Shown in pieces: positions 1 through 64,000 of a stretch of DNA of 64,000 nt. Position 1 is the first letter of the stretch. Every line of letters starts with the position of its first letter. Below the pieces are notes generated by a model. The model was not told the origin of the DNA. It was given only the letters and a program-made list of their open reading frames with translations, and made no database searches. The translations under genes and the position numbers were made by a program. The stretch is from an uncultured Pseudomonadales bacterium (GTDB lineage: Bacteria > Patescibacteriota > Microgenomatia > UBA1400 > MFAQ01), in contig CAZPFY010000001.1 of assembly GCA_964586045.1 (NCBI GenBank), positions 154 through 64,153 of the forward strand, given 5' to 3'.

Positions 1-106
1 GTGCCTCTTAATACCTGGCGCTGCGGCTAAAGCCTTACGCGTTTCACCCTTGATTGGCTCAATTTGTTTAAGAACTCAAGAACAAAACAGAGAGTGTAGA
101 AAGTGT

Positions 107-150
107 GGCGGAGATTGCTTCGGTTCAGAGTACTGAAACTCGCAATGACG
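107..150. mobile_element. MITE/RPE-like repeat, right-half copy (GGCGGAGATTGCTTCGGTTCAGAGTACTGAAACTCGCAATGACG)
   Basis: Same family as 59500..59604. It is intergenic, upstream of the rho promoter. Confidence 0.6.
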
Positions 151-161
151 TATGTGGATAG

Positions 162-189
162 TTGACATAGTATCTGCGGGATGTAGAAT
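162..189 (+). promoter_or_regulatory. putative sigma70-type promoter upstream of rho (TTGACA, 16 nt spacer, TAGAAT)
   Basis: TTGACA at 162-167 and TAGAAT at 184-189, about 80 nt upstream of the rho ATG. Sequence inspection only. Confidence 0.3.
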
Positions 190-271
190 AACAGTGTTGC
201 TTACTTTTTCCCTTTAATGACTTCATTTTTTCAGTTTTCCAAAATTTAATTAATTATTTTCCAATAAACAT

Positions 272-1918
272 ATGGCACCAAGGCCTAAAAAGATCGTAGA
301 TAGTGGTTTGTCGATTGTAGAAGACTCAAAAAAGAATCCAGAACCTGTTGTAGATACTATAGAGAATACTGTTGTGGCTAAAAAAGCTGTTAATGTCGAA
401 AAAACGGCGAAGATTGCTTCGGTCCAGACACCAGAGGGGGATGGATCCTCCCGTGGAGATACACGGGATAAACTACTCAAGTCCGGGATGACAGATGGAG
501 GAGTAAAAGAACTCAAGGACTCAAAACTTCCGCCAGAGGTGGACAGGCAAGAACTTAAAACAGAACTAGTTAGAGTTGAAGAACAAAAAAAAGAAGAGAT
601 TAAGGCACCGGAGAAGTATGTGATTCCCCCTTCTAACTTACCTAACCAAAATCAAATGAGGCCTGGATTTGCGCCTAGGTATGGAAGTTTTAACAGAAAC
701 CAAAATTTTAATAACAATAATAACAATCAGGGGTTTAACGCTCCGAGGTTTTCGCGCCCAATTATAGCCAGTGAGCCAATAGTAACCGAAGAAATAACGG
801 GAATTTTTGATCAAACAGGAACCGACGGCCGAGGCATTGTGCGAGCTGGATTTCGCCCTGGAGAAACGGACGCGGTAGTTCAGTCGATGCAAGCTAAGCA
901 AGTGCGCCTTCGCCCTGGAGATATGGTAACTGGTCAAGCCAGAAAACCAAAAGAAAATGAACCTTACTGGACAATGATGCAGATTACGAAAGTAAACGGA
1001 GAAGAACCATCAAAAATGTTTGAGAGACCAAGGTTTGAAAAGGGAACGCCAATTTATCCGTTTGAAAAATTTAAATTAGAAACAAGTAAAGAAATTTTGT
1101 CGACCCGTTTGGTAGATTTGGTCGCTCCTATTGGTAGAGGGCAACGTGGGCTGATTGTATCGCCTCCCAAAGCTGGAAAAACCACGGTGATAAAAGAAAT
1201 GGCAAGTGGAATTGCGACCAATTATCCCGATGTTCATATTATGGCAGTGCTGGTAGGTGAGCGACCTGAAGAAGTTACGGACATTAGCCGACATATAATT
1301 GCGATAACCAAAAATAGTGCCATGCCAGGAGAAACAGCGGCGAGTAACTTTGATGAAAAGGCTGAAGACCAGACAAAAGTTTCGGAACTAGCACTGGAAA
1401 GAGCAAAAAGGCTTGTGGAAATGGGGAAGGATGTAGTCATTTTGTTGGACTCAATTACGCGTTTGGCTCGGGCGTATAACTTGGCAATCCCGACGTCCGG
1501 AAGAACCTTGTCGGGTGGATTTGATCCCGCCGCTCTTTATCCACCAAAAAAATTCTTTGGTGCAGCACGAAAAATTGAAGGTGGGGGGAGTTTGACGATT
1601 ATTGGAACAGCTTTGACTGATACTGGTTCGCGCATGGATGACCTGGTTTATGAAGAATTTAAGGGAACGGGTAATATGGAACTGCATTTGGATCGCAGGT
1701 TGGCTGAACGCAGAATTTATCCATCGGTAGATGTAATGCGGTCTAGTACTCGTCGAGATGATCTTCTTTTTGAATCTATGGAATATCAAAGTGTCATCCT
1801 TATGCGTCGTATGCTCGATATGCTTAATGACGGAGAAAGAACTGAAGTTTTAACGGGTAGAATAGCGAGAACCAAGAGCAACAAAGAATTTTTGGCTTCG
1901 TTAAAAGATGGAGGATAA
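272..1918 (+). CDS. rho: transcription termination factor Rho, with an N-terminal Asn/Gln-rich low-complexity insertion
   Basis: 548-aa ORF. VDLVAPIGRGQRGLIVSPPKAGKTT (P-loop) and RFEKGTPIYPF match the Rho ATPase core. There is an N-terminal RNA-binding-region extension containing NNNNNNQGFN. Confidence 0.95.
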   Translation: MAPRPKKIVDSGLSIVEDSKKNPEPVVDTIENTVVAKKAVNVEKTAKIASVQTPEGDGSSRGDTRDKLLKSGMTDGGVKELKDSKLPPEVDRQELKTELVRVEEQKKEEIKAPEKYVIPPSNLPNQNQMRPGFAPRYGSFNRNQNFNNNNNNQGFNAPRFSRPIIASEPIVTEEITGIFDQTGTDGRGIVRAGFRPGETDAVVQSMQAKQVRLRPGDMVTGQARKPKENEPYWTMMQITKVNGEEPSKMFERPRFEKGTPIYPFEKFKLETSKEILSTRLVDLVAPIGRGQRGLIVSPPKAGKTTVIKEMASGIATNYPDVHIMAVLVGERPEEVTDISRHIIAITKNSAMPGETAASNFDEKAEDQTKVSELALERAKRLVEMGKDVVILLDSITRLARAYNLAIPTSGRTLSGGFDPAALYPPKKFFGAARKIEGGGSLTIIGTALTDTGSRMDDLVYEEFKGTGNMELHLDRRLAERRIYPSVDVMRSSTRRDDLLFESMEYQSVILMRRMLDMLNDGERTEVLTGRIARTKSNKEFLASLKDGG

Positions 1919-1963
1919 CACAAAATTCAAAAAATCAAAAAATCTAAAACGAAAAATAATGAA

Positions 1964-1992
1964 AACCCCCGCCATTCGGCGGGGTTTTTGTA
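1964..1992. terminator. bidirectional rho-independent terminator between convergent rho and the 2055..2450 gene
   Basis: Perfect hairpin CCCCGCC-ATTC-GGCGGGG flanked by an A-run on the 5' side and a T-run on the 3' side. Confidence 0.75.
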
Positions 1993-2054
1993 TTTGAAAG
2001 TAATATTACGGGCGAACAACGGGACAAGTGGTACTTGTGCCAGTTCCTGATTGA

Positions 2055-2450
2055 TTAGTAGTTGGGTTGGCAAGTGAAGTCGACGGCCATTGGCTCTTTG
2101 GTTTGGAAAGTCCAAGTAACGACAAAGGACTTTGCTTTTTCCGAATAGCTATCGCTTGGCTTTATGATTGCCGTTGCCACTGAAGGGTTTTGCTTGGGAT
2201 CGAATCGAACATCGGTACTTTTGATTTCATCTTTTAACCAAGGGGCCAGACTATTGCAGGCGTTGGTGATGTATTCAAAAATTTCATCCTTGTTTTCTTC
2301 GAAGTAGGTATTAAAACCATACGGATCTTCGGCGGGGTTAACTTCGGTTGTGGGTTGGGTGTCCAATATTTCGGGTGAATAAAAAGTGCTGGTAACGGTG
2401 GCGGCGATAACGGCTATGAGCAAAATCCAGAGAATTCTTTTGGATGGCAT
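2055..2450 (-). CDS. hypothetical secreted/membrane-anchored protein (N-terminal signal anchor)
   Basis: Start chosen at the internal Met (MPSKRILWILLIAVIAATV), preceded by a GGAGG RBS. The hydrophobic N-terminus is consistent with a signal peptide. Confidence 0.5.
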   Translation of the reverse strand: MPSKRILWILLIAVIAATVTSTFYSPEILDTQPTTEVNPAEDPYGFNTYFEENKDEIFEYITNACNSLAPWLKDEIKSTDVRFDPKQNPSVATAIIKPSDSYSEKAKSFVVTWTFQTKEPMAVDFTCQPNY

Positions 2451-2452
2451 AA

Positions 2453-2764
2453 TTATTCCTCCTTTGGCTTTGTGGTCAGCATTGTGGCTTTCGTAGCCCA
2501 CCGGCTAACAACTTCGATGAGAAGGGCTTGGTCGGGGACGGTGCCGTTGGGCATCAGCTCGACGGCGATCCATTTGCGTTTGGGGCTGGAGGTGATTTCG
2601 GCGATTACATCGGTGTCGCCCAGAAGATCTCTTTTGGGGCCGTGGACAATGAGTTTTGGCCCGGCATTGGAAATGAGCCACTTCTTTTCTTTGAGAATCG
2701 GATCGTTTTTGAATTTGTTAGTTAAAAAATTACATGTTAATATTAAAAAACCATTTTTTGCCAT
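2453..2764 (-). CDS. hypothetical protein
   Basis: Start chosen at MAKNGFLIL, preceded by an AAGGAG RBS. This trims the 133-aa track ORF to 103 aa and removes the overlap with the neighbouring gene. Confidence 0.45.
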   Translation of the reverse strand: MAKNGFLILTCNFLTNKFKNDPILKEKKWLISNAGPKLIVHGPKRDLLGDTDVIAEITSSPKRKWIAVELMPNGTVPDQALLIEVVSRWATKATMLTTKPKEE

Positions 2765-2781
2765 TGGTATCTCCTTTGAAA

Positions 2782-3054
2782 TTAAAAGTCGTTTAACATA
2801 ACCACAAGAAGGTTTTGGAGGTATTCGTATGCTTTGGGAACGGGGACAAAACAAATGACGTAGGCGCCAGAGGAGGTGTTTACCTCGAGAAGCGTGATAA
2901 ACATTTTACTTCCTTCGATTTTGCTGCAAATGACAAGAATGTCTTTTGGGTCAAGTTTTCCACCTTGAGATGATCTCCCATACATTGCGATGTCTTCATT
3001 GTGAGTTATGCGACCAGTGAGATATTGAAATAATAGTTCCACCAATTTAGTCAT
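2782..3054 (-). CDS. hypothetical protein, possibly minimal nucleotidyltransferase-fold
   Basis: 90-aa ORF with an AAGGAG RBS. YGRSSQGGKLDPKDILVI loosely resembles the G[SG]...D.D motif of minimal nucleotidyltransferases. This is a weak call. Confidence 0.35.
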   Translation of the reverse strand: MTKLVELLFQYLTGRITHNEDIAMYGRSSQGGKLDPKDILVICSKIEGSKMFITLLEVNTSSGAYVICFVPVPKAYEYLQNLLVVMLNDF

Positions 3055-3109
3055 GCCTATTTCTCCTTTTGATTTGGTAAAGACCTTAACCTATATATTT
3101 TATCACAAA

Positions 3110-4657
3110 TTATTTGGGTGTTGGGTAGGTGAAGGAGGATTCGAGGCTGGTGGAGAGGGTTTGGCCGAAGAAGTTGAGAGTTTGGGGGGAGCTTGGAAAG
3201 CCATTTTGTTTGAGGAGAGTAAGGGAGTAATCGCAGATAGTGTTGGGGAGGGGATGGATTGCCGCGGCCGACCCAAAGTCGGCCTCGCAATGACGATTTG
3301 GGAGGGAGTAGGAGAGGTTAATTTCACTCGTGTTACCGGCGAGGGTAAGATGCCAAAAATTTACGATCTTAAATTTTTGATTGGAGGTATTGGCATAGGT
3401 TGCCGCACTATCCCCCGGATCCAGGTCCGGGGCTAAAGGCTGGGACGCAATGACTGGTGTTTGGTTGATGAGGACGTCGGGGGAGAAACCGGCGGAGGTG
3501 GTGGCTACTTCGGTATGAGAGATGTTGATGTCGGTGGCGTTTTGGGGCAGATAGAGGCGTAGGAAAGCGATGTAGTGGCCACCGTATTGAAGGGGTGGGT
3601 TGGGGTTGGCCTCGGGGGAGGAGTTTTGGAACTGGATGTTTACTTGGTGCTTAACTTGTATGGATTGCCACGTCGGAGTACCTCCTCGCAATGACGGACT
3701 GGGGTTCTGCTTAGTGGCAAGGCTGTCCGGAATGACAGAAATGATGTGGGTGGTGTGGCGAGTGACGTAGGCGTTGGCCTTGTTAGCGCCAAGATTGACT
3801 TCAACTAAACCAAAATGGTCAAAAGAACTGGGTTGATATTCACCAGCGAATTTTTGAGAGATGAGAAAATTTTGAAAATTGGAATTGGTGCTATTGAGGA
3901 CGATGTTTTGATTTTTTAAATCGGTATAAATTATTTTGGTGATCTGATATTTTTTGGAAAGACTAAGGGATTTTATTTTTTTGAATGTTGCGGTGCCAAC
4001 TGCGTGCAGAGCATCGGCTTTTTGGGTGGAGCCGGGGAAAAAGTTGAGTTCGGCTTTGCCCTGGAGGAATAAATAGAGATTGTCGGGAGTGATAGTAGCG
4101 TTGTATTCGGAAACGGTAACTGTGCCAATGAGATTAAATATTTTTTTAATGGTGGAGAGATTGATTAGGCCAAGAATGTTGGGATTGACCTCCTTACCCT
4201 TTTCTAAAAACCAACGAATGGTGGTAGCGGTGGTGGGAAAGTTGGGGTCCCAGTCGGCATTGGCTAACTCCCAAGTGCCGTGGCCAAAGGCTTGCTGGAT
4301 AGGATCTGGTGGCTTAACGTAGCCGTCTAGTTGGCCATTGGGGACGTAGATGTCGTGAAATGAAATGCTAATATCGTCATTGTGAAGAACAGAGTTCTGA
4401 AGCAATCCCCGACGCGGAGATTGCTTCGTCGTTTCACTCCTCGCAATGACGGCTTTGGCGTAGGAACCGGCAAAGCCACCATTGGCGCGAGCTTCGGTAT
4501 CGTTACCTAGAAGAAAGAGATAGGTGGTGGGGGAATTTTTGCCTAATAAATAATTTATATATGGCAAAAAAGGATTCAAAAACTCAAAAACTCGAAAACT
4601 CAAAATGATGAGAATTGTAATTATTAGAAAAGTGGTGAGGAGAAGTTTTTTCTTCAC
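3110..4657 (-). CDS. DUF4012-like membrane-anchored protein carrying four in-frame repeat-element insertions
   Basis: 515-aa ORF with an N-terminal TM helix. LFLLGNDTEARANGGFAGSYA resembles the DUF4012 signature. It contains four copies of the TCGCAATGACG-type repeat and one AAAACTC tract, all in frame. Confidence 0.55.
   Translation of the reverse strand: MKKKLLLTTFLIITILIILSFRVFEFLNPFLPYINYLLGKNSPTTYLFLLGNDTEARANGGFAGSYAKAVIARSETTKQSPRRGLLQNSVLHNDDISISFHDIYVPNGQLDGYVKPPDPIQQAFGHGTWELANADWDPNFPTTATTIRWFLEKGKEVNPNILGLINLSTIKKIFNLIGTVTVSEYNATITPDNLYLFLQGKAELNFFPGSTQKADALHAVGTATFKKIKSLSLSKKYQITKIIYTDLKNQNIVLNSTNSNFQNFLISQKFAGEYQPSSFDHFGLVEVNLGANKANAYVTRHTTHIISVIPDSLATKQNPSPSLRGGTPTWQSIQVKHQVNIQFQNSSPEANPNPPLQYGGHYIAFLRLYLPQNATDINISHTEVATTSAGFSPDVLINQTPVIASQPLAPDLDPGDSAATYANTSNQKFKIVNFWHLTLAGNTSEINLSYSLPNRHCEADFGSAAAIHPLPNTICDYSLTLLKQNGFPSSPQTLNFFGQTLSTSLESSFTYPTPK
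3250..3295. mobile_element. MITE/RPE-like repeat, partial copy inside the DUF4012-like ORF (in frame)
   Basis: GGGGATGGATTGCCGCGG...CTCGCAATGACG, near-identical to the 7467..7509 copy. Translated as ...SLPNRHCEAD... on the minus strand. Confidence 0.6.
3441..3456. mobile_element. degenerate MITE/RPE-like repeat terminus (GGGACGCAATGACTGG) inside the DUF4012-like ORF
   Basis: Terminal motif only. Weak. Confidence 0.3.
3662..3697. mobile_element. MITE/RPE-like repeat, partial copy inside the DUF4012-like ORF (in frame)
   Basis: GGATTGCCACGTCGGAGTACCTCCTCGCAATGACGG, translated as SLRGGTPTW. Confidence 0.55.
4399..4452. mobile_element. MITE/RPE-like repeat, partial copy inside the DUF4012-like ORF (in frame)
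   Basis: GAAGCAATCCCCGACGCGGAGATTGCTTCGTCGTTTCACTCCTCGCAATGACGG, translated as VIARSETTKQSPRRGLLQ. Confidence 0.6.
4576..4605. repeat. AAAACTC heptamer tandem tract (about 4 units) inside the DUF4012-like ORF
   Basis: CAAAAACTCAAAAACTCGAAAACTCAAAA, translated on the minus strand as FRVFEFLNPF. Confidence 0.7.
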
Positions 4658-4672
4658 TGGTTTATTTTAGAC

Positions 4673-4704
4673 TAAAAAAACCGCTCTCGGAATGAGAGCG
4701 GTGA
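4673..4704 (-). terminator. rho-independent terminator (minus strand) after the 4718..5074 gene
   Basis: On the minus strand: CCGCTCTCATTCCGAGAGCGG hairpin followed by TTTTTTT. Confidence 0.65.
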
Positions 4705-4717
4705 GGTTGAACATGTT

Positions 4718-5074
4718 TTATTTTATATTGGGATTGATGTAAAGGCAGTAGTTGTACCCGTTGGTGTTTACCACTGGTTGGACTTTGAGATTGATTGTCA
4801 TGACGAGTGGATTGAGATGTACGCCGAAGACGGTTACGGCGAATTGAAGATAATCGTTAAGTTCCAGCTCGATGTTTTTGCTGGACAAAACAACTGTGGT
4901 CCTTAGTTCGTTTGACGAAGCCTTTTTGTAAATGATGAGGGGGAAGGCGCCGTTGTTGGTAAGAATTGGGGTTCCGTTACCGTCGACCGTTACGCTGATC
5001 ATAAAACCAGTGGGGTAGAGACCGGGGATCACTGGGGGTTGGTTATTGATTCGATCTGGCCAAGGTGGATGCAA
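4718..5074 (-). CDS. hypothetical protein (start uncertain; possible frameshift with a short upstream ORF)
   Basis: 118-aa ORF. A 42-codon ORF in another frame (MTQKGKGLPKVISFADTSGFGMYNDAICIHLGQIESITNPQ) runs into its 5' end. Confidence 0.35.
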   Translation of the reverse strand: MHPPWPDRINNQPPVIPGLYPTGFMISVTVDGNGTPILTNNGAFPLIIYKKASSNELRTTVVLSSKNIELELNDYLQFAVTVFGVHLNPLVMTINLKVQPVVNTNGYNYCLYINPNIK

Positions 5075-5190
5075 ATAGCATCGTTGTACATACCGAAGCC
5101 GCTGGTATCTGCAAAGCTTATAACTTTTGGTAATCCTTTTCCTTTTTGAGTCATTGTTTTCTTCTGTTTTTTGAATGGATGGTGAAGAAT

Positions 5191-5559
5191 TTAAAAACTT
5201 ACGGCAAAGTGGACCCAGCCTGCAGTTGTAGATAGAATCCTTAGTTTAACAACTACAACTTTGGTTTGGCCTTTGGGGACGGCCATAAAGTAGTAATCAA
5301 CGGCCTCGCTTTGTTCCTGGGTGTATTCTGATTTGGAAGTATCGATTCCCTCCTCATCAAATTGGACCAATGAAGTTTTTCCTAGAGATTTAATTATCAA
5401 GGTGTCTTTGTCAAAGCTGAGCTGGAGGCGCAGATTTGTTGGATTGAGACCTTCGATAACAAAAATTGGGAGGGAAGTTTCTTTGTCTGGTTTGCTTGTC
5501 CTGACAAAAGCAACTCTTGTAATTTGTATTTGGTTGTAGCCAGGGTTTAAATGATTCAC
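5191..5559 (-). CDS. hypothetical protein
   Basis: 122-aa ORF with a GTG start preceded by AAGGAG. It is the last gene of a three-gene minus-strand operon. Confidence 0.5.
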   Translation of the reverse strand: MNHLNPGYNQIQITRVAFVRTSKPDKETSLPIFVIEGLNPTNLRLQLSFDKDTLIIKSLGKTSLVQFDEEGIDTSKSEYTQEQSEAVDYYFMAVPKGQTKVVVVKLRILSTTAGWVHFAVSF

Positions 5560-5568
5560 AGATACTCC

Positions 5569-5787
5569 TTAGATGATTTTTTTGAGGATAAAGTATTCAG
5601 AGACAAGTGCCAAGAGAGCAGAGACGATTATGGAGCTGAGTTCACCGACAAATGGCTTTATTAGTGTGTAGATGCCAACGGCGGCTAGAGCGACTAAAAT
5701 AATGAGCCACCACAGTTGAGACAGTAAGGAGATAAAAAACAAATTTACCAGTTTTTTGTCTGGTTTGTTTGGCTGACTCGTTTTCAT
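5569..5787 (-). CDS. small membrane protein (2 predicted TM helices)
   Basis: 72-aa ORF with hydrophobic segments LWWLIILVALAAVGIY and IIVSALLALVSEYFIL. Confidence 0.45.
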   Translation of the reverse strand: MKTSQPNKPDKKLVNLFFISLLSQLWWLIILVALAAVGIYTLIKPFVGELSSIIVSALLALVSEYFILKKII

Positions 5788-5801
5788 TTTTTCCGCCTAC
5801 T

Positions 5802-6239
5802 TTAAACAATTTTGTATTCGAGGTAGAGGGTTCTGTCGTCGGTAGTGGTATTGATGCCAAGCTTGACGATTTTGAAGCCACTGTGGATGTTGGAGTACGC
5901 TATAAAGGTGAAGTAGCGGTAAGTAAAATCGACATAAGGTTGGAGATCGATACTTCCACCGGGCCGGATTTCGGTTAGAACTGGCTTGGGGATACGCGAG
6001 GTGCGACTGATTTCGACCAGTGTTACCGTGGTCTGGCTCCAGTTCATGATTTTGAGGAGGTTTGGGCCGCTGGCGTTGGTCATAGAGATGTTTAAGCGAA
6101 GTTCGGCAAGTGCGAGAAGGCCGTCCAAGATTATGTCGCCTTCCCTTGGTTCGAAAGTGGTTAGGGTGATGCATTGGCGTGGGGCGCGAGCTAATGTAAC
6201 TTTGTGATCTAGATTGGGACGAAGAAGATAGGGTTCCAT
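5802..6239 (-). CDS. hypothetical protein
   Basis: 145-aa ORF, first gene of the operon, divergent from 6340..6582. Confidence 0.45.
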   Translation of the reverse strand: MEPYLLRPNLDHKVTLARAPRQCITLTTFEPREGDIILDGLLALAELRLNISMTNASGPNLLKIMNWSQTTVTLVEISRTSRIPKPVLTEIRPGGSIDLQPYVDFTYRYFTFIAYSNIHSGFKIVKLGINTTTDDRTLYLEYKIV

Positions 6240-6339
6240 ACAGTACAGGCTCCTTTTTTAAAGTGATGGATATACCTATATTATATCAGTTAGGCTTAGA
6301 ATAGTTGACTGGTTGTATGGATAATGGTAATATTCATAC

Positions 6340-6582
6340 ATGGTTACAACAATAAACATCTCTTTACCCAAGAAACTCAAGGAGGCGGCCGATGCTCTAG
6401 TCGCTGACGGGGAGTACGCATCTTTTAGTGATTTGGCCAGATCAGCGATACGGGAGGCTGTCTTGGATCGTAAATATAAAGCAATTATTGAGGAATCGAA
6501 GAGGGAGGAGGCACTTGGAACAGCAACTGTTTTGAATGGCCCAAAAGATATTGACGAATTTATGAGTAAATTTGGAAAGTGA
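6340..6582 (+). CDS. ribbon-helix-helix (ParD/CopG-like) antitoxin
   Basis: 80 aa. INISLPKKLKEAADALVADGEYASFSDLARSAIREAV has an RHH beta-alpha-alpha pattern. It overlaps the downstream toxin-like gene by 4 nt (ATGA). Confidence 0.55.
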   Translation: MVTTINISLPKKLKEAADALVADGEYASFSDLARSAIREAVLDRKYKAIIEESKREEALGTATVLNGPKDIDEFMSKFGK

Positions 6583-6836
6583 TTATCGTTTCAACAAAAC
6601 CATTTATAAGGCAACTAGCTGATTTGATTCGGAAAAATAATAAATATAAAATTAAGGTGGCAAGGATATTGAAGTTAATGGATTTTGACCTTAGACATCC
6701 TTCTTTAAGAATTCACAAAATAAAAGGAGTAGACTACTATTCTGTGTCTGTAGACATGAAGATTAGAATACTCTATGAAAAAGATAGCAATATGATTCGT
6801 TTAATTGAGATAGGTAATCATGATGAAGTTTATTGA
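6579..6836 (+). CDS. RelE/ParE-family toxin-like protein
   Basis: 85 aa. It is translationally coupled to the upstream RHH gene. The C-terminus KIRILYEKDSNMIRLIEIGNHDEVY resembles RelE/ParE toxins. Confidence 0.5.
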   Translation: MIIVSTKPFIRQLADLIRKNNKYKIKVARILKLMDFDLRHPSLRIHKIKGVDYYSVSVDMKIRILYEKDSNMIRLIEIGNHDEVY

Positions 6837-7596
6837 AGAAATAATTAAGTGGGGGAAGCTGACACCAATATATGATTTGTTGGGGAAGCGGTCGTATGCC
6901 CAGAGCGGGGAGGATGTGGTGGTGGATGCTATTTTGAATCGACAGAAGAGAGGCTTTTATGTAGACGTGGGGGCATATCACCCCAAAGTTTTTTCGAATA
7001 CTTATTTGTTTTATAAACGGGGATGGAAAGGGGTTTGTGTTGAGCCAAACCCGGGGGCAAAAATACTTTTTGAGATTGTGAGACTGAGAGATAGGTTTGT
7101 GGGGTGCGGGGTGGGGGAAAAAACTCAAAAACTCAAAAACTCAAAAACTCAAAATAATGTGATGGAATATTATGTTTTTGGGGAGGGGGCGACAAATACA
7201 TTTTCGAAAAAACAAAGAAATGAAAATATACGATCTTCAAGGAGACTCCTTGAAGTTAAAAAGATTCCGGTGAAAACCTTGAAGGAGATTTTGGATGAGA
7301 ATGTGCCAAAAGGGCAAAAGATTGATTTGATGAGTGTGGATGTGGAAGGGATGGATTTGGAAGTATTGAAAAGTAATGATTGGAAAAAATATCGACCGAA
7401 GGTGGTGATTGCGGAAGATATGACCGGCGTCATCGCGAAGCGTGAAATGCTGTGGCGATCCAGAAAGGGGATGGATTGCCACGGTTCGAGTACGAAACTC
7501 GCAATGACGAATGATAGTGTTGTTGGTTATTTGGTTGGGAAGGGGTATAGATTGGTAGGGATGACGGGGTATTCGATGATTTTTAGAATCGGCTGA
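6820..7596 (+). CDS. FkbM-family methyltransferase carrying an in-frame heptamer tract and a repeat-element insertion
   Basis: GFYVDVGAYHP, VCVEPNP and IDLMSVDVEGMDLEVLKS match the Methyltransf_21/FkbM pattern. The AAAACTC x4 tract at 7128-7155 and the repeat at 7467-7509 are translated in frame. Confidence 0.65.
   Translation: MMKFIEEIIKWGKLTPIYDLLGKRSYAQSGEDVVVDAILNRQKRGFYVDVGAYHPKVFSNTYLFYKRGWKGVCVEPNPGAKILFEIVRLRDRFVGCGVGEKTQKLKNSKTQNNVMEYYVFGEGATNTFSKKQRNENIRSSRRLLEVKKIPVKTLKEILDENVPKGQKIDLMSVDVEGMDLEVLKSNDWKKYRPKVVIAEDMTGVIAKREMLWRSRKGMDCHGSSTKLAMTNDSVVGYLVGKGYRLVGMTGYSMIFRIG
7128..7155. repeat. AAAACTC heptamer tandem tract (4 units) inside the FkbM-like ORF
   Basis: AAAAACTCAAAAACTCAAAAACTCAAAAACTCAAAA, translated as KTQKLKNSKTQN. 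Confidence 0.75.
7467..7509. mobile_element. MITE/RPE-like repeat, partial copy inside the FkbM-like ORF (in frame)
   Basis: GGGGATGGATTGCCACGGTTCGAGTACGAAACTCGCAATGACG, translated as RKGMDCHGSSTKLAMT. Confidence 0.6.
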
Positions 7597-7673
7597 GTCA
7601 GCACGCACTACGCGCTGTCGGCAAGAGTCAGCAGAGTCGGTGTGGAGAGATGATAGAATTGGTGTTGGACTAA

Positions 7674-8822
7674 ATGAAGATAAAACATTTTTTTAATTAT
7701 TGGATTAGAGATTTTGGAGTTTTTTTGAGGTTATTTTTTTTACATATCTTGGAAGTTTATTTGAGCCCTAAGTTTGATTATTTTGAGTCGATTAAATCGA
7801 CTTTGGTAGGAAAACTTTACGCGCAAAGAGGGAAAAATTCTCAGATGATTGTAAATTTGACCATGATTACGGTGATGGTTTTGAGTGTCGTTTTTGGGCC
7901 GTCGCTGGTAGTTAATGATTTGCAGGCCCAATCGGTAATGTCCTTGGGACTTGGCGCTAAATTTGCTTTTGCCCAAGAGGGAACTGGTGGAGCGGTAGAT
8001 GAGATGGCGCTGGATGGAAGTGCGCAAGTAGATCCTTTGACTCAGGTTTCGGACAAACCAAGAGCGGAAGTTTTGGAATATACAATAGAAGATGGGGATA
8101 CCTTGGCCGCCATAGCGAAAAAATTTGGAGTAGATACGGATTCGATTAAGTGGCTGAATAAAGATGTCAACGAAAAGAAAATAAAACCGGGAACTGCTTT
8201 GAAAATTCCACCAGTAACGGGAGTGGTGCACGGAGTAAAAGCGGGAGAAACAATTTATTCGATTGCCAAAAAATATAATGTCTCGGCTCAGTCGATTGTT
8301 GATTTTCCGTTTAATGAATTTAGTAACGATGAGACTTTTGCTTTAGCTATTGGCCAGCAAATAATTGTGCCAGATGGAGAGATGCCGGATGAGCCAATTA
8401 TGTCGCCAAGAGGCAATCTCGCTGGTATTCTTACACCCAATGCAGGGAATATTTCGGCGACGGGAAAATGGCTATGGCCAGCGGCTGGTTCGATTACTCA
8501 GTACTTTAAGCCGTGGCATAAGGGTTTGGATATTGCGAACCATTCTGGCGGAGCTATTTTGGCCGCTGATTCTGGAACTATAGTTGTGGCGGGCTGGCCG
8601 GATAACACGGGCTACGGAAATAGGGTCATGATAGATCACGGAAATGGCTACAAGACGCTCTATGCCCATTTGAGCAAGATAGCAGTTACGGTAGGTCAGA
8701 CTGTTAAGCGGGGAGATATGGTGGGAATGATGGGAAGCACGGGACGCTCAACAGGAACTCACCTTCACTTTGAGATCCGCACCAGTAAAGGCAACTCTGA
8801 TCCTGCGAGCGCCCTGAGGTGA
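7674..8822 (+). CDS. LysM-domain M23 family metallopeptidase (peptidoglycan endopeptidase)
   Basis: Two LysM motifs (YTIEDGDTLAAIAKKFGV, VKAGETIYSIAKKYNV). The M23 core is GLDIANHSGG...DHGNGYKTLYAHL...GSTGRSTGTHLHFEIR. The start may be the internal Met at about 7847. Confidence 0.85.
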   Translation: MKIKHFFNYWIRDFGVFLRLFFLHILEVYLSPKFDYFESIKSTLVGKLYAQRGKNSQMIVNLTMITVMVLSVVFGPSLVVNDLQAQSVMSLGLGAKFAFAQEGTGGAVDEMALDGSAQVDPLTQVSDKPRAEVLEYTIEDGDTLAAIAKKFGVDTDSIKWLNKDVNEKKIKPGTALKIPPVTGVVHGVKAGETIYSIAKKYNVSAQSIVDFPFNEFSNDETFALAIGQQIIVPDGEMPDEPIMSPRGNLAGILTPNAGNISATGKWLWPAAGSITQYFKPWHKGLDIANHSGGAILAADSGTIVVAGWPDNTGYGNRVMIDHGNGYKTLYAHLSKIAVTVGQTVKRGDMVGMMGSTGRSTGTHLHFEIRTSKGNSDPASALR

Positions 8823-8826
8823 GTAA

Positions 8827-9249
8827 CTAAATTACAGGGTTTTCGATGAGCTTTAGTTTGCGAAGAATGGGAGCAAGGAAAACCAAAATGAGAGAACCTT
8901 CGACAAAGTTGATGGTGAAGGAAAGAAAGAGAGCAAGGAGTAGGTAGTTGTAGGCCTGTTTTTTGGTAAGAGAATAATAGTGGGAGACGGAATAAAAAAC
9001 TAAGATGTAAGCGATGGTAATGAGCGGGTCGAAGTAGGTGAGACCGTTTTGGATACTAAGGTTGGCGCTAAAGGCAGAGAGAAAGCCAGAAAGAAAAACA
9101 CAGACAAGACCGAGAATTGTGGTGGTGGCGATAATTCCTAGGACTTTACCTAAGGGTTTGAGGTTGATTTTTTTGTGTTTTGATATGGGTAGTTGGGAGT
9201 TGGTGTTGGTTGAGGGAGATGTTTGAATTGGGGCTGATGGGTTGTACAT
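8827..9249 (-). CDS. hypothetical membrane protein
   Basis: 140 aa with three or four hydrophobic helices. It is convergent with the M23 gene. Confidence 0.45.
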   Translation of the reverse strand: MYNPSAPIQTSPSTNTNSQLPISKHKKINLKPLGKVLGIIATTTILGLVCVFLSGFLSAFSANLSIQNGLTYFDPLITIAYILVFYSVSHYYSLTKKQAYNYLLLALFLSFTINFVEGSLILVFLAPILRKLKLIENPVI

Positions 9250-9270
9250 AAATTTATTGTAATTGATATT

Positions 9271-12200
9271 TTATTTTGCGTTGTTAATGGCCGTTATAGC
9301 ATTTTTGATATCTTGAGGAATTTGTGAGTCTGTTTGGGGAGCGAAGGTGTCCTGGTTTTTGTTGCGAATTAACTTGGTCCCTTCTTGCCCAACCAGAGCT
9401 TTGAAACCGTCTTCGTCAACAATATAAACATACGGATTGCCGAGTGGTTTGTTGTCGCCAGTCTCCTTGACTGAGTTGGCTTCTGTAACTACGGCATACC
9501 ACTTATTATTCAAGATATATGTTTCAACAATTGCTCCGGTGTGTTTGTCGCCGTTGTTTGTAAAGTAGTCTCCTTTTTGAAAATTGGAAGGTTTAGGATT
9601 TTCGACGATATCTACATTTCTGAGAAAGTCGGGATTGGTAAGCTGGTCTGATGGATAGACGATGGCCTGGTTGCCTTTGGAAACATTGTAGTCAGGATAC
9701 AAGGGTTTTTCGCCATTTCTGCTTGAGTAAATCCCGGTGCTGTAGGCCCACATAAGACATTGGACAATTTCTCTTTCTTTTAGGCCAAAAGTTAAGCCAA
9801 TATAGTTTTGGTAATATTTTTTGTAATCGCTGCTAGAAATAATTCCTTGTAGATTTTTTTCCATGTAATTATTGAAAGCAGTTACATGTTCAGAGTCGTT
9901 ATAAAGAATGCCATCGTATTCTCTGACTATTTTGGCGATATAGGTAATTTTTTGGAGTTGGACTATGGTGGGGTCGGTAGAGTTTGGGTCGAAACTTTGT
10001 GGATTGAGTAATACGCCGTGACCTTGAAGGTCTTTATTTAGTTCCGTGTTGTTTGGGTAAATGGAGTCGGCTTCTGAGTAGTTATATCTTGGGGTGGGGG
10101 TAGTGGTGATAATTTCGGTGGGGGTAGGTGTAATTGTCGGTTGGATTGTGGGTGTGGGGGTAGTGGTGATAATTTCGGTGGGGGTAGGTGTAATTGGGGC
10201 AGCGGTGGTATAGAGCTGGCTATCCATCCAGGGGAGGAAGAAGATAAGGCTCAGGGAGCTGACGGCGGAGATGATGGTTACTCTTACTATTTCGCCCGCG
10301 GTTTTGCCGATGTTTTTTGTTTTGGTGAGTGGGATGGTGTCTGGTGCTGATATGCTTTCTACATTTTTGCTGCGGGTGATGAGGGAGTCACGATACATTC
10401 TGATTGGTTCGAGATTGTTGAGTAGAGGAGTAATGTCGTCCAACTGAGTGCTAAAGCTGTTTTTTTCGGTGCCTTCCTTTAGATACATTGCCTGTTGTTT
10501 GAATTCAAGAGGTTTATTGGTTAGGGCACCACTATCGATGACTTCGGCTCTTGTTCCATAACTGGTTATCTTGCTATCTGGGTAGTAAATTGAATCGATC
10601 CAGACTTTTTCACCCGTGGCAGTAGAAGCCATAGCCCACTCTACAGTTCTTCCTTCGAGTACTCCTTGATGAATTTCTATTTCTATCTTGCCCAAGATAG
10701 AGTCATTGATCGCGTATCTTCGAATTGGTTGTTTGGTAAAGTCAGGAATAAAGCCATCCGGATATTTAAAATTTCTAAAAGTTGCCGTGAAGTCGGTTTT
10801 GGAGTAATCCCTGTTGTAGTATGCGTCGTACTCTGGAGAATAGGTTCCTGGTCTAAAATATTCAACATTTTCGAGCCCTGGAATATCTGTATGGCCAATG
10901 ACCTCTTTGGTGTAGGTGTTTGAAGGATGGGGTATGCCATCGGCGGGAATAAAGTCGGTGACGAAGTTGCCGGTATGGGTTTTGCCTGACTTGCTGTTTG
11001 CTACCAAAGCTTCGTTAATAAGGTGATGGGGTTTTGTTTCTTGGGTGTAGTGAATATCTCTACCTTTACTAAAGGTGTTTCCAAAAGTTCCTGGGGTGAC
11101 TTTCCAGCTACCATCAGCTCCAGACTTCCAAGCGACACGAGCGACGTAAGTACCATTTGGTAGGGTGGTGTAAATGATGACCATTTCGTAGTTACTTCCT
11201 CTGGGTGTGATGGAGTTAAAAGAGTCGGAAATGTAGAATTTTTTTCCGTCTATTTCGACAAATTTGGTTGGTAAATAGGTATCGTCAGCAACAATTTTTT
11301 TGAAGTACTCTTGTGGGTGTTCGGTTTTTAGTTTGACAAACGTTTGTTTTTCGGTGCTGGTAATTGCTTTTGGTAATTCGCTTATTGGTGAGGTTGGCGT
11401 TGGTGTTGATTCTGTTGTCTCAGTCTTGACTTTTGGAGTAAGTTTTTGCCGAGAGATGATTTTTATTTGAGATTTGATATCGTCGATGATGCTCGGGACG
11501 GTGTGAACAATGTTGTAATTTTGGAGATCCGTGTAGTACATAATCATTTTTGTGTAGTTGGTATCGGTGATTGGGGTGAATTTTCCATTGGCATCGAGAT
11601 GACCAAATTCAACAAAAGCGCCTCTGGGCAGGCTTTCAAAAGCGGGTAGATAGTTTGGTCCTTCTTCTAGTGAATAAATGACTCTTGGGGTGCGTAGCTG
11701 AAGATTGTCATTGGTTGAGGTGAGGGCAATGTAAACCTGTTGACCGTTGATTTTGCTGGGAGGGATTGTGCCTTGTTTGGTACCTCCGACTCGGTATTCA
11801 TCACCTGGGTAGATAGCGACGTTTCCTGTCGGCTTGCTTAAACTGGTGGTGGTTTTGTTTGATTTGAACAATTTTCTTGGTTGGAGAGCAGAATTTATTT
11901 GGTAGGGATTTCCGTCGGGGGAGAAGTAGAGTTTGGTGTTTTTGGAGAGAATAATATAGTCACCTGCTTGGGCGCTGGCTTGTCCGCCGGCACGGATGCG
12001 TTGACCGTTGATAGAAACGGTGGAGTTGTTGTTTGCTTTTGGAATCGAGACGAGTATTGATCCATCACTTTCTTTGGTGAGGGTGATGGGGTTACGAGAA
12101 ACCTCGATATCGTGGATGGCTTGATATGGATTGTTGCTATCGTCCGCTTTGGTGTATCTTCCTATATTAAACGATTTACCATTTTCGAGAGGAATGATAG

Positions 12201-15200
12201 AAGATGTTGATTGTCTAGTTTCGGTTCTGCCAGTAAGGATTTCTCTTGCTAAAATAATAACTCCTTTGTCGTTTGTATTTGTCGTGGTAGTGGTCGCGTC
12301 TGTCGCAGGGGCTGTGCGAGAGGAGCGGAGTGGAACTGAAGGAGTGGAAAGAGAACTAGTTTTTTTTTCTGCTAGATAATTGGTAAGTTCTTCTGCGTTT
12401 GGATTGTGACCGTATTTTTCTCGAAACGCAATCATGGCTTCGAAAGTTTTATTGTTTGTTATTTGTTCTGGAGATTGATAGGTTGCAGCGTTTTTTGGAG
12501 CGCTGGTGTTGGCGAGTCGTGCTAATTCTTCTGCACTGTTTACTCTTGTGTTGGCAGCTTTTGGATCTGGGATCGATTTTTGGAGGTAGATATTGGCTTG
12601 TTCTTTGATTATTGCAGCAAGGTCGGCTTTGTCGGTGGCGCTGGTGTTGGGGTCGTTGTATTTGTCGATAAATTTCTGAAGGTAGTCTCTGGTTGGTGAG
12701 TCGGCAGGAGGAAGGACTTTGGAGGAGAGGCCGGTGATTGATTCGAGAGATGTGGGGGTGTTGTTGGTGCTATTTGGATTTTGGGTGTAGTAGTTTTCAG
12801 CAACGATTCTTTCGGCTTCTGTTCTAGATAGATTAAATTCTTTAACTAGATTATCGATAATTAAATACTCAGTTTTTTCATTACGATTGTCGAAGATGTA
12901 TTTTGTTGCTGTTTGAGTTGATGGAGATGGTTGTGTTTGGGTGCGAACATTAAGATCGCGTAGGGGAATGGCTTTGGAAATATTTTCGTTGAGGAATTCG
13001 GCGACCTGCATGCCGATACTTCTCGTTGTGTGTGCTGGTGAATTGATTGCGTCTTTTGGTACATATATTAGTCCGCCAGCTACTGCAACAAAGTCTTTGG
13101 TAGATTCACTTCCAATTTTTACTCCGCCAGACTCGCGGATTAATTCTCCTTTCCAGATTTTGGAAAGTGTTTTTAGGAACCAGTTTTGGGATTTTGTGGT
13201 AGGATTGTTTTTGTAGTTTTTGTTTCCTGGGTATCCCGGAAAGTCGTTGATATCTGCTATGAGGTTTGACTGATTGATAATTTTTTGTAGGTCGATTAGT
13301 TTTGGATTTTTCTGGTCTATCAGATTTATGACTTCAGCTACAGATTTGTTGATTATATCTATGCCGTTATCAGAAGCGATTTTGATTATAATTGTGTCTG
13401 GTTGGTTTGCAGGGATGAGCATTTCGGTGGTGGTGAGTGGTGAGATAAGATTTGATCTGTGTTTGAGTGTATAAGTGACTTCTCCCGTATCTTGGTCTAT
13501 TTTGAGAATGGTGACATTTTTATCAGTGATTCTTTTATCTGCTCCTAAAAATGTCATTAGGCTTTTTTCTCGCATGCCTCTCACTTTTTCTAAAACTTGT
13601 TGTGAAGATAAGTCAAGTCTGTCTCTGACTGATTTGTTGTCTGTGTATAATCCGGTACTGGGGTTGGTGTCGTTGGGATCGATTTGTCCTCTCTCTCTTG
13701 CCCTAACAATTGCCCTACTAGTTAGTTCGTCGACTTTGGACTCGAAAACTGTGGTGGCTAGTTCAATGACATCGGTGTTATCGAGAGGTGAATTGGCTTT
13801 AGAGATGAAGTCTCTTTGGGCAGTGTCTAGGTCTCGATGGTATCTTGCCATTTCTGATAGATAATTTTGGTCTAAACTTAGTGCACGAATTATTTTTATT
13901 TCTTCATCATTAAAATTATTTTTTAGAGTTTCAGTAAAAAAAGACTCATTTTCTGAGGCAATCCCATTTCGCTCTTCCACAATTTTTGCTATTTCAAGAT
14001 TCCTGGGGTTGTTGGTGTTAGCAATTGTATTGCCAGAATCATTTTGATTTCTGTTTAAATATCTTTTTGTGGCGAGTGAAGTTAAACCACTTATTTGTTT
14101 ATCTGTTTGTTCTTGAATTTGTGATTTCGCAGTGGCAATATCTGCTTCGCTGTACCCGTTTTTGGGGTTACTAAAGTCGGCTTCTACCTCGTTAAAGATA
14201 TTTTGGGTTTTTGTAATTTCGGAAATATAGTTTGGATCTTTTGAAAGCATCCTAACCGTTTCAATTTCGGCAGGAGTAAAACCTTCGTCTTGTAGTAGGC
14301 GATATGTATAGAGTGGTTCGCTAGTTAATTTTTGGTGATACTTTTCTGTTGCTTGGGCGATGGTGACATTTCTTTTCGTGTTTGCTGGAGATGAATCTGC
14401 TGGTGATTTAATAAATGGCGTGTCGACTATTTTGGTTGTGTCTGTTGTGATGCTGAATTTGCTATAGATGTTTTTGAGTACAGCTTCGAGTCTTGTTGGA
14501 TTGGCTGCGGCAATTTCTGCCAGCTTTTTTTCTGTTTGTGGAATTTGATTAATGGCCTCAATGGTGAGGTTTTTAACGTCAGTATCGTTTCTCGCTTGTT
14601 TTTGTAAACTTAAAATATATTCTTGATCAAAGCTAAGTTTGAGAGCAATATCTACCTCTTGGTCATTAAAGGCTAGTTTTTTTAAGTGGCTTCTAAAAGC
14701 GTCTAGATTCTCTACTGCTTCGTAGTGATATCTTTCAGCTGCCATAGAGATACCAATAATTTGGTTTTCGCTTAATTCTGTAGCTACGGGTAATTTGGAG
14801 TTTGGGGTGGAGGCGGTCTTTAGCGATTCTGGGTCGAGACTTCTGGGACTTCTGTAGGCTGTGTCATTGAAAAAAATGCCAGGTACTTGAGTGACTGGGT
14901 CTTTTCCTTTCAAGTTTGCTTCGGTTATAAAACTAAAATTGTGATTGGGTGGATTTTCGCGTTTGATCATGTCGGGAGTTAAGCCTTCGACTTTGGCTCC
15001 ACTTTCAAGCACTTTTTTTATAAAGATCGCGTCTGGTTGGTCGCCTGCGATAATCATCGTTCCTGATATATCTTTTCCTAATATTTCGCTATATCGTTTG
15101 GTTAGATAGGTTATCTTTCCTGTTGCTTTTTCTGTTGACAAAATCACGATAGTTGGATCGGACATTCGGTTGGCTGCAGCAGACAGATTGGTCATTTCAG

Positions 15201-18200
15201 CTACGCCTAGATCTTTTATGATTTCTGCGAGCTCGGTTTTTGTAGCACCAAAAGCTAGTTCCATCTTGCGAATATTTTTGGTGCTGTAAACTGGATTTTG
15301 GATTATTCCCAAGCCTCCAAACACTTTGGTCATGGGATAATTTGGATTTATTTTGTCGCCGACGCCACCGGATTCGCCACCTATTCTTCCATACCAAATA
15401 TCGGAAAGTAGTTTTAGAAATCGGTTTTGGGGTTGGGTTGTGTTTGTTGTTTGTCCGAGGGTAACGAGGCTGTTGTATGACGATTCTGGAGTTCCGGGTG
15501 ATAAAAATACGTTTTTAATTTTAACCAAAGCAATTGTTAGATTGTTATATCCCAATGGTTTGGGATTTCCAGGTTTAGTTCCGATTGGTTTTTCAAACTT
15601 CAAAGTGTATTTTTCGTATTTACTAGTTAAGTTTTCGATGGCTATCATTCGATCTTCGTCATTGGTGTATGTCTTAACATTAATTTCGTCTAATTCACCG
15701 ACGAACATTTCAGCAAGGCGATTTTTTTGAGACTTGGTTAGAGTTGGGGGAGCGGTTGGGGTGGTGGGGATTGGGGGTGTTGCGTCTGGTTTTGGCTGGA
15801 GATTCTCTTCACTTATGGCGTTTTTGGCGCCGGCAACAATTTTTTTACTTTCAGCATTTATAAAATCTATTTCATCTGAATAACGCATCTCGTCAACTGT
15901 GGCGATTCTGTTTTCTGACTCGTCGTTTGGATCACTTAAGAGCTCTTTTGCGATGCGTTCATTTGCGATTCCTCTTTCTTCTAGTGCATTTGTTAATAAT
16001 TGGTCTGATCCAGACTCTCTTATCTTTGCAGCGATTTCTAGATCGGAGTTAGAAAAGCCTCGCTCGATGAGTTTTGCTCTAAAATTTGCATCGGATAGAT
16101 CCCTGTAAGTGATAACAGCTCGGACTATGGAGGAGTCTGCGGTAGGAGACCTTGTCAGGTTTTCAAGGTTAGATGCTGTTTCTCGAAAATTTCTACTGTT
16201 ATTTGTTGTGGTGTCGATGGTTTTTGATTTTATGAGGTTGGCGAGGGTGATGTCGTCGGTAGTTTGGGTAGGAATTTTTCGATTGAAGAGAATGTCTTCA
16301 CTGATACCGAGACTGGCGAGTTTTTCGGTGAGTCCGGGGACTTGATTGTAGAGAATTGAGTCGGTGGTGTTGTCGAGTGACTTGTGGGTTGTTCCAGTGG
16401 GGGAGTTTGTTGAATTATTTGTAGCTAAATTTGTGGCTTTGGTTATAGCAAAAGAGGTGAAGTTGATGGCTTTATCGACAGCTTGGTCGAAAACAATAGC
16501 CATGATTAAATTGCTTTTGGCAGCATCATTATTTTCTTTGGTAACTGTTTGGGCAATTTCTTTACAGGCACCAGAGCCAATACCATTTTTTCTTTCGCAA
16601 CTAGTTAGTTCTATTTCAGATTGGGTGTCGATAAAACCAACAGTGCTTTTGAATTGATAGTCGGCTTGAGTGCCGCCTATTAGTGAATTGCCGAGGCTTG
16701 ATGCTAAGTTGATACCAGTAACCCCGGCTTTTTGGAGTAAAGTTGTTGGGTTTGGTAGTTTGAGATTGGCGACGTAGGAACCAGTACCAGCAGAGATGGC
16801 GCCCATGACAGGGGCGATGGCGAGGTTGATGACGGCTTGACGCTGGTTTTCTTTTTGAAGAGCATCAAATTGTTCGTTGATGAGAGTTTGCATGGAAGCT
16901 TGGGCTGTTATTTCTGAGTTGTTTACGACGGCATTGAGATCGGCATTGTACTGTTGGTAGGTATTGGTAATCGCTTGATAATTTGCAAATTGATTATCTT
17001 TGGTGGTACAAGAAGCACCGATTTTGACACCTTCAGCGGTGTCGCAAGCGGCACCTTGGTTGCTATAGATAGCTTGAATGAGGGTGGCGGCTTTGTCGTT
17101 TCCGACAACTTTGGCAATGCCTTGTCTTTCAGCTTCTATTTCTTGGGCAGTGGCTGTCCCAAGAACTGGAACCAAGTTGGAAATTGCAGCAGCTGTTCCG
17201 CCGATGGCGCCACATGCAAGTGCGCCTGGTCCAAGCTCGGCACAAAGGGCTGTGGCAAGGATCGCGGTGCCAACAGCACCGACAACCCCTGTACCCCTGG
17301 TGTAGGTTTCGGTAACGTAGTAGCGATCTAGCATTTCGTTGGCTAAATTGGTTTTTTGTTGTTCAGTAAGCGGTTTGTTTGCTTCGAGCTGATTTCTGAC
17401 TGAAGCGGGAACGCTGATAGAAGTTCCGGACATATTACCAAAACCATATTTCGGATCAAAAAACTGAAGGCGATCATGAGCTTCGGCAGAGTTAACTGCT
17501 TTTTTTCGAGCTTCATCAGACACCGCAGCGTTATCGATGGTGGCAATGTTGCTTTGGAAAGCATCGGGGAGGGCGTCTTTTTGGATTTGATCGTTAAAAA
17601 CTTCGGCTAGATAGGTGTCTGAATTTTGACTAACGATTTTTGTTAACTCTGTTAGAGCATTTTTTCTGGCCTTAATATAATCATTGCTTGACGCGCCACC
17701 ACCGACGGTACTTAAAGCTTTTTGGCAGAGACTGTCGAGACCTTTGTTGATTTCACAAGCTTTTTTGATTGCTAGATTTTGATATTTTGTATCGGCGTTT
17801 TCCCATTTTACTGGTTTTCCGTTGTCGCTAAGACCTTTGATGGTTTGCTCTTGGGTTAGCTTGTTGGACAGAGAAAGAATAATAGGATTCATATCTTGAC
17901 CAACTTTGTAAGCCGAAGCTTTTTGGATATCGGCAAAGGCTTTGGGATTTTTGTTGTACTTGTCGGAATAGGTTTGATAAACAGTAAAATCTTTGGAAAT
18001 ATCTTCTCGGAATTTGAGAGCATACGCGTCTCTTTGTTCGATGGATTGTTTTGAGAGGAGACAGGTGGCATCACAATTTGGCATTTTGTCTTTTAGATAG
18101 GCCCAGGTGGCTTGAGTTATAGCTTGGTCCAAAAGCACGACTTCGTTTTTGACATTGTTATTGATGCCACTGACTTGTTTGCCTTCTTTAAAATTGGGAA

Positions 18201-19608
18201 TGACTTTGGGGATGAGATTTTCGAGAGCTACAAAGCGTTTGGCTTGAGCATCCTGTTTGATTTGGTCGTTAGTTATTTGTTTGAGAATATCTGTTCGTTC
18301 AAAGTTGCGAAGACAATCGGTTTCACCTTTTTTGCAGACACCGGCAGCGACGGCCATATCACTACTTGTTTTGTTTGGGTCGGCGTAGATATTGGCGAAG
18401 AAAATATTATTGATTTGGTCCTGGCGAGCCTTTACTACTTGCTTGTAATAATTTGGATCGGTATCTTTTAGGGCGATGGTGTCGAGATACATTTGAGGTT
18501 TGAAAGTATTTTCGCAAGCGATGTTGCTTTTGCAGTATTCTTTTTTTAGTTCGGCATCAGTTTTGGTGAGAAATTTGTCAGTAACCAATTTGATAGTGGC
18601 AATTTGAGTTTGTTGTTCTCGTAAAGATTTTTTGAAACTTGTGACCTCGATGTCTTCGAAACCAGCATTTTTGAGGTAATCTTCGCGTTGAAACTCTTTG
18701 AGGCAGATATCTTTTCCGGAAGATTTGCTGCAGGCTTCTTTGGCGAGAGTGGCGGTGCTAATATTTAAATCAAAAAATTTACTAAATGATCTCTGTTGGG
18801 CGTCGATTTTTTGGACAGTTTTTTCGAGACTTTCGGGAGGATAGCCAAGGGCTTGGAGCTTGCCCTTGATGTCGGCTTTGGTTTGGATTTCGGTATCGGT
18901 AATGATTGATCTGGTTAGATCGTTGATAAAAGTTTGATTGGCTTGTTCGGTGATATTTTTTTCATATTCGAGGGGGATGTTGTTGAGAGATATTAAGGCC
19001 TTGCCTGCGTCGGCGAGGGTTTTTGTTTGGCAGTCGAGGTTGGTTCCACATGCAGCATACTGTGTTGTGAGATTAGTTTGGGTAAGAATTTCGGAGGAGG
19101 TGAGATTTGCGACTCGGGTTTGAACACTGTTGACGTATTCGACGGCGGCTTTTTTGGTGTCGGGTAAATTGACTACGTATCTTTTGCCGTTTTGACAATA
19201 TGTGCCGGAAACAAAACCGCCACATTCTTTATCGGTGTCGTAACCATATTCACCTTTTTTGGGAACGTAACCAAAGCGATAGGCAGCAATAGGGGTGGGA
19301 GTTACGATAATCTTTTGTTGGGTTGGGGAAGGTGATGTTGTTGGAGAGACTGAGTTTTTTGTTGCGCTAGTGGCAGGATTGTTTTTATCAGCTTTTTTGG
19401 TGGGGGTGGCAGTAGTTTTTGGTGGTGTTGCTTTTTTAACGGGGACAGCTCTATCTTCTGGTACAGTCATGGCGTAGGGGGTGCTACCTGGAGCATTGGG
19501 GGTTATGCCTTTGGTGTCTGAAATTTTTTGGGAAACATAAAAAGATGTGCCTGCGACACCGGAGATAAAAACAACAGCTAAAATGGCTCGTAAAAAGCGA
19601 GTTTGCAC
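9271..19608 (-). CDS. giant (3445 aa) envelope protein with Cys-rich N-region, internal duplicated modules, FHA-like domain, TM segment and C-terminal Cys/His (CHAP/NlpC-like) module
   Basis: Uninterrupted 10.3-kb ORF with a GTG start and an N-terminal signal anchor. Paired-Cys motifs fill the first ~1000 aa. Gly/Ala hydrophobic segments lie at about aa 1050-1110. Duplicated modules are present (ILSTEKATGKITYL.. / ILKIDQDTGEVTYT..). An FHA-like stretch is FNIGRYTKADDSNNPYQAIHDIEVSRNP...VSINGQRI. A TM helix (IVRVTIISAVSSLSLIFFLPW) sits near aa 3170. The C-terminal domain carries QCLMWAYSTG...GDKHTGAIV. Confidence 0.85.
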   Translation of the reverse strand: MQTRFLRAILAVVFISGVAGTSFYVSQKISDTKGITPNAPGSTPYAMTVPEDRAVPVKKATPPKTTATPTKKADKNNPATSATKNSVSPTTSPSPTQQKIIVTPTPIAAYRFGYVPKKGEYGYDTDKECGGFVSGTYCQNGKRYVVNLPDTKKAAVEYVNSVQTRVANLTSSEILTQTNLTTQYAACGTNLDCQTKTLADAGKALISLNNIPLEYEKNITEQANQTFINDLTRSIITDTEIQTKADIKGKLQALGYPPESLEKTVQKIDAQQRSFSKFFDLNISTATLAKEACSKSSGKDICLKEFQREDYLKNAGFEDIEVTSFKKSLREQQTQIATIKLVTDKFLTKTDAELKKEYCKSNIACENTFKPQMYLDTIALKDTDPNYYKQVVKARQDQINNIFFANIYADPNKTSSDMAVAAGVCKKGETDCLRNFERTDILKQITNDQIKQDAQAKRFVALENLIPKVIPNFKEGKQVSGINNNVKNEVVLLDQAITQATWAYLKDKMPNCDATCLLSKQSIEQRDAYALKFREDISKDFTVYQTYSDKYNKNPKAFADIQKASAYKVGQDMNPIILSLSNKLTQEQTIKGLSDNGKPVKWENADTKYQNLAIKKACEINKGLDSLCQKALSTVGGGASSNDYIKARKNALTELTKIVSQNSDTYLAEVFNDQIQKDALPDAFQSNIATIDNAAVSDEARKKAVNSAEAHDRLQFFDPKYGFGNMSGTSISVPASVRNQLEANKPLTEQQKTNLANEMLDRYYVTETYTRGTGVVGAVGTAILATALCAELGPGALACGAIGGTAAAISNLVPVLGTATAQEIEAERQGIAKVVGNDKAATLIQAIYSNQGAACDTAEGVKIGASCTTKDNQFANYQAITNTYQQYNADLNAVVNNSEITAQASMQTLINEQFDALQKENQRQAVINLAIAPVMGAISAGTGSYVANLKLPNPTTLLQKAGVTGINLASSLGNSLIGGTQADYQFKSTVGFIDTQSEIELTSCERKNGIGSGACKEIAQTVTKENNDAAKSNLIMAIVFDQAVDKAINFTSFAITKATNLATNNSTNSPTGTTHKSLDNTTDSILYNQVPGLTEKLASLGISEDILFNRKIPTQTTDDITLANLIKSKTIDTTTNNSRNFRETASNLENLTRSPTADSSIVRAVITYRDLSDANFRAKLIERGFSNSDLEIAAKIRESGSDQLLTNALEERGIANERIAKELLSDPNDESENRIATVDEMRYSDEIDFINAESKKIVAGAKNAISEENLQPKPDATPPIPTTPTAPPTLTKSQKNRLAEMFVGELDEINVKTYTNDEDRMIAIENLTSKYEKYTLKFEKPIGTKPGNPKPLGYNNLTIALVKIKNVFLSPGTPESSYNSLVTLGQTTNTTQPQNRFLKLLSDIWYGRIGGESGGVGDKINPNYPMTKVFGGLGIIQNPVYSTKNIRKMELAFGATKTELAEIIKDLGVAEMTNLSAAANRMSDPTIVILSTEKATGKITYLTKRYSEILGKDISGTMIIAGDQPDAIFIKKVLESGAKVEGLTPDMIKRENPPNHNFSFITEANLKGKDPVTQVPGIFFNDTAYRSPRSLDPESLKTASTPNSKLPVATELSENQIIGISMAAERYHYEAVENLDAFRSHLKKLAFNDQEVDIALKLSFDQEYILSLQKQARNDTDVKNLTIEAINQIPQTEKKLAEIAAANPTRLEAVLKNIYSKFSITTDTTKIVDTPFIKSPADSSPANTKRNVTIAQATEKYHQKLTSEPLYTYRLLQDEGFTPAEIETVRMLSKDPNYISEITKTQNIFNEVEADFSNPKNGYSEADIATAKSQIQEQTDKQISGLTSLATKRYLNRNQNDSGNTIANTNNPRNLEIAKIVEERNGIASENESFFTETLKNNFNDEEIKIIRALSLDQNYLSEMARYHRDLDTAQRDFISKANSPLDNTDVIELATTVFESKVDELTSRAIVRARERGQIDPNDTNPSTGLYTDNKSVRDRLDLSSQQVLEKVRGMREKSLMTFLGADKRITDKNVTILKIDQDTGEVTYTLKHRSNLISPLTTTEMLIPANQPDTIIIKIASDNGIDIINKSVAEVINLIDQKNPKLIDLQKIINQSNLIADINDFPGYPGNKNYKNNPTTKSQNWFLKTLSKIWKGELIRESGGVKIGSESTKDFVAVAGGLIYVPKDAINSPAHTTRSIGMQVAEFLNENISKAIPLRDLNVRTQTQPSPSTQTATKYIFDNRNEKTEYLIIDNLVKEFNLSRTEAERIVAENYYTQNPNSTNNTPTSLESITGLSSKVLPPADSPTRDYLQKFIDKYNDPNTSATDKADLAAIIKEQANIYLQKSIPDPKAANTRVNSAEELARLANTSAPKNAATYQSPEQITNNKTFEAMIAFREKYGHNPNAEELTNYLAEKKTSSLSTPSVPLRSSRTAPATDATTTTTNTNDKGVIILAREILTGRTETRQSTSSIIPLENGKSFNIGRYTKADDSNNPYQAIHDIEVSRNPITLTKESDGSILVSIPKANNNSTVSINGQRIRAGGQASAQAGDYIILSKNTKLYFSPDGNPYQINSALQPRKLFKSNKTTTSLSKPTGNVAIYPGDEYRVGGTKQGTIPPSKINGQQVYIALTSTNDNLQLRTPRVIYSLEEGPNYLPAFESLPRGAFVEFGHLDANGKFTPITDTNYTKMIMYYTDLQNYNIVHTVPSIIDDIKSQIKIISRQKLTPKVKTETTESTPTPTSPISELPKAITSTEKQTFVKLKTEHPQEYFKKIVADDTYLPTKFVEIDGKKFYISDSFNSITPRGSNYEMVIIYTTLPNGTYVARVAWKSGADGSWKVTPGTFGNTFSKGRDIHYTQETKPHHLINEALVANSKSGKTHTGNFVTDFIPADGIPHPSNTYTKEVIGHTDIPGLENVEYFRPGTYSPEYDAYYNRDYSKTDFTATFRNFKYPDGFIPDFTKQPIRRYAINDSILGKIEIEIHQGVLEGRTVEWAMASTATGEKVWIDSIYYPDSKITSYGTRAEVIDSGALTNKPLEFKQQAMYLKEGTEKNSFSTQLDDITPLLNNLEPIRMYRDSLITRSKNVESISAPDTIPLTKTKNIGKTAGEIVRVTIISAVSSLSLIFFLPWMDSQLYTTAAPITPTPTEIITTTPTPTIQPTITPTPTEIITTTPTPRYNYSEADSIYPNNTELNKDLQGHGVLLNPQSFDPNSTDPTIVQLQKITYIAKIVREYDGILYNDSEHVTAFNNYMEKNLQGIISSSDYKKYYQNYIGLTFGLKEREIVQCLMWAYSTGIYSSRNGEKPLYPDYNVSKGNQAIVYPSDQLTNPDFLRNVDIVENPKPSNFQKGDYFTNNGDKHTGAIVETYILNNKWYAVVTEANSVKETGDNKPLGNPYVYIVDEDGFKALVGQEGTKLIRNKNQDTFAPQTDSQIPQDIKNAITAINNAK
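10090..10195. repeat. direct 46-bp repeat (two copies, 60-bp period) inside the giant gene, encoding ITPTPTEIITTTPTP twice
   Basis: GGTGTGGGGGTAGTGGTGATAATTTCGGTGGGGGTAGGTGTAATTG occurs at 10090-10135 and 10150-10195. Confidence 0.8.
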
Positions 19609-19663
19609 AATTTCATTTAAGCATTTTGTTGACTATATTAGAAGAGGTATTTATGATGAATAT

Positions 19664-20332
19664 ATGGAAAACACAAAGAAGTATGTTTATGGATTTTTGG
19701 GAGTAGTGATTTTATTTTTTGTTTGGAGACATATTACAAATCCTTTGGTAGTTACTGTTTCGGGTAGTGGAAAAGTTGCGGTGCCGGCTACTGAGGCTTT
19801 GGTGGCGGCGACGGTGGTAGAAACGGCTGATTCGGTGGACTTGGTGGAGAAAAATTTGAAAACAAAAATCGGAGCTGTCCGCCTAGCGATGGTAAACGGG
19901 GGAGTGGATGAAAAAAGTTTGAGTCAATCCCAGGTTACGATAACGCCTTTGGCGGCGGTTGTTAGCGGAGCAAAAGGATACTCGGCCACAGTACAGGTTT
20001 CGGGACAATCGAAAGATGTAGCCAACCTTAATATTTTAATTGTTAAGGTTTACCAAGCTGGAGCCTCTATTGTTTCTCAACCTGTGGTGCAAGTAAGCAA
20101 TCAACAAGAACTCGAAAATTCTGCTTTAAAAATGGCTCTGGTGGAAGCAGATAAAAATGCCAAGTACTTGGCCAAGTTAAAATGGAAAATGTTTAAAAAG
20201 GTTGTTTCGGTGCAACAGGCTTCTTCGGGGAACACCTCGACTTCGACAAAGATTTCGTCGGATAACAATGGAGTTGTTGGTTCTAGCTTTGAAGTGGCTA
20301 AGGCGGTGTCGGTGGTCTATTATCTTTGGTAA
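19664..20332 (+). CDS. SIMPL-domain (DUF541, BP26/YggE-like) protein
   Basis: Start set at MENTKKYVYGFLGVVILFF to avoid overlap with the giant gene. An N-terminal TM is followed by a body with the SIMPL pattern (VVTVSGSGKV..., YSATVQVSG..., ALKMALVEADKNAKYLAKL). Confidence 0.55.
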   Translation: MENTKKYVYGFLGVVILFFVWRHITNPLVVTVSGSGKVAVPATEALVAATVVETADSVDLVEKNLKTKIGAVRLAMVNGGVDEKSLSQSQVTITPLAAVVSGAKGYSATVQVSGQSKDVANLNILIVKVYQAGASIVSQPVVQVSNQQELENSALKMALVEADKNAKYLAKLKWKMFKKVVSVQQASSGNTSTSTKISSDNNGVVGSSFEVAKAVSVVYYLW

Positions 20333-20368
20333 AACCCGGGGATCTGCCTTTGATGTTAAAATACTCCC

Positions 20369-21397
20369 ATGATAGATTTTGTAAAAGTATCGATAAGATC
20401 GGGAAAAGGGGGTAATGGCTCGGTGAGTTTTCGTCGGGAAAGATTTATTCCTAAAGGTGGACCAGACGGTGGAGATGGGAGTAAGGGCGGAGATGTTTAT
20501 GTAGAGACAGATGCCAATTTAAATACCCTAGATGTCTTTAATCACAACCAAAAACTGTGGGCGGATAATGGTCAGAACGGAAGAGGAAAAAAGATGTTTG
20601 GATTGAAGGGAAAGGACCTTGTTATCAAGGTTCCTGTTGGTACGGTTTTGAGAATGAAACCACAGATATCAGTTGACAGATCTCAGATCATAGATGGGGA
20701 AACCCTTGCATTGGAAGAGAAAATTTTGGATTTTGATAAGCTGGGGATGAAGGTTTTGGTAGCAAAAGGTGGTAAGGGGGGGAGAGGTAATGTTCACTTT
20801 AAAAGTGCTAGAAATACGACCCCGGTAACGGCTGAGGATGGTGGGCCAAGTGAGAGCTTTGAGGTAGAGATGGAACTAAAGCTGTTGGCAGATGTGGGTT
20901 TGGTGGGCTTGCCTAACGTGGGGAAGTCGACCTTGCTTTCGGCTTTGTCTAACGCTAGACCAAAAGTGGCAGATTATGAATTTACGACTTTGGAGCCAAA
21001 TTTGGGGGTGATGAAAGTTGGAGAAAAATCTTTGGTGATAGCTGACATTCCAGGAATAATTGAAGGGGCAAGTGAAGGAAAGGGTTTGGGGATTCAATTT
21101 TTGAAACACATAGAAAGAACAAAATTGCTTGTTCATTTGGTTTCTGTTTTTGAAAAAAGCCCCGAAGAGGCCTATGGAGATTATGTGGCAATAAGAAGGG
21201 AATTGGAAAGTTTTGGAGAAATATTGATAGACAAGCAAGAAATAGTGGTTTTGAGTAAAATTGATTTGGTCGAGGAAATAAAACTAAAAGAAATGATTGG
21301 TTACTTTAAGAAAAAGAAGGTGTCTGTTTCTGCTTTATCGGTGGCGAATGGAAAAGGTGTTGCAGAGCTAAAAACTAGAATGCTCGACATTCGTTGA
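20369..21397 (+). CDS. obg: GTPase Obg (ObgE/CgtA)
   Basis: The Obg fold N-terminus is MIDFVKVSIRSGKGGNGSVSFRRERFIPKGGPDGGDGSKGGDV. The G domain is ADVGLVGLPNVGKSTLLSALS...DIPGIIEGA. Confidence 0.95.
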   Translation: MIDFVKVSIRSGKGGNGSVSFRRERFIPKGGPDGGDGSKGGDVYVETDANLNTLDVFNHNQKLWADNGQNGRGKKMFGLKGKDLVIKVPVGTVLRMKPQISVDRSQIIDGETLALEEKILDFDKLGMKVLVAKGGKGGRGNVHFKSARNTTPVTAEDGGPSESFEVEMELKLLADVGLVGLPNVGKSTLLSALSNARPKVADYEFTTLEPNLGVMKVGEKSLVIADIPGIIEGASEGKGLGIQFLKHIERTKLLVHLVSVFEKSPEEAYGDYVAIRRELESFGEILIDKQEIVVLSKIDLVEEIKLKEMIGYFKKKKVSVSALSVANGKGVAELKTRMLDIR

Positions 21398-22016
21398 GAT
21401 AAACACCTCTTCGGTTTTTGAGGGTGCAGTCCGGGCAGGTGCTAGGAGGACAAAAACTTGGTCCACAGGTAGGAATGCTGTCCTGGGCAACAATAACACA
21501 AGCTCCGTTTTTGCAACCATAAGATACTTCGCAAAGCTGTTTACCACTACAACCTTTAACTAGGTCGATATAACTCATGTCGGTAGAAGAGACTGCAATG
21601 GTGTTTGGGCAGTAGTAGATATTGTTAGATTTTGGGTCGTTGGTCATTGATAGCGTTGTATATATGGCGTATTTTTGGGGACAACTGGAATCGATGGGGG
21701 TTGTGTAAACAGTATACGGTTCCTTTGTAGCAGGGTCGCATAAAACTTTGTCGAGATAAGGTTGTAGAGCGTTTGATCCGCATTGAGTAAGTACGCTTTT
21801 TTCGGGGTAGCAGCTATGATCGTTGTAGTAATTTTCAAGGGCGGTTTTTAGTTTTGCCAAATTGTCTCTTCGAACTGTATCGTGGCCGCGTAAAAATTGA
21901 GCATGAGGATTGAGACCTATTAATGAGGCAAGTCCCAAAATAACAATTAAGGTAACCACAACCAAAATTTCACCAAGAGTGAAGCCGTTGGGTGTTTTTG
22001 GTTTTGAGTTTTTCAT
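21375..22016 (-). CDS. type IV pilin-like protein (prepilin N-terminal cleavage/methylation domain)
   Basis: The N-terminus KPKTPNGFTLGEILVVVTLIVILGLASL matches the class III signal with G-F-T-L-x-E. The C-terminal half is Cys-rich. It overlaps the obg 3' end convergently by about 22 nt. Confidence 0.7.
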   Translation of the reverse strand: MKNSKPKTPNGFTLGEILVVVTLIVILGLASLIGLNPHAQFLRGHDTVRRDNLAKLKTALENYYNDHSCYPEKSVLTQCGSNALQPYLDKVLCDPATKEPYTVYTTPIDSSCPQKYAIYTTLSMTNDPKSNNIYYCPNTIAVSSTDMSYIDLVKGCSGKQLCEVSYGCKNGACVIVAQDSIPTCGPSFCPPSTCPDCTLKNRRGVYLNECRAF

Positions 22017-22045
22017 TTTATATTTTTATTGTATACATATTTAGT

Positions 22046-25000
22046 TTATTTGGTTTGGACCAGCCAGAAATTGAATGAGATTTCGTCTTCTATTGGTTGC
22101 GGAATGGCGATGGTGAAGCCAACATGGCTTTGTTTGGATTTTACGAATAAGACTTGATTGTTGGTGTCGGAAATTGGGGTGATGTAAACCAAAGTATCAT
22201 CGTTTATTTTGGAACTATTTATAAAAATTTCGGAAGAACCTGTTGCAATAGAGGCGGTGCCAATGGTGGAGTTGGAGGATGTTTGACCGGAGATAGTGGA
22301 GTCTAAATTATTTCCGGAAGCGATGACTAATCCGTAAGTGGTAAGCTTGTCAAAGTTAGCTGAACCAGAAGCGTCGACAGAGCCGACAACGTTACCATCC
22401 TGATTGAAAAGTGCTAGGATTTTTGCTGAATCGGTAGCGAGTTCACCTTTACCGACAGCGAGGGTGCCAGAGACAGTAGCGGTACGAGTGTCGAGGTTGT
22501 TGGCAAAAATATTTCCCGTAACGATTAAGTCTCCATCTACTACAATTTGACCATTGGGGTAGAGGGTCATGAGATTTGCAAGTAAGTGGACTGGTTTGTC
22601 CCCGCTTGGTTGGATAAAAAGATCGGTGCCGAAGGAGCTAATAGATTGGCTGAAGATGGAGCCGTTAGCCAGGATGTCGTTTGTGGTCAAAACTTCGATG
22701 TTTAAATTTTTAAATGCCATGTCGGTTGGCAAAGAAGCTGATTCGGTTGCCAGAGATGAAAGCTGAAGGGGATCGTTGGTTGGATTTGTTTCACTATCCA
22801 GGGCGCTAAAAAGACTGTCGTATTGGGAATATTTTTCTTGAATAGAGGCAAAAATTGATGAGGCGGTGGAATATTTTTCGTTTAAAACGTCAAGTTGAGC
22901 TTTTAGTTTGTCGATGGTTTCACTCTTTATATTGTTAGCGTACAAAGTTCCTGAGACGGTGGCGATATTAACCTTTAGCTGATCGATGTCGGCGATTGGA
23001 GTTATTAGTTTTTGTTGAACAGTAAGATTGTCGATTAACAAATTCATAACAATGTTGGAGCCGAGCTTGAGATTGTTAATAATTTCGCTAGCAATTGATG
23101 ATGAGCTAGTTGCATGGTTCTGATTTAATTTTAAAGATATTTGATTGGTAAGAATCGTAATCTCTTCGTTATTGAAGCTTGAAGAAAGAGAAGCGATTTT
23201 GGCATCTAAGCCTTCTATTTGGTTGGCGTAAATTTTGTCTGCGGTGATTGTGTTGGTGACAATACTGTTTGTATTTAATTCGTCAAAATTACCTTGCTTG
23301 GCAAAAACGGTAGAGGCCTTGATTTGTCCTTCTACTATGAGTAGGGGTTGGGTGTTGTCGGAAAGTAAGTTGGGAGAAATGGTTATAGAAGCAGTAGAGG
23401 CCATGGGAGTAAGGAAACTGGTTTCGATGGTGGGAGAAACTAGCTGATTGGTAGAGATTGAACCGGTGATGACTTTGGCAAAAGAGCCAACGGTGTTTAC
23501 AAATCTGCCTGCAGTTTCGTCGAATAGTTCGTTGGTGTTGGAAATTAGGCGATAAACCCGACTGCTAAAAGTGGTTGGGTTGGGGGCGATACCATTGTTA
23601 ATGTGAATGAGAACAACGCCTTTGCCAATGTTGGGAATCCAGTCTTCAAAGGCGGTACCAATTACTTTGTCGTTTGGCATAGCTTTGGTGGCAAAACCAG
23701 GAAGAGGTGAAGAAGTGAGGCTGTCGCCAGCTTTGATATCTTGTGAGGAAGGATCAATTTTTACAGGTATTCTTCCTGCCAAACCAAGAAGTCGGCGGTT
23801 TTCGGCGGTGATTCCTAGCTCTTGTCCTGCTTTAGTGGAAATTGCACCGACTAAATATTGATCATTCGGAGAGCTTGTTTTGCGAAGAATTGGCACTCCA
23901 AACGGATCAGTTTTTCCCGTAATAGCGACTAAATCGCCGGCTTCAATACTTGGATCTTCGACGGTGTACCACTCAGCGAGATCAGCTCCGTAGACAACGG
24001 CGTCTAATCTGATTTGAATTGTTTCTCCGGTTTTGTTGTAAAGGCGGACGGTGTTCATGTCGGTCTGAACAATTTTGAAACCATTGCTCCAATCGAGCTG
24101 AACACTGCGGAGAGTGGGATGGTAGGCCGGATTGGTAGTAGTGAGGATGGCACGATATTGGAAGTATTCGTTGGGGGTAGAGCTTACTGTGGAGCCATCG
24201 GCATTTGTTAAGTATCTGTCGGCGGTAATATTGTCGACGTATAAAGTAGTGTTTGTTGAAGGAAGGGAGATGCGAAGTTTGGTAACCGCGTTGCGATTGG
24301 TCGTATTGATGTCGGTGAGATCCCAGTAGATTTTTTGCCAAGTGTTGGCGGCTTGGATGTAGAAAGTTTTTTCTTGTTCGGTGCCGGTGGATTCGCCAAA
24401 ACCAAATTTGACAAGATTGCCGGAGCTAGTGGCGTAGACCCAAGCAGTGAGGTAGTCGTAGTTGGTAAGGTCTTTGGCGGTAACTGTAGTTTCGGAATAA
24501 CCATTGGGGCTGCCGACTGAAGAAAACTTGGTCATGTTGCCAACGGTTGCCTCATCTTCATCTTCGAAATAGTCTACGTTGCGAGCTACGCCACCATCTG
24601 CTCTGGTTAAGTCAACCATACCCCAGAGAGTGTCGGTGTTCATATCTATGACGTCGAGTTTGTTGGTATTTGCCACGACTGGTTTCCAAGCTTCCCAGGT
24701 GCCATCTATAGAATTGGCAGATTTTCCAGAGCGAGTTTGGAGCTCTATCATGCCGTAAGTGTCGAGGTCGGCAAGCCACTTGATTTTGTTGTAGCCCGTC
24801 GAGTTTGGAGTTGGCATTTCTTCGGAGATGTACATGGAGTAGTTGTAGGATGGGGTTTGGGCGACGGCTGCGGCCGGGCTGGTCGTTCCCGTTAGGGTAG
24901 AGGCGTAGTAAATGGCTACCCTGCCATCTCCACCACTACCCCCTTCGAAATTGGAAAGACCCGCTATTTGTGCACCGCCATTGCTACTGACAAGGCTGGA

Positions 25001-28000
25001 ACCTAAACTTAGTGTATTTCCGAGAATTTTGATAGAGCCACCCGCACCTGCACCGCCTCCACCCTGGGTACTAGCAGCAGTGCCAGTAAGGCTATCGTCA
25101 CCTTTACTGAGAATTGAGCCCGAAACAGAAATAGTATCGCTATTGATAATGACTATGCCACCACCGCCTCCGCCCGCTAGTCCTGAGTAGTATGTACCGG
25201 TAGTGGCTTGACCAGCTCCACCACCGCCTCCGCCCGAACCCAGGTAGAGCTTGCCTAAGCTGGATTCCCCGTAATTACCAGCTCCACCACCACCACCACC
25301 ACCACCGAAACCACTACCCACACTTCCACCACTCGTACCGCTGCCACTTTGGTTGGTATCACCATTGCTAGCGATAGTTGGACCGGTTCCGCCACTTCCC
25401 CCAGCAGCGTAGCCACCCCCACCCCCACCTCCACCATAACCATTGTAGGAAGAGCCGTTGCTGCTCGCGCTTCCTGCACCACCACCACCTCCCGCCCCAG
25501 TAGTTGATGTTCCTACTCCACCAGTGCCGATACCATCCGTCAAATGTCTCCCTCCACCACCACCACCACTATAAACACCGTTTTGGCCTAGATTGTTGGG
25601 TGTTAATGGTGTGCCACCATCTCCGTCGACTCCAGATGTATAGAAAAGACTATGACCAGGGATGGATCTGGTGGTTGTACTTATTGCGCCGGTGCCACCG
25701 GGATATCCTTTGCCTGTAGCATTGATAGAGCCGGCGACAGAGACGGCGCTAATAGCCCGAAAAAAGAGGACACCACCTAAACCAGTTGTGTAGTCATAAG
25801 CGCTTGGGGAGAGGGTGGCACTAGAATCTACAGTGACGCTTGTGTAGTTGGGGACTCTTTGGAGCATAACTTTTTGATTGTTGACGCCGATGCCGAGATT
25901 GGTGTCGTCGCCTGCGCCGTCTCCATAGTACTTACCCTTACTAGTGGTAAAAGTGATTACGTTGCCGGCAAGACTACTAATTCTGAGGGTTTCGTAGTTG
26001 CCAACATTGACGATCGACCCTTGGGTTCCTTGTAGATTTATAAGTAGTATTTCGTCGCCTGTTTTAAGACAACTGGGTGTAGAGGGAATGGTGGAAAGCG
26101 TTGCCGTGGTTGAGGTGAGAGTGTTAACTGAGTAGTTGATAGCATCAGCACAGGTGCGGCCAACAATTGAGTCTGTGCTCAAGACTTTGGTGCCACTAGT
26201 AACCGTACCCGCACCATCGGCACCATTGCCTGGGTCATAGTCGCCAGCTTGGGTAACACCGGTGGCATTACTGGTAATACCGCTATTTGATAAAGCAGAC
26301 AAAGCGGTTTCGGAAACAGTGAGGTGAGAAGAAGAATAATAGTCGGTGGAATTAGCAAGGCGAATACTGCTGGCGTCGATGGTATGGGAAGCACCGTCGG
26401 AGTAGGTGAGTGAGATATTTGAAATACTGGGGGTGGCTTGGCCATTGGAGCTTGTGAGGATGAAGCGGTATTGGAAATAATTTTTGGGAGTAGAGGTGGG
26501 GGCGGTGCCAGAGGCGACAATGAGCTCTTCGGACTGTAAGCTGTCGACATAGACAGTTTGGTTTGGAGACAAGAGAGTGATTCTTAGCTTTGTAATTGCG
26601 TTTTTTGAAGCACTGGCAACATCACTGATGTCCCAATAAACTTTTTGCCAAGTACCAGTAGCGTCGATTTGAATTATTTCTTCTTGTTCGGTAGCAGCGG
26701 ATTCGCCGATGCCAAGTTTGATTTGTCCGGAAGCAGTAGCGTACACCCAAGCGGAGATAAGGTCGAAATTGGTAAGATCTGTACTAGTAATAGTGTCTTC
26801 GGCGTAACCATTTTCAGCTCCGACGGATCCAAGTTTAATACTTTTGTTTGCAGCATTGGTGATATCTTCGTCTTCGAAGTAATTGACGTTGCGAGCTAAG
26901 GTGCCATCGGCAACGGCATTTAAATTTGTAGCTGTCCAGTCGGCCGTTGCATCCATCGCATTTAGATTTTTGATATTCGTAGTGGTGACAACTGGTTTCC
27001 AAGCTTCCCAGCTACCATCAGTAGAGTCGGGGGTGTTGCCTGTTCTGGTTTGGGCTTCGACTTGGCCATAAGTATTTAGGGTTTCGGTGTAAGCAAAACT
27101 ATTTAAGTTAACGGCGCCGGTGGTGTTGATCTCCTTAGAGACGTAGATGCCATAGTAGCCAGACTGGTGAAGATATGGCGAGGTGGGGAAGTCTGGTTCC
27201 GAAGAGTTTGCAGTTAAAGTGTTTTTGTAAGAGACAGCGATACGGCCGACGCCACCAGTACCACCATCAACAGCTGTAGTGTCGCCAGCACCGCCTGCTG
27301 CAGTAATTAAGTCGGTGGTACTGGTGGTTACTGTGTCTGCCACAATTTTTACGGATCCTCCGGCACCACCACCACCCGATCCTGGATAGGTTGCTGTGGC
27401 GGCGGCGCTACCAGCGCCTCCATTACTTTGGATTCCGCCTGTGCTGGTAACCGAAAGAGTGGCGGCTGAGATCATGAGAATTCCACCACCTTTACCACCA
27501 GCACCTCCGTTGCTTGCAACGTATGTAGTAGTTCCCGTATCTCCGGCACCACCACCAGAGCCACCAGAGCCAAAATATGCTTTGTCTAAGTAGGTGTCAC
27601 CGTAGGTTCCACCACCACCACCACCACCAGCGTAAGCAGGGCCAGTGGTGGTGGTCCAGGCAGAAGTACCACCGTTTCCACTGGTTACCCCGCTTCCATT
27701 GACACCATCGCTAGTTGGAGTGTTGCCAGATTTTCCTCCATTTCCAATTGTTCCGTAACCACCACCAGCACCACCACCACCATACCCATAACCCGAAGCT
27801 CCGGTTGCGGCTCCGGCACTACCACCACCACCACCAGCGCCACCAATGGAAGAGCCGGCAATATTGGCATTGTAAAGAGTTGCGGCATTTACACCTCCAC
27901 CACCACCGCCACCACAGATACCGACTGAACCAACTGGATTATTGTCGTAATCTGCACCGCCACCGCCACCATTTGCGTTGCAGTATGACTCACCTCCATC

Positions 28001-31000
28001 GCTAGGATTGTTGCTTATTCCGCCCGTGCCACCGTTGTAGCCGGCAGAGTTTGTGTTGACAGTAGTTCCGGTGGGAACAGTTACGGTGCCGCTAGCGCGG
28101 AAGAACATAACACCACCTTTGGGAGCGGTCCAGACTGAGGCGGTAAAGTCAGTTCCGGCATTGGAGAGAGTAACGTCGGTGTAATTGGGAACACGTTGGA
28201 GCATGACACGTTGATTGGTGGTGGCGGTACCAAGATTGGTGTCGTTGCCTGGATCATCGCCGTAGGTTTTATTTTTGGCTGTTGTAAAAGTAATGGTTGA
28301 GGTAGAGACAGAAGCAATTCTTAAAGTTTCGTAGTTGCCAACATTTAAATATTTTGTAGAAGTACCCTGAAGATTGATAAGAAGGACTTCATCGCCGGCG
28401 GATAAACAGCCGGTGGATGGGGTAGTGGAAAGGGTAGCAGTCGTGGGAGTGAGAGCGGTTACTGAATAATTGACAGCGTCTCCACCATCGGCGCAAGAGC
28501 GACCAGTAATCGAATTGGCGGTATTGATGTTGGTGTCAGTAGTGATAGCGATGGCACCATCAGAACCGGTACCATAAACATAAGTGCTACTGAGGGCAAT
28601 ATTGGTAGTTTTGAGTTTGTTGGTTGATGACGAAGTGGTATTTACCATAGCCAGATCCTGGTTGGTGGTTGTAGTCCAGTCAGAGATTTTTTTCCAAAGT
28701 GAAGTCACTGTATCGTAGAACCAACCGGTAAGAGAAAGGTCATTTGTGTTTTGATTGTGAGCAATTTCAACGTAACCACCACTTAAAGTTGCCGATTGAG
28801 TGGAGTAAGCGGTCATATCCATGGCAAGGCGGTGCCAGACAGAGTCTTGGCCATACATGAAGAGACTGCCGGTGTTGCCAATGGTGTGAACGTTGTTTAG
28901 ATTTCCAGAAATGGTGGCGCTGTTGTAGTAAATAGATCCAGCAACGCCGGTGGGGATAGCGGTTAAACTTTGGAGGGTAATAGTGCCGGAGTCATTGATG
29001 CGGAATTCGTCGCCACCAGTTGAATTCGTATTAAATGAGAGATACGTAGTTCCAGCGTCACTGATTGTTGATGAGCCAATTAAAGCTGTACCGGTAGTAC
29101 CATTACCAATTGTCAAGGCTGGGTTGGCGGTACCATCTATGGTTAGGGTACTAGAAATTTTAGCGTCTCCATTGACATAAAATTCCATATTGGATGGCAT
29201 CGAATTGGTTGAATCTCCAACTCTTAGATTACTAGTTACATTCCATTGGGTCCCTGCGGTTCCTGTAAGTTGGCGATTGGCAATACTAATTTGTTCGACA
29301 CCCAAGTGGTTGTTGATACCTTGGCTTAGAAATAGATTTTTCCAAGCTGTGCCACTAATGCCCAAAGTTGTTTCATCGTTTGCTCCTGGAACCAGATCGC
29401 CACTGTTTAGGATTTTAAGAAAAGTTAATAAGCCAGCATCACCACCCTGAGAAGTGGCAAAAGATAAATCAGCTCCGTTGAGAACGTTAATGGTTGGACT
29501 TGCTCCTCGGAAAGTAAGAGATCCTGAAGTGGAAGCATCTCCGGCTACATCAAGTTTTGAGGTTGGGGTGGTTGTACCTATTCCAATGTTGCCGGTGCCA
29601 TTGGGGTTGAGGAGAATGTTACCGGTGGTATTGTAGGTGCTGGAATTTCCGAGAGTTAAAGTTTGGCGGCGGGTTGTTCCCAAAGTTCCATTGCCGGTGA
29701 GGTAGGTTGTTCCGGCGATACTGGCAACTGGGGTGCCAAGATTGTTGTTTAGAAAAGAAAAGTTGGCACTGAGTGTTGACTGGCCACCGACGAGTAAATC
29801 AAGGGTAGAGTTTTTGGGGTAGATGGCCCCGTTGCTTGAAAGCCAATTTTCGGCAATGTTTTGGTTAGTTATTTCAGTGTCGAGATCTTTGAGGACGCCT
29901 TGAACAGTGAGAGAGTTGCTGTTTGAAAATTCATCGAAAACACCGATTAAGTAAGCACCACTGTCGTTGTTGGCAGTAGATTCGGCAAGGGTGGTGGTGC
30001 CACCAAAGATTAAATTGGCGGCGGAATTGATTTGAAGGCTGCTGGTATTGGATATGTATACGTTGCCTCCTGCGGACTGAAGGCTGAGGTTGCCAGCCAC
30101 ATCGCTAATGGAGTGGGCAACGCCATTGATCATGTTAATGGCGCCAAGATTACTAATATTAAATTTGGTGATACCAGAGGCTGAAGCACTGAAGAGTGAT
30201 CCTGTGCCGTTTTGATTTACAGTGAGTGCTGAAGTAACAGCAGAACCGGTTGCGGTATTGATGCTAGTACGGCCATCTGCTAAAACCCAAAACTTTGCAG
30301 ATTCAGTTGCCCCGGAAGAAAGTAGAATGAGTTTGCCGCTACCGGTGGCGATATCATTACCAATATATCCTGACAATAGAGAACCAGTTGTCAAATTTGC
30401 ATTTGTAGTTCTAAAAGTGTCTTCGGTAGTAGTGCCGCCAATTGCTAAAATTTGGCCGGACCCAATAGCGTCTGGTTGAATAACAATGTCTCCACCAGAA
30501 TTGGTGGCTGTTGTTAAAGAAATACTTTGGCCCTTGAGATTAAAATTTCCTGATGTTGAAACGATGGATGGTGAACTGGCGGCGATATTAAGATTGCCGG
30601 AGTTGTCAATTACGGGGACAGTGTTGATAGTTGCAGATGCTGACGCAGGATACCCCTGGAGGGTTTCGGAATTGAGGGCGTAGCCGACGGTGGCAATCTG
30701 TTGTCTGGGGGTAAGGGTTTCGGCGCCGACAGTAACTGCTAGGTAAACATCGCGATTATCACTAAAGACAGATTGGGGAATTTCACTGCCACAAACGCTG
30801 TCGCCTATGAGACTGTTAAAAACACCGTCGGAGTCCGGGGTAACAGAACAAGTACCGGTGGTATATAGTTGGCTGCCGGCGGTAAGATGATTCCAAAGTT
30901 TGAAATTGACATTGACGGCAGTGTTAATTGGAGTTCCAGATGAATCGGAGAGTCTGCCCTGGAAAGAAAGTTGTCTGCGGGGGGCGGTTAGAGAGGTGGC

Positions 31001-31891
31001 GGCTGAGCTGGGTTTGGCTTGTTTGATGATTTGGTTGTAGCCCAAAATGCCCATGGTGGTGGTAGCGATTACAAGCAAGGCGAGATGGAAGTAGGGAGTA
31101 AAAGGAAGGGCATTGTACTTGTGGTAAAAAACTGCCAAACGGCTTTTGGAGGGATTCTGAGGGTTTTTGGGTTTGGGAATAAGGCGATTGAGCCAGGCTA
31201 AGGGAGTAATTTTGGCTTCGGTTACGGTAATTTCAAAAGGATCCTTGGGAATTAGACTGCGGTTAAAACAAAAGTGAGTAAGCTTTTTAATAGATGATTG
31301 TCGTCTGCTGATAACAGAAGAGCTGGCGCGGGTTAGTTTTAGATAAGCAATGTAACTAGCTAATTGTTCGGTACTTAAAACTTGTTCGAGGTGGCTAGCG
31401 TTAAAAGGAGTTTGATTGGCAATCCAAGAAAAATAGTGATAAAGATCTGAAAGATAGTTTTTGACGGTAGAATGAGTTTTCTTTTCGTTTATTAATTGTT
31501 GTTTGAATTGTTCAAGAATTTTTTTGCTTGAAAGGTCCTTATTGTTGTTTGCATTGTTTGATGTATTTGGAGTTGGTTCGGATAAAGTTTCTATTTTGGT
31601 GATTTGATACTTGATGTTTAAGAAATTGGATAGTCTTCTGATGGAAGCAAGTCTGCGATTGGTGGTTGCGGGTGGTGTGAGAGTAGAGGATTGTTCCTGA
31701 CTGTATTTGCTGATGTATATTGATAGGTTTTGAAATACTTCGGTAAGATTAAACTGCTTTTGAGATTCCAAAAAGCGAAGAAAGTGCCTAACATCACTAA
31801 GGTAGTTTTTTATGGAAACAGCTGAAAGCCCAGACTCAATAAGAAATGAAGTGAAGAGCTTTAGGATTTCGGTATTGTTGGGCAGGTTCAT
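22046..31891 (-). CDS. giant (3281 aa) surface protein: two tandem integrase core-binding-like N-terminal domains, TM anchor, Gly-rich beta-helix-like regions, internal ~750-aa tandem duplication, C-terminal fibre-like region
   Basis: Uninterrupted 9.8-kb ORF. The two core-binding-like motifs are SIKNYLSDVRHFLRFL and TVKNYLSDLYHYFSWI. The TM is FHLALLVIATTTMGILGY. There are long GGGGG/GGAGG tracts and duplicated modules (ETLRIASVSTSTITFTT... / ETLRISSLAGNVITFTT..., and YFEDEDITN... / YFEDEDEATV...). Confidence 0.85.
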   Translation of the reverse strand: MNLPNNTEILKLFTSFLIESGLSAVSIKNYLSDVRHFLRFLESQKQFNLTEVFQNLSIYISKYSQEQSSTLTPPATTNRRLASIRRLSNFLNIKYQITKIETLSEPTPNTSNNANNNKDLSSKKILEQFKQQLINEKKTHSTVKNYLSDLYHYFSWIANQTPFNASHLEQVLSTEQLASYIAYLKLTRASSSVISRRQSSIKKLTHFCFNRSLIPKDPFEITVTEAKITPLAWLNRLIPKPKNPQNPSKSRLAVFYHKYNALPFTPYFHLALLVIATTTMGILGYNQIIKQAKPSSAATSLTAPRRQLSFQGRLSDSSGTPINTAVNVNFKLWNHLTAGSQLYTTGTCSVTPDSDGVFNSLIGDSVCGSEIPQSVFSDNRDVYLAVTVGAETLTPRQQIATVGYALNSETLQGYPASASATINTVPVIDNSGNLNIAASSPSIVSTSGNFNLKGQSISLTTATNSGGDIVIQPDAIGSGQILAIGGTTTEDTFRTTNANLTTGSLLSGYIGNDIATGSGKLILLSSGATESAKFWVLADGRTSINTATGSAVTSALTVNQNGTGSLFSASASGITKFNISNLGAINMINGVAHSISDVAGNLSLQSAGGNVYISNTSSLQINSAANLIFGGTTTLAESTANNDSGAYLIGVFDEFSNSNSLTVQGVLKDLDTEITNQNIAENWLSSNGAIYPKNSTLDLLVGGQSTLSANFSFLNNNLGTPVASIAGTTYLTGNGTLGTTRRQTLTLGNSSTYNTTGNILLNPNGTGNIGIGTTTPTSKLDVAGDASTSGSLTFRGASPTINVLNGADLSFATSQGGDAGLLTFLKILNSGDLVPGANDETTLGISGTAWKNLFLSQGINNHLGVEQISIANRQLTGTAGTQWNVTSNLRVGDSTNSMPSNMEFYVNGDAKISSTLTIDGTANPALTIGNGTTGTALIGSSTISDAGTTYLSFNTNSTGGDEFRINDSGTITLQSLTAIPTGVAGSIYYNSATISGNLNNVHTIGNTGSLFMYGQDSVWHRLAMDMTAYSTQSATLSGGYVEIAHNQNTNDLSLTGWFYDTVTSLWKKISDWTTTTNQDLAMVNTTSSSTNKLKTTNIALSSTYVYGTGSDGAIAITTDTNINTANSITGRSCADGGDAVNYSVTALTPTTATLSTTPSTGCLSAGDEVLLINLQGTSTKYLNVGNYETLRIASVSTSTITFTTAKNKTYGDDPGNDTNLGTATTNQRVMLQRVPNYTDVTLSNAGTDFTASVWTAPKGGVMFFRASGTVTVPTGTTVNTNSAGYNGGTGGISNNPSDGGESYCNANGGGGGADYDNNPVGSVGICGGGGGGGVNAATLYNANIAGSSIGGAGGGGGSAGAATGASGYGYGGGGAGGGYGTIGNGGKSGNTPTSDGVNGSGVTSGNGGTSAWTTTTGPAYAGGGGGGGTYGDTYLDKAYFGSGGSGGGAGDTGTTTYVASNGGAGGKGGGILMISAATLSVTSTGGIQSNGGAGSAAATATYPGSGGGGAGGSVKIVADTVTTSTTDLITAAGGAGDTTAVDGGTGGVGRIAVSYKNTLTANSSEPDFPTSPYLHQSGYYGIYVSKEINTTGAVNLNSFAYTETLNTYGQVEAQTRTGNTPDSTDGSWEAWKPVVTTTNIKNLNAMDATADWTATNLNAVADGTLARNVNYFEDEDITNAANKSIKLGSVGAENGYAEDTITSTDLTNFDLISAWVYATASGQIKLGIGESAATEQEEIIQIDATGTWQKVYWDISDVASASKNAITKLRITLLSPNQTVYVDSLQSEELIVASGTAPTSTPKNYFQYRFILTSSNGQATPSISNISLTYSDGASHTIDASSIRLANSTDYYSSSHLTVSETALSALSNSGITSNATGVTQAGDYDPGNGADGAGTVTSGTKVLSTDSIVGRTCADAINYSVNTLTSTTATLSTIPSTPSCLKTGDEILLINLQGTQGSIVNVGNYETLRISSLAGNVITFTTSKGKYYGDGAGDDTNLGIGVNNQKVMLQRVPNYTSVTVDSSATLSPSAYDYTTGLGGVLFFRAISAVSVAGSINATGKGYPGGTGAISTTTRSIPGHSLFYTSGVDGDGGTPLTPNNLGQNGVYSGGGGGGRHLTDGIGTGGVGTSTTGAGGGGGAGSASSNGSSYNGYGGGGGGGGYAAGGSGGTGPTIASNGDTNQSGSGTSGGSVGSGFGGGGGGGGAGNYGESSLGKLYLGSGGGGGGAGQATTGTYYSGLAGGGGGGIVIINSDTISVSGSILSKGDDSLTGTAASTQGGGGAGAGGSIKILGNTLSLGSSLVSSNGGAQIAGLSNFEGGSGGDGRVAIYYASTLTGTTSPAAAVAQTPSYNYSMYISEEMPTPNSTGYNKIKWLADLDTYGMIELQTRSGKSANSIDGTWEAWKPVVANTNKLDVIDMNTDTLWGMVDLTRADGGVARNVDYFEDEDEATVGNMTKFSSVGSPNGYSETTVTAKDLTNYDYLTAWVYATSSGNLVKFGFGESTGTEQEKTFYIQAANTWQKIYWDLTDINTTNRNAVTKLRISLPSTNTTLYVDNITADRYLTNADGSTVSSTPNEYFQYRAILTTTNPAYHPTLRSVQLDWSNGFKIVQTDMNTVRLYNKTGETIQIRLDAVVYGADLAEWYTVEDPSIEAGDLVAITGKTDPFGVPILRKTSSPNDQYLVGAISTKAGQELGITAENRRLLGLAGRIPVKIDPSSQDIKAGDSLTSSPLPGFATKAMPNDKVIGTAFEDWIPNIGKGVVLIHINNGIAPNPTTFSSRVYRLISNTNELFDETAGRFVNTVGSFAKVITGSISTNQLVSPTIETSFLTPMASTASITISPNLLSDNTQPLLIVEGQIKASTVFAKQGNFDELNTNSIVTNTITADKIYANQIEGLDAKIASLSSSFNNEEITILTNQISLKLNQNHATSSSSIASEIINNLKLGSNIVMNLLIDNLTVQQKLITPIADIDQLKVNIATVSGTLYANNIKSETIDKLKAQLDVLNEKYSTASSIFASIQEKYSQYDSLFSALDSETNPTNDPLQLSSLATESASLPTDMAFKNLNIEVLTTNDILANGSIFSQSISSFGTDLFIQPSGDKPVHLLANLMTLYPNGQIVVDGDLIVTGNIFANNLDTRTATVSGTLAVGKGELATDSAKILALFNQDGNVVGSVDASGSANFDKLTTYGLVIASGNNLDSTISGQTSSNSTIGTASIATGSSEIFINSSKINDDTLVYITPISDTNNQVLFVKSKQSHVGFTIAIPQPIEDEISFNFWLVQTK
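24000..28550. repeat. approximately 2.3-kb tandem duplication (two copies) within the second giant gene, including Gly-codon (GGN) rich tracts
   Basis: Two homologous ~750-aa protein modules with matching order of motifs. The plus strand shows CCACCACC runs at about 25.0-25.7 kb and 27.3-28.0 kb. The boundaries are approximate. Confidence 0.55.
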
Positions 31892-32471
31892 GAACAGACT
31901 ACGCTTTTAAGAGGCTATTAAAATTAAAAATAAAATAGGAATGACAAAAATTGTTCCTGCGGTAATTAATTCGAGATAGAGAGCCTTGTTGGAAGTACTA
32001 CTGCTTAAAAAGTCTTGTTGGGAGTAGTCGTTTATTAACATGATTTTTTGATTGTTGATAACTTGTCTTTAGGTTCAGATTAGACGATATTAGACGGTTA
32101 TATATTAACTATAAAATAGATTATTTCTGATGTCAATGGCTAGACCAAATATTGTTCTTTAGTTGATTGTTAAGTTTGTGCGTAAATTATTTTTAAAAGG
32201 AGAGGTAAGAGGAATTTGTTTATTTTATCGACGCATTAGATTGCGTTAATAAATATTTTCATGCGTTTAATGAAGCTAAAATAGACTAAATATACGCGGA
32301 AATACTGTTTATGCTTATGACTGCTGTGAAAATATTCAATGATATCTTTTGATTCGTATAGATATCAATTGATAGACAATGATTTCCTTAGGCATTACAG
32401 CTTACAAAATACACTCTGATTTTTTTGGATATTGACTGGTCCTTGTTGGTTCGGGAAGATTAATCTTTTGC

Positions 32472-34145
32472 TTAGGATTTGCTACCTAGTTTAGGGTAAA
32501 TGTATTCGGAAAAGGTGTATTGAAGCGAGAGGTAGAAGTAGACAAGGAGATAGCTGTTTGGAAAGAAGTATAGGCCAATAGAGGAACTGACTATCGCAGT
32601 AATGAGAGGAATTAGTTTGATGGAGTAGAAGTAACCTTGAAGCTCTTCTTTTGCCCCTAAAAACCTTTTGGGAGATGGTGATAGACAGACATCATTTAAG
32701 ATATTGCTGGGTAGAATTTGATTTTTCCAGGTATATCCTGTTTTCTTTAAAGTGATAAAAGATTTGTTTGGTAGACGGGAAGGAAAGAAAATATTTCCCT
32801 TAATGTCACTTACAGTGCGATATACTTTTTTATTTAATTTGTCTGGGTTATACAGTTCGATAAAAGTAAATGGTGTTGTTGAGACGCTTTTTCTTTTTAA
32901 GAAAGGAAACCCGAGCGTAAAGATAAAGCTAAGAAAATTACTCAAGTTTGCGTTAACTGCGATGCTTGTAATAACGAGATGTATAGGTAGGCCGAGACAG
33001 AGGAAGAAGAGAAGGATGTAAATACCACCATTGAGACCTTTCTTTTGAGAAATTATTTTTTGTGGTGGTAGGGAAGGGGCTGGTGGGGTTTTGGCTAGAT
33101 AAGGAGTGGGGGTTATGAGAGTAGAGAGCTCTGAGGGTGGTTTAAGGGTTTCGGTTACGGGCAATAACTCTCCTGAGTCCGTAGCAGTGTTTTCAAGATA
33201 TGGATTGTAGCCCTCTGGGAGTGTTTCTGGTTCTACGAGAATATAATCACTCTGTGATTCTTGGGCGGGTGCTTCGGGAATATATGTTGGAGTAATGGTC
33301 AGTAAACTTGTTGGTTCTAGAGATGGTCCTGGTTCACCTGGTGTTGAGGTGTACAGCAGGTAAAATGGGGGGAATATTGTGGAGTTGCTTGTGGCATCAG
33401 TTGCCGAGAGTTGAATGGTGTATGTAACCCCTGGAATTAGGTTCATAAACTGCTTTTCCCAGTTTCCGTCTGTGGAGTTTGTAATCCATGATTGAGTAAC
33501 GCATTCCGAAGGAGCATTTGTGGGACAAATAAGACTTACCTGAAGATTGGAGTTAGCTTCTACTTTGCCACCAATTAAAGCATTTTCGGTATCAACAAAG
33601 AGATATCTGTTTGGTTCATCTGGTATTGTGGTGGGATTGGTAGTGTCCCAGTTGTATTCAGTTTGGTTGACCTTAGTAAGAGAGATAAAGGGGGAAATGG
33701 TGTCGATATAAAAGTTCCAATTCCCTGTGGTTGCGTTTTGTCCGACGTTGTCGTATACAGCAACTTTCCAGGTATGATAACCCTCCGATGGACTTTGCTT
33801 TAGGGTTACGTAGAAGTAATTTCCTGATGAACTAGCGGTATAAAAATAATAGTCTTGAAAAACAATAGAGTCGGATATTGAGGCCGCAAAAACTACGTTG
33901 TCTATATATAAATCATAGTGGTGTAAATTTAGAGGGTTGGGGGTTGGTCTGAGCCAGATGAATTTAATTAGGCCACTGTTTGTAGCGAAGTTGTTTGGTG
34001 GGGCTACAAGGCTGGGGGGGTAGAAATTGGTGGAGGCGACGCTGGCAGAGACCTTAGAATTGCTACTTGTAGGGTTGGCGGCGTTGGCAAAGTTAACCTT
34101 TAGAAAAATTATGACTAATAGGGCGGCGATAATTTTTCGACCCAT
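32472..34145 (-). CDS. secreted/membrane-anchored surface protein (signal peptide, Ig/fn3-like N-region, Pro/Thr-rich linker, C-terminal TM segments)
   Basis: 557 aa. Signal MGRKIIAALLVIIFLKVNFANA, a beta-rich region, a PTP-rich linker, and hydrophobic helices at about aa 370-400 and 510-545. Confidence 0.55.
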   Translation of the reverse strand: MGRKIIAALLVIIFLKVNFANAANPTSSNSKVSASVASTNFYPPSLVAPPNNFATNSGLIKFIWLRPTPNPLNLHHYDLYIDNVVFAASISDSIVFQDYYFYTASSSGNYFYVTLKQSPSEGYHTWKVAVYDNVGQNATTGNWNFYIDTISPFISLTKVNQTEYNWDTTNPTTIPDEPNRYLFVDTENALIGGKVEANSNLQVSLICPTNAPSECVTQSWITNSTDGNWEKQFMNLIPGVTYTIQLSATDATSNSTIFPPFYLLYTSTPGEPGPSLEPTSLLTITPTYIPEAPAQESQSDYILVEPETLPEGYNPYLENTATDSGELLPVTETLKPPSELSTLITPTPYLAKTPPAPSLPPQKIISQKKGLNGGIYILLFFLCLGLPIHLVITSIAVNANLSNFLSFIFTLGFPFLKRKSVSTTPFTFIELYNPDKLNKKVYRTVSDIKGNIFFPSRLPNKSFITLKKTGYTWKNQILPSNILNDVCLSPSPKRFLGAKEELQGYFYSIKLIPLITAIVSSSIGLYFFPNSYLLVYFYLSLQYTFSEYIYPKLGSKS

Positions 34146-34150
34146 GAGTG

Positions 34151-35110
34151 TTATTTCCTTTCCAAGATATGGATTTCCTTTTGAAGTTCTCGAACTTCTT
34201 TTTCGAGTTCGTCTTGGTGCCTTTTGCTGCGTTTGTTAAGCAAGATGATGACTGTTAGAGCTGAGATTAGGGCTACAAGTGAGTAAATGACTAGACGGAT
34301 TGGAAAAAGCCAAAAGAAAATTGTTGCGCTCAAGACACTGTCTTGACTGCCGTAGATAAGATTGAGTTCTGCTTTGTATTTTCCATAACCCCATTTTTGA
34401 TTCCAGGCGGCGGAAATGAGCTTGGTATTGTCCGGGAAAATGTTTCCGAGGTCCAAAGGAATTCTGGATACTTCTTTGTTAAATAAATCGGTAATGGTTA
34501 TTGATCCTTTTGGTTGAATATGAATATCAGAAGTATTTTCGATGGTTCCTGTAAACTCGATTGGTCCTTTTTCGGTGAATTTTGGAGAAGTAAAAGAGGT
34601 GATTGTTGCTTTTTCGTTTATTTTTCCTTTTATGGTGAGATAAATTAGACTACCAACTCGTTGACCGATGATGGTAGCTGTTTTTTTTAGTTCCCCTGGT
34701 TTTATTTCGGCGTTGGGCATGTAAGTTACCATGGCATAATGACCACCTGGCAATGCAGAGTGTGGTACTCGAATAATGATTTCGATGTTTTGAGTGGCTT
34801 TTGAGTCGACAGGAATGAGCTTGGGAGCACTGATCCATTTGCGAAGCGACCATTTACTGGTGATGTTTTCGGAAATTGGAATTGGGGTGCCACTAAGATC
34901 ATCTACGATAAAATCATTTACAAAAACAGTATAGTTTTGTGAGATTTCGGAGTCGTTTCTGACTTTTAGGGTAGCTCTTATAGTTTCGCCCGGCTTGGCT
35001 TCGATTTGAAGTCGGGGTGGAATGGCGGTGATGGTTGATTCGGCAAAAGTTGGAGTGGAAAATAAAAATAAAAAGAGAGAAAAAATTAAGATGAGATTTA
35101 TTTTTTTCAT
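34151..35110 (-). CDS. DUF916/DUF3324-like cell-surface protein (signal peptide, beta-sandwich, C-terminal TM and charged tail)
   Basis: 319 aa. Signal peptide, then PPRLQIEAKPGETIRATLKVRNDSEISQNYTVFV, as in the DUF916 N-region. C-terminal TM FFWLFPIRLVIYSLVALISALTVIILL followed by a KRSKRHQDELEKE tail. Paralogous to 36567..37559. Confidence 0.5.
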   Translation of the reverse strand: MKKINLILIFSLFLFLFSTPTFAESTITAIPPRLQIEAKPGETIRATLKVRNDSEISQNYTVFVNDFIVDDLSGTPIPISENITSKWSLRKWISAPKLIPVDSKATQNIEIIIRVPHSALPGGHYAMVTYMPNAEIKPGELKKTATIIGQRVGSLIYLTIKGKINEKATITSFTSPKFTEKGPIEFTGTIENTSDIHIQPKGSITITDLFNKEVSRIPLDLGNIFPDNTKLISAAWNQKWGYGKYKAELNLIYGSQDSVLSATIFFWLFPIRLVIYSLVALISALTVIILLNKRSKRHQDELEKEVRELQKEIHILERK

Positions 35111-36538
35111 TTAGAAAGAGGCTGTGGCAGTATAAGTAATTTGGTTTTCGTAGTCTCCAGCGGCTTGAGTAGCGTCGACGGTAACACGGTAACAAACGTT
35201 GGCGGTGTTGCTATTGGCTACTGTGGTGTTTGACATAATGGTGGCAACTAGAGGAGCATCTGGATCTGCGACGGAGGGGAATTTGCGTGCGTTGAAAGCT
35301 GCACCAGAAGAGGTAAAGGGAACCGTAGCTCCAGAAACGGATTTGAGGGTGTAGCCAAAGCCAGGATGGGCAGTAGCGGTGTCCCAAGTGTCGGAAACTG
35401 TTTCGCTGGCTGTTCCAGCGTCTCCTGTAGTGTCGGGAATAAATGGAGTGGTACCGCCATTTTTACCAAGTTGATCGTTTTCTTGGGCGGTTACAATGTA
35501 GCCGTTAGAGGCGTTGGTGGAAACAGTGAGGAGGTGGGCTGCATCCTTGAAGGTATTTAAAGCTAAGGTGCCAAAAGGGACGGCCAGGGGAGCATTTGTG
35601 CCAGTTGTAGTGTCGACGTCTGTTTGGTTTGTAACGCCTGTGCCACACGGGTTGGCACCTGAAGCTACTCCTGCAATAGTAAAGGTGATAGTTGGATCGA
35701 CTGTAGCGGTGACTCTGACTGATTCGATAACAGCGACTTTGCCACTACTGCTGTCAATTTCGGTATCAACATCGTCGTAGTTTTTTACTTGAAAAGTATA
35801 AGTATCAGCTGTTGCTTGAGTGTGTCCAGTGGCAGGAGCTGGGGCTATTGGGGTGTTGGCTCCACTGCCAATAGTGATAGTGATAGGGGTGGAGACGCCA
35901 CCAGCGCCAGAATAATGGACTTCAAAACAGTGGTAGTTGGCTGGGGAAGTACAACCTGTCCCACCTGATGTGGTTGCAACGCCAGCAACAAAGGTGTATC
36001 CGGTTGTATCGGTGCCTGATACGGTAACCGTTCCGCCACCAAAATCAAAACCGTCGTCGTCTGGGCTTCCGTCGTTTGGGGTCGTAGCGTCAGCGGGTAA
36101 AAGAACGCGAAAATAACCATTGGCGACCGCCGAGGCGGTGTTGAAAGTTACGACATGTTGAGGTTTTGATTTTAAATATACCGGGTCGTTATCGTCTGTA
36201 TCTCCGGCGGCTAAAACTGGAGAAACGGAAAATTCACTGGAGTTTAATATACCGACAACAGTGTAGGAGCCTGTGCCGATGGTAAGGCTGTCGCCGATTC
36301 GAAGATTGGCGGTTGAAATGGTATTTGCCGGGGCAGAAGCAACGGTTTTGATCATAACGTTCGAGCTTCCGGTAAAAGTACCTGAAGAATCGACGCGGGC
36401 ATTAATGGAAATTCTGGAGGATTGAAGGGTATCTTTGACGACGGTAAGGTTGGATGAGTCTGTTTCGATAGGGTTTGATACAAAAAAGATTATTGAAAGA
36501 CCAAGGAAAAATGGCAAAAACTTCTTTTTTGTGGACAC
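35111..36538 (-). CDS. secreted beta-rich surface protein (WxL-like candidate), paralog of 37561..38430
   Basis: 475 aa. Signal peptide, Thr/Gly/Ala-rich beta-strand composition, and a C-terminal tail TQAAGDYENQITYTATASF that aligns with SQTAGTYQNGIQYLAIPAF of the paralog. The W..D..GFGY motif is shared. Confidence 0.5.
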   Translation of the reverse strand: MSTKKKFLPFFLGLSIIFFVSNPIETDSSNLTVVKDTLQSSRISINARVDSSGTFTGSSNVMIKTVASAPANTISTANLRIGDSLTIGTGSYTVVGILNSSEFSVSPVLAAGDTDDNDPVYLKSKPQHVVTFNTASAVANGYFRVLLPADATTPNDGSPDDDGFDFGGGTVTVSGTDTTGYTFVAGVATTSGGTGCTSPANYHCFEVHYSGAGGVSTPITITIGSGANTPIAPAPATGHTQATADTYTFQVKNYDDVDTEIDSSSGKVAVIESVRVTATVDPTITFTIAGVASGANPCGTGVTNQTDVDTTTGTNAPLAVPFGTLALNTFKDAAHLLTVSTNASNGYIVTAQENDQLGKNGGTTPFIPDTTGDAGTASETVSDTWDTATAHPGFGYTLKSVSGATVPFTSSGAAFNARKFPSVADPDAPLVATIMSNTTVANSNTANVCYRVTVDATQAAGDYENQITYTATASF

Positions 36539-36566
36539 TATATATTTAGATTACTACACTATCGCT

Positions 36567-37559
36567 TTAATTATCAACTACCTGATTTTTGTTTGTAACT
36601 TTAGATATAATTTTCAGTAGGACGAAAGATATAAAAATGGTGGCACCAGATTTGAATGGGAAGAAAAAGATATCAATAGAATTGCTGGTATTTGTGTTTT
36701 CTGATTTGACGTTAAAGCTAAGTGTATGCAAGCCAACTATTCTTAGCGTTGGAGAAAAGAAAAAGGGTTTTTCGTTGGAAGAGATAAGTGTTCGAGAAGA
36801 CTTGGAAATGACATATTGAGGAAGTATACCTTGAAGAAAAAGAACCTCGGAGTTTTTTTTGTTAGTTAATTTAAAGGTACCTTTGGTTTCGGTTAGGGAT
36901 GGTCCCTCGTTGGTAGCGATTGCGGTTACAGTAATGGGGGTAAGGTTGTCAGCATAATAGCGACGACCAATTTTGACAAAACTACCCGAAGTGATGGTTA
37001 TTTTTTCAATTTTTAAAATGGTGTTGGGATTTATTTCTGGAGTTATAGAAATAAGAAGATTGGCGCCAATTGAGGAACCAATACTAATATTTTTTTGATC
37101 TCCGCTTATTGAGTTATCGTAGGTTGAGAATAGTAAGGTGGTGTAAAGATCTTCGGCATTAGCGGTTTCGGGTACAGAAAGGCTGACCACTATTTGTTGC
37201 TTATTTTTGGCTTTTAGTAAAAATGGTTCGTCAAACTTTATTTCTGAGTTGGAGAGGTTGAAGTATTTTAACCAGGAAGCACTTGCTTTGATGTCAATGG
37301 TGGGATTGCCATTGTTGTCAGCTTTGTTGAAGGGGATGACTCTAACAACAAGATATTTGTCAGTGTTTTCGATGTTTTCAATAGTAAAACTTTTGGTAAT
37401 TGATTTACCAGGTTTTATTTGAACTCGAACAAGGGGTGGATCGAGAGAGAGGCCGACTGGCGAGGCTTGTGTGGGAGTAGCAACTGCGAATAAACAAAAT
37501 ATTATTACGATGCCTGACTTGACTAGTAATTTAGCAAATAAAATATTTTTCGTCTTCAT
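36567..37559 (-). CDS. DUF916/DUF3324-like cell-surface protein (second copy)
   Basis: 330 aa. Signal peptide, then PPLVRVQIKPGKSITKSFTIENIENTDKYLVVRVIPF, similar to the 34151..35110 N-region. C-terminal TM ATIFISFVLLKIISKV. Confidence 0.5.
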   Translation of the reverse strand: MKTKNILFAKLLVKSGIVIIFCLFAVATPTQASPVGLSLDPPLVRVQIKPGKSITKSFTIENIENTDKYLVVRVIPFNKADNNGNPTIDIKASASWLKYFNLSNSEIKFDEPFLLKAKNKQQIVVSLSVPETANAEDLYTTLLFSTYDNSISGDQKNISIGSSIGANLLISITPEINPNTILKIEKITITSGSFVKIGRRYYADNLTPITVTAIATNEGPSLTETKGTFKLTNKKNSEVLFLQGILPQYVISKSSRTLISSNEKPFFFSPTLRIVGLHTLSFNVKSENTNTSNSIDIFFFPFKSGATIFISFVLLKIISKVTNKNQVVDN

Positions 37560-37560
37560 A

Positions 37561-38430
37561 TTAAAAGGCTGGGATGGCTAAATACTGAATTCCGTTTTGG
37601 TAAGTTCCTGCTGTTTGCGATCCGGAAATGTTTAGTTTGTAAGTGACAATAGCACTGGAGTCTGTGGCTGTGGCTGAAGCTCTGGTCATTACTGTACTGG
37701 GTTGGTCAGTTCCTTGAATGGGGAAGGGGCGGAAATAAGTTGTGTTGACAAAATCTGTATCTGCGTTGGTGCCGGTTGCATTATAGCCAAAGCCGTAACG
37801 AGTATCGTCTGTCCAGGGCGTAGCGTCGGTGATAGTGCAAGGGGTGGCAAGATTGCAGCTGGTGTCGGGAATTGTAGTTGAGCCGTTGGTTAGTCTTAGG
37901 GGGTGATCTTGAATTACTTTGACGTTGAAACCGTATGAGCTGCCGGTGGATACAGTAAGAACATTTGTAAGGGTGCTTGGGGTCCCGGGGACTAAAGTGC
38001 CGTAGCTCAGGTCAATGTCAGAGATGGTAAAGGTGAAGGGAATGGAGTTGGCGAGATATTGAAAGCCGGCTTTTATGGTATAGCCACTTGAGTTAAATTC
38101 GCCTTGAGCTGTTTGCCCCACAGTGTCATTTAGTTTGTACGACGTGGAACTTTTTGATCCTCCCGTAATATTAATAGTTCCCATTTTTATTTCAAAACCT
38201 GGGGAAGAGAGGTTGTCAGCGAAAGTTGATGATGGAAAAAAAACGATAAAAACAAACACTGCAATAGTAATTACTACAAGACTATTTTTATTAAAAAAAG
38301 TCTTAAATAAGGCTAAATGGTGGCTATTTGGAGTGCCATCAGCCGTGGAGTGTGTCTTTCTGATGTATTTTGATAAGCTAATCATTTTTACTTTGATATA
38401 TTTCGTGTTTGTGCCTGGTGGGGTATACAT
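37561..38430 (-). CDS. secreted beta-rich surface protein (WxL-like candidate), paralog of 35111..36538
   Basis: 289-aa ORF. The real start may be the internal Met (MISLSKY, about 38385). Signal anchor LVVITIAVFVFIVFFPSSTFA. LTVSTGSSYGFNVKV aligns with LTVSTNASNGYIVTA of the paralog. The C-terminus is YLAIPAF. Confidence 0.5.
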   Translation of the reverse strand: MYTPPGTNTKYIKVKMISLSKYIRKTHSTADGTPNSHHLALFKTFFNKNSLVVITIAVFVFIVFFPSSTFADNLSSPGFEIKMGTINITGGSKSSTSYKLNDTVGQTAQGEFNSSGYTIKAGFQYLANSIPFTFTISDIDLSYGTLVPGTPSTLTNVLTVSTGSSYGFNVKVIQDHPLRLTNGSTTIPDTSCNLATPCTITDATPWTDDTRYGFGYNATGTNADTDFVNTTYFRPFPIQGTDQPSTVMTRASATATDSSAIVTYKLNISGSQTAGTYQNGIQYLAIPAF

Positions 38431-38458
38431 AACCCGAAGAGATTAACAATTATTTTAT

Positions 38459-39199
38459 TTATATGTTTTTATTATCAGATGATTCTTTTATAGTATCTTC
38501 TAGGTCCTCGCTAGAAGAATAAAGGGTTAAAAGGTCAATTTGGATCGATTTTATTTTGTCCAAAAAGCTTTTGGGAAACTGAATGTTGTTGCGGCTGGAG
38601 TTGAGAAAAATAATTAAATCGGTAACCGAATTGATAACGGTGTTGATTGTGGGCTTGGCTTCGGTGGCGAGCCAGAGTAAACTGTCGGTTTCTTCTTTCT
38701 TGATGTTATCTTTTAACAAAGAAATTTTTCCCTCGGCCTCAAGATTTTTAATCATAATTTTGGCAAAAGATTGGGCGAGGGGGGAAATTAAAAGCAGGGA
38801 AAATAAATTGGCGAGAGTGAGGATATCAAACTCAAAATTGGTTTTTACTAAATAGATGGTAGCGGTACAGATAGCAATAGTGAAACTTTGGTAGCTTTCG
38901 TATATGAGGGCAAAAGCAAAAATCAAAAAATAGTATAAGAAAAAAAGTGGAGAAGACGCACCGCCAGTTGAAAGTATCAAGAGTTGGGTAATAGCGTTTG
39001 TTGCAAGGATGGTAAGAATGTTTGGGTCAAAATTGTGATATGTTGCAAGCAAAACTTTTTTGGAGACGGTGTAGAGGATTATAAGAGCTCCGCAAAGCTG
39101 GAGAGTGTAGTTTGAGGTTAAGATATTCTCACTCCACAGAAAGGGTAGTAGGCAGGAAGCGGCAATAAGGCTAGTGTGGAGAAGAAAACCTTGTTTCAT
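38459..39199 (-). CDS. polytopic membrane protein with a C-terminal soluble domain (first gene of the surface-locus operon)
   Basis: 246 aa. About five hydrophobic helices in the first 150 aa, then a charged C-terminal region. Confidence 0.45.
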   Translation of the reverse strand: MKQGFLLHTSLIAASCLLPFLWSENILTSNYTLQLCGALIILYTVSKKVLLATYHNFDPNILTILATNAITQLLILSTGGASSPLFFLYYFLIFAFALIYESYQSFTIAICTATIYLVKTNFEFDILTLANLFSLLLISPLAQSFAKIMIKNLEAEGKISLLKDNIKKEETDSLLWLATEAKPTINTVINSVTDLIIFLNSSRNNIQFPKSFLDKIKSIQIDLLTLYSSSEDLEDTIKESSDNKNI

Positions 39200-39458
39200 T
39201 AATTAAATATAGCAAATATATTAAATTAAAAATTTAAATTTATAGATTCTTTGGTGATATATTTTGTTATTAAATTGGCAATATATATATTTGAGTGATT
39301 ATTGTTTTGGGCATAAATAAGATATTGGATAACAGATGTCAGGTATCAGATGTCTGATGTGTTTCTTAGAGATGGATCAGCCTTTGGATGAAGAAGTCAG
39401 GTGATTGATAAGACCTCACTTCTAATATTGACATGGATTTTTGCTAAAATAAATTAAA

Positions 39459-40058
39459 GTGTTAGATAAATTTAAAGATGTTTATCGAAAAACTGGAGAT
39501 TTGGAAAAATGGATGGGTGTTTTTGCGCTGTTGGGTGTGCTTGTTGCCTTTGTTGGCCTTTTTAGAGGTATTCTAGTGTCTCGTCAGGTTCAAATTGAGT
39601 ACCTAAACACAGATAAGAAGACTACAGAGGAAATTAAAATAGTGGTAGACATAGAGGGGGCAGTAAATAAACCGGGGGTGTACGAACTTTTAAATAATTC
39701 TAGGATAAAAGATATTTTGGTCTTGGCTGGAGGATATAGTGAAAAAGCAGATAGAACATACTGCGAAAAAATGATTAATTTGGCTTCAACCTTAAAAGAC
39801 GCTCAAAAAATTTACATCCCTTTTGTTAATGATACCCCGAAGGTGCTAGGGTATACTGAGGCTAATTCAGCTACAAAACTGATCAATATGAACACCGCTT
39901 CTGATAGTGAACTTGATACCCTTTGGGGTATAGGTGAGTCCAGAATAGAGAATATTGTGAAAAATAGACCATACCAAAGTGTCGAAGAGCTCGTTACAAA
40001 AAAAGTTTTTACGAAACAAATTTTGGAAAAAAATAAGGAGATGATAGTGGTTTATTAA
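39459..40058 (+). CDS. comEA: competence protein ComEA (SLBB plus helix-hairpin-helix DNA-binding domains)
   Basis: GTG start. N-terminal TM, SLBB-like VVDIEGAVNKPGVYEL, and a C-terminal HhH MNTASDSELDTLWGIGESRIENIV. Confidence 0.85.
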   Translation: MLDKFKDVYRKTGDLEKWMGVFALLGVLVAFVGLFRGILVSRQVQIEYLNTDKKTTEEIKIVVDIEGAVNKPGVYELLNNSRIKDILVLAGGYSEKADRTYCEKMINLASTLKDAQKIYIPFVNDTPKVLGYTEANSATKLINMNTASDSELDTLWGIGESRIENIVKNRPYQSVEELVTKKVFTKQILEKNKEMIVVY

Positions 40059-40059
40059 C

Positions 40060-41178
40060 ATGCAAAAAAGGGTTTTTGCATTAGTCTTGTTACTTGTTTT
40101 GAGAATTATTATCGGTTTTGTTATTAATGCCAGATACTATCAATTTGAACAAATTAGAGTTACGGGAAAAGTGATCAGAGTGATTCAGATAGATAATAAC
40201 TGCATCATAGATTTGGGAGTATTTAGAGCAAAGATGGAGAACCGATGCGCCTTTAAAAAAGGCGAGTTTGTGAGGGTTGTTGGCAGACCTACAGCTGGTT
40301 TGATAGAGCTTCTTGGGGGTAAAATACTCTTGAACACGGCGATATTTGATTATTCTGAAAATAAGGATTTACTTGTTATGAGATTTGATTTTTGGCAGTC
40401 CACTTTTGGGCGACTGAGAGATTATTGCAGAGAAGTTTACCAAAGATTGTTGCCTAGGAACGAGTCGGCTTTGCTTGCGGGAATAGTTTTGGGGGATAAA
40501 GAAAGTATAGGCTATGATTTTTATCAGAATATGGTGAGAAGCGGAACAATCCATGTGGCTGTGGCCTCTGGATATAACTTGATGCTGGTGGGGGGAGTTA
40601 TTTTGAATTTGTTGTTTTGGATTTTTGAAAGGAAAAAAGCTACGATCTTTGCAGTTTTGGCCATGGCTTGTTATGCGGTTCTGGCGGGGTTTGAGCCACC
40701 TGTGGTGAGAGCTTTGATAATGTCGAGTTTGTTGCTTGTTGGCGCAGTGTTGGGGAGGAAGACAGCCCCTGTTTGGTTTTTAATAATTAGTGCTTGGGTA
40801 ATGCTGGTTTGGGACATGGATTTGCTTTGGAATGTTAGCTTTCAGCTTTCGGTTATGGCAAGTGTAGGGTTAATGGTGTTTGCGCCTTGGGTACAGGAAA
40901 TATTTAGGATAAAGGGGTTGGAGAAGGAAGGAATTGGTTTGGAAAAATTCGGCTTAATAACAACGGTGTGCACTATGTTGGCAACGGCACCAGTTATTTG
41001 GTGGCATTTTGGTAGAATAAGTATAATAGGCGTATTTAGCAATGTTTTTATATTGCCACTTGTCCCTCCAGTAATGATTCTTGGAGTTTTCACACTACTT
41101 ATGCCCGGACTGTTTTTTGTGCCTACTTATGCTCTGGTCCATCTTATGGTTTTGATAATTAACTTTTTTGGAACTTGA
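40060..41178 (+). CDS. comEC: ComEC/Rec2 membrane competence domain (N-terminal DUF4131-like plus Competence domain), a separate ORF from the MBL domain
   Basis: LLAGIVLGDKESIGYDFYQNMVRSGTIHVAVASGYNLMLVGG matches the ComEC competence-domain motif. It is polytopic. Confidence 0.8.
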   Translation: MQKRVFALVLLLVLRIIIGFVINARYYQFEQIRVTGKVIRVIQIDNNCIIDLGVFRAKMENRCAFKKGEFVRVVGRPTAGLIELLGGKILLNTAIFDYSENKDLLVMRFDFWQSTFGRLRDYCREVYQRLLPRNESALLAGIVLGDKESIGYDFYQNMVRSGTIHVAVASGYNLMLVGGVILNLLFWIFERKKATIFAVLAMACYAVLAGFEPPVVRALIMSSLLLVGAVLGRKTAPVWFLIISAWVMLVWDMDLLWNVSFQLSVMASVGLMVFAPWVQEIFRIKGLEKEGIGLEKFGLITTVCTMLATAPVIWWHFGRISIIGVFSNVFILPLVPPVMILGVFTLLMPGLFFVPTYALVHLMVLIINFFGT

Positions 41179-41242
41179 CATAGATATTTTAAACCTATAA
41201 AATACTAGACAATTGAACGTAAATTGAAATTGGGAGGTACAA

Positions 41243-41431
41243 ATGCTGAGAGATTTGGCGGAGTCGCTGTTTTTTTTGGGAATGGTGGTTGTTATTATTA
41301 AGTTCGGTTGGCAGCTGGTAGACTGGATTATGAGCATGCTGTACGTTCTATCTTTTGGATGCTGCCTGGGTATTGTGGCTTTGATTGGGGGAGCCATATA
41401 TTTCTTTGGAAATAGAGAAAACTTTTTTTAA
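41243..41431 (+). CDS. small hydrophobic ORF between the two comEC parts
   Basis: 62 aa, two hydrophobic helices. It may be a remnant of the ComEC membrane region in a different frame. Confidence 0.3.
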   Translation: MLRDLAESLFFLGMVVVIIKFGWQLVDWIMSMLYVLSFGCCLGIVALIGGAIYFFGNRENFF

Positions 41432-41473
41432 TCTCACCTGATTTAGGTGGGATTTTTTGTGGCAAAATAAACT

Positions 41474-42253
41474 GTGGATTGGAAAAAGTGGGGGGTGGTA
41501 ATTGTTCTTCTTTTATCTATTTGGATATATTTTGAGTGGCCAGATAATAAACTGCATGCGGTTTTTTGTGATGTAGGGCAGGGAGACGCAGCCTTAATTG
41601 TTTTGGGTAGATTTCAAGCTTTGGTAGATACTGGGGCGTATGAAGATAAAGTTTTGCAGTGCCTAGCTGATCACGTTCCTTTTTGGGACAGACAAATTGA
41701 GCTGGTTTTTTTGAGCCATGCGGATAAAGATCACGTCGGAGCTCTGGAGGGGATAAAAAAGCATTACAAGATTGGTAATGTAATTAGTAAGGCAAAGGAA
41801 AATGATTTAATAAGATATGGAACGTTATATTTTGAGATATTAAAAGGGAGTCAAAATAATGTGTTGGTACCCATGAGCGGATCGAGTGAATCGAATGAAT
41901 CGTCGATTGTGATGAGAATGGCTTTTGGTAAGCTGTCGGTGCTTTTTACGGGAGATATTGATATGGAGAATGAATTGGCACTGATTGCTAGTGGAGTGCT
42001 AAGGCAAACAGAGGTGTTAAAAGTGTCGCATCACGGCTCTAAGTTTGCAAGTGGCTCTGAGTTTTTGGAAAAGGTTATGCCTAAGTACGCAATTGTCTCG
42101 GTAGGAAAGAAAAATAGTTATGGCCACCCAAGTAGTGATACTTTGATGCGTTTAGACACTGTTAAAACAAAAGTTTTGCGAACGGATTTAATAGGGGAAA
42201 TTGAGTTTGTGAGCGATGGGAGTCGGTTGGTCGGTGTGTCGGCAGATCGGTAA
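41474..42253 (+). CDS. comEC: ComEC C-terminal metallo-beta-lactamase domain protein
   Basis: HAVFCDVGQGDAALIV, FLSHADKDHVGAL and VSHHGSKFASGSEFLEKV form the ComEC-type MBL fold. Confidence 0.8.
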   Translation: MDWKKWGVVIVLLLSIWIYFEWPDNKLHAVFCDVGQGDAALIVLGRFQALVDTGAYEDKVLQCLADHVPFWDRQIELVFLSHADKDHVGALEGIKKHYKIGNVISKAKENDLIRYGTLYFEILKGSQNNVLVPMSGSSESNESSIVMRMAFGKLSVLFTGDIDMENELALIASGVLRQTEVLKVSHHGSKFASGSEFLEKVMPKYAIVSVGKKNSYGHPSSDTLMRLDTVKTKVLRTDLIGEIEFVSDGSRLVGVSADR

Positions 42254-42308
42254 TCGGTGGCACAGCGACACGGAGTCACAAAAAGACACCCTTGCGGGTG
42301 TCGGATTT

Positions 42309-42902
42309 TTATTTCATGCGTTTTGAAAGGAGTAAGGCTTGGGCTTGGACGAGTTCTGTGGAGATGTAACTCATTTGCGCAAGCAGTTTTACAGAATATC
42401 CTCGATCACGAGGTTCTATATCTTTGTCGGTGAGGAACTTGGCCCAGTGTTCTGATAGGATTACGTTTTCGAGAAGAGAGCGAAACTTGGGATCGTTACC
42501 AATGTAGCCGGTGTTAGCCATAATTTCAATCATGGCTCGCAGAGTGACGATGGGGTCGCAGGCGAGTAGCCAATCAAATATCTTGTCAAAATGATTTTCC
42601 CAAATGTCTTGAATTGAGGTGATTTCGGAAGGCCCGAAACGACCAGTAGCCATGATCCATTTGAGAGGGCTCCCGGGAGCATATTCTTCTATGCCTATCC
42701 AAAGATGGCCGGGTAAAATAGATGGATAGGGGCGAATGACAATATTGTCGATTGTAGTTGGTTCATTGATCATACTTGGGTGGACAAGGCAGAGATTTGG
42801 TTTCGAACCGTGCTTTTTGGCGTAGTAATCGACCGCATTCTGGATCTTCTGTCCAAGAGTGGTCTTTGGGTCATTGTCGAACCATAACATTCCAGTGTGC
42901 AT
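42309..42902 (-). CDS. hypothetical protein
   Basis: 197-aa ORF with no recognizable motif. Confidence 0.45.
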   Translation of the reverse strand: MHTGMLWFDNDPKTTLGQKIQNAVDYYAKKHGSKPNLCLVHPSMINEPTTIDNIVIRPYPSILPGHLWIGIEEYAPGSPLKWIMATGRFGPSEITSIQDIWENHFDKIFDWLLACDPIVTLRAMIEIMANTGYIGNDPKFRSLLENVILSEHWAKFLTDKDIEPRDRGYSVKLLAQMSYISTELVQAQALLLSKRMK

Positions 42903-43014
42903 AAGAGCTCCTTTTGTGAAAGAATTTTGGCTATTTTAGCATGGTTTGGGGAAATATGATACAATATAGGATGACTTAAGCAGTCGTATCTTTGAATAAA
43001 TTAGGAGGTGTAAC

Positions 43015-43359
43015 TTGAGGAGAACAAAGTCGTGGTTGCTTTTAGTGTTTCTGTTGATTGTATTGGTTTCGATTTCGCCCCTTTTTAGTTTTTTGAAGGA
43101 TTTGGCTAAGACCTACCCCTTGTTGTATGTCTCATTGTTTTTGACCTTTGTGGTTGTGCTCCGAATGTTTCCGAGAGGTCAAAATTACCGAACTTTTTCG
43201 GGAGACTTCTGGAAAATGATTTCGACCGTTCTGTTGATTGGTGTTGTTGTTGGCACATTTTTTTCCAGTTTTCTTTATGGATTAATATCTTGGTCTTTAA
43301 TCTGCAGCTTTTTGTATTGGTGGCATGTTTATAGCTTACCTACGAAAAAGACAGGGTGA
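43015..43359 (+). CDS. hypothetical membrane protein (3-4 TM helices)
   Basis: 114 aa, strongly hydrophobic, followed by a terminator. Confidence 0.45.
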   Translation: MRRTKSWLLLVFLLIVLVSISPLFSFLKDLAKTYPLLYVSLFLTFVVVLRMFPRGQNYRTFSGDFWKMISTVLLIGVVVGTFFSSFLYGLISWSLICSFLYWWHVYSLPTKKTG

Positions 43360-43366
43360 GTTGGTT

Positions 43367-43400
43367 ATATCCCGCTTGCGATTTTGCAGGCGGGATTTTT
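43367..43400 (+). terminator. rho-independent terminator
   Basis: ATCCCGC...GCGGGAT hairpin followed by TTTTTG. Confidence 0.6.
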
Positions 43401-43575
43401 GTATCAAAAAAGTAATTTTATTTTGATTTGCTCACACAAAAACCGAACGCTATTTCGCCAGCGCGAAATCCGTTCTTGTTTGCAGCCAAAAATCCCGCCT
43501 GAGCGGGAACCAGCTTTTTGGCTTTGCGCAATATTTTTGTTTTGAGTAAATCGAAATGTTATTTTTTGATATCTG

Positions 43576-44865
43576 TTGGGTTACAATTATCAAATGAGAT
43601 TTGCGCCAAAAATTCACAAGATAGGAAACCTAAAAGTCGTTCTGGTTCCAGAAGATAGAGAGTCGGTTACGGTTCGGGTGATGATTGGGACGGGAAGCCG
43701 AGAGGAGACGGATAAAGAGGCTGGTTCGGCGCATTTTTTGGAACACTTTGTATTTAAGGGGACCAAAAAGTTTCCAGGAATGTATGACATCAACGAGGCG
43801 GTGGAAAAAGTAGGCGGTGCCTTTAATGCTTACACTGGCCAAAACGAAATGGGCTTTTGGGTGAAGATGGCCAAGAATCATTTGGAGACAGCTATGAGTA
43901 TTGTGGCTCAGGTAGTAACCGAGCCACTTTTGCCTGAAGAACACTTCGATAAAGAGAGGGGGACGATATTGGAAGAACTACACATGTATGAAGATCGACC
44001 AAGTAGTAAGGCGGCAGAGGAATGTGGCAAATTGCTTTTTGGGAAAACAAATATGGGAAGACCAATAATTGGGACGGTGGAAAGTTTGAATGCCATGTCA
44101 GTTACTGATTTGCGAAATTATTTTGACAAATGGTTTGTGGCCGAAAATATTACGGTGGGGGTGGTGGGAAGTTTTGGTGATGAGAATAGGGTAATAGAGT
44201 TGATCAAAAAAGAATTTGTTAAATTGGTTGAAGACAAGAGAAAATTACCGATGAAAAATAAATTTATTTGGGAAAAGAGTGAATCAATAAAGACAAAGTT
44301 GGTTAGTCGTAAAGTAGAGCAAGCGGCGGTAGTAATGGCTTTTAGGGGAATTGATATGAATGATGAACGACGATATTCGCTAGAACTTCTTAATATTATT
44401 TTGGGGGATGGGTGGACATCTCGATTGATGCGAGAAGTGCGAGAGGAAAGGGGTTGGGCTTATGCTTTGGGGTCGGATGTGGATCAGTTTACGGATGCCG
44501 GGGAAATATTTATCGGAGCTGGTTTGCCAAAGAATAAATTAAAAGAGGCGGTTAACTTGATTACGGAAATTTGTTACGGATTGGGAGAGCCAAAAAGTAA
44601 ATGGGTGATAAAAGAAGAGGAGCTAAAGGTAGCAAAAGAGTGTTTTAGGGGGAGGATGGCTTTGGCGATGGATAAGCCGGAAAATGTACTAGGTGAAGCA
44701 CTGGATGATGTTACTTTTCGGGGTCATATAATGAGTCCAGAAGAGACGTTGGAGAAGATTGAGAGTGTGAACCTATCGGAGACATTAGAATTGGCCAGAG
44801 AGCTTTTAAAGGAGAAGTATTTAAGCATTGCCGTGGTGGGAGATTATACGAAGTTACCGTTTTAG
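43576..44865 (+). CDS. M16-family zinc peptidase (insulinase/pitrilysin-like)
   Basis: 429 aa. The inverted zinc motif HxxEH is present as GSAHFLEHFVFKGT, with the downstream Glu-rich region expected of M16. Confidence 0.9.
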   Translation: MGYNYQMRFAPKIHKIGNLKVVLVPEDRESVTVRVMIGTGSREETDKEAGSAHFLEHFVFKGTKKFPGMYDINEAVEKVGGAFNAYTGQNEMGFWVKMAKNHLETAMSIVAQVVTEPLLPEEHFDKERGTILEELHMYEDRPSSKAAEECGKLLFGKTNMGRPIIGTVESLNAMSVTDLRNYFDKWFVAENITVGVVGSFGDENRVIELIKKEFVKLVEDKRKLPMKNKFIWEKSESIKTKLVSRKVEQAAVVMAFRGIDMNDERRYSLELLNIILGDGWTSRLMREVREERGWAYALGSDVDQFTDAGEIFIGAGLPKNKLKEAVNLITEICYGLGEPKSKWVIKEEELKVAKECFRGRMALAMDKPENVLGEALDDVTFRGHIMSPEETLEKIESVNLSETLELARELLKEKYLSIAVVGDYTKLPF

Positions 44866-44875
44866 GCAAAAAATT

Positions 44876-44898
44876 GCCTCCCATAAGGGAGGTCTTTT
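44876..44898 (+). terminator. rho-independent terminator after the M16 peptidase gene
   Basis: GCCTCCCATAAGGGAGGT hairpin followed by CTTTTCG. Confidence 0.6.
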
Positions 44899-45052
44899 CG
44901 ATTGGGAATCTGCAAGGGTTAGGGTATTCAATACTTCATGAGTAAGCTCCGTTGCACGGCCTTATCGGCAATTAGTCCGGTTACGCTGGAAAGCGGCCAC
45001 CTGGTTTTTTGAATCAGTTAGGAGCAAATGGCTCCATACCAGGGTGCTAATA

Positions 45053-45110
45053 GGTAGTATTATAACCTATAGTTGCTAATTTGTCAAGTTGGGGAATTTT
45101 TGGCAAAAAA
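45053..45110 (+). repeat. conserved intergenic motif copy A (GGTAGTATTATAACCTATAGTTGCTAATTTGTCAAG, then TTTTTGGCAAAAAAA)
   Basis: Near-identical ~35-bp motif found four times in the window. It may be a promoter or operator. It is immediately followed by a bidirectional terminator-like hairpin at 45112-45165. Confidence 0.6.
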
Positions 45111-45615
45111 ATAACCTGTGTCCATCAGCTTTCGCTATTGATGACTACAGGTTTTTTTGGTTTCGGCTTAAGTATCCGTAACGTTGGCGGCCGCGCTCCC
45201 CACTTTCTGGCGTCCCAACGTGTTAGGTCCTTTATCGCTTCTATGTGTCCTGGGAAGAGGATACTCTGATGAATGTGGAATCTCAACAGATGTCAATTTC
45301 TCCCGATCACCACTGAAAAGCGGTGTTTTAACTTGTCCAAACTACTCTACGCTCCGAGGTTAATCGGGCACTAAGATTCCTTTTTAAGGCCGCTTAATAG
45401 AGATTTACGCTTGGTGATAAGTTTGCTGGACTACGGTGCATAGCCCCACAGGCCTCGTCAATGGACGTCTTACCTTACCTGTGGGGCCACAATATCATTT
45501 TGATTTTTAATGCTCCTTTTTTACACCGGCTCGGCCGGGCTATTGAGGCGCGACTTTGTGCACCAAGGCTTTTTTTGAACCTGGGTTGTAAGAGGGGCGG
45601 GTTGCCCTTCTTGAT

Positions 45616-45674
45616 GAGGTTATTATATCTCATAATGTATCTGTGTCAATAACTAGTTTTTTTGGCAAAAAAAA
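45616..45674 (+). repeat. conserved intergenic motif copy D (divergent; TATTATATCTCATAATGTATCTGTGTCAAT, then TTTTTTGGCAAAAAAAA)
   Basis: Shares TATTATA, CTATA/TCATA, TGTCAA and the TTTTTGGCAAAAAAA extension with copy A. Confidence 0.45.
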
Positions 45675-46131
45675 TGCCAGGTAAGCGATGCAAGCGCGAT
45701 AGTGTCTCGACTAATCTGAGCCACTATGGTTGATATCGTCAGTACCTGGCAGGCCGGTTTTCGGCTGATGGCGACTCTCGTGAGTATCCCCCGAGAGAGT
45801 GCGAACCCATACGAATGGGTTATTCACCGTTATTAGCGGTGCAGCTTTTAAACTCATTGATTGACTCAGCGGGGGATTCCCGTGAAGTGCTTCAGATGAA
45901 GTTTCGCAATTGGGATAAGAATCTATATCACAATTTTGAGCTGCACGAGGGCTTTTCTCCTTTCTTTTCCGCTCAGGGGCGGGTTATTGCCGGCGATCGT
46001 GCCGGACTGTTTTTTTGTGTCCATCGACGCAGGTTCCTGCCTGGAGGGCGAGGATATCGGTGGACGGTGCAGTTTGGCGGATTTTCCGTTCGGGATAGTC
46101 GTTCAAGAGCATCCCTTATCAAACCAAATAT

Positions 46132-46167
46132 GGGAGTATTCTAGCCTATAGTTGCTAATTTGTCAAG
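46132..46167 (+). promoter_or_regulatory. conserved intergenic motif copy B, probably overlapping the promoter of the 46208 gene (TTGCTA, 17 nt spacer, TAGAAT)
   Basis: GGGAGTATTCTAGCCTATAGTTGCTAATTTGTCAAG, with TAGAAT 17 nt after TTGCTA. About 40 nt upstream of the ATG. Confidence 0.5.
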
Positions 46168-46207
46168 ACGATGGTAGAATTGGCCATCCTAATAGTTTGG
46201 AGGAACA

Positions 46208-46450
46208 ATGAAAATTAAGCTTGGTATTACTGGTTTGTATCTGTTTGTTTTGGCGGCCGTTCTGTTTCTTGCCAAAACAATTGATTTGCCTTACGGGTAT
46301 ATCCCGCAGTGGGCCGGATACATTGGTTTGGGGTTGATGTTCCTTGGTATCGTGTTCATGGCCATTGATTCTGGTCCGTGGAACAGAATCAAGAAATCAG
46401 GCGATCACGATGCACCGTTTCGGATAAGGAAGCCAAAAAAAGAAGAGTAA
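46208..46450 (+). CDS. small membrane protein (2 TM helices)
   Basis: 80 aa with a GGAGG RBS, followed by a strong terminator. Confidence 0.5.
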   Translation: MKIKLGITGLYLFVLAAVLFLAKTIDLPYGYIPQWAGYIGLGLMFLGIVFMAIDSGPWNRIKKSGDHDAPFRIRKPKKEE

Positions 46451-46474
46451 AAATAAGTTTATCTGTTTGAAACT

Positions 46475-46503
46475 GAGACGCCGTAAGGCGTCTCTTTTAT
46501 TTG
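46475..46503 (+). terminator. rho-independent terminator
   Basis: GAGACGCC-GTAA-GGCGTCTC hairpin followed by TTTTATTT. Confidence 0.75.
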
Positions 46504-46561
46504 GGGGAATCGTAAGAATGGAGTTGCAAATTTTGGAAAATGAAGGTATAGATTAGAGCTA

Positions 46562-47152
46562 ATGAGTGATACAAAAACTGGACCGAGGGAGTATCGTCCC
46601 TTGAGTATTCCTGGAGCAACAATAATAAGGCCAAAATTAAACGTGGGTAAGTATGATGGTTGGTTGATTGAGCCGGTGGATTTTTCGGAAGCTAGTTACT
46701 ATTTGGGATATAAATTTGATCCGAGAAGTATGTATGCTACGTGGGCGCCTGAGGGAATTGTCCGCGGTGGTCATATGGAGAGTAGGTCCAAGTTGGTAAC
46801 GATATTGTCTGGTTTGGTTTATTATGTTTTGGTAGATATGCGACCAGGAGAAAATCAGGGTAAGGTGGAGCAGTTTTATTTGGGTGATGGGATAGAAGAG
46901 GCATGGGGAAGATCTGTTTTGGTTCCAGAGGGGGTAATTGATGCTTATGTGGTGGTCAGTGAAAATGCATTGCATTTGGGAGTTGGAGATCAGCCCTATA
47001 ACGCTTTTTATTCTTTGAAGACACTTGACTTGTTTGATAAGAACCTTGGAATTAATTGGCCGGTTATTGGTGATAGAGCAACATACAACGATTCGCATAG
47101 AGATAACCAAGTGGTTTTGCCAAAAGAGGAATTTATAAAAAGTTTGTATTGA
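46562..47152 (+). CDS. RmlC-like cupin (dTDP-4-dehydrorhamnose 3,5-epimerase-like) protein
   Basis: 196 aa. The RmlC-type pattern is RGGHME, then KLVTILSGLVYYVLVDMR, then GRSVLVPEGVIDAYVV, then INWP. Confidence 0.6.
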   Translation: MSDTKTGPREYRPLSIPGATIIRPKLNVGKYDGWLIEPVDFSEASYYLGYKFDPRSMYATWAPEGIVRGGHMESRSKLVTILSGLVYYVLVDMRPGENQGKVEQFYLGDGIEEAWGRSVLVPEGVIDAYVVVSENALHLGVGDQPYNAFYSLKTLDLFDKNLGINWPVIGDRATYNDSHRDNQVVLPKEEFIKSLY

Positions 47153-47155
47153 GAT

Positions 47156-48208
47156 ATGGATAAAAATAATTTACAAAACGATGCAGCTTATGAGGTAGCT
47201 TCAATGAAGAGTAGTGCCAGGTATTGGTTTAAGCGAGATTTTTGCGACATTCGACATGGTAAGGACAGATCGATTTTGATTGCTTTGGAAAAGGCTGGTT
47301 GGAGTGGTGATAATGGGTTGGGTCAATTGCCTTGGAACATCCGAGTTGAGGACAAAAGGTCTTTTCAGGCTTGGAAGTTGGGAATTTTGAGTATTAACGG
47401 TGAAGATAAATTGGTTTTTGAGAGATTTTTGAGAGGTATAAGCGGAGTTAAAACAGATACATTTAATTTATCTTACTTGCCCAATTGGATAATTGAGGAG
47501 TTGGAGCAAGTGGCTTTGGAAATAACTCAGAGGGATTTCGAAAAAGAAGCAGGTGAGTTTGTGGAGAAAATAGCGCGACAAGCAAAAGAGGAAAAACAAA
47601 GTCAAAAAGCAACTTTGTCGGCTAAAGTAGAAGAACTATCGATTGGTGGTTTATTTCATATCATGTCGCAGACGCGAGGCGACGAGAGGGGAAGTTTTCG
47701 GGAGGTAGCCAGAATGCCGGAAATAGAACTTTTGACGGGTTATGATTTTGTGGGGAAGCAAGTAAATCACTCAATGTCCACCTATGGAATTTTGCGAGGG
47801 ATGCACGTAGAACCTTGGGCAAAACTGGTAACGGTGATTCATGGTTTTGCGGTTTCTGTTTTGCTTGATTGCCGTTTGCATTCCAGAACCTATGGCAAGA
47901 TGGAGACTATCTTTTTGGGTTATGGAAAAGCACCGGACGGAGAAGAAGTAAAAGGAGGAGCCCTGTTTATAGAGCCAGGAATTGCGAACTCTGTTTTGGT
48001 TTTATCTGAGAAGATGGATTATCAATATGTAGTTGATGATTTGTGGAGGCCTGAGACAGCACTTTACTCGGTTAATCCCATGGATTCTGAACTAGCAATT
48101 GATTGGGGCAAATATGTGTCTTTGGACAAAATAACCAGGTCGGAAAGAGATACCAAGTCGCCAACATTCGCTGAGTTTACTAAATTAATGAAAGAAAATG
48201 GAAAATAA
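47156..48208 (+). CDS. two-domain protein: unknown N-terminal domain plus C-terminal RmlC-like cupin (sugar-nucleotide epimerase/isomerase-like)
   Basis: 350 aa. The C-terminal half has DERGSF, then LRGMHVEPWAKLVTVIHGFAVSVLLDCR, then ALFIEPGIANSV, then AIDWG, matching the RmlC-like order. Confidence 0.55.
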   Translation: MDKNNLQNDAAYEVASMKSSARYWFKRDFCDIRHGKDRSILIALEKAGWSGDNGLGQLPWNIRVEDKRSFQAWKLGILSINGEDKLVFERFLRGISGVKTDTFNLSYLPNWIIEELEQVALEITQRDFEKEAGEFVEKIARQAKEEKQSQKATLSAKVEELSIGGLFHIMSQTRGDERGSFREVARMPEIELLTGYDFVGKQVNHSMSTYGILRGMHVEPWAKLVTVIHGFAVSVLLDCRLHSRTYGKMETIFLGYGKAPDGEEVKGGALFIEPGIANSVLVLSEKMDYQYVVDDLWRPETALYSVNPMDSELAIDWGKYVSLDKITRSERDTKSPTFAEFTKLMKENGK

Positions 48209-48569
48209 AAATATGAAAGTAGTTGCGGTTGATTTTGATGGGGTAATTCACAAATATTCTAAGGGTTGGGGCGATGGCAGTATTTACGATGTTGCGGTTG
48301 AGGGGGCAAGCGAGAGTTTGGAAAAATTGGTTGCTGACGGATGGAAGGTAATTATTTTTACTACCAGACTTAATCCAGAAGTTAATGAAGATATTTTGCT
48401 GGAGAGAAATAAAATGATGAAGTGGTTACATGATAATGGTATTATTTTGAATCGACATTTTCACGAAATAACGGCGGTGAAGCCATCGGCGAAATATTAT
48501 ATTGATGACAAAGGGATTCGGTTTACTGACTGGGAGGCAACTATCAAATTTGTAAGCGAAAATGCCTGA
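48198..48569 (+). CDS. small HAD-superfamily hydrolase (nucleotidase/phosphatase-like)
   Basis: 123 aa. HAD motif I is VVAVDFDGVIH. A Lys/Asp-containing C-terminal motif (YIDDKG) is consistent with motif III/IV. Confidence 0.55.
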   Translation: MENKNMKVVAVDFDGVIHKYSKGWGDGSIYDVAVEGASESLEKLVADGWKVIIFTTRLNPEVNEDILLERNKMMKWLHDNGIILNRHFHEITAVKPSAKYYIDDKGIRFTDWEATIKFVSENA

Positions 48570-49173
48570 AGTACAAGAAATGTTTGTTAGTGAAGAGAGT
48601 GAGAAAACAGATGAGCTGTTGCGAATAGTGAAAGAGACGAAAAATATGCGTGGTGAGCCGATATATGAAAATTCTGAAATTAGTTTGCGCGAGTTTGACC
48701 CCAAAGATTTACATCCTTCGGCGGTTTATATGTTGGAAGCTAACTTAGAGTTTCTTGAGGCAATGTACTATGACTTGTTTAAAGAAGGAATCGATATTTT
48801 TAATTTGGATCAAATTGTCGAAACAGAGAAATATGGCAAAATTGCTCCGCCAATTGTAGAGATGGCAGTAGATGAAAAAGGTAATCGGGTCCCGACAATA
48901 GTGGATGGAATTCATAGGTCAAAACTAGCGATGTATTTGGGAAAGAGAATAAAAGTGGTTTTGATTGATGGGGTTAACCCTGATTATCCCTTGATTGGTT
49001 TGCCGGCTGATTGGGATGAGGTCAAAATTTACAGAGGGAAGCCTCAGGCTGAGCCAGAACTGAGAAAGTTACGACCAGGCATGGTGGGATTGGAAGACAA
49101 AAGCCATCTCTTTAGAAATCTGGAGCCAGTGGGGGCGAACAAGAGACAGTTGATGGCTTGGCAGAAGGGGTAG
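48562..49173 (+). CDS. ParB/sulfiredoxin-fold (ParB-like nuclease domain) protein
   Basis: 203 aa. PPIVEMAVDEKGNRVPTIVDGIHRSKLAMYLGKRIKVVLIDG contains the DG.HR signature of the ParB N-terminal domain. Confidence 0.45.
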   Translation: MPEVQEMFVSEESEKTDELLRIVKETKNMRGEPIYENSEISLREFDPKDLHPSAVYMLEANLEFLEAMYYDLFKEGIDIFNLDQIVETEKYGKIAPPIVEMAVDEKGNRVPTIVDGIHRSKLAMYLGKRIKVVLIDGVNPDYPLIGLPADWDEVKIYRGKPQAEPELRKLRPGMVGLEDKSHLFRNLEPVGANKRQLMAWQKG

Positions 49174-49321
49174 GTGAGTTGACTTTTGACCCATAGTGTG
49201 ATAGAATACCCAATCGAGGAAGTTCATTGATTTAATATGTTTTAGTTGTCATTTTCTCTTGTTTACGCTCTTCTAAAAGAATGCGTGTGATAAGAAAAGA
49301 TGGCTAATTTGCGGAGGCAAA

Positions 49322-50140
49322 ATGGCAGATTGGAAGGAGTTGCTTGCCCAGTGGCAGCAAAATATTGAACGTAAATACCCAAAGTTGGTTGGAACGAAGG
49401 CGCTGCTTGGTGTAGCTGCCTGGTATAACCGTGTTCTTAACGAATTGGGTGACTACACCATTGAAGAGGCACCGATGGAAGATGCTCTCTGGAAAGTGGT
49501 TCACGATGACGACGGCAAACATTTGCGCATTGAGAGATACGATGGTACTTTTTTTAGAGTTATCAGCGTACTTTGTCGCAAGGGTAAGTCTACTTGGCTA
49601 CAGCCGGTACTGGAAAGCATCCATTCGCTCATGAAAGTGGTGTTGTGGGGTGAAGAGGTAGAGGTGCCGGTTTATGGACTGTTGATGGTCATTCGTGACA
49701 GTGAAGGCAAGATTTTGCTATCAATAGGCCAAGAAACCATGGCTGATACACCCAAGAAAGCGGTGGTTAGATTGCCCCTGCAAGCATCTTGGGGAAAGAT
49801 TTTGTTGATGCTGGCCGGGAAGGCGAGTGATGTAAGTATCGAAGCCTTGATGGCGATTTATGACTGCCAAACCGTGCAAGAGCTGTTAGCCCTTGCTGTC
49901 GAAAGAGGGCGAGAGCCTTTTGAGGATTTAGATCGTGGTTGGAAAAACAATGTCGTTTGGATTATGCCGACCGTACAGGTTGGTACCGAACTTCACGAAA
50001 AACTGACCTCGAACGGATCCATGATGTGGGTTGATCCTTTGCAGTGGAAGATTATCAAGATGTCGGGACTGACGGGTTTGCATACAGTTGGTCCTATTGA
50101 CATGATGTACACGTTGGATGCTCTGAAGGAATACGAGTAA
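49322..50140 (+). CDS. hypothetical protein (noticeably higher GC and Trp content than neighbours)
   Basis: 272-aa ORF with no recognizable motif. Local GC is visibly higher than the window average. Confidence 0.45.
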   Translation: MADWKELLAQWQQNIERKYPKLVGTKALLGVAAWYNRVLNELGDYTIEEAPMEDALWKVVHDDDGKHLRIERYDGTFFRVISVLCRKGKSTWLQPVLESIHSLMKVVLWGEEVEVPVYGLLMVIRDSEGKILLSIGQETMADTPKKAVVRLPLQASWGKILLMLAGKASDVSIEALMAIYDCQTVQELLALAVERGREPFEDLDRGWKNNVVWIMPTVQVGTELHEKLTSNGSMMWVDPLQWKIIKMSGLTGLHTVGPIDMMYTLDALKEYE

Positions 50141-50149
50141 TTTTGTTGA

Positions 50150-50180
50150 GACTGTCTTTGATTAGGCAGTCTTTTTTTTG
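50150..50180 (+). terminator. rho-independent terminator
   Basis: GACTGTCTTTGATTAGGCAGTC hairpin followed by TTTTTTTT. Confidence 0.75.
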
Positions 50181-50386
50181 TGCCAAAATTTAGTTTAAAA
50201 AAAAGAATCCCCGCTCTGGAGCGGGGTTCGGTTGGGGTGAAGTAGGTTGCTTGGCCTAAGTGTCTGTTGTCGCACCGTCGAAACGCAACAGTGGGGCTTA
50301 GCGGGCTCTAATCACACCCTTTTGGGTATGGAAGGAGGGGGAACCTCCTTTTTCGGGGCTGGATTTCCAGCAAAAGTTAAGTTGTA

Positions 50387-50421
50387 GGAGTATTTTATCC
50401 TATAATTGTTTATTTGTCAAC
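50387..50421 (+). promoter_or_regulatory. conserved intergenic motif copy C upstream of the 50525 gene
   Basis: GGAGTATTTTATCCTATAATTGTTTATTTGTCAAC is the same motif as copies A and B. Confidence 0.45.
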
Positions 50422-50524
50422 TTGGGTGGCTTGGGGCGATATTTATGATATCTTGTGCCTAAAATATGACAACTGATATGACAACTGACGAAATGTACTT
50501 GACAACTATATTTAAACTGTTAAA

Positions 50525-51565
50525 ATGTATTGTATAAGTATGACCATACAAGATCAGATAATAAAAATCGCAACAAAAGAGGGAACTGTTAGGACCGCTG
50601 ATGTTTTAAAGAGTTTAAAGCCTGCGGTAACTAGGGGATACTTGAGTTTAATAATGTCTCGAATGACAAGAGATGGTTTGCTAGTGAAAACAGGATCAAC
50701 TTCAAAGTCTGTATATGCTTTGTATAAAAATGGAGATTTGCTGGGAAATGTCTTTAAAAAGCATTTGGCTAGAAGCACCACAAAAGAACATGAAGTACTG
50801 GATGTGCTTAACAGAAAAGTGCCTTTTTTGTTTAAATTGGATGAAAACTTGAGAAGCATTTTGGATTTTTCTTTTTCTGAAATGTTAAATAACGCCTTAG
50901 AACATTCTGAATCAAAGTATATTGACATTAAGGTATTTGTTGATTCTAAATACCTGAATTTTACTGTGTCTGACCTTGGTATTGGTGTTTTTAAAAATGT
51001 AATGAAGAAGAGGGGTTTGGGGTCGGAATTCGAGGCCATGCAGGATATTTTGAAAGGAAAAACTACCACTCAACCCCATGCACATTCTGGCGAAGGAATC
51101 TTTTTTACTTCAAAAATGGCTGACATATTTGTTTTGGAAAGTTATGGATACTCGATGAGAGTGGATAATATAATTCCTGATATATTTTTTGAGCAAGTTA
51201 AACCGATTAAAAAAGGAACGAGAGTGCATTTTTGCATTAGAAGAGAGACTGATAAACACTTGAAAGATACTTTTATGAACTACGAAACTGATCACGAAGA
51301 TCCCGATTTTGACAAAACAGAGATTCACGTAAAACTATATAAAATAGGCACGGTTTACGTATCTCGATCACAAGCTAGGAGAATTTCATATGGTCTTGAG
51401 AAGTTTAATCACGTTGTTTTGAACTTTGAAAAAGTACCAACTATCGGACAAGCTTTTGCAGACGAGATATTTAGAGTTTTTAAAAATAAATATCCAAATA
51501 TTTTGATTACCTCTATTAATATGAATGAGGCGGTTAAGTATATGGTTAATAGAGCGAGTAAATAG
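50525..51565 (+). CDS. HATPase_c (GHKL, anti-sigma-factor/RsbW-like) ATP-binding protein with N-terminal wHTH-like region and C-terminal STAS-like (DUF4325-like) domain
   Basis: EMLNNALEHS (N-box), VSDLGIGV (G1) and SGEGIFFTS (G2). The C-terminus VVLNFEKVPTIGQAFADEIFRVF is STAS-like. Confidence 0.5.
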   Translation: MYCISMTIQDQIIKIATKEGTVRTADVLKSLKPAVTRGYLSLIMSRMTRDGLLVKTGSTSKSVYALYKNGDLLGNVFKKHLARSTTKEHEVLDVLNRKVPFLFKLDENLRSILDFSFSEMLNNALEHSESKYIDIKVFVDSKYLNFTVSDLGIGVFKNVMKKRGLGSEFEAMQDILKGKTTTQPHAHSGEGIFFTSKMADIFVLESYGYSMRVDNIIPDIFFEQVKPIKKGTRVHFCIRRETDKHLKDTFMNYETDHEDPDFDKTEIHVKLYKIGTVYVSRSQARRISYGLEKFNHVVLNFEKVPTIGQAFADEIFRVFKNKYPNILITSINMNEAVKYMVNRASK

Positions 51566-51568
51566 AAT

Positions 51569-51808
51569 TTATTTTTTTGGCTTGGGGGGGTGTTTGGCCT
51601 CGGATTGTTTGATGCTGGTGCAGATGGGGCAGAGGGTTGGTTTGTCGGTTGACCAGTTTGTCGGTTGACCAGTTTGTCGGTTGATCGGTTTGTCGGTGTT
51701 TCGGAGTTGCTCGTAGACGGAGTAGACAAAAGGATTGCCACAGTTTTCGCATTTTAGAAGTTGGTCTTGCATGAGAGTATTATATCCGCTAAGGGTGGAA
51801 GAGTACAA
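51569..51808 (-). CDS. small zinc-ribbon protein with an in-frame 17-bp tandem repeat expansion
   Basis: CENCGN...CPIC forms the Cys4 pair. The central repeat encodes NRQTGQPTNWSTDKLVNRQT variants. Confidence 0.45.
   Translation of the reverse strand: MYSSTLSGYNTLMQDQLLKCENCGNPFVYSVYEQLRNTDKPINRQTGQPTNWSTDKPTLCPICTSIKQSEAKHPPKPKK
51640..51700. repeat. 17-bp tandem repeat (GTTTGTCGGTTGACCAG, about 3.5 copies)
   Basis: Direct inspection. Copies are at 51640, 51657 and 51674, plus a partial fourth. Confidence 0.85.
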
Positions 51809-51844
51809 AAAACTCCGGCCAAAGAGGTCGGAGTGATTATAAAA

Positions 51845-52570
51845 TTAAATGCGATTGGCAAGCATTTTTTTGTAGTCTGATTCGGAGAGGTAGATGGATA
51901 GACGTTCGTAGTTTTCATCACCGAAAACCGCGCCGTCCCAATCGATACCTAAGAGGTTTTCTTTGAGATATAGACTGTCATCGGTTTCAAAATCTGCCGC
52001 CAAATAGTCCTCGGTAAAAACAACTTCCAAAATGGGATTTTGAAGAGTGTCGTCTTTGAAGAAATCAACGTCCTTTACTCGGAGGCGGAAGGAAACCATT
52101 TCGCCGGTGCAGAGTGTTGTGGAGATCTCGACCAGATCGTTCTCTGAGTCGTAACCATTGATGCTGATTTCTTTTCTGTCGCCGAACTGGAAGAACTTTG
52201 CGATGATCGACATGTTGGTGTAGTCTTCGAGGCCGTTTGCCTTTAACCAGATTTCAAATTCTTCCTCCAGGTTGATGGCAAACTCTTCTTCGTCGCTGGT
52301 GAGTACATCTTCTTCCAAAACTTCTTCTTCGAGAACCTCTTCTAAATCTTCTGTTTCCACAATGGTGCCATTTTCAGCTACATTAACGACAGGTGAAGGA
52401 ATGTTGTACCCCTGAACGTAGCTGGACATATCGCGAGGTTGATTGTACCTTTTTATGGCTAAATAGCCTTGCCAGACGGCGACCCCTACAAGAGCCAATA
52501 CGAAAACGAGGATTAAGAACTGACCAAATCCGGTGCACCAAAATGAGATTGATTCAAGACCACATGACAT
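51845..52570 (-). CDS. membrane-anchored acidic hypothetical protein
   Basis: 241 aa. N-terminal TM (FLILVFVLALVGVAVW), then a Glu/Asp-rich region EEVLEEEVLEEDVL. Confidence 0.5.
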   Translation of the reverse strand: MSCGLESISFWCTGFGQFLILVFVLALVGVAVWQGYLAIKRYNQPRDMSSYVQGYNIPSPVVNVAENGTIVETEDLEEVLEEEVLEEDVLTSDEEEFAINLEEEFEIWLKANGLEDYTNMSIIAKFFQFGDRKEISINGYDSENDLVEISTTLCTGEMVSFRLRVKDVDFFKDDTLQNPILEVVFTEDYLAADFETDDSLYLKENLLGIDWDGAVFGDENYERLSIYLSESDYKKMLANRI

Positions 52571-52736
52571 GAGATTTTCTCCTGGTTATAAATTTGCGTA
52601 CTTACCGCATTATTATACCATTTTGGTGGACTTAGCCGGAATCGGACCGGCGACTCTGCAATGCGAATGCAGCGGTATACCACTTACCTATAAGCCCTAA
52701 TAACTTTGATTTTACTGGATTATGCTATAAATAGTT

Positions 52737-54440
52737 ATGGAATTTGACGATGTTAATAAGGACAGTGAGGTTTTGCGCCAACTTGGGGTAGAAATAAGTT
52801 TTGTGGAGGGGAAAAAGAATGTTTTGGTGGAGAATGAAGGATGGAGATACTATCGTAGTGAGGTTCAAGTAAAAATTGATGAGAAAAATTTGAGTATCCA
52901 GGAGTATCAGAGAGCTGGTGAGGTTTTGGCAAAGTTTAAAAACTACACCTTTAGTATTTGGAGTATTGAAAAAGTATCTAGTATGGAAGAAGTCGTTGCA
53001 ACTTTGAAAGAAGATGGGGCTTTTTTTGGTGAGTGTGGTTTGGCGTCGAACCCTGATCAGTTTGATAACGAGACCTGTTCAACTGTAGTAAGTCTTAATA
53101 ACGAAGCTAATGAAAGAAGAATAAAGAAAAAAATGTTTTTGGGTTTTTCTTGTCCTGGGTTTGGCGGATCTAGTTTGAAAGATGATGAGGTTTCGGAGGA
53201 AAATGTGGGGATTGAGTCGTATTTGCAAATAAATAATTTTATGTTGGATACCTTGGGTGTAAACGTTAGCAAAAGTGTTCTTTTGGGGCATTCTGCTGGC
53301 GGAGAGAAAGCTTTGGGGATGTCGAGTAGATTGAGAGTCGTAGCTCTAAACCCGGCGGTGCACGAAGAGGAAGATAAGGTTTTTGGAGGACTAGAGTTTC
53401 CTAATTCGATTGCTAAACTCTTTCGTACTGAGATAACTAGTAGCACGGTAGATTATTTTGTTGATAAAGTGGTCAAATACAATGTTGGTGCTACAGAGGC
53501 GATGTTGGTGGCGTCAAATAATTTGGCGATGAATGCTCAAGTGGCTAATCACCGTGAGGAGATAAAAAATAACTTTAAAGCATATATTGCTAAATCAAAA
53601 GAATTAATTAGACCAGATGTTTTGAGAAATTATGGAGGGAATCCGATGGTGGTGGTAGGTGGTAGAGCAGATAGGCTGACGCCGTGGGATAAGGCGTTGG
53701 AATCTATCAAAAAAATGATTGGGGAAAAGGGTGGAGTAAAAGTAGTTTCGGAGGAGGAACTGGGTGTTGATAAACTCCATCACGATACGGTGTTTATGAA
53801 TAAGGAGGCAAATGCGAAAGTGGCTAAGATGGCCTGGGATCTTTTGGATTTGCCGATGGTGGAGGAAAGAGTGGTGGTTGAAAAAGTTCCTGTTGCTAAA
53901 TTGGTTGTGGCTGAATTACCACAAGCAAGAGAATATGACGGTCATAAAGAAAAATTGGATATTTTGTTTCGTTGGGAAATGTTTGCTTTGGAGGCAAAAG
54001 GTTGGGTGGACTTGATTAAAAGTGGTTCTGACCAGAAGCCAACAACGAGAGATTTTGTAGAGGCATATGATAAGTGGATTTTGAGTTATGAACCAATAGC
54101 TGAAATAATCGAAAGAAAAAAACTGGACGGAAGTGGTATTGCTACTATGGTGGGAGATTTGTTTACCAGTGTCGATAAAGTGTATGACGGGGTTAAATAT
54201 CCAATGTTTTCCTTTTTTGGTCAGGCGGATACTATTTCGGAGATGCAAACCTTGAGGATTGGGTTGGGGGTACTTGCTATATATTATGGTTCTTGGAGTA
54301 AAAAAGGAGATGTTGGATCGATAGATTTTTTGGTTAGTGCTCTTGAGGAACAGATTGTGCCATTTGTGGAACGAAAAAATAATGGTGGAAAAATTGGATT
54401 AAGCCCGATTGAGTTAGCGATTAAGAGTTTGGAGAAATAA
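52737..54440 (+). CDS. alpha/beta-hydrolase-fold protein (esterase/lipase-like) with a long C-terminal extension
   Basis: 567 aa. The nucleophile elbow LLGHSAGG (GxSxG) sits about 100 aa after an N-terminal unknown domain. Confidence 0.55.
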   Translation: MEFDDVNKDSEVLRQLGVEISFVEGKKNVLVENEGWRYYRSEVQVKIDEKNLSIQEYQRAGEVLAKFKNYTFSIWSIEKVSSMEEVVATLKEDGAFFGECGLASNPDQFDNETCSTVVSLNNEANERRIKKKMFLGFSCPGFGGSSLKDDEVSEENVGIESYLQINNFMLDTLGVNVSKSVLLGHSAGGEKALGMSSRLRVVALNPAVHEEEDKVFGGLEFPNSIAKLFRTEITSSTVDYFVDKVVKYNVGATEAMLVASNNLAMNAQVANHREEIKNNFKAYIAKSKELIRPDVLRNYGGNPMVVVGGRADRLTPWDKALESIKKMIGEKGGVKVVSEEELGVDKLHHDTVFMNKEANAKVAKMAWDLLDLPMVEERVVVEKVPVAKLVVAELPQAREYDGHKEKLDILFRWEMFALEAKGWVDLIKSGSDQKPTTRDFVEAYDKWILSYEPIAEIIERKKLDGSGIATMVGDLFTSVDKVYDGVKYPMFSFFGQADTISEMQTLRIGLGVLAIYYGSWSKKGDVGSIDFLVSALEEQIVPFVERKNNGGKIGLSPIELAIKSLEK

Positions 54441-54465
54441 AAAAACCTCTCGACGGATCGGGAGG
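54438..54465 (-). terminator. rho-independent terminator (minus strand) after the 54473..54958 gene
   Basis: On the minus strand: CCTCCCGATCCGTCGAGAGG hairpin followed by TTTTTTT. Confidence 0.65.
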
Positions 54466-54472
54466 CGATTGG

Positions 54473-54958
54473 TTATTGAAACTTAAGGCCGGCGTTGTAT
54501 TTTTCGAACTGAGTTTTTGTACAGTGGATGTTGAGATGTTTAATGCCGCTATAGACTAGGTCGTCCCAGTCCATAGGGCCATAAGCTTTTTCGTCCAAGT
54601 AATTATCACAAAACTCGATGTTGCAATCGGGGACGGTTGGAAGGAGGGCACTGTGCTCGGGATCGATAAAAAATTTGATTTTGTCGCGGTATATTCTAAA
54701 GGGAACCGCCTGTCCATCCTTTGGGTTTCTCAAGTAAACACTAAATTGATATTCACTTTCTCTTATAATGCTTACGACTTCAATTCCCTTTTGAAAGAGG
54801 AATTGAAGGTTGGTTAATAGCACTTCTCGACGAGTGGGGAGTTTGTCTTCTTTGGCAATGAGGTGGTTGACAAATCGGACCAAGGCAAAGATGAAGATGG
54901 CGGCCAAAATAAGGCAGGGCCAGGTGGTACAGATGAATGCATATTTTTCGCAGAACAT
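54473..54958 (-). CDS. membrane-anchored hypothetical protein
   Basis: 161 aa with an N-terminal TM (ILAAIFIFALVRFV). Confidence 0.45.
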   Translation of the reverse strand: MFCEKYAFICTTWPCLILAAIFIFALVRFVNHLIAKEDKLPTRREVLLTNLQFLFQKGIEVVSIIRESEYQFSVYLRNPKDGQAVPFRIYRDKIKFFIDPEHSALLPTVPDCNIEFCDNYLDEKAYGPMDWDDLVYSGIKHLNIHCTKTQFEKYNAGLKFQ

Positions 54959-54974
54959 GAATGATCTCCTCGAT

Positions 54975-55529
54975 TTATGCGTGGTTGGGATTTGTGAGGC
55001 TTTCGAAAACAGCGTCGTACTGTGCTTGAGTTACGCTAACTTCGATATTTGACGCCATCTTGAATATTTTTTCGATGGTGACGTTTTTCATTGCTGCTTC
55101 GAGATCGCCGTCGGAGTAATAGCCGCAACTGAAATCGTTTTGGAGTAAAGATTCGTCGTAAATGAAATGCGCGTTGGGCTTGTCTGCGTATGGATTAATA
55201 ATCCAATTAACGGTATTGAGATCAACTTTGATGCCTACAATAGTGCGACCCACTTGTACAGACAGAGTAATGTCTCTATCCTCCCAGTCGACTTTGGGAA
55301 TGCCAATAACATACCAGCTTCGAACACCAAACAAGATTTCAATTATTGATCTGTTGCTGCGATTGGGGAGATTTTTTTTCCTTAACCATTCCTGGTTGGC
55401 TGTTTCGATTTGGTCCTTTGCTTTTTGAGCCTTACGATTCTCGATGGTGGTGAATAGCCAAATGATTAGTCCAACTGCAACCAAAATGGCTGCCACGATA
55501 AGTGCTGCAATCAGTTTTGAATTTTCCAT
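54975..55529 (-). CDS. membrane-anchored hypothetical protein
   Basis: 184 aa with an N-terminal TM (LIAALIVAAILVAVGLIIWLF). Confidence 0.45.
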   Translation of the reverse strand: MENSKLIAALIVAAILVAVGLIIWLFTTIENRKAQKAKDQIETANQEWLRKKNLPNRSNRSIIEILFGVRSWYVIGIPKVDWEDRDITLSVQVGRTIVGIKVDLNTVNWIINPYADKPNAHFIYDESLLQNDFSCGYYSDGDLEAAMKNVTIEKIFKMASNIEVSVTQAQYDAVFESLTNPNHA

Positions 55530-55629
55530 TTTTACCTTCCTTCTTTTTCAAAGTGGGATAGATTTCAACCTATATTATACCACTTGATAGTGTTGTCAAG
55601 AGAGATTAGTTGGTATAATTACCTTTGTT

Positions 55630-55702
55630 GGGCCCTTAGCTCACCTGGTAGAGCGTCTCTATGGCATAGAGAAGGTAGTCGGTTCGAGTCCGATAGGGTC
55701 CA
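55630..55702 (+). tRNA. tRNA-Ala (anticodon GGC)
   Basis: Cloverleaf by hand-folding. The 7-bp acceptor stem contains the G3:U70 Ala identity pair. D arm is GCTC/GAGC. Anticodon stem is TCTCT/AGAGA with loop ATGGCAT. T arm is GTCGG-TTCGAGT-CCGAT. CCA is not encoded. Confidence 0.9.
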
Positions 55703-55736
55703 CAACTTCGTTATGATGCTCAGAATAAGGGTCCAC

Positions 55737-57668
55737 TTATTTTGTGGGTGTGGGTGTGGGGGTTGGGGTTACAACCGATTTGAGATTTTCCGTAAGATCA
55801 GTGAGCTCTTTTTGGAGTTTGTCGTAGTTTGGAGTTTGGGGAGAGATAAGAGTGAGAGCTTGCTTGAGATTGGCTTGAGCTTTGGCGTAATCCTGGTTTT
55901 GAAGATAAATTTGGTAAAGGTTGAGATAGGGAATTTCCCAGTTTGATTTAAGGTCAAGACTTTGGTTGATGAGTTTTATAGCTTGGTCTTTGTCTTGGAG
56001 GTTGTAGTACAAAATACCTAACTGAAGCCTTAGTTTGGGGTTTGTGGGGTCCAGGGAAATGGCTTGAGCCAAGTGAGAGATGGCCAGGTCTGGAGCGCCT
56101 TCGGCGACGCCAATAAAGGCTTGGTAAATTCCGGAGAGATTTTCCCAAACAAGAACGTTGACGGGGTCAATTTTGGCGGCGATACGGCCAGAGTCGATGG
56201 CGCGTTGCATGGTCTGAATGGTATTTTTTTTGTCTTCTTCGGTGGGGTCTTGTTTTTGAAGATAGTAGGTAGCGACTTGTTGGTAAGTTTGAGAAAGAAC
56301 CATGGGGTAAGTAGAGTAATAGGGGTTTAGTTTTTGGGCCTCAACTTGTTTGAGGAAAGAGCCGGTGATGTCTGTATTTATTTTTTGGCTAGCTTGATAG
56401 AGTGATTGTGAAGCTCTGTAAAAAGGAAGACCAAATGACCAGTAAGTGTAAACAGCGATCGTGGAAATAATGAGAGAAACAATGGGTAAAAAGTGGGTAA
56501 GAACTTTGTTTTGTTGGCCTTCGCTACTAATGTTAAAGTGAAGATCTTTGATTTGGGAATCGTCATTTTTTTTGTAAATTTGGGTTAGAGTTCCCAAAAG
56601 GGTGGTGGCGATCACAATACTGGTAATGCCGGTAGGAGTAATAACGAAGGAGATTAAAAAGCCAATAAGGGAAACAATGATAAAGCCAAGAATTGGTTTG
56701 GATTCGGAGTTTTTAAAACTCTTGATAGCCTTAGAAATATTTTTTGTAAATAGAACCAAAAAGCTGAGGCCACCGATAAGGCCGGAAGTAGTAAGAATAG
56801 TGAGAAGAAAGGATCCAGATTCACTAAACCGAATGTTCCAGATTTTGGTGTTGTTTAAATAGGCAGGACGAAGTTGAGTAAAAGTGGAAAAATAGTTTTC
56901 TGGTCCGGTGCCCAAAAAAGCAGTTTTGGGATTTTTGAAGATATCGAGAGCTATAGACCAGCTGGCTTTAAGTGGTAAAAGAGTGATGGGGGAAACATTA
57001 TTTTTTGGAAGAAGCAAACTGATGTCGATAATGGCGGCGGAGATGGCAAAAACGGAAATGAAGAATAAAAAGATTTTGGTTTTGGAGTTTGATTCGAGAA
57101 AAGTGTAGTAGATGGTGCCAAGAAGCAAGGGGATGGTAAGAGATAGCGCGGGGATAACGCCGCCTGTTAAGTTAAAAAAGTTGCCTTGGGTGATTTCGGC
57201 GCCAAAAAGATATTTGGTAAGGCCGAAAAAGTGAAGGATGGTGATAAGACTTATGATGAGCAGGGAAAGTAGGAGGGTAAAAAGATGTCTTTTGACTTGG
57301 CGCAGACTGGGCTTGGTGGAGGTATAGGCCAAAGTGATGAAAAAGAGAGAGGTAAAAAGAGTGGTAAGACCTGTGAGGCTTAAAATTTTGGTAGGGCTGA
57401 TAAAAAAGGCAGACGCGATGTGGGCGAGGACTAAAACAAAAATGATTTTTAAGCTAGGAGAAAGAGTAATGTTTATTTTGTTGCTAAGAATATTTTGAAG
57501 ACACCACAAAATTAAGGAGGCGCTGCCAATGGCGTTTAGAAGATAAAATTTGTTAAAAGCGAAGTAGTCGACGGTGTTAGTTAAGAAAAAAAGAGGGATT
57601 AAAAAAAAGACGAGAGTGGGGATGTTTTGGAGGGCGAAGTAAACGGTTTTTTCTAAGGAATTGCGCAT
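55737..57668 (-). CDS. polytopic membrane protein (O-antigen ligase/Wzy-like) with C-terminal TPR repeats
   Basis: 643 aa. At least 10 hydrophobic helices in the first ~430 aa. The C-terminus has TPR-like repeats (AISLDPTNPKLRLQLGILYYNLQDKDQAIKLINQSLDL...). The end is Pro/Thr-rich. Confidence 0.55.
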   Translation of the reverse strand: MRNSLEKTVYFALQNIPTLVFFLIPLFFLTNTVDYFAFNKFYLLNAIGSASLILWCLQNILSNKINITLSPSLKIIFVLVLAHIASAFFISPTKILSLTGLTTLFTSLFFITLAYTSTKPSLRQVKRHLFTLLLSLLIISLITILHFFGLTKYLFGAEITQGNFFNLTGGVIPALSLTIPLLLGTIYYTFLESNSKTKIFLFFISVFAISAAIIDISLLLPKNNVSPITLLPLKASWSIALDIFKNPKTAFLGTGPENYFSTFTQLRPAYLNNTKIWNIRFSESGSFLLTILTTSGLIGGLSFLVLFTKNISKAIKSFKNSESKPILGFIIVSLIGFLISFVITPTGITSIVIATTLLGTLTQIYKKNDDSQIKDLHFNISSEGQQNKVLTHFLPIVSLIISTIAVYTYWSFGLPFYRASQSLYQASQKINTDITGSFLKQVEAQKLNPYYSTYPMVLSQTYQQVATYYLQKQDPTEEDKKNTIQTMQRAIDSGRIAAKIDPVNVLVWENLSGIYQAFIGVAEGAPDLAISHLAQAISLDPTNPKLRLQLGILYYNLQDKDQAIKLINQSLDLKSNWEIPYLNLYQIYLQNQDYAKAQANLKQALTLISPQTPNYDKLQKELTDLTENLKSVVTPTPTPTPTK

Positions 57669-57677
57669 TAAACCATT

Positions 57678-58184
57678 CTATGGATTTACGGTTTGATAGT
57701 CAATGGGGCGGTCGGTGTCGGTGGCGGCGTTGGCACTTACGATAAATTGGCCAATGGTTTTACTTTTGACGGTGTAGAGAGATTTATCGCCTTCTTTGCT
57801 GATTAAATATATTTGACTGTTTTCTAAAACGGCGGGATCTGAAATGGATATTTCTTGTTGGCCAGCAGGGAGAATAAATGATTTTTGGGTAGCGTTGCTT
57901 TGGGTGTTAGCGGATGAACTGGCATCGTTTGTGGTGTCTGGGGCGGCGATGATGGGTTTGGTGAATGATTCGGCTACGTCAGCGCGCCCTTCGGGCTTGT
58001 CGGAATTTGAGATTATGCCTTGGGGAAGAGGAGAGATAAGAGATCCTGTGGGCAGGCTGGAGTAGTAGCCTAAGACAATTAAGGTGGCGGGGACAAAGAA
58101 GAAGAGACAGGAGGCGACCAAAAGAGCCACGGAAAGGGTGGATTGGGACTTGGCTGGGGTGGCGTTGGTAAATTCGATAGTCAC
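57678..58184 (-). CDS. membrane-anchored hypothetical protein
   Basis: 168 aa with TM LSVALLVASCLFFFVPATLIVLGYY. Confidence 0.45.
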   Translation of the reverse strand: MTIEFTNATPAKSQSTLSVALLVASCLFFFVPATLIVLGYYSSLPTGSLISPLPQGIISNSDKPEGRADVAESFTKPIIAAPDTTNDASSSANTQSNATQKSFILPAGQQEISISDPAVLENSQIYLISKEGDKSLYTVKSKTIGQFIVSANAATDTDRPIDYQTVNP

Positions 58185-58267
58185 GATTTTATTTTAGCAG
58201 ATTTTGGCAAATGAAAATATTAATTTGAAATGTACTTTAGTAATTTATTAACGTAAAGGTCCTGAAA

Positions 58268-58546
58268 TTGGTGTATAATAGTCGTATGGAAATTATACAA
58301 TCTCAACTAAAGTTGAATTTGCCTTTGCCCATGAAGGTTCATGTGGATACGAGGGCGAGTAAGTTTGGTATGACGACTGGCGCATACATTAAGCATTTGA
58401 TTGCAAAAGATATTGAAGACAAAGAATACCCTATTTATCAGGCCAGTGAGAAAGTGGAAAAGGCATACAAAAAAGCTATGAAGAACAAAAAAAATTCTGA
58501 GCTAGTTGAGGGAAGTTTGGAAGAATATTTTGCTAATGAAAAATGA
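58268..58546 (+). CDS. putative RHH/CopG-like antitoxin-like protein
   Basis: 92-aa ORF. The probable start is the internal MEIIQ. KVHVDTRASKFGMTTGAYIKHLIAKDI fits a ribbon-helix-helix. A truncated toxin-like ORF follows. Confidence 0.35.
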   Translation: MVYNSRMEIIQSQLKLNLPLPMKVHVDTRASKFGMTTGAYIKHLIAKDIEDKEYPIYQASEKVEKAYKKAMKNKKNSELVEGSLEEYFANEK

Positions 58547-58614
58547 AAATAAGATTCGATACGGATCTGATTAAAGAGCTGGGAAAATTAAGAAAAACAA
58601 ATAATCGAAAGTAA
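58543..58614 (+). pseudogene. truncated RelE/ParE-like toxin remnant (23 codons)
   Basis: MKIRFDTDLIKELGKLRKTNNRK then stop. The N-terminus matches the typical toxin start (M.I.F...a.kdL.kL) and overlaps the stop of the upstream RHH-like gene (ATGA). Confidence 0.35.
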
Positions 58615-58646
58615 GTTTGGCTTGTCATTAATGTTTAATATGTTTT

Positions 58647-59495
58647 ATGTATGAGACTTTGGAAAGGGATAAGTATAAAAAAGAATGGGAGAGGGTAAAG
58701 CCGGCAATAAAAAATATTTTTTATAAGGGGGATGTAAAGCTGTTGATGGACGAGAAACCAAGGTTGGCAATTGTGGGATCGAGAAGGATGACGGAGTATG
58801 GCGCAAAAATAATTGAAAAATGGATGTCAAAATTTGTTGACAGAGGAATAATAATTGTTTCTGGTTTTATGTATGGAGTAGACCAAAAAGCTCATACGGA
58901 ATGTATAAATAATGGAGGGAAAACGGTTGCGGTTTTGGGGTGGGGAATAGATTGGCAGGTGATGGATGATGATGTAGAAATGTATGAAAAAATATTAGAA
59001 AAAGGTGGATTGATATTGTCAGAATATGAAGGGAGGGCGATACCAGAGTTGTGGAAATTCCCTCAAAGAAATAGAATAGTGGCAGGAATTTGCGACGCTG
59101 TTTTGGTAATAGAGGGAGCAGAAAAAAGTGGCAGTATGATAACTGCAAGGTTGGCAAAACAGTTTGACAAAGTCCTTTTATCCTTACCTGGCCCGGTAAC
59201 GAGTAAGGTAGCCGAGGGAACAAATAATTTAATCAAAAGAGGAGAGGCAAAAATGGTAACGAGTGCGGAGGACGTTTTGAGGGGGATGGGGTTGGAGGAG
59301 GGGCAGATGAGTTTGTTGGGAGAAGTAAAAATTTTGGATCCTATTTTGGAAATTTTGGAAAATGAAAGTAAAAGTGTGGACGAGCTAGCGCGAATTTTGC
59401 GACAGCCGGTGAACGAGGTGCTTATTAAACTTAGCTATTTGAGTTTGAGGGGGTTGGTGAGTGAATCCAACGGAAAATATTTTATTGTGAGTTAG
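58647..59495 (+). CDS. dprA: DNA processing protein DprA (Smf)
   Basis: LAIVGSRRMTEYGAKIIEKW...IIVSGFMYGVDQKAHTECI...VLVIEGAEKSGSMITARLA forms the DprA Rossmann-like domain, with a C-terminal wH-like domain. Confidence 0.85.
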   Translation: MYETLERDKYKKEWERVKPAIKNIFYKGDVKLLMDEKPRLAIVGSRRMTEYGAKIIEKWMSKFVDRGIIIVSGFMYGVDQKAHTECINNGGKTVAVLGWGIDWQVMDDDVEMYEKILEKGGLILSEYEGRAIPELWKFPQRNRIVAGICDAVLVIEGAEKSGSMITARLAKQFDKVLLSLPGPVTSKVAEGTNNLIKRGEAKMVTSAEDVLRGMGLEEGQMSLLGEVKILDPILEILENESKSVDELARILRQPVNEVLIKLSYLSLRGLVSESNGKYFIVS

Positions 59496-59499
59496 CCTT

Positions 59500-59604
59500 G
59501 TCATCGCGAATCTCGTACTCGAGCTGTGGCGATCCCCGCTACACAAGATATCACTCAAAGCTCGGAGATTGCTTCGGTTCGGAATACCGAAACTCGCAAT
59601 GACG
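59500..59604. mobile_element. MITE/RPE-like palindromic repeat element, complete copy (TIR GTCATCGCGA ... TCGCAATGACG)
   Basis: About 105 bp, bounded by imperfect inverted repeats. The internal hairpin TTCGG-AATA-CCGAA is shared with other copies. It is intergenic between dprA and a terminator. Confidence 0.7.
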
Positions 59605-59623
59605 CTTTTTTTTGCATAAAAAA

Positions 59624-59650
59624 ATCCCGCTCTTGGTTATAGCGGGATTA
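59624..59650. terminator. bidirectional rho-independent terminator
   Basis: ATCCCGCTCTTGGTTATAGCGGGAT hairpin with a flanking A-run (5') and T-run (on the minus strand). Confidence 0.7.
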
Positions 59651-60313
59651 CTTGAGGTGATCGGTGTAGTTGGACTCGAGAATTGTCCACATACCAGTTT
59701 CAGAATCGAACTGAACAGTTGTGATGGAGCCAAAGGGGGGGAAATTTTCTTTGTCCCTAAAGGGGTCCATTAGTTGGTGCGGGGTTGGGTTTGGTCCACG
59801 CTCGATAAAAGTTTTTAGTGTTACCTTTACTTGGCTATGGGTATAAACTGCAATTTTTTTGTTAGCGAACTGAGAGTGGCTAAAAGCCTGAAGTATTTGA
59901 CCACCTCGCTGATGAAATTGCCAGTAGGATTCACCCCGATTCATGAAGCGAGAACGGATGTTATCTTCATTTGGATAGTAGACGACATTTCTACGCCACT
60001 GAAAATATTTTTGCAAAGTATCGTCAGTGTAGGGTCTGCCATCCGCTAATGGTCGGCTAATTTCATTTAGTAGGGAATCGGTAATAACACAATACCTTTT
60101 TTTGTGTAGCGTGTTTTTTAGCTCTTTGGCCATTTCTTCTGCGCGTCTGTAGGTACCAGAAAATACCAAGTCGGGTGGGTCATTTTTGAAGTACATAGCG
60201 ACTTTTGAAGCTTGCCGAAAACCTTCTTTACTGAGACTTTCATCCCAGTCGTGCTTTTCATCTTTTTCTGGAGTTCGGCCATGCCGAACGAGATATAGCG
60301 TGGTAACGGACAT
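59648..60313 (-). CDS. histidine phosphatase family protein (phosphoglycerate mutase-like)
   Basis: The N-terminus LYLVRHGRTPEKDE carries the RHG catalytic motif. Confidence 0.8.
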   Translation of the reverse strand: MSVTTLYLVRHGRTPEKDEKHDWDESLSKEGFRQASKVAMYFKNDPPDLVFSGTYRRAEEMAKELKNTLHKKRYCVITDSLLNEISRPLADGRPYTDDTLQKYFQWRRNVVYYPNEDNIRSRFMNRGESYWQFHQRGGQILQAFSHSQFANKKIAVYTHSQVKVTLKTFIERGPNPTPHQLMDPFRDKENFPPFGSITTVQFDSETGMWTILESNYTDHLK

Positions 60314-60512
60314 GGTACCTCCTTATAGATTTGGTTTTTATGGTGCAAAGCTAGTTGGGCGAGTATAGCACATTTGAGGTCAAAATGCAAGTATATAGGG
60401 TATGCGTAGAGGATGTGTACGGGTTAGTTGACTTGAGAAGCTAGGTGTGATATTATAGGGCAATTAGGTTATACATTTCAATATAAATCAAAAAGTTGGT
60501 CTGGAGGCTGAC

Positions 60513-61058
60513 ATGAAGTTAAAAAATAATTTAATTGTATTTTTCGTAGTGCTTTTTCTTGGAGCGTGCGCTCCCACAAAAGCCGATTTGGAGCCTGTTT
60601 CAGAAAAACCCACCTCCTTCGTTTGTTTTTTGCACGGTGAGAAGGTGATTGATACAAATACCTTGCATGGTGCCAGTTACGATCGTGAAACGATCGGCGG
60701 TCTTCGAGACCTGTACTGGATGTGGGAAGATGAAGGCGGTTTTAAGTCTCGGCCGGTGGACAATGGAGAGCTTTCTTGCGCGCAGGAAGGCTTGAGCTAT
60801 TCTGATGTGATAGCACCGTCTGAACCCCTTCAACCCTCAGAAATGGTTTGTACTCAAGATGGGGTTGAAATACTACGCACGACTACCATCGACGGAATGA
60901 CCACACAGAGGGTGTGGATTAATCCAACGGGGGATGATCAGCCTTATGCCTATACTTGGTATGAGGCGGATGGACCGCATTATCTGACCACAGATCAGTT
61001 TAGTGATAATGCAACCTTTGGTAACACTTTGAGGTGTGTGGATATTTCAGTTAAGTAA
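60513..61058 (+). CDS. putative lipoprotein
   Basis: Signal peptide with lipobox LFLGAC. 181 aa. Confidence 0.55.
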   Translation: MKLKNNLIVFFVVLFLGACAPTKADLEPVSEKPTSFVCFLHGEKVIDTNTLHGASYDRETIGGLRDLYWMWEDEGGFKSRPVDNGELSCAQEGLSYSDVIAPSEPLQPSEMVCTQDGVEILRTTTIDGMTTQRVWINPTGDDQPYAYTWYEADGPHYLTTDQFSDNATFGNTLRCVDISVK

Positions 61059-61070
61059 GCTTTGCAAAAT

Positions 61071-61100
61071 GGCTTCGAGATTCTCGAGGTCATTTTTTTT
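61071..61100 (+). terminator. rho-independent terminator
   Basis: GGCTTCGAGATTCTCGAGGTC hairpin followed by ATTTTTTTTT. Confidence 0.65.
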
Positions 61101-61203
61101 GGCATATAATATGGGTTATAGTATCCAAAGTACCCAGCCAACAGCTACCCGACAACAGCTAAAGCAGTTTGACGGGCGGGCGCAGTTTGGCGGGTGATAT
61201 TTA

Positions 61204-62838
61204 TTGAGATACAATAAAATCATGTTGGCACGAATTGAGAGCGTGGCTTGTGTGGGACTAGAGAGTTTTTTGGTGGAGGTAGAAGTGGATGTGGCGGAGA
61301 AGGGCTTCCCCGGGTTTAGTATTGTGGGGCTGGCTGACAAAGCGGTGGGTGAGGCAAAAGAGAGAGTAAAAACAGCCTTGATTAATAGTGGTTTTGAGTT
61401 TCCACAGAAGAAAATAATCGTCAATTTGGCACCGGCCGATCTGCCTAAGGAGGGATCGGCGTTTGATTTGGCGATTGCTATGGGGATTTTGGTGGCTAAT
61501 GGGGATATCGAGATAAAAACTCAAAAAATCGAAAACTCAAAAACTCAAAATATCGCTCAAAACTCGGAGATTGCTTCGGTTCGGAATACCGAAACTCGCA
61601 ATGACGACGTGGAAAGTAGCGATATATTTTTTGGGGAGTTGTCGCTCGATGGGAGTTTGCGACACACCAAAGGGGCACTTTTGGTAGCTCTTTTTGCCAA
61701 AAAAGAGAAGAGGAGGAGAGTGTTTGTGCCGGTATTGTCGGCGAATGAGGCGGCGGTAGTGCCTGGAGTAGAGGTAATGCCGGTGAGGAACTTAAAAGAA
61801 CTAATAGTTCACTTTTTGGGAGATAAGAAGATAAAACCTCTGAGAACAATTGAAATAAAAAGCTTGGTGGAAACGGCGATGCCAGACTTTGACATGGCGG
61901 ATATTGTAGGCCAGGAATCGGCGAAGCGAGCCTTGATGGTAGCGGCGGCTGGGGGACACAATATGCTCATGTCTGGGCCACCAGGATCGGGTAAAACCAT
62001 GCTCTCCAGGGCTTTACCTGGAATAATGCCCCCGATGACCGAGGAGGAGAGTATGGAGGTTACTAGGGTTTACTCGGCTTCGGGATTGATGGAAGCGGGA
62101 GAAGCGATTGTGCGCAGAAGGCCATTTCGGTCGCCTCATCACTCGACGAGCCTTGCTGGCTTAATAGGAGGTGGCAGTAGGCCTATGCCTGGGGAAGTGA
62201 GCCTCGCTCACTTGGGGGTATTGTTTTTGGATGAGATGGCGGAGTTTCCCCGGAGCGTGTTGGAGGCCATGAGGCAACCAATGGAGGATGGGAAGGTGGA
62301 GATATCAAGAGTAGCCGGGAGAATTAGCTATCCTGCGTATTTTCAGCTCATTGCTGCGGTGAACCCGTGCCCTTGTGGCTATTTGGGGCACCCAACTAAA
62401 GAATGTAAGTGTACGAGTAGAGAGGTTGAGAAGTATAAAAGAAGGATAAGTGGGCCTATTTTGGATAGAATAGATTTGCATATCAATGTCCCGGCGGTGG
62501 AGACAGAAAAGATCGTGGGGAATGTAGAAAAGGGAGAAAGCTCTCTGGTGATTAGACAAAAAATTGTCAAAGCGCGACAAATTCAAAGCACAAGGTTTGG
62601 TAAAGGGAAAATTTATTGCAATGCCCAGATGAAAAACAAGCAAGTGAAGGAGTTTTGCGATCTGGATGAGGAGGGGTTAAAAATCCTGAAATTAGCCATG
62701 GAAAAGTACGATCTGTCGGCCAGGGGCTACTTTCGGATTTTAAAGGTGGCCAGGACGATAGCGGATTTGGAGAATAGTGAGAAGATTTTGAGCTCGCATT
62801 TGGGGGAGGCGCTGCAGTACCGGGAGAGGGTGTTTTAG
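61204..62838 (+). CDS. comM: YifB/ComM-family Mg-chelatase-like AAA+ ATPase with an in-frame heptamer-tract plus repeat-element insertion
   Basis: N-terminal Lon-like ChlI domain. Walker A is MLMSGPPGSGKTM. The insertion IEIKTQKIENSKTQNIAQNSEIASVRNTETRNDDVESS lies between the ILVANGDI and FFGELSLDG motifs, which are normally about 10 aa apart. Confidence 0.9.
   Translation: MRYNKIMLARIESVACVGLESFLVEVEVDVAEKGFPGFSIVGLADKAVGEAKERVKTALINSGFEFPQKKIIVNLAPADLPKEGSAFDLAIAMGILVANGDIEIKTQKIENSKTQNIAQNSEIASVRNTETRNDDVESSDIFFGELSLDGSLRHTKGALLVALFAKKEKRRRVFVPVLSANEAAVVPGVEVMPVRNLKELIVHFLGDKKIKPLRTIEIKSLVETAMPDFDMADIVGQESAKRALMVAAAGGHNMLMSGPPGSGKTMLSRALPGIMPPMTEEESMEVTRVYSASGLMEAGEAIVRRRPFRSPHHSTSLAGLIGGGSRPMPGEVSLAHLGVLFLDEMAEFPRSVLEAMRQPMEDGKVEISRVAGRISYPAYFQLIAAVNPCPCGYLGHPTKECKCTSREVEKYKRRISGPILDRIDLHINVPAVETEKIVGNVEKGESSLVIRQKIVKARQIQSTRFGKGKIYCNAQMKNKQVKEFCDLDEEGLKILKLAMEKYDLSARGYFRILKVARTIADLENSEKILSSHLGEALQYRERVF
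61515..61553. repeat. AAAACTC-type heptamer tract inside comM, immediately upstream of the repeat-element copy
   Basis: AAAAACTCAAAAAATCGAAAACTCAAAAACTCAAAAT, translated as KTQKIENSKTQN. Confidence 0.75.
61563..61605. mobile_element. MITE/RPE-like repeat, right-half copy inside comM (in frame)
   Basis: CTCGGAGATTGCTTCGGTTCGGAATACCGAAACTCGCAATGACG, identical over 43 nt to the 59562..59604 part of the intergenic copy. Translated as SEIASVRNTETRND. Confidence 0.7.
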
Positions 62839-62840
62839 TT

Positions 62841-62967
62841 CGTCATTGCGAATCTCGTACTCGAGCTGTGGCAATCTCCGAGGTTGAGTGAAATTTAGCA
62901 GGCGGGGATTGCTTCGTCGTTTTGCTCTCCCGAGTAGATACTCGGGATCCTAGACTCGCAATGACGG
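62841..62967. mobile_element. MITE/RPE-like palindromic repeat element, complete copy (CGTCATTGCGA ... TCGCAATGACGG)
   Basis: About 127 bp with terminal inverted repeats. The internal GGGGATTGCTTCGTCGTTT segment is shared with the 4399..4452 copy. It is intergenic, downstream of comM. Confidence 0.7.
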
Positions 62968-64000
62968 GTATTGTGATAAAATACAGCCTATATTGTGCTT
63001 TTTGACAATTTAATCTTTTTTGGAGGCGAAATGGAAGATTGGTCTGGTTTGTTGTTTTACAAAACGGTCTTGAATGAGTGGCTGGCCATTGATTTTAGGG
63101 AACCCGAGTACGAGGTTTACTATAGCCCCGATGGTGTCAGGTTTTTGCAGCTTTATGTTGGTGGTTACAGTAGCAACAATGGGGTGATGACTAGTTACAG
63201 CGTTACCAATCCACACCCTGGTTGTGAATGGGAAGGTAAAATTGTTAGACAGGATGGTGGCTTTGTTTTGAGTATTCCACAATCTTGCAGTTTGCCTTAT
63301 TTCCTGTTGAGTGAGCCGCCGGAGTTGGGGTACGAGTTTTTTTCCAAGCCGGTAGTTATGCAATTGATGGAAGTTTTTACTTTGCCAAATGGTTTGTGTG
63401 TACTTTGGACTCAGTCCAAATATGATCGTCCGTATACTGATGTTCACTTGTACTTTGGGAAAGCTGAGAGTCTAAATGAATTCAAGGTAGAAAAGGTAAG
63501 CGCAGGTGGTATTCATACGGCGATTGGCGTTTTGGAGTTTGGCTTGCGCCGATTTGGTGGCTACACCTTGACAAAGCTAAACGAAAAAAGGTTTGAGCTC
63601 AAAATTGATGGTTTAAAAATCAGTTTGGTGAGTAAAGAGTAAAGGAGAAGAGGAAATGGGAGATAAACCCGAGAATTTGTTGTACTACAAATCATATTTG
63701 GGTCAGTGGATTGTTTTGAATTCTGACAAGTTGACGAGTGAGGCCTGGTGGAGTCCCGACGGAATTACTTTTTATCAACTGGAATCGACTGGTTGGGGAA
63801 ATGGTATTATGTCAGTTAAACATCCACTAGATATGTGGAAAGGCGAGATTGGGGTTGAGAAATGGGATAAGGGTGAGTTGACTTTTGGAATAAACCATTC
63901 TGTACATGGTAGACCAATTTATCGGTCTCAGCCAGTTCCTAACCAGCCAACTATTTTTATTCCGTTACCAAAAACGCGTAAGGTTTATGCAATGTACCAG

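Follow-up and report, generated by a model that had tools for sequence, protein, structure and literature searches.

Short dispersed repeats inserted in a loop of ComM in a Collierbacteria genome and its relatives

The comM gene and its lengthened loop

The window (the whole 64-kb stretch of DNA analysed here) carries a comM/yifB coding sequence at 61225..62838 on the forward strand, recognised from the ORF list, Pfam matches and similarity to L. pneumophila ComM (PDB 8rxd; E = 1.7e-117). The gene encodes 537 amino acids from an ATG at 61225, and a TTG upstream of it, at 61204, lies in the same frame. Judged by its sequence, the predicted product has the architecture of ComM/YifB, with an N-terminal Lon-like ChlI domain (E = 2.5e-40), an AAA+ Mg_chelatase domain (E = 9.1e-94) and a C-terminal Mg_chelatase_C domain (E = 6.5e-33). 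GPPGSGKT and VLFLDE, the Walker A and B motifs of the AAA+ domain, are invariant in ComM, the branch-migration helicase of transformation (PMC11612176). A protein identical to that of the window (P0001) is present in other assemblies. ComM is generally dispensable for growth, and a preliminary description of this DNA overstated the case in speaking of an 'essential-type gene'.

The spacing between the ANGDI and FFGELSLDG motifs is about 36 residues in the window protein, compared with about six in 8rxd and in most Collierbacteria orthologs, the baseline Collierbacteria ComM being a protein of 506 residues with a six-residue loop. The HMMER alignment to 8rxd is correspondingly interrupted, at 97|134 of the query and 98|105 of the chain. 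The roughly 30 extra residues previously noted between ILVANGDI and FFGELSLDG are therefore borne out, at some 30-36, by the 8rxd alignment and by the orthologs with the six-residue baseline. It had also been said that the gene is undisrupted, and indeed the ORF is open straight through the insert, with its reading frame intact and all three Pfam domains retained. We propose that the loop is a permissive one at the surface of the N-terminal Lon-protease-like domain. For the hydrophilic stretch of about 30 residues that the insert would encode, AlphaFold2 predicts disorder: residues 100-131 have no assigned secondary structure and pLDDT values of 34-37, compared with 86-94 for the flanks. A tryptic peptide spanning the insert would be TQNIAQNSEIASVR.

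Codon alignment with seven orthologs places the native left edge of the loop at GAT ATC GAG ATA (D-I-E-I; 61504..61515, forward strand); G-D-I/L-E/D codons occur in insert-free comM alleles as well. There follows an A-rich octamer-tract element (61515..61556, forward strand), delimited with TRF and the orthologs, which reads AAAAACTC AAAAAATC GAAAACTC AAAAACTC AAAATATC(GC) and encodes KTQKIENSKTQNI. The preliminary description gave this tract as a repeated AAAACTC heptamer; TRF instead finds a period of 8 with the unit AAAAACTC, present in 4.5 copies with 85% matches at 61515-61550. A flank at 61543..61562 (forward strand) is held in common only with the copy at 59541 (ACTCAAAATATCGCTCAAAA vs ACACAAGATATCACTCAAAG; repeat family D5). 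It is the counterpart of the spacer in the dimer that lies upstream (see below) and is absent from element copies in other genomes.

Next comes a palindromic, REP-like element of what we call the A-type (61563..61606, forward strand), with the structure CTCGGAG-ATTGC-TTCGGTTCGGAATACCGAAACTC-GCAAT-GACG, which encodes SEIASVRNTETRND and was recognised by repeat identity and hairpin folding. On the minus strand it begins CGTC-AT. Positions 61563-61606 are identical at 44/44 nucleotides to intergenic DNA 2 kb upstream at 59561-59604, where no such match is expected by chance (0 expected). The repeat copy of 43 nt reported earlier is thus real, but its extent was underestimated, since homology to the 59541 copy continues for 64 nt at 94% (61543-61606; repeat family D5). 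The right edge of the insert, where the sequence returns to native (AC GTG GAA AGT AGC GAT ATA; 61607..61626, forward strand), was placed from ortholog DNA and folding, and its GTG GAA AGT resembles the ATA GAA AAA AGT of the insert-free allele L003.

Across the insert, AGCGATAT (61618-61625) is a perfect 8-bp inverted partner of ATATCGCT (61550-61557), a pairing unique to the comM copy. The 131-nt region 61500-61630 folds with z = -2.8, one of 200 shuffles folding as well; single units form hairpins whose energies show no significant advantage over shuffles (z from -1.8 to +0.8). Rfam finds only two tRNAs in the whole window at the gathering threshold, and a permissive scan of 61400-61720 gave chance matches only, with E above 2. 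An intein or intron was also considered and rejected: Rfam offers nothing of the kind, the insert of about 36 residues has no intein blocks, and all genic copies of the repeats are open and in-frame, in a consistent frame.

Two repeat families in the window and beyond

The pattern GATTGC-N-GCAATGAC occurs eight times in the window, against 0.01 expected. The REP-like family that it represents has 11 members in 64 kb, all of 31-38 nt except for one variant of 59 nt, with conserved ends (GGRG-ATTGC ... GCAAT-GACG) and a variable inner hairpin. Ten of the 11 copies end in ATGACG, that is, CGTCAT on the opposite strand, and the other ends in ATGACA (TGTC). All 11 read CGTC-AT(TGC/CGC)...(GCA/GCG)AT, so that the stem starts with AT in every case, while the tail at the untagged end is CCA(T/G) in four and CTCC or CCCC in seven. 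The units fold with a 5-bp outer stem (ATTGC/GCAAT, or ATCGC, ATTCC), an internal loop and a variable inner stem of 4-9 bp.

Three head-to-head heterodimers are found in the window (7429/7474, 59500/59567 and 62842/62907), and others outside it in L006 and L010. The dimer at 59500..59604, in the gap between dprA and a histidine phosphatase gene, combines a B-type unit (59500-59534, minus strand) with an A-type unit (59567-59603, plus strand) and holds the closest relative of the comM element. Another intergenic dimer directly follows the comM stop codon (62842..62965), with a unit at 62842-62876 on the minus strand and the 59-nt variant at 62907-62965 on the plus strand, and a further intergenic member lies upstream of rho (113..149, forward strand). 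Six of the 11 window copies are in Pfam-supported ORFs. An FkbM methyltransferase gene (6820..7596) contains an in-frame dimer at 7429..7508, made up of 7429-7460 (minus strand) and 7474-7508 (plus strand), together with an octamer tract at 7115-7158; FkbM orthologs of 215-225 residues lack both the dimer and the tract segments. Three more members (3257-3294, 3663-3695 and 4419-4450, spanning 3257..4450 on the forward strand) lie in-frame and antisense within a DUF4012 gene (3110..4657, minus strand), where an octamer tract at 4569-4608 codes for part of the N-terminal hydrophobic segment.

The tract family occurs 11 times, against 0.97 expected. Dispersed copies, ending AAAATRATG, are found at 1921, 4569, 7115 and other loci, some of them intergenic. 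An origin of the tract by expansion of the dimer spacer was ruled out, since the motif is missing from the spacers of the other dimers. Homology between copies of the REP-like element stops at GGRG...GACG, with no direct repeats at the ends. Pfam identified no transposase of any kind, RAYT included, among 40 window ORFs, a set that leaves out two giant ORFs. Because of this and because no target duplication is found, it is only from the distribution of the repeats that we infer their mobility.

The exact 37-nt core is rare: three matches among 185,579 species representatives, all from a single Collierbacteria MAG, and 20 contigs in metagenomes, which collapse to about nine distinct loci. The subfamily with this exact core is thus narrow, although the ATxxC...GxxATGAC(G) family to which it belongs is broad, with further copies at other Collierbacteria loci. 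In other genomes, leuS and topA contain the same element in-frame within long, intact ORFs. FkbM orthologs have many repeat inserts at about five loops, and in-frame insertion alongside insert-free orthologs was seen for both comM and FkbM.

Reuse of the ComM loop and the origin of the insert

Rather than being common to unrelated lineages, the extra segment is missing from most comM orthologs; P0002 and P0004, the two closest among them, have neither tract nor element. This agrees with the earlier reading of the insert as dispersed repeat DNA acquired at the nucleotide level, as opposed to ancestral protein sequence. Among 66 orthologs the comM loop contains at least 10 different kinds of repeat-derived insert, which makes it a recurrent hotspot. 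The alleles L004 and L009 have the tract alone, with the same 37 nt at the same codon as in the window, and L008 has a diverged tract alone. L005 has the element alone and L006 a head-to-head pair of elements, the core of the window element being identical in both. The two parts of the insert are thus separable, and the single clean event of the preliminary description is not supported.

Nor is the insertion cleanly datable, as had been suggested. Insert states are patchily spread on the ComM tree, on which gains, losses and recombination are inseparable since it is a rough neighbour-joining one, and both repeats are 100% identical among genomes whose comM genes are only 73-76% identical. The element core is likewise 100% identical in three genomes with 71-76% nucleotide identity in comM (45-53% at third positions). 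Such identity despite diverged host genes points to repeated insertion, exchange or homogenisation rather than simple vertical descent. A simple vertical history, in which the tract came first and the element later, is not demonstrable: lineages with a 100% identical tract are not sister groups on the neighbour-joining tree.

We consider that the comM segment probably represents two kinds of short dispersed repeat, each of which arrived separately, in a single permissive loop at the protein surface. The first repeat would be an element in its own right, some 40 nt long and built from imperfect AAAAACTC octamers, and the second a REP-like, CGTC-tagged palindrome of about 40 nt, usually found as head-to-head pairs in intergenic DNA. 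Translated within ComM, the two would give a hydrophilic, disordered stretch of some 30 residues, which we infer to be neutral. The elements would multiply as selfish DNA, and genic copies would persist only if in-frame and free of stops, with a tolerable peptide and in a loop that can be extended. This survival filter, possibly along with some target preference, may explain why insertions have recurred in this ComM loop throughout Collierbacteria.

The question is then whether tolerance suffices, or whether the loop DNA is a preferred target, either of the mobilising machinery or of microhomology-mediated template switching. Several observations suggest the latter. The comM inserts all begin within one or two codons after G-D-I, the L004 tract and the L005 element start at the same nucleotide (after GAYATAGATTT), and L007, whose site is empty, already has TTGGAGATTG there, the sequence with which the element starts. 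The 3' ends of the tract (AAAATGATG) and of the REP (GCAATGACG) have AATGA in common at the junction and, most broadly, one loop of a 506-residue protein has received most of its inserts. Set against these, the five or so FkbM hotspots all fall at alignment gaps or loops, as tolerance alone would predict, and the leuS, topA and intergenic sites reveal no target motif in common. Targeted insertion therefore seems unlikely.

It could alternatively be supposed that tract and element form one composite mobile unit, which entered by a single transposition, whether cut-and-paste or copying, and duplicated a GATATCG/CGATAT target. The two are directly adjacent in the window gene, the order of tract then REP recurs elsewhere (FkbM P0125 and P0156; ComM P0015 and P0063), and the 59541 copy shares a tract-like flank of 20 nt. 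However, the tract-only and element-only alleles of other lineages, in this same loop, argue against a single unit, and the target duplication proposed in the preliminary description does not withstand scrutiny. Its two strings, GATATCG (61504) and CGATAT (61620), are in inverted orientation and share no direct repeat beyond GATAT. The left one consists of the conserved G-D-I-E codons, found in all orthologs, while the right one belongs to AGCGATAT, the inverted partner of ATATCGCT, and is absent from the tract-only alleles. Other copies of the element have no common flanking duplication. A composite unit is accordingly quite improbable, ortholog DNA having largely refuted it already.

A unit length of eight, not a multiple of three and repeated 4.5 times within an ORF, brings to mind a contingency locus, at which slippage by 8 nt would switch ComM, and hence transformation, off and on. 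Tract length varies among orthologs, and the FkbM gene contains a perfect stretch of four units (7120-7150). Yet the comM tract matches its unit imperfectly, by which slippage would be suppressed; three genomes have the identical 37 nt, and tracts are also intergenic. None of 120 homologs was a frameshifted allele, although these were full-length matches, from which frameshifted ones would escape. Phase variation is, on this evidence, a highly improbable role for the tract.

Similarly, it is hard to credit that the insert is a functional peptide under selection, such as an adaptive linker or interaction motif, rather than passenger DNA. All five of the five genic A-type copies are read in the same frame, as IASVRNTETRND (GRAVY -1.40), and strict conservation of the nucleotide sequence extends across genomes; selection acting only on the peptide would, however, leave synonymous sites free to diverge. 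The +1 frame of the element contains TGA. The same 41 nt are also intergenic, at 59567, L010, L011, L023 and elsewhere, the closest relatives of the window gene do without the insert, and the loop, where disorder is predicted, receives unrelated inserts as well. Finally, although short dispersed repeats can mislead assemblers and the contig is metagenomic, a repeat-induced chimera is almost certainly not the explanation, given that the insert is exactly in-frame with flanks collinear with orthologs, that two other assemblies (ENA ERZ909580, made with megahit, and JGI 3300009031) carry the identical allele and that analogous inserts occur in many independent assemblies.

Relationship to known repeats and implications

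On its sequence, the comM element fits the superfamily of CGTC-tagged REPs, which includes RPE-4 and RPE-6 of Rickettsia conorii and dRS3 of Neisseria (Di Nocera, De Gregorio & Rocco 2013, PMC3733652). These are short palindromes (20-40 bp) with unpaired CGTC, or the variants TGTC and CCTC, at one end and a short unpaired tail, mostly CCA, at the other. They are mostly found as head-to-head dimers with the tags outside, commonly heterodimers, with spacers of 13-45 nt, and are known from five phyla, mostly in alpha-Proteobacteria; the families CGTC-1 to CGTC-4 have stems of 8-9 bp and loops of 4-5 nt (PMC3733652). The window family is likewise a multicopy short palindrome with a CGTC or TGTC tag, a stem starting with AT and head-to-head heterodimers. 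In both cases the copies are mostly intergenic and downstream of genes, with no adjacent dedicated transposase, and a subset lies in-frame in genes, notably those of DNA replication, repair and recombination. The window family differs in its host, a bacterium of the candidate phyla radiation (CPR), and in its very high fraction of copies within genes (6/11). Its units have bipartite stems and are 31-38 nt long (59 nt in one case), unlike the stem-loops of CGTC-1 to CGTC-4, and because of this difference in stem architecture it belongs to none of the four described families.

The Rickettsia palindromic elements treated by Ogata et al. in 2000 are reportedly selfish repeats that lie in-frame in functional genes while the protein is spared. 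RPE-1 is about 100-150 bp long. Here too there is in-frame insertion of a surface peptide, with orthologs both with and without it, a likeness drawn from description and from the CGTC tag of RPE-4 and RPE-6. The lineage and lifestyle are different and, in Collierbacteria, several unrelated repeat types stack in one loop. REPINs and RAYT-mobilised REPs are said to have been described by Bertels & Rainey in 2011 and Nunvar et al. in 2010. They have a GTAG tag, and the cognate RAYT, a Y1 transposase of the IS200/IS605 type, is flanked by REPs. The window repeats resemble REPINs in forming inverted doublets able to fold into one long hairpin, in belonging to species-specific families and in having singlets that look like dimer remnants, the comM copy still having one half of the upstream dimer's spacer. 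They differ in having CGTC rather than GTAG as their tag, and no RAYT in the window ORFs surveyed. Small dispersed repeats and MITEs in coding regions include the cyanobacterial SDRs, Nezha and the MITEs of Coxiella (PMC5896051; prokaryotic MITEs are reviewed in PMC10969869). Like these, the window element is a very short, non-autonomous repeat that can be absorbed into ORFs; unlike MITEs, it has neither terminal inverted repeats of 15-30 bp nor a target-site duplication, and is much shorter.

That REP-like palindromes can colonise genes in-frame is already known for Rickettsia and for certain Proteobacteria and Verrucomicrobia. We found no description of this for the CPR in the literature searched (REPs together with CPR, Patescibacteria or Microgenomates), and nothing relevant on the motif strings of the element. 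The comM insertion is a new example of Rickettsia-type in-frame repeat insertion, not a new kind. In-frame colonisation by repeats appears to be pervasive here, orthologs of ComM, FkbM, TopA and LeuRS having many different inserts at recurring loops, and the comM insertion, taken singly, is one ordinary case of it.

Repeat colonisation would account for much of the length heterogeneity of CPR proteins and for their 'orphan' low-complexity segments, which calls for caution among annotators and structure predictors faced with such segments. The inserts also offer natural maps of insertion tolerance in conserved proteins, and the many pairs of filled and empty sites a means of studying how CGTC-tagged REPs move. 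We know of no transposase for these repeats. It is doubtful that CGTC-type REPs and the octamer tract are currently mobile in Collierbacteria and aimed at specific DNA targets, the comM loop being one preferred site. Should such targeted mobility nevertheless prove true, these small genomes would be a system for identifying the long-missing mechanism of CGTC REP mobilisation and, as a corollary, repeat colonisation of genes for competence and DNA metabolism, such as comM and topA, would feed back on recombination.

The extra segment of the ComM loop

The comM/yifB gene of the host, a member of Candidatus Collierbacteria (Microgenomates, CPR), is intact (61225..62838, plus strand, with an alternative in-frame TTG start at 61204). 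Its product of 537-538 residues contains, according to Pfam, an N-terminal Lon-like ChlI domain, an AAA+ Mg_chelatase domain and Mg_chelatase_C, and the alignment shows full conservation of both Walker motifs (A and B) and of the zinc-finger cysteines. This bears out the preliminary description of an extra in-frame ChlI-domain segment that leaves the gene undisrupted. The match to the Legionella pneumophila ComM structure (8rxd, E = 1.7e-117) breaks in two at the insert, query residue 97 pairing with chain residue 98 and residue 134 with 105, so that around 36 residues in the window protein stand where the reference has around six. The long loop is therefore real. Since the identical protein is encoded in one ENA and one JGI groundwater metagenome assembly, an assembly artefact is unlikely. 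In an AlphaFold2 model built with a 60-sequence alignment, residues 100-131 are without secondary structure (pLDDT 34-37) between a confident helix (77-91) and a strand from around 134, the rest of the N-terminal domain scoring 86-94. In the ComM hexamer it is this N-terminal domain that makes up the Lon-like ring (PMC11612176).

The insert DNA comprises a tandem tract and then a palindromic segment. The tract (61515-61550, plus strand) is an imperfect repeat of AAAAACTC with 4.5 copies and 85% matches, a degenerate continuation reaching about 61556; its period is eight, not the seven of the AAAACTC heptamer originally reported. The palindromic segment (61563-61606, plus strand) is a genuine element copy, albeit of 44 nt rather than 43, and is 100% identical to an intergenic copy 2 kb upstream (59561-59604; 0 such matches expected in shuffles), similarity stretching to 64 nt at 94%. 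The comM copy is specifically related to the upstream head-to-head dimer, with which it has 20 nt of spacer in common that copies in other genomes lack. A perfect 8-bp inverted repeat, ATATCGCT (61550-61557) and AGCGATAT (61618-61625), brackets the comM element and was found around no other copy; the 131-nt region around the bracketed element folds with z = -2.8.

Alleles of the loop and their history

The modal ComM length among 120 homologues is 506 residues, with a GDI-ELKExG-LFFGE loop, and most length variation in the MAFFT alignment falls in one block, the insert loop. Around 30 of the 120 carry an insert there, and its contents differ. The tract peptide occurs alone in P0003 and P0013 (LKTQKIENSKTQND) and also in P0011, P0012, P0023 and P0043, the same palindromic element alone in P0009 (LEIASVRNTETRND) and a head-to-head pair in P0007 (CHCESRTRAEAIS...GIASVRNTETRND). 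Other repeat types are represented by DSCLRRN (P0008, P0014), RDESRPYGE (P0018, P0019, P0021, P0034), VRLPHPPRRVRND (P0029) and long mosaics (P0015, P0063). As an insertion had implied, P0002 and P0004, the two sequences nearest to the window protein, lack the insert.

Loop DNA was compared codon by codon between the window and seven orthologous comM loci. The empty site of L003 reads GAT TTG GAG ATA AAG ATA GAA AAA AGT ATT TTT. The window's 37-nt tract recurs unchanged in L004 and L009, at the codon where the window has it and with GATGAAATTATTAATAGT after it; L005 has the element without the tract, starting at the same nucleotide (GAC ATA GAT TT, then GGAGATTGC...). Inserting about 54 nt (ATCGCTCAAAACTCGGAG...GCAATGAC) into an L004-like allele, where the tract ends on its 3' side, gives the window allele. 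From these alleles, tract and element are separable and the composite is not a single insertion, contrary to the single clean event at first proposed. Nor did the proposed target duplication survive. The strings GATATCG and CGATAT are mutual reverse complements, not direct repeats; the former (61504-61510) encodes part of the conserved G-D-I-E motif (codons GAT ATC G) and has a counterpart in every orthologue, and the latter (61620-61625) is not present in tract-only alleles. The dprA - histidine phosphatase - comM neighbourhood (58647-62838) is kept in orthologous loci.

At the nucleotide level, window comM is 83% identical to L003 and 73-78% to the other orthologues, with third codon positions 45-63% identical, yet the window has a 41-nt element core identical to that of L005 and L006, and a 37-nt tract identical to that of L004 and L009. 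In a rough NJ tree of ComM with the loop masked, insert-bearing and insert-free alleles are repeatedly sisters. With identical repeats amid such divergence, and a patchy tree, the insertion is not cleanly datable. The pattern fits repeated insertion from conserved sources, recombinational exchange or homogenisation with genomic copies; recombination is a plausible route of exchange since these genomes encode ComEA, ComEC, DprA and ComM. In the window the transformation genes comEA (HHH_3/SLBB), comEC, dprA and comM lie within 39459-42253 and 58647-62838, comEC as a Competence domain and a separate Lactamase_B ORF.

A palindromic family and a dispersed tract

The window has eight matches to the pattern GATTGC-N(10-40)-GCAATGAC, where 0.01 would be expected. 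When the pattern is relaxed slightly the number of units rises to 11, starting at 113, 3257, 3663, 4419, 7474, 59567, 61569 and 62907 and, on the minus strand, at 7429, 59500 and 62842. All lie within the first 7.5 kb or last 4.5 kb, the central 52 kb (7600-59400) containing no unit of this family. Unit ends are conserved (GGRG/ATGG-AT(T/C)GC ... GC(A/G)AT-GACG) and the variable interior is usually a small hairpin of its own, as in GGCCGAC/GTCGGCC (3257) and TCCCGAGTA/TACTCGGGA (62907). Single units fold no significantly better than shuffled sequence, and Rfam has no matching family. Six of the units form three inverted pairs with GACG ends outward (7429/7474, 59500/59567, 62842/62907). Read on the other strand, units begin with a tag followed by AT, the tag being CGTC in 10 of the 11 and TGTC in one; the untagged end is CCA in four and CTCC or CCCC in the remainder.

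The CGTC-tagged REP superfamily is characterised by a CGTC/TGTC tag, a stem starting A-T, mainly head-to-head dimers with the tags outside and often a CCA tail; it has no known dedicated transposase, and some members, which include Rickettsia conorii RPE-4 and RPE-6 in the family as a whole, are intragenic and in-frame, especially in genes for replication and repair of DNA (Di Nocera et al., PMC3733652). The window units share the tag, the stem from AT and the head-to-head dimers but differ from CGTC-1 to CGTC-4 in stem geometry. Those four have stems of 8-9 bp and loops of 4-5 nt (PMC3733652), whereas in the window units an outer stem of 5 bp leads through an internal loop to an inner stem that varies. 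Given this different geometry, the element is filed as a new family of the CGTC-tagged REP kind, outside CGTC-1 to CGTC-4. In the rho gene (272-1918), the stretch at 380-428, within the N-terminal extension, is a decayed element 5' half (GCGAAGATTGCTTCGGTCCAGA, peptide AKIASVQT); it shares 73% identity with the sequence around 81-129 and may be an old in-frame insertion.

The octamer tract is dispersed too, in copies of around 35-45 nt with a common 3' end, AAAATRATG: in the window after the rho stop (1921), at 4569 and in an FkbM gene (7115), and elsewhere after the comM stop in L008 and inside a topoisomerase I gene (L032). The reverse strand of a perfect tract has TGA every 24 nt; the sole antisense genic copy (4569-4608, in a DUF4012 gene) has CGA at the TGA position and codes part of the protein's N-terminal hydrophobic segment.

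Other repeats are also visible in the window. Two giant minus-strand ORFs (9271-19608, 3445 residues; 22046-31891, 3281 residues) have paralogous segments common to both (e.g. 24316-24411 and 26626-26721) and long CCACCACC low-complexity runs, Gly-rich on the coding strand. A 36-nt repeat occurs three times (45053-45088, 46132-46167, 50386-50421), its reverse complement CTTGACAAATTAGCAACTATAGG(T/C)TA(T/G)AATACT resembling a near-consensus -35/-10 promoter on the minus strand. A 16-nt tandem repeat of GTTTGTCGGTTGACCA, around 3.5 units (51640-51697), is intergenic between 50525..51565 and 51845..52570.

In-frame copies in other genes and the mode of insertion

Six of the 11 window units lie inside Pfam-supported ORFs, those of comM, an FkbM-family methyltransferase and a DUF4012 protein. 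The FkbM gene (6820-7596, plus strand) contains a perfect four-unit AAAAACTC tract (7115-7158) and a head-to-head dimer (7429-7460, minus; 7474-7508, plus), all in-frame; orthologues of the baseline size, 215-225 residues, lack these inserts, and many Microgenomates orthologues carry varied repeat-derived peptides at around five recurring positions, including the octamer-tract type (e.g. LKNSRNQELK). The DUF4012 gene (3110-4657, minus strand) has three antisense units (3257, 3663, 4419), each in another frame, giving RHCEADFGSAAAI, SLRGGTPTWQS and VIARSETTKQS. The exact 37-nt core is rare: of 185,579 species representatives a single Collierbacteria MAG has it, and JGI metagenomes contain it at around nine distinct loci, which include in-frame copies in leucyl-tRNA synthetase and topoisomerase I (both Pfam-confirmed). 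In the former (L019 5255-7651, plus strand) an element of the comM type lies between the CxxC motif and the conserved WIPVPEEELP; the latter, from Collierbacteria (L032 64-2283, minus strand), has at least three different in-frame inserts, namely an octamer tract (KEIKNSKNQKIK), DSGSKPGMT and IASVRNTETRND. The genic copies of the comM type (three in comM, plus leuS and topA) are 5/5 in one frame, reading (E/G)IASVRNTETRND with a GRAVY of -1.40; among the element's six frames, three are hydrophobic and a single one contains a stop codon.

On the reading with the best support, which is quite probable, selfish REP-like DNA and the dispersed octamer tract inserted independently into a length-tolerant loop, in-frame copies being selected. 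The two would enter a ComM loop that tolerates lengthening in separate events, and selection would then retain only in-frame, stop-free, hydrophilic copies. Pfam scans of 40 window ORFs revealed no transposase, and no target duplication was seen. Target preference or microhomology-mediated copying could account for the common starting nucleotide in L004 and L005, for the empty L007 site already reading TTGGAGATTG and for the AATGA common to tract end and REP end, but seems rather improbable. Phase variation via the 8-nt tract is unlikely, the comM tract being an imperfect copy.

With diverse inserts at around five positions in FkbM orthologues, six of the 11 window units genic and copies in leuS and topA, the process is pervasive, and what is seen in comM is a single example of it. 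In-frame REP/RPE insertions are already established (PMC3733652 and works cited there), and our literature search found no description of them in CPR/Patescibacteria. What is more interesting in the finding is that several kinds of element use the loop as a recurrent hotspot and that so high a fraction of the copies is genic.
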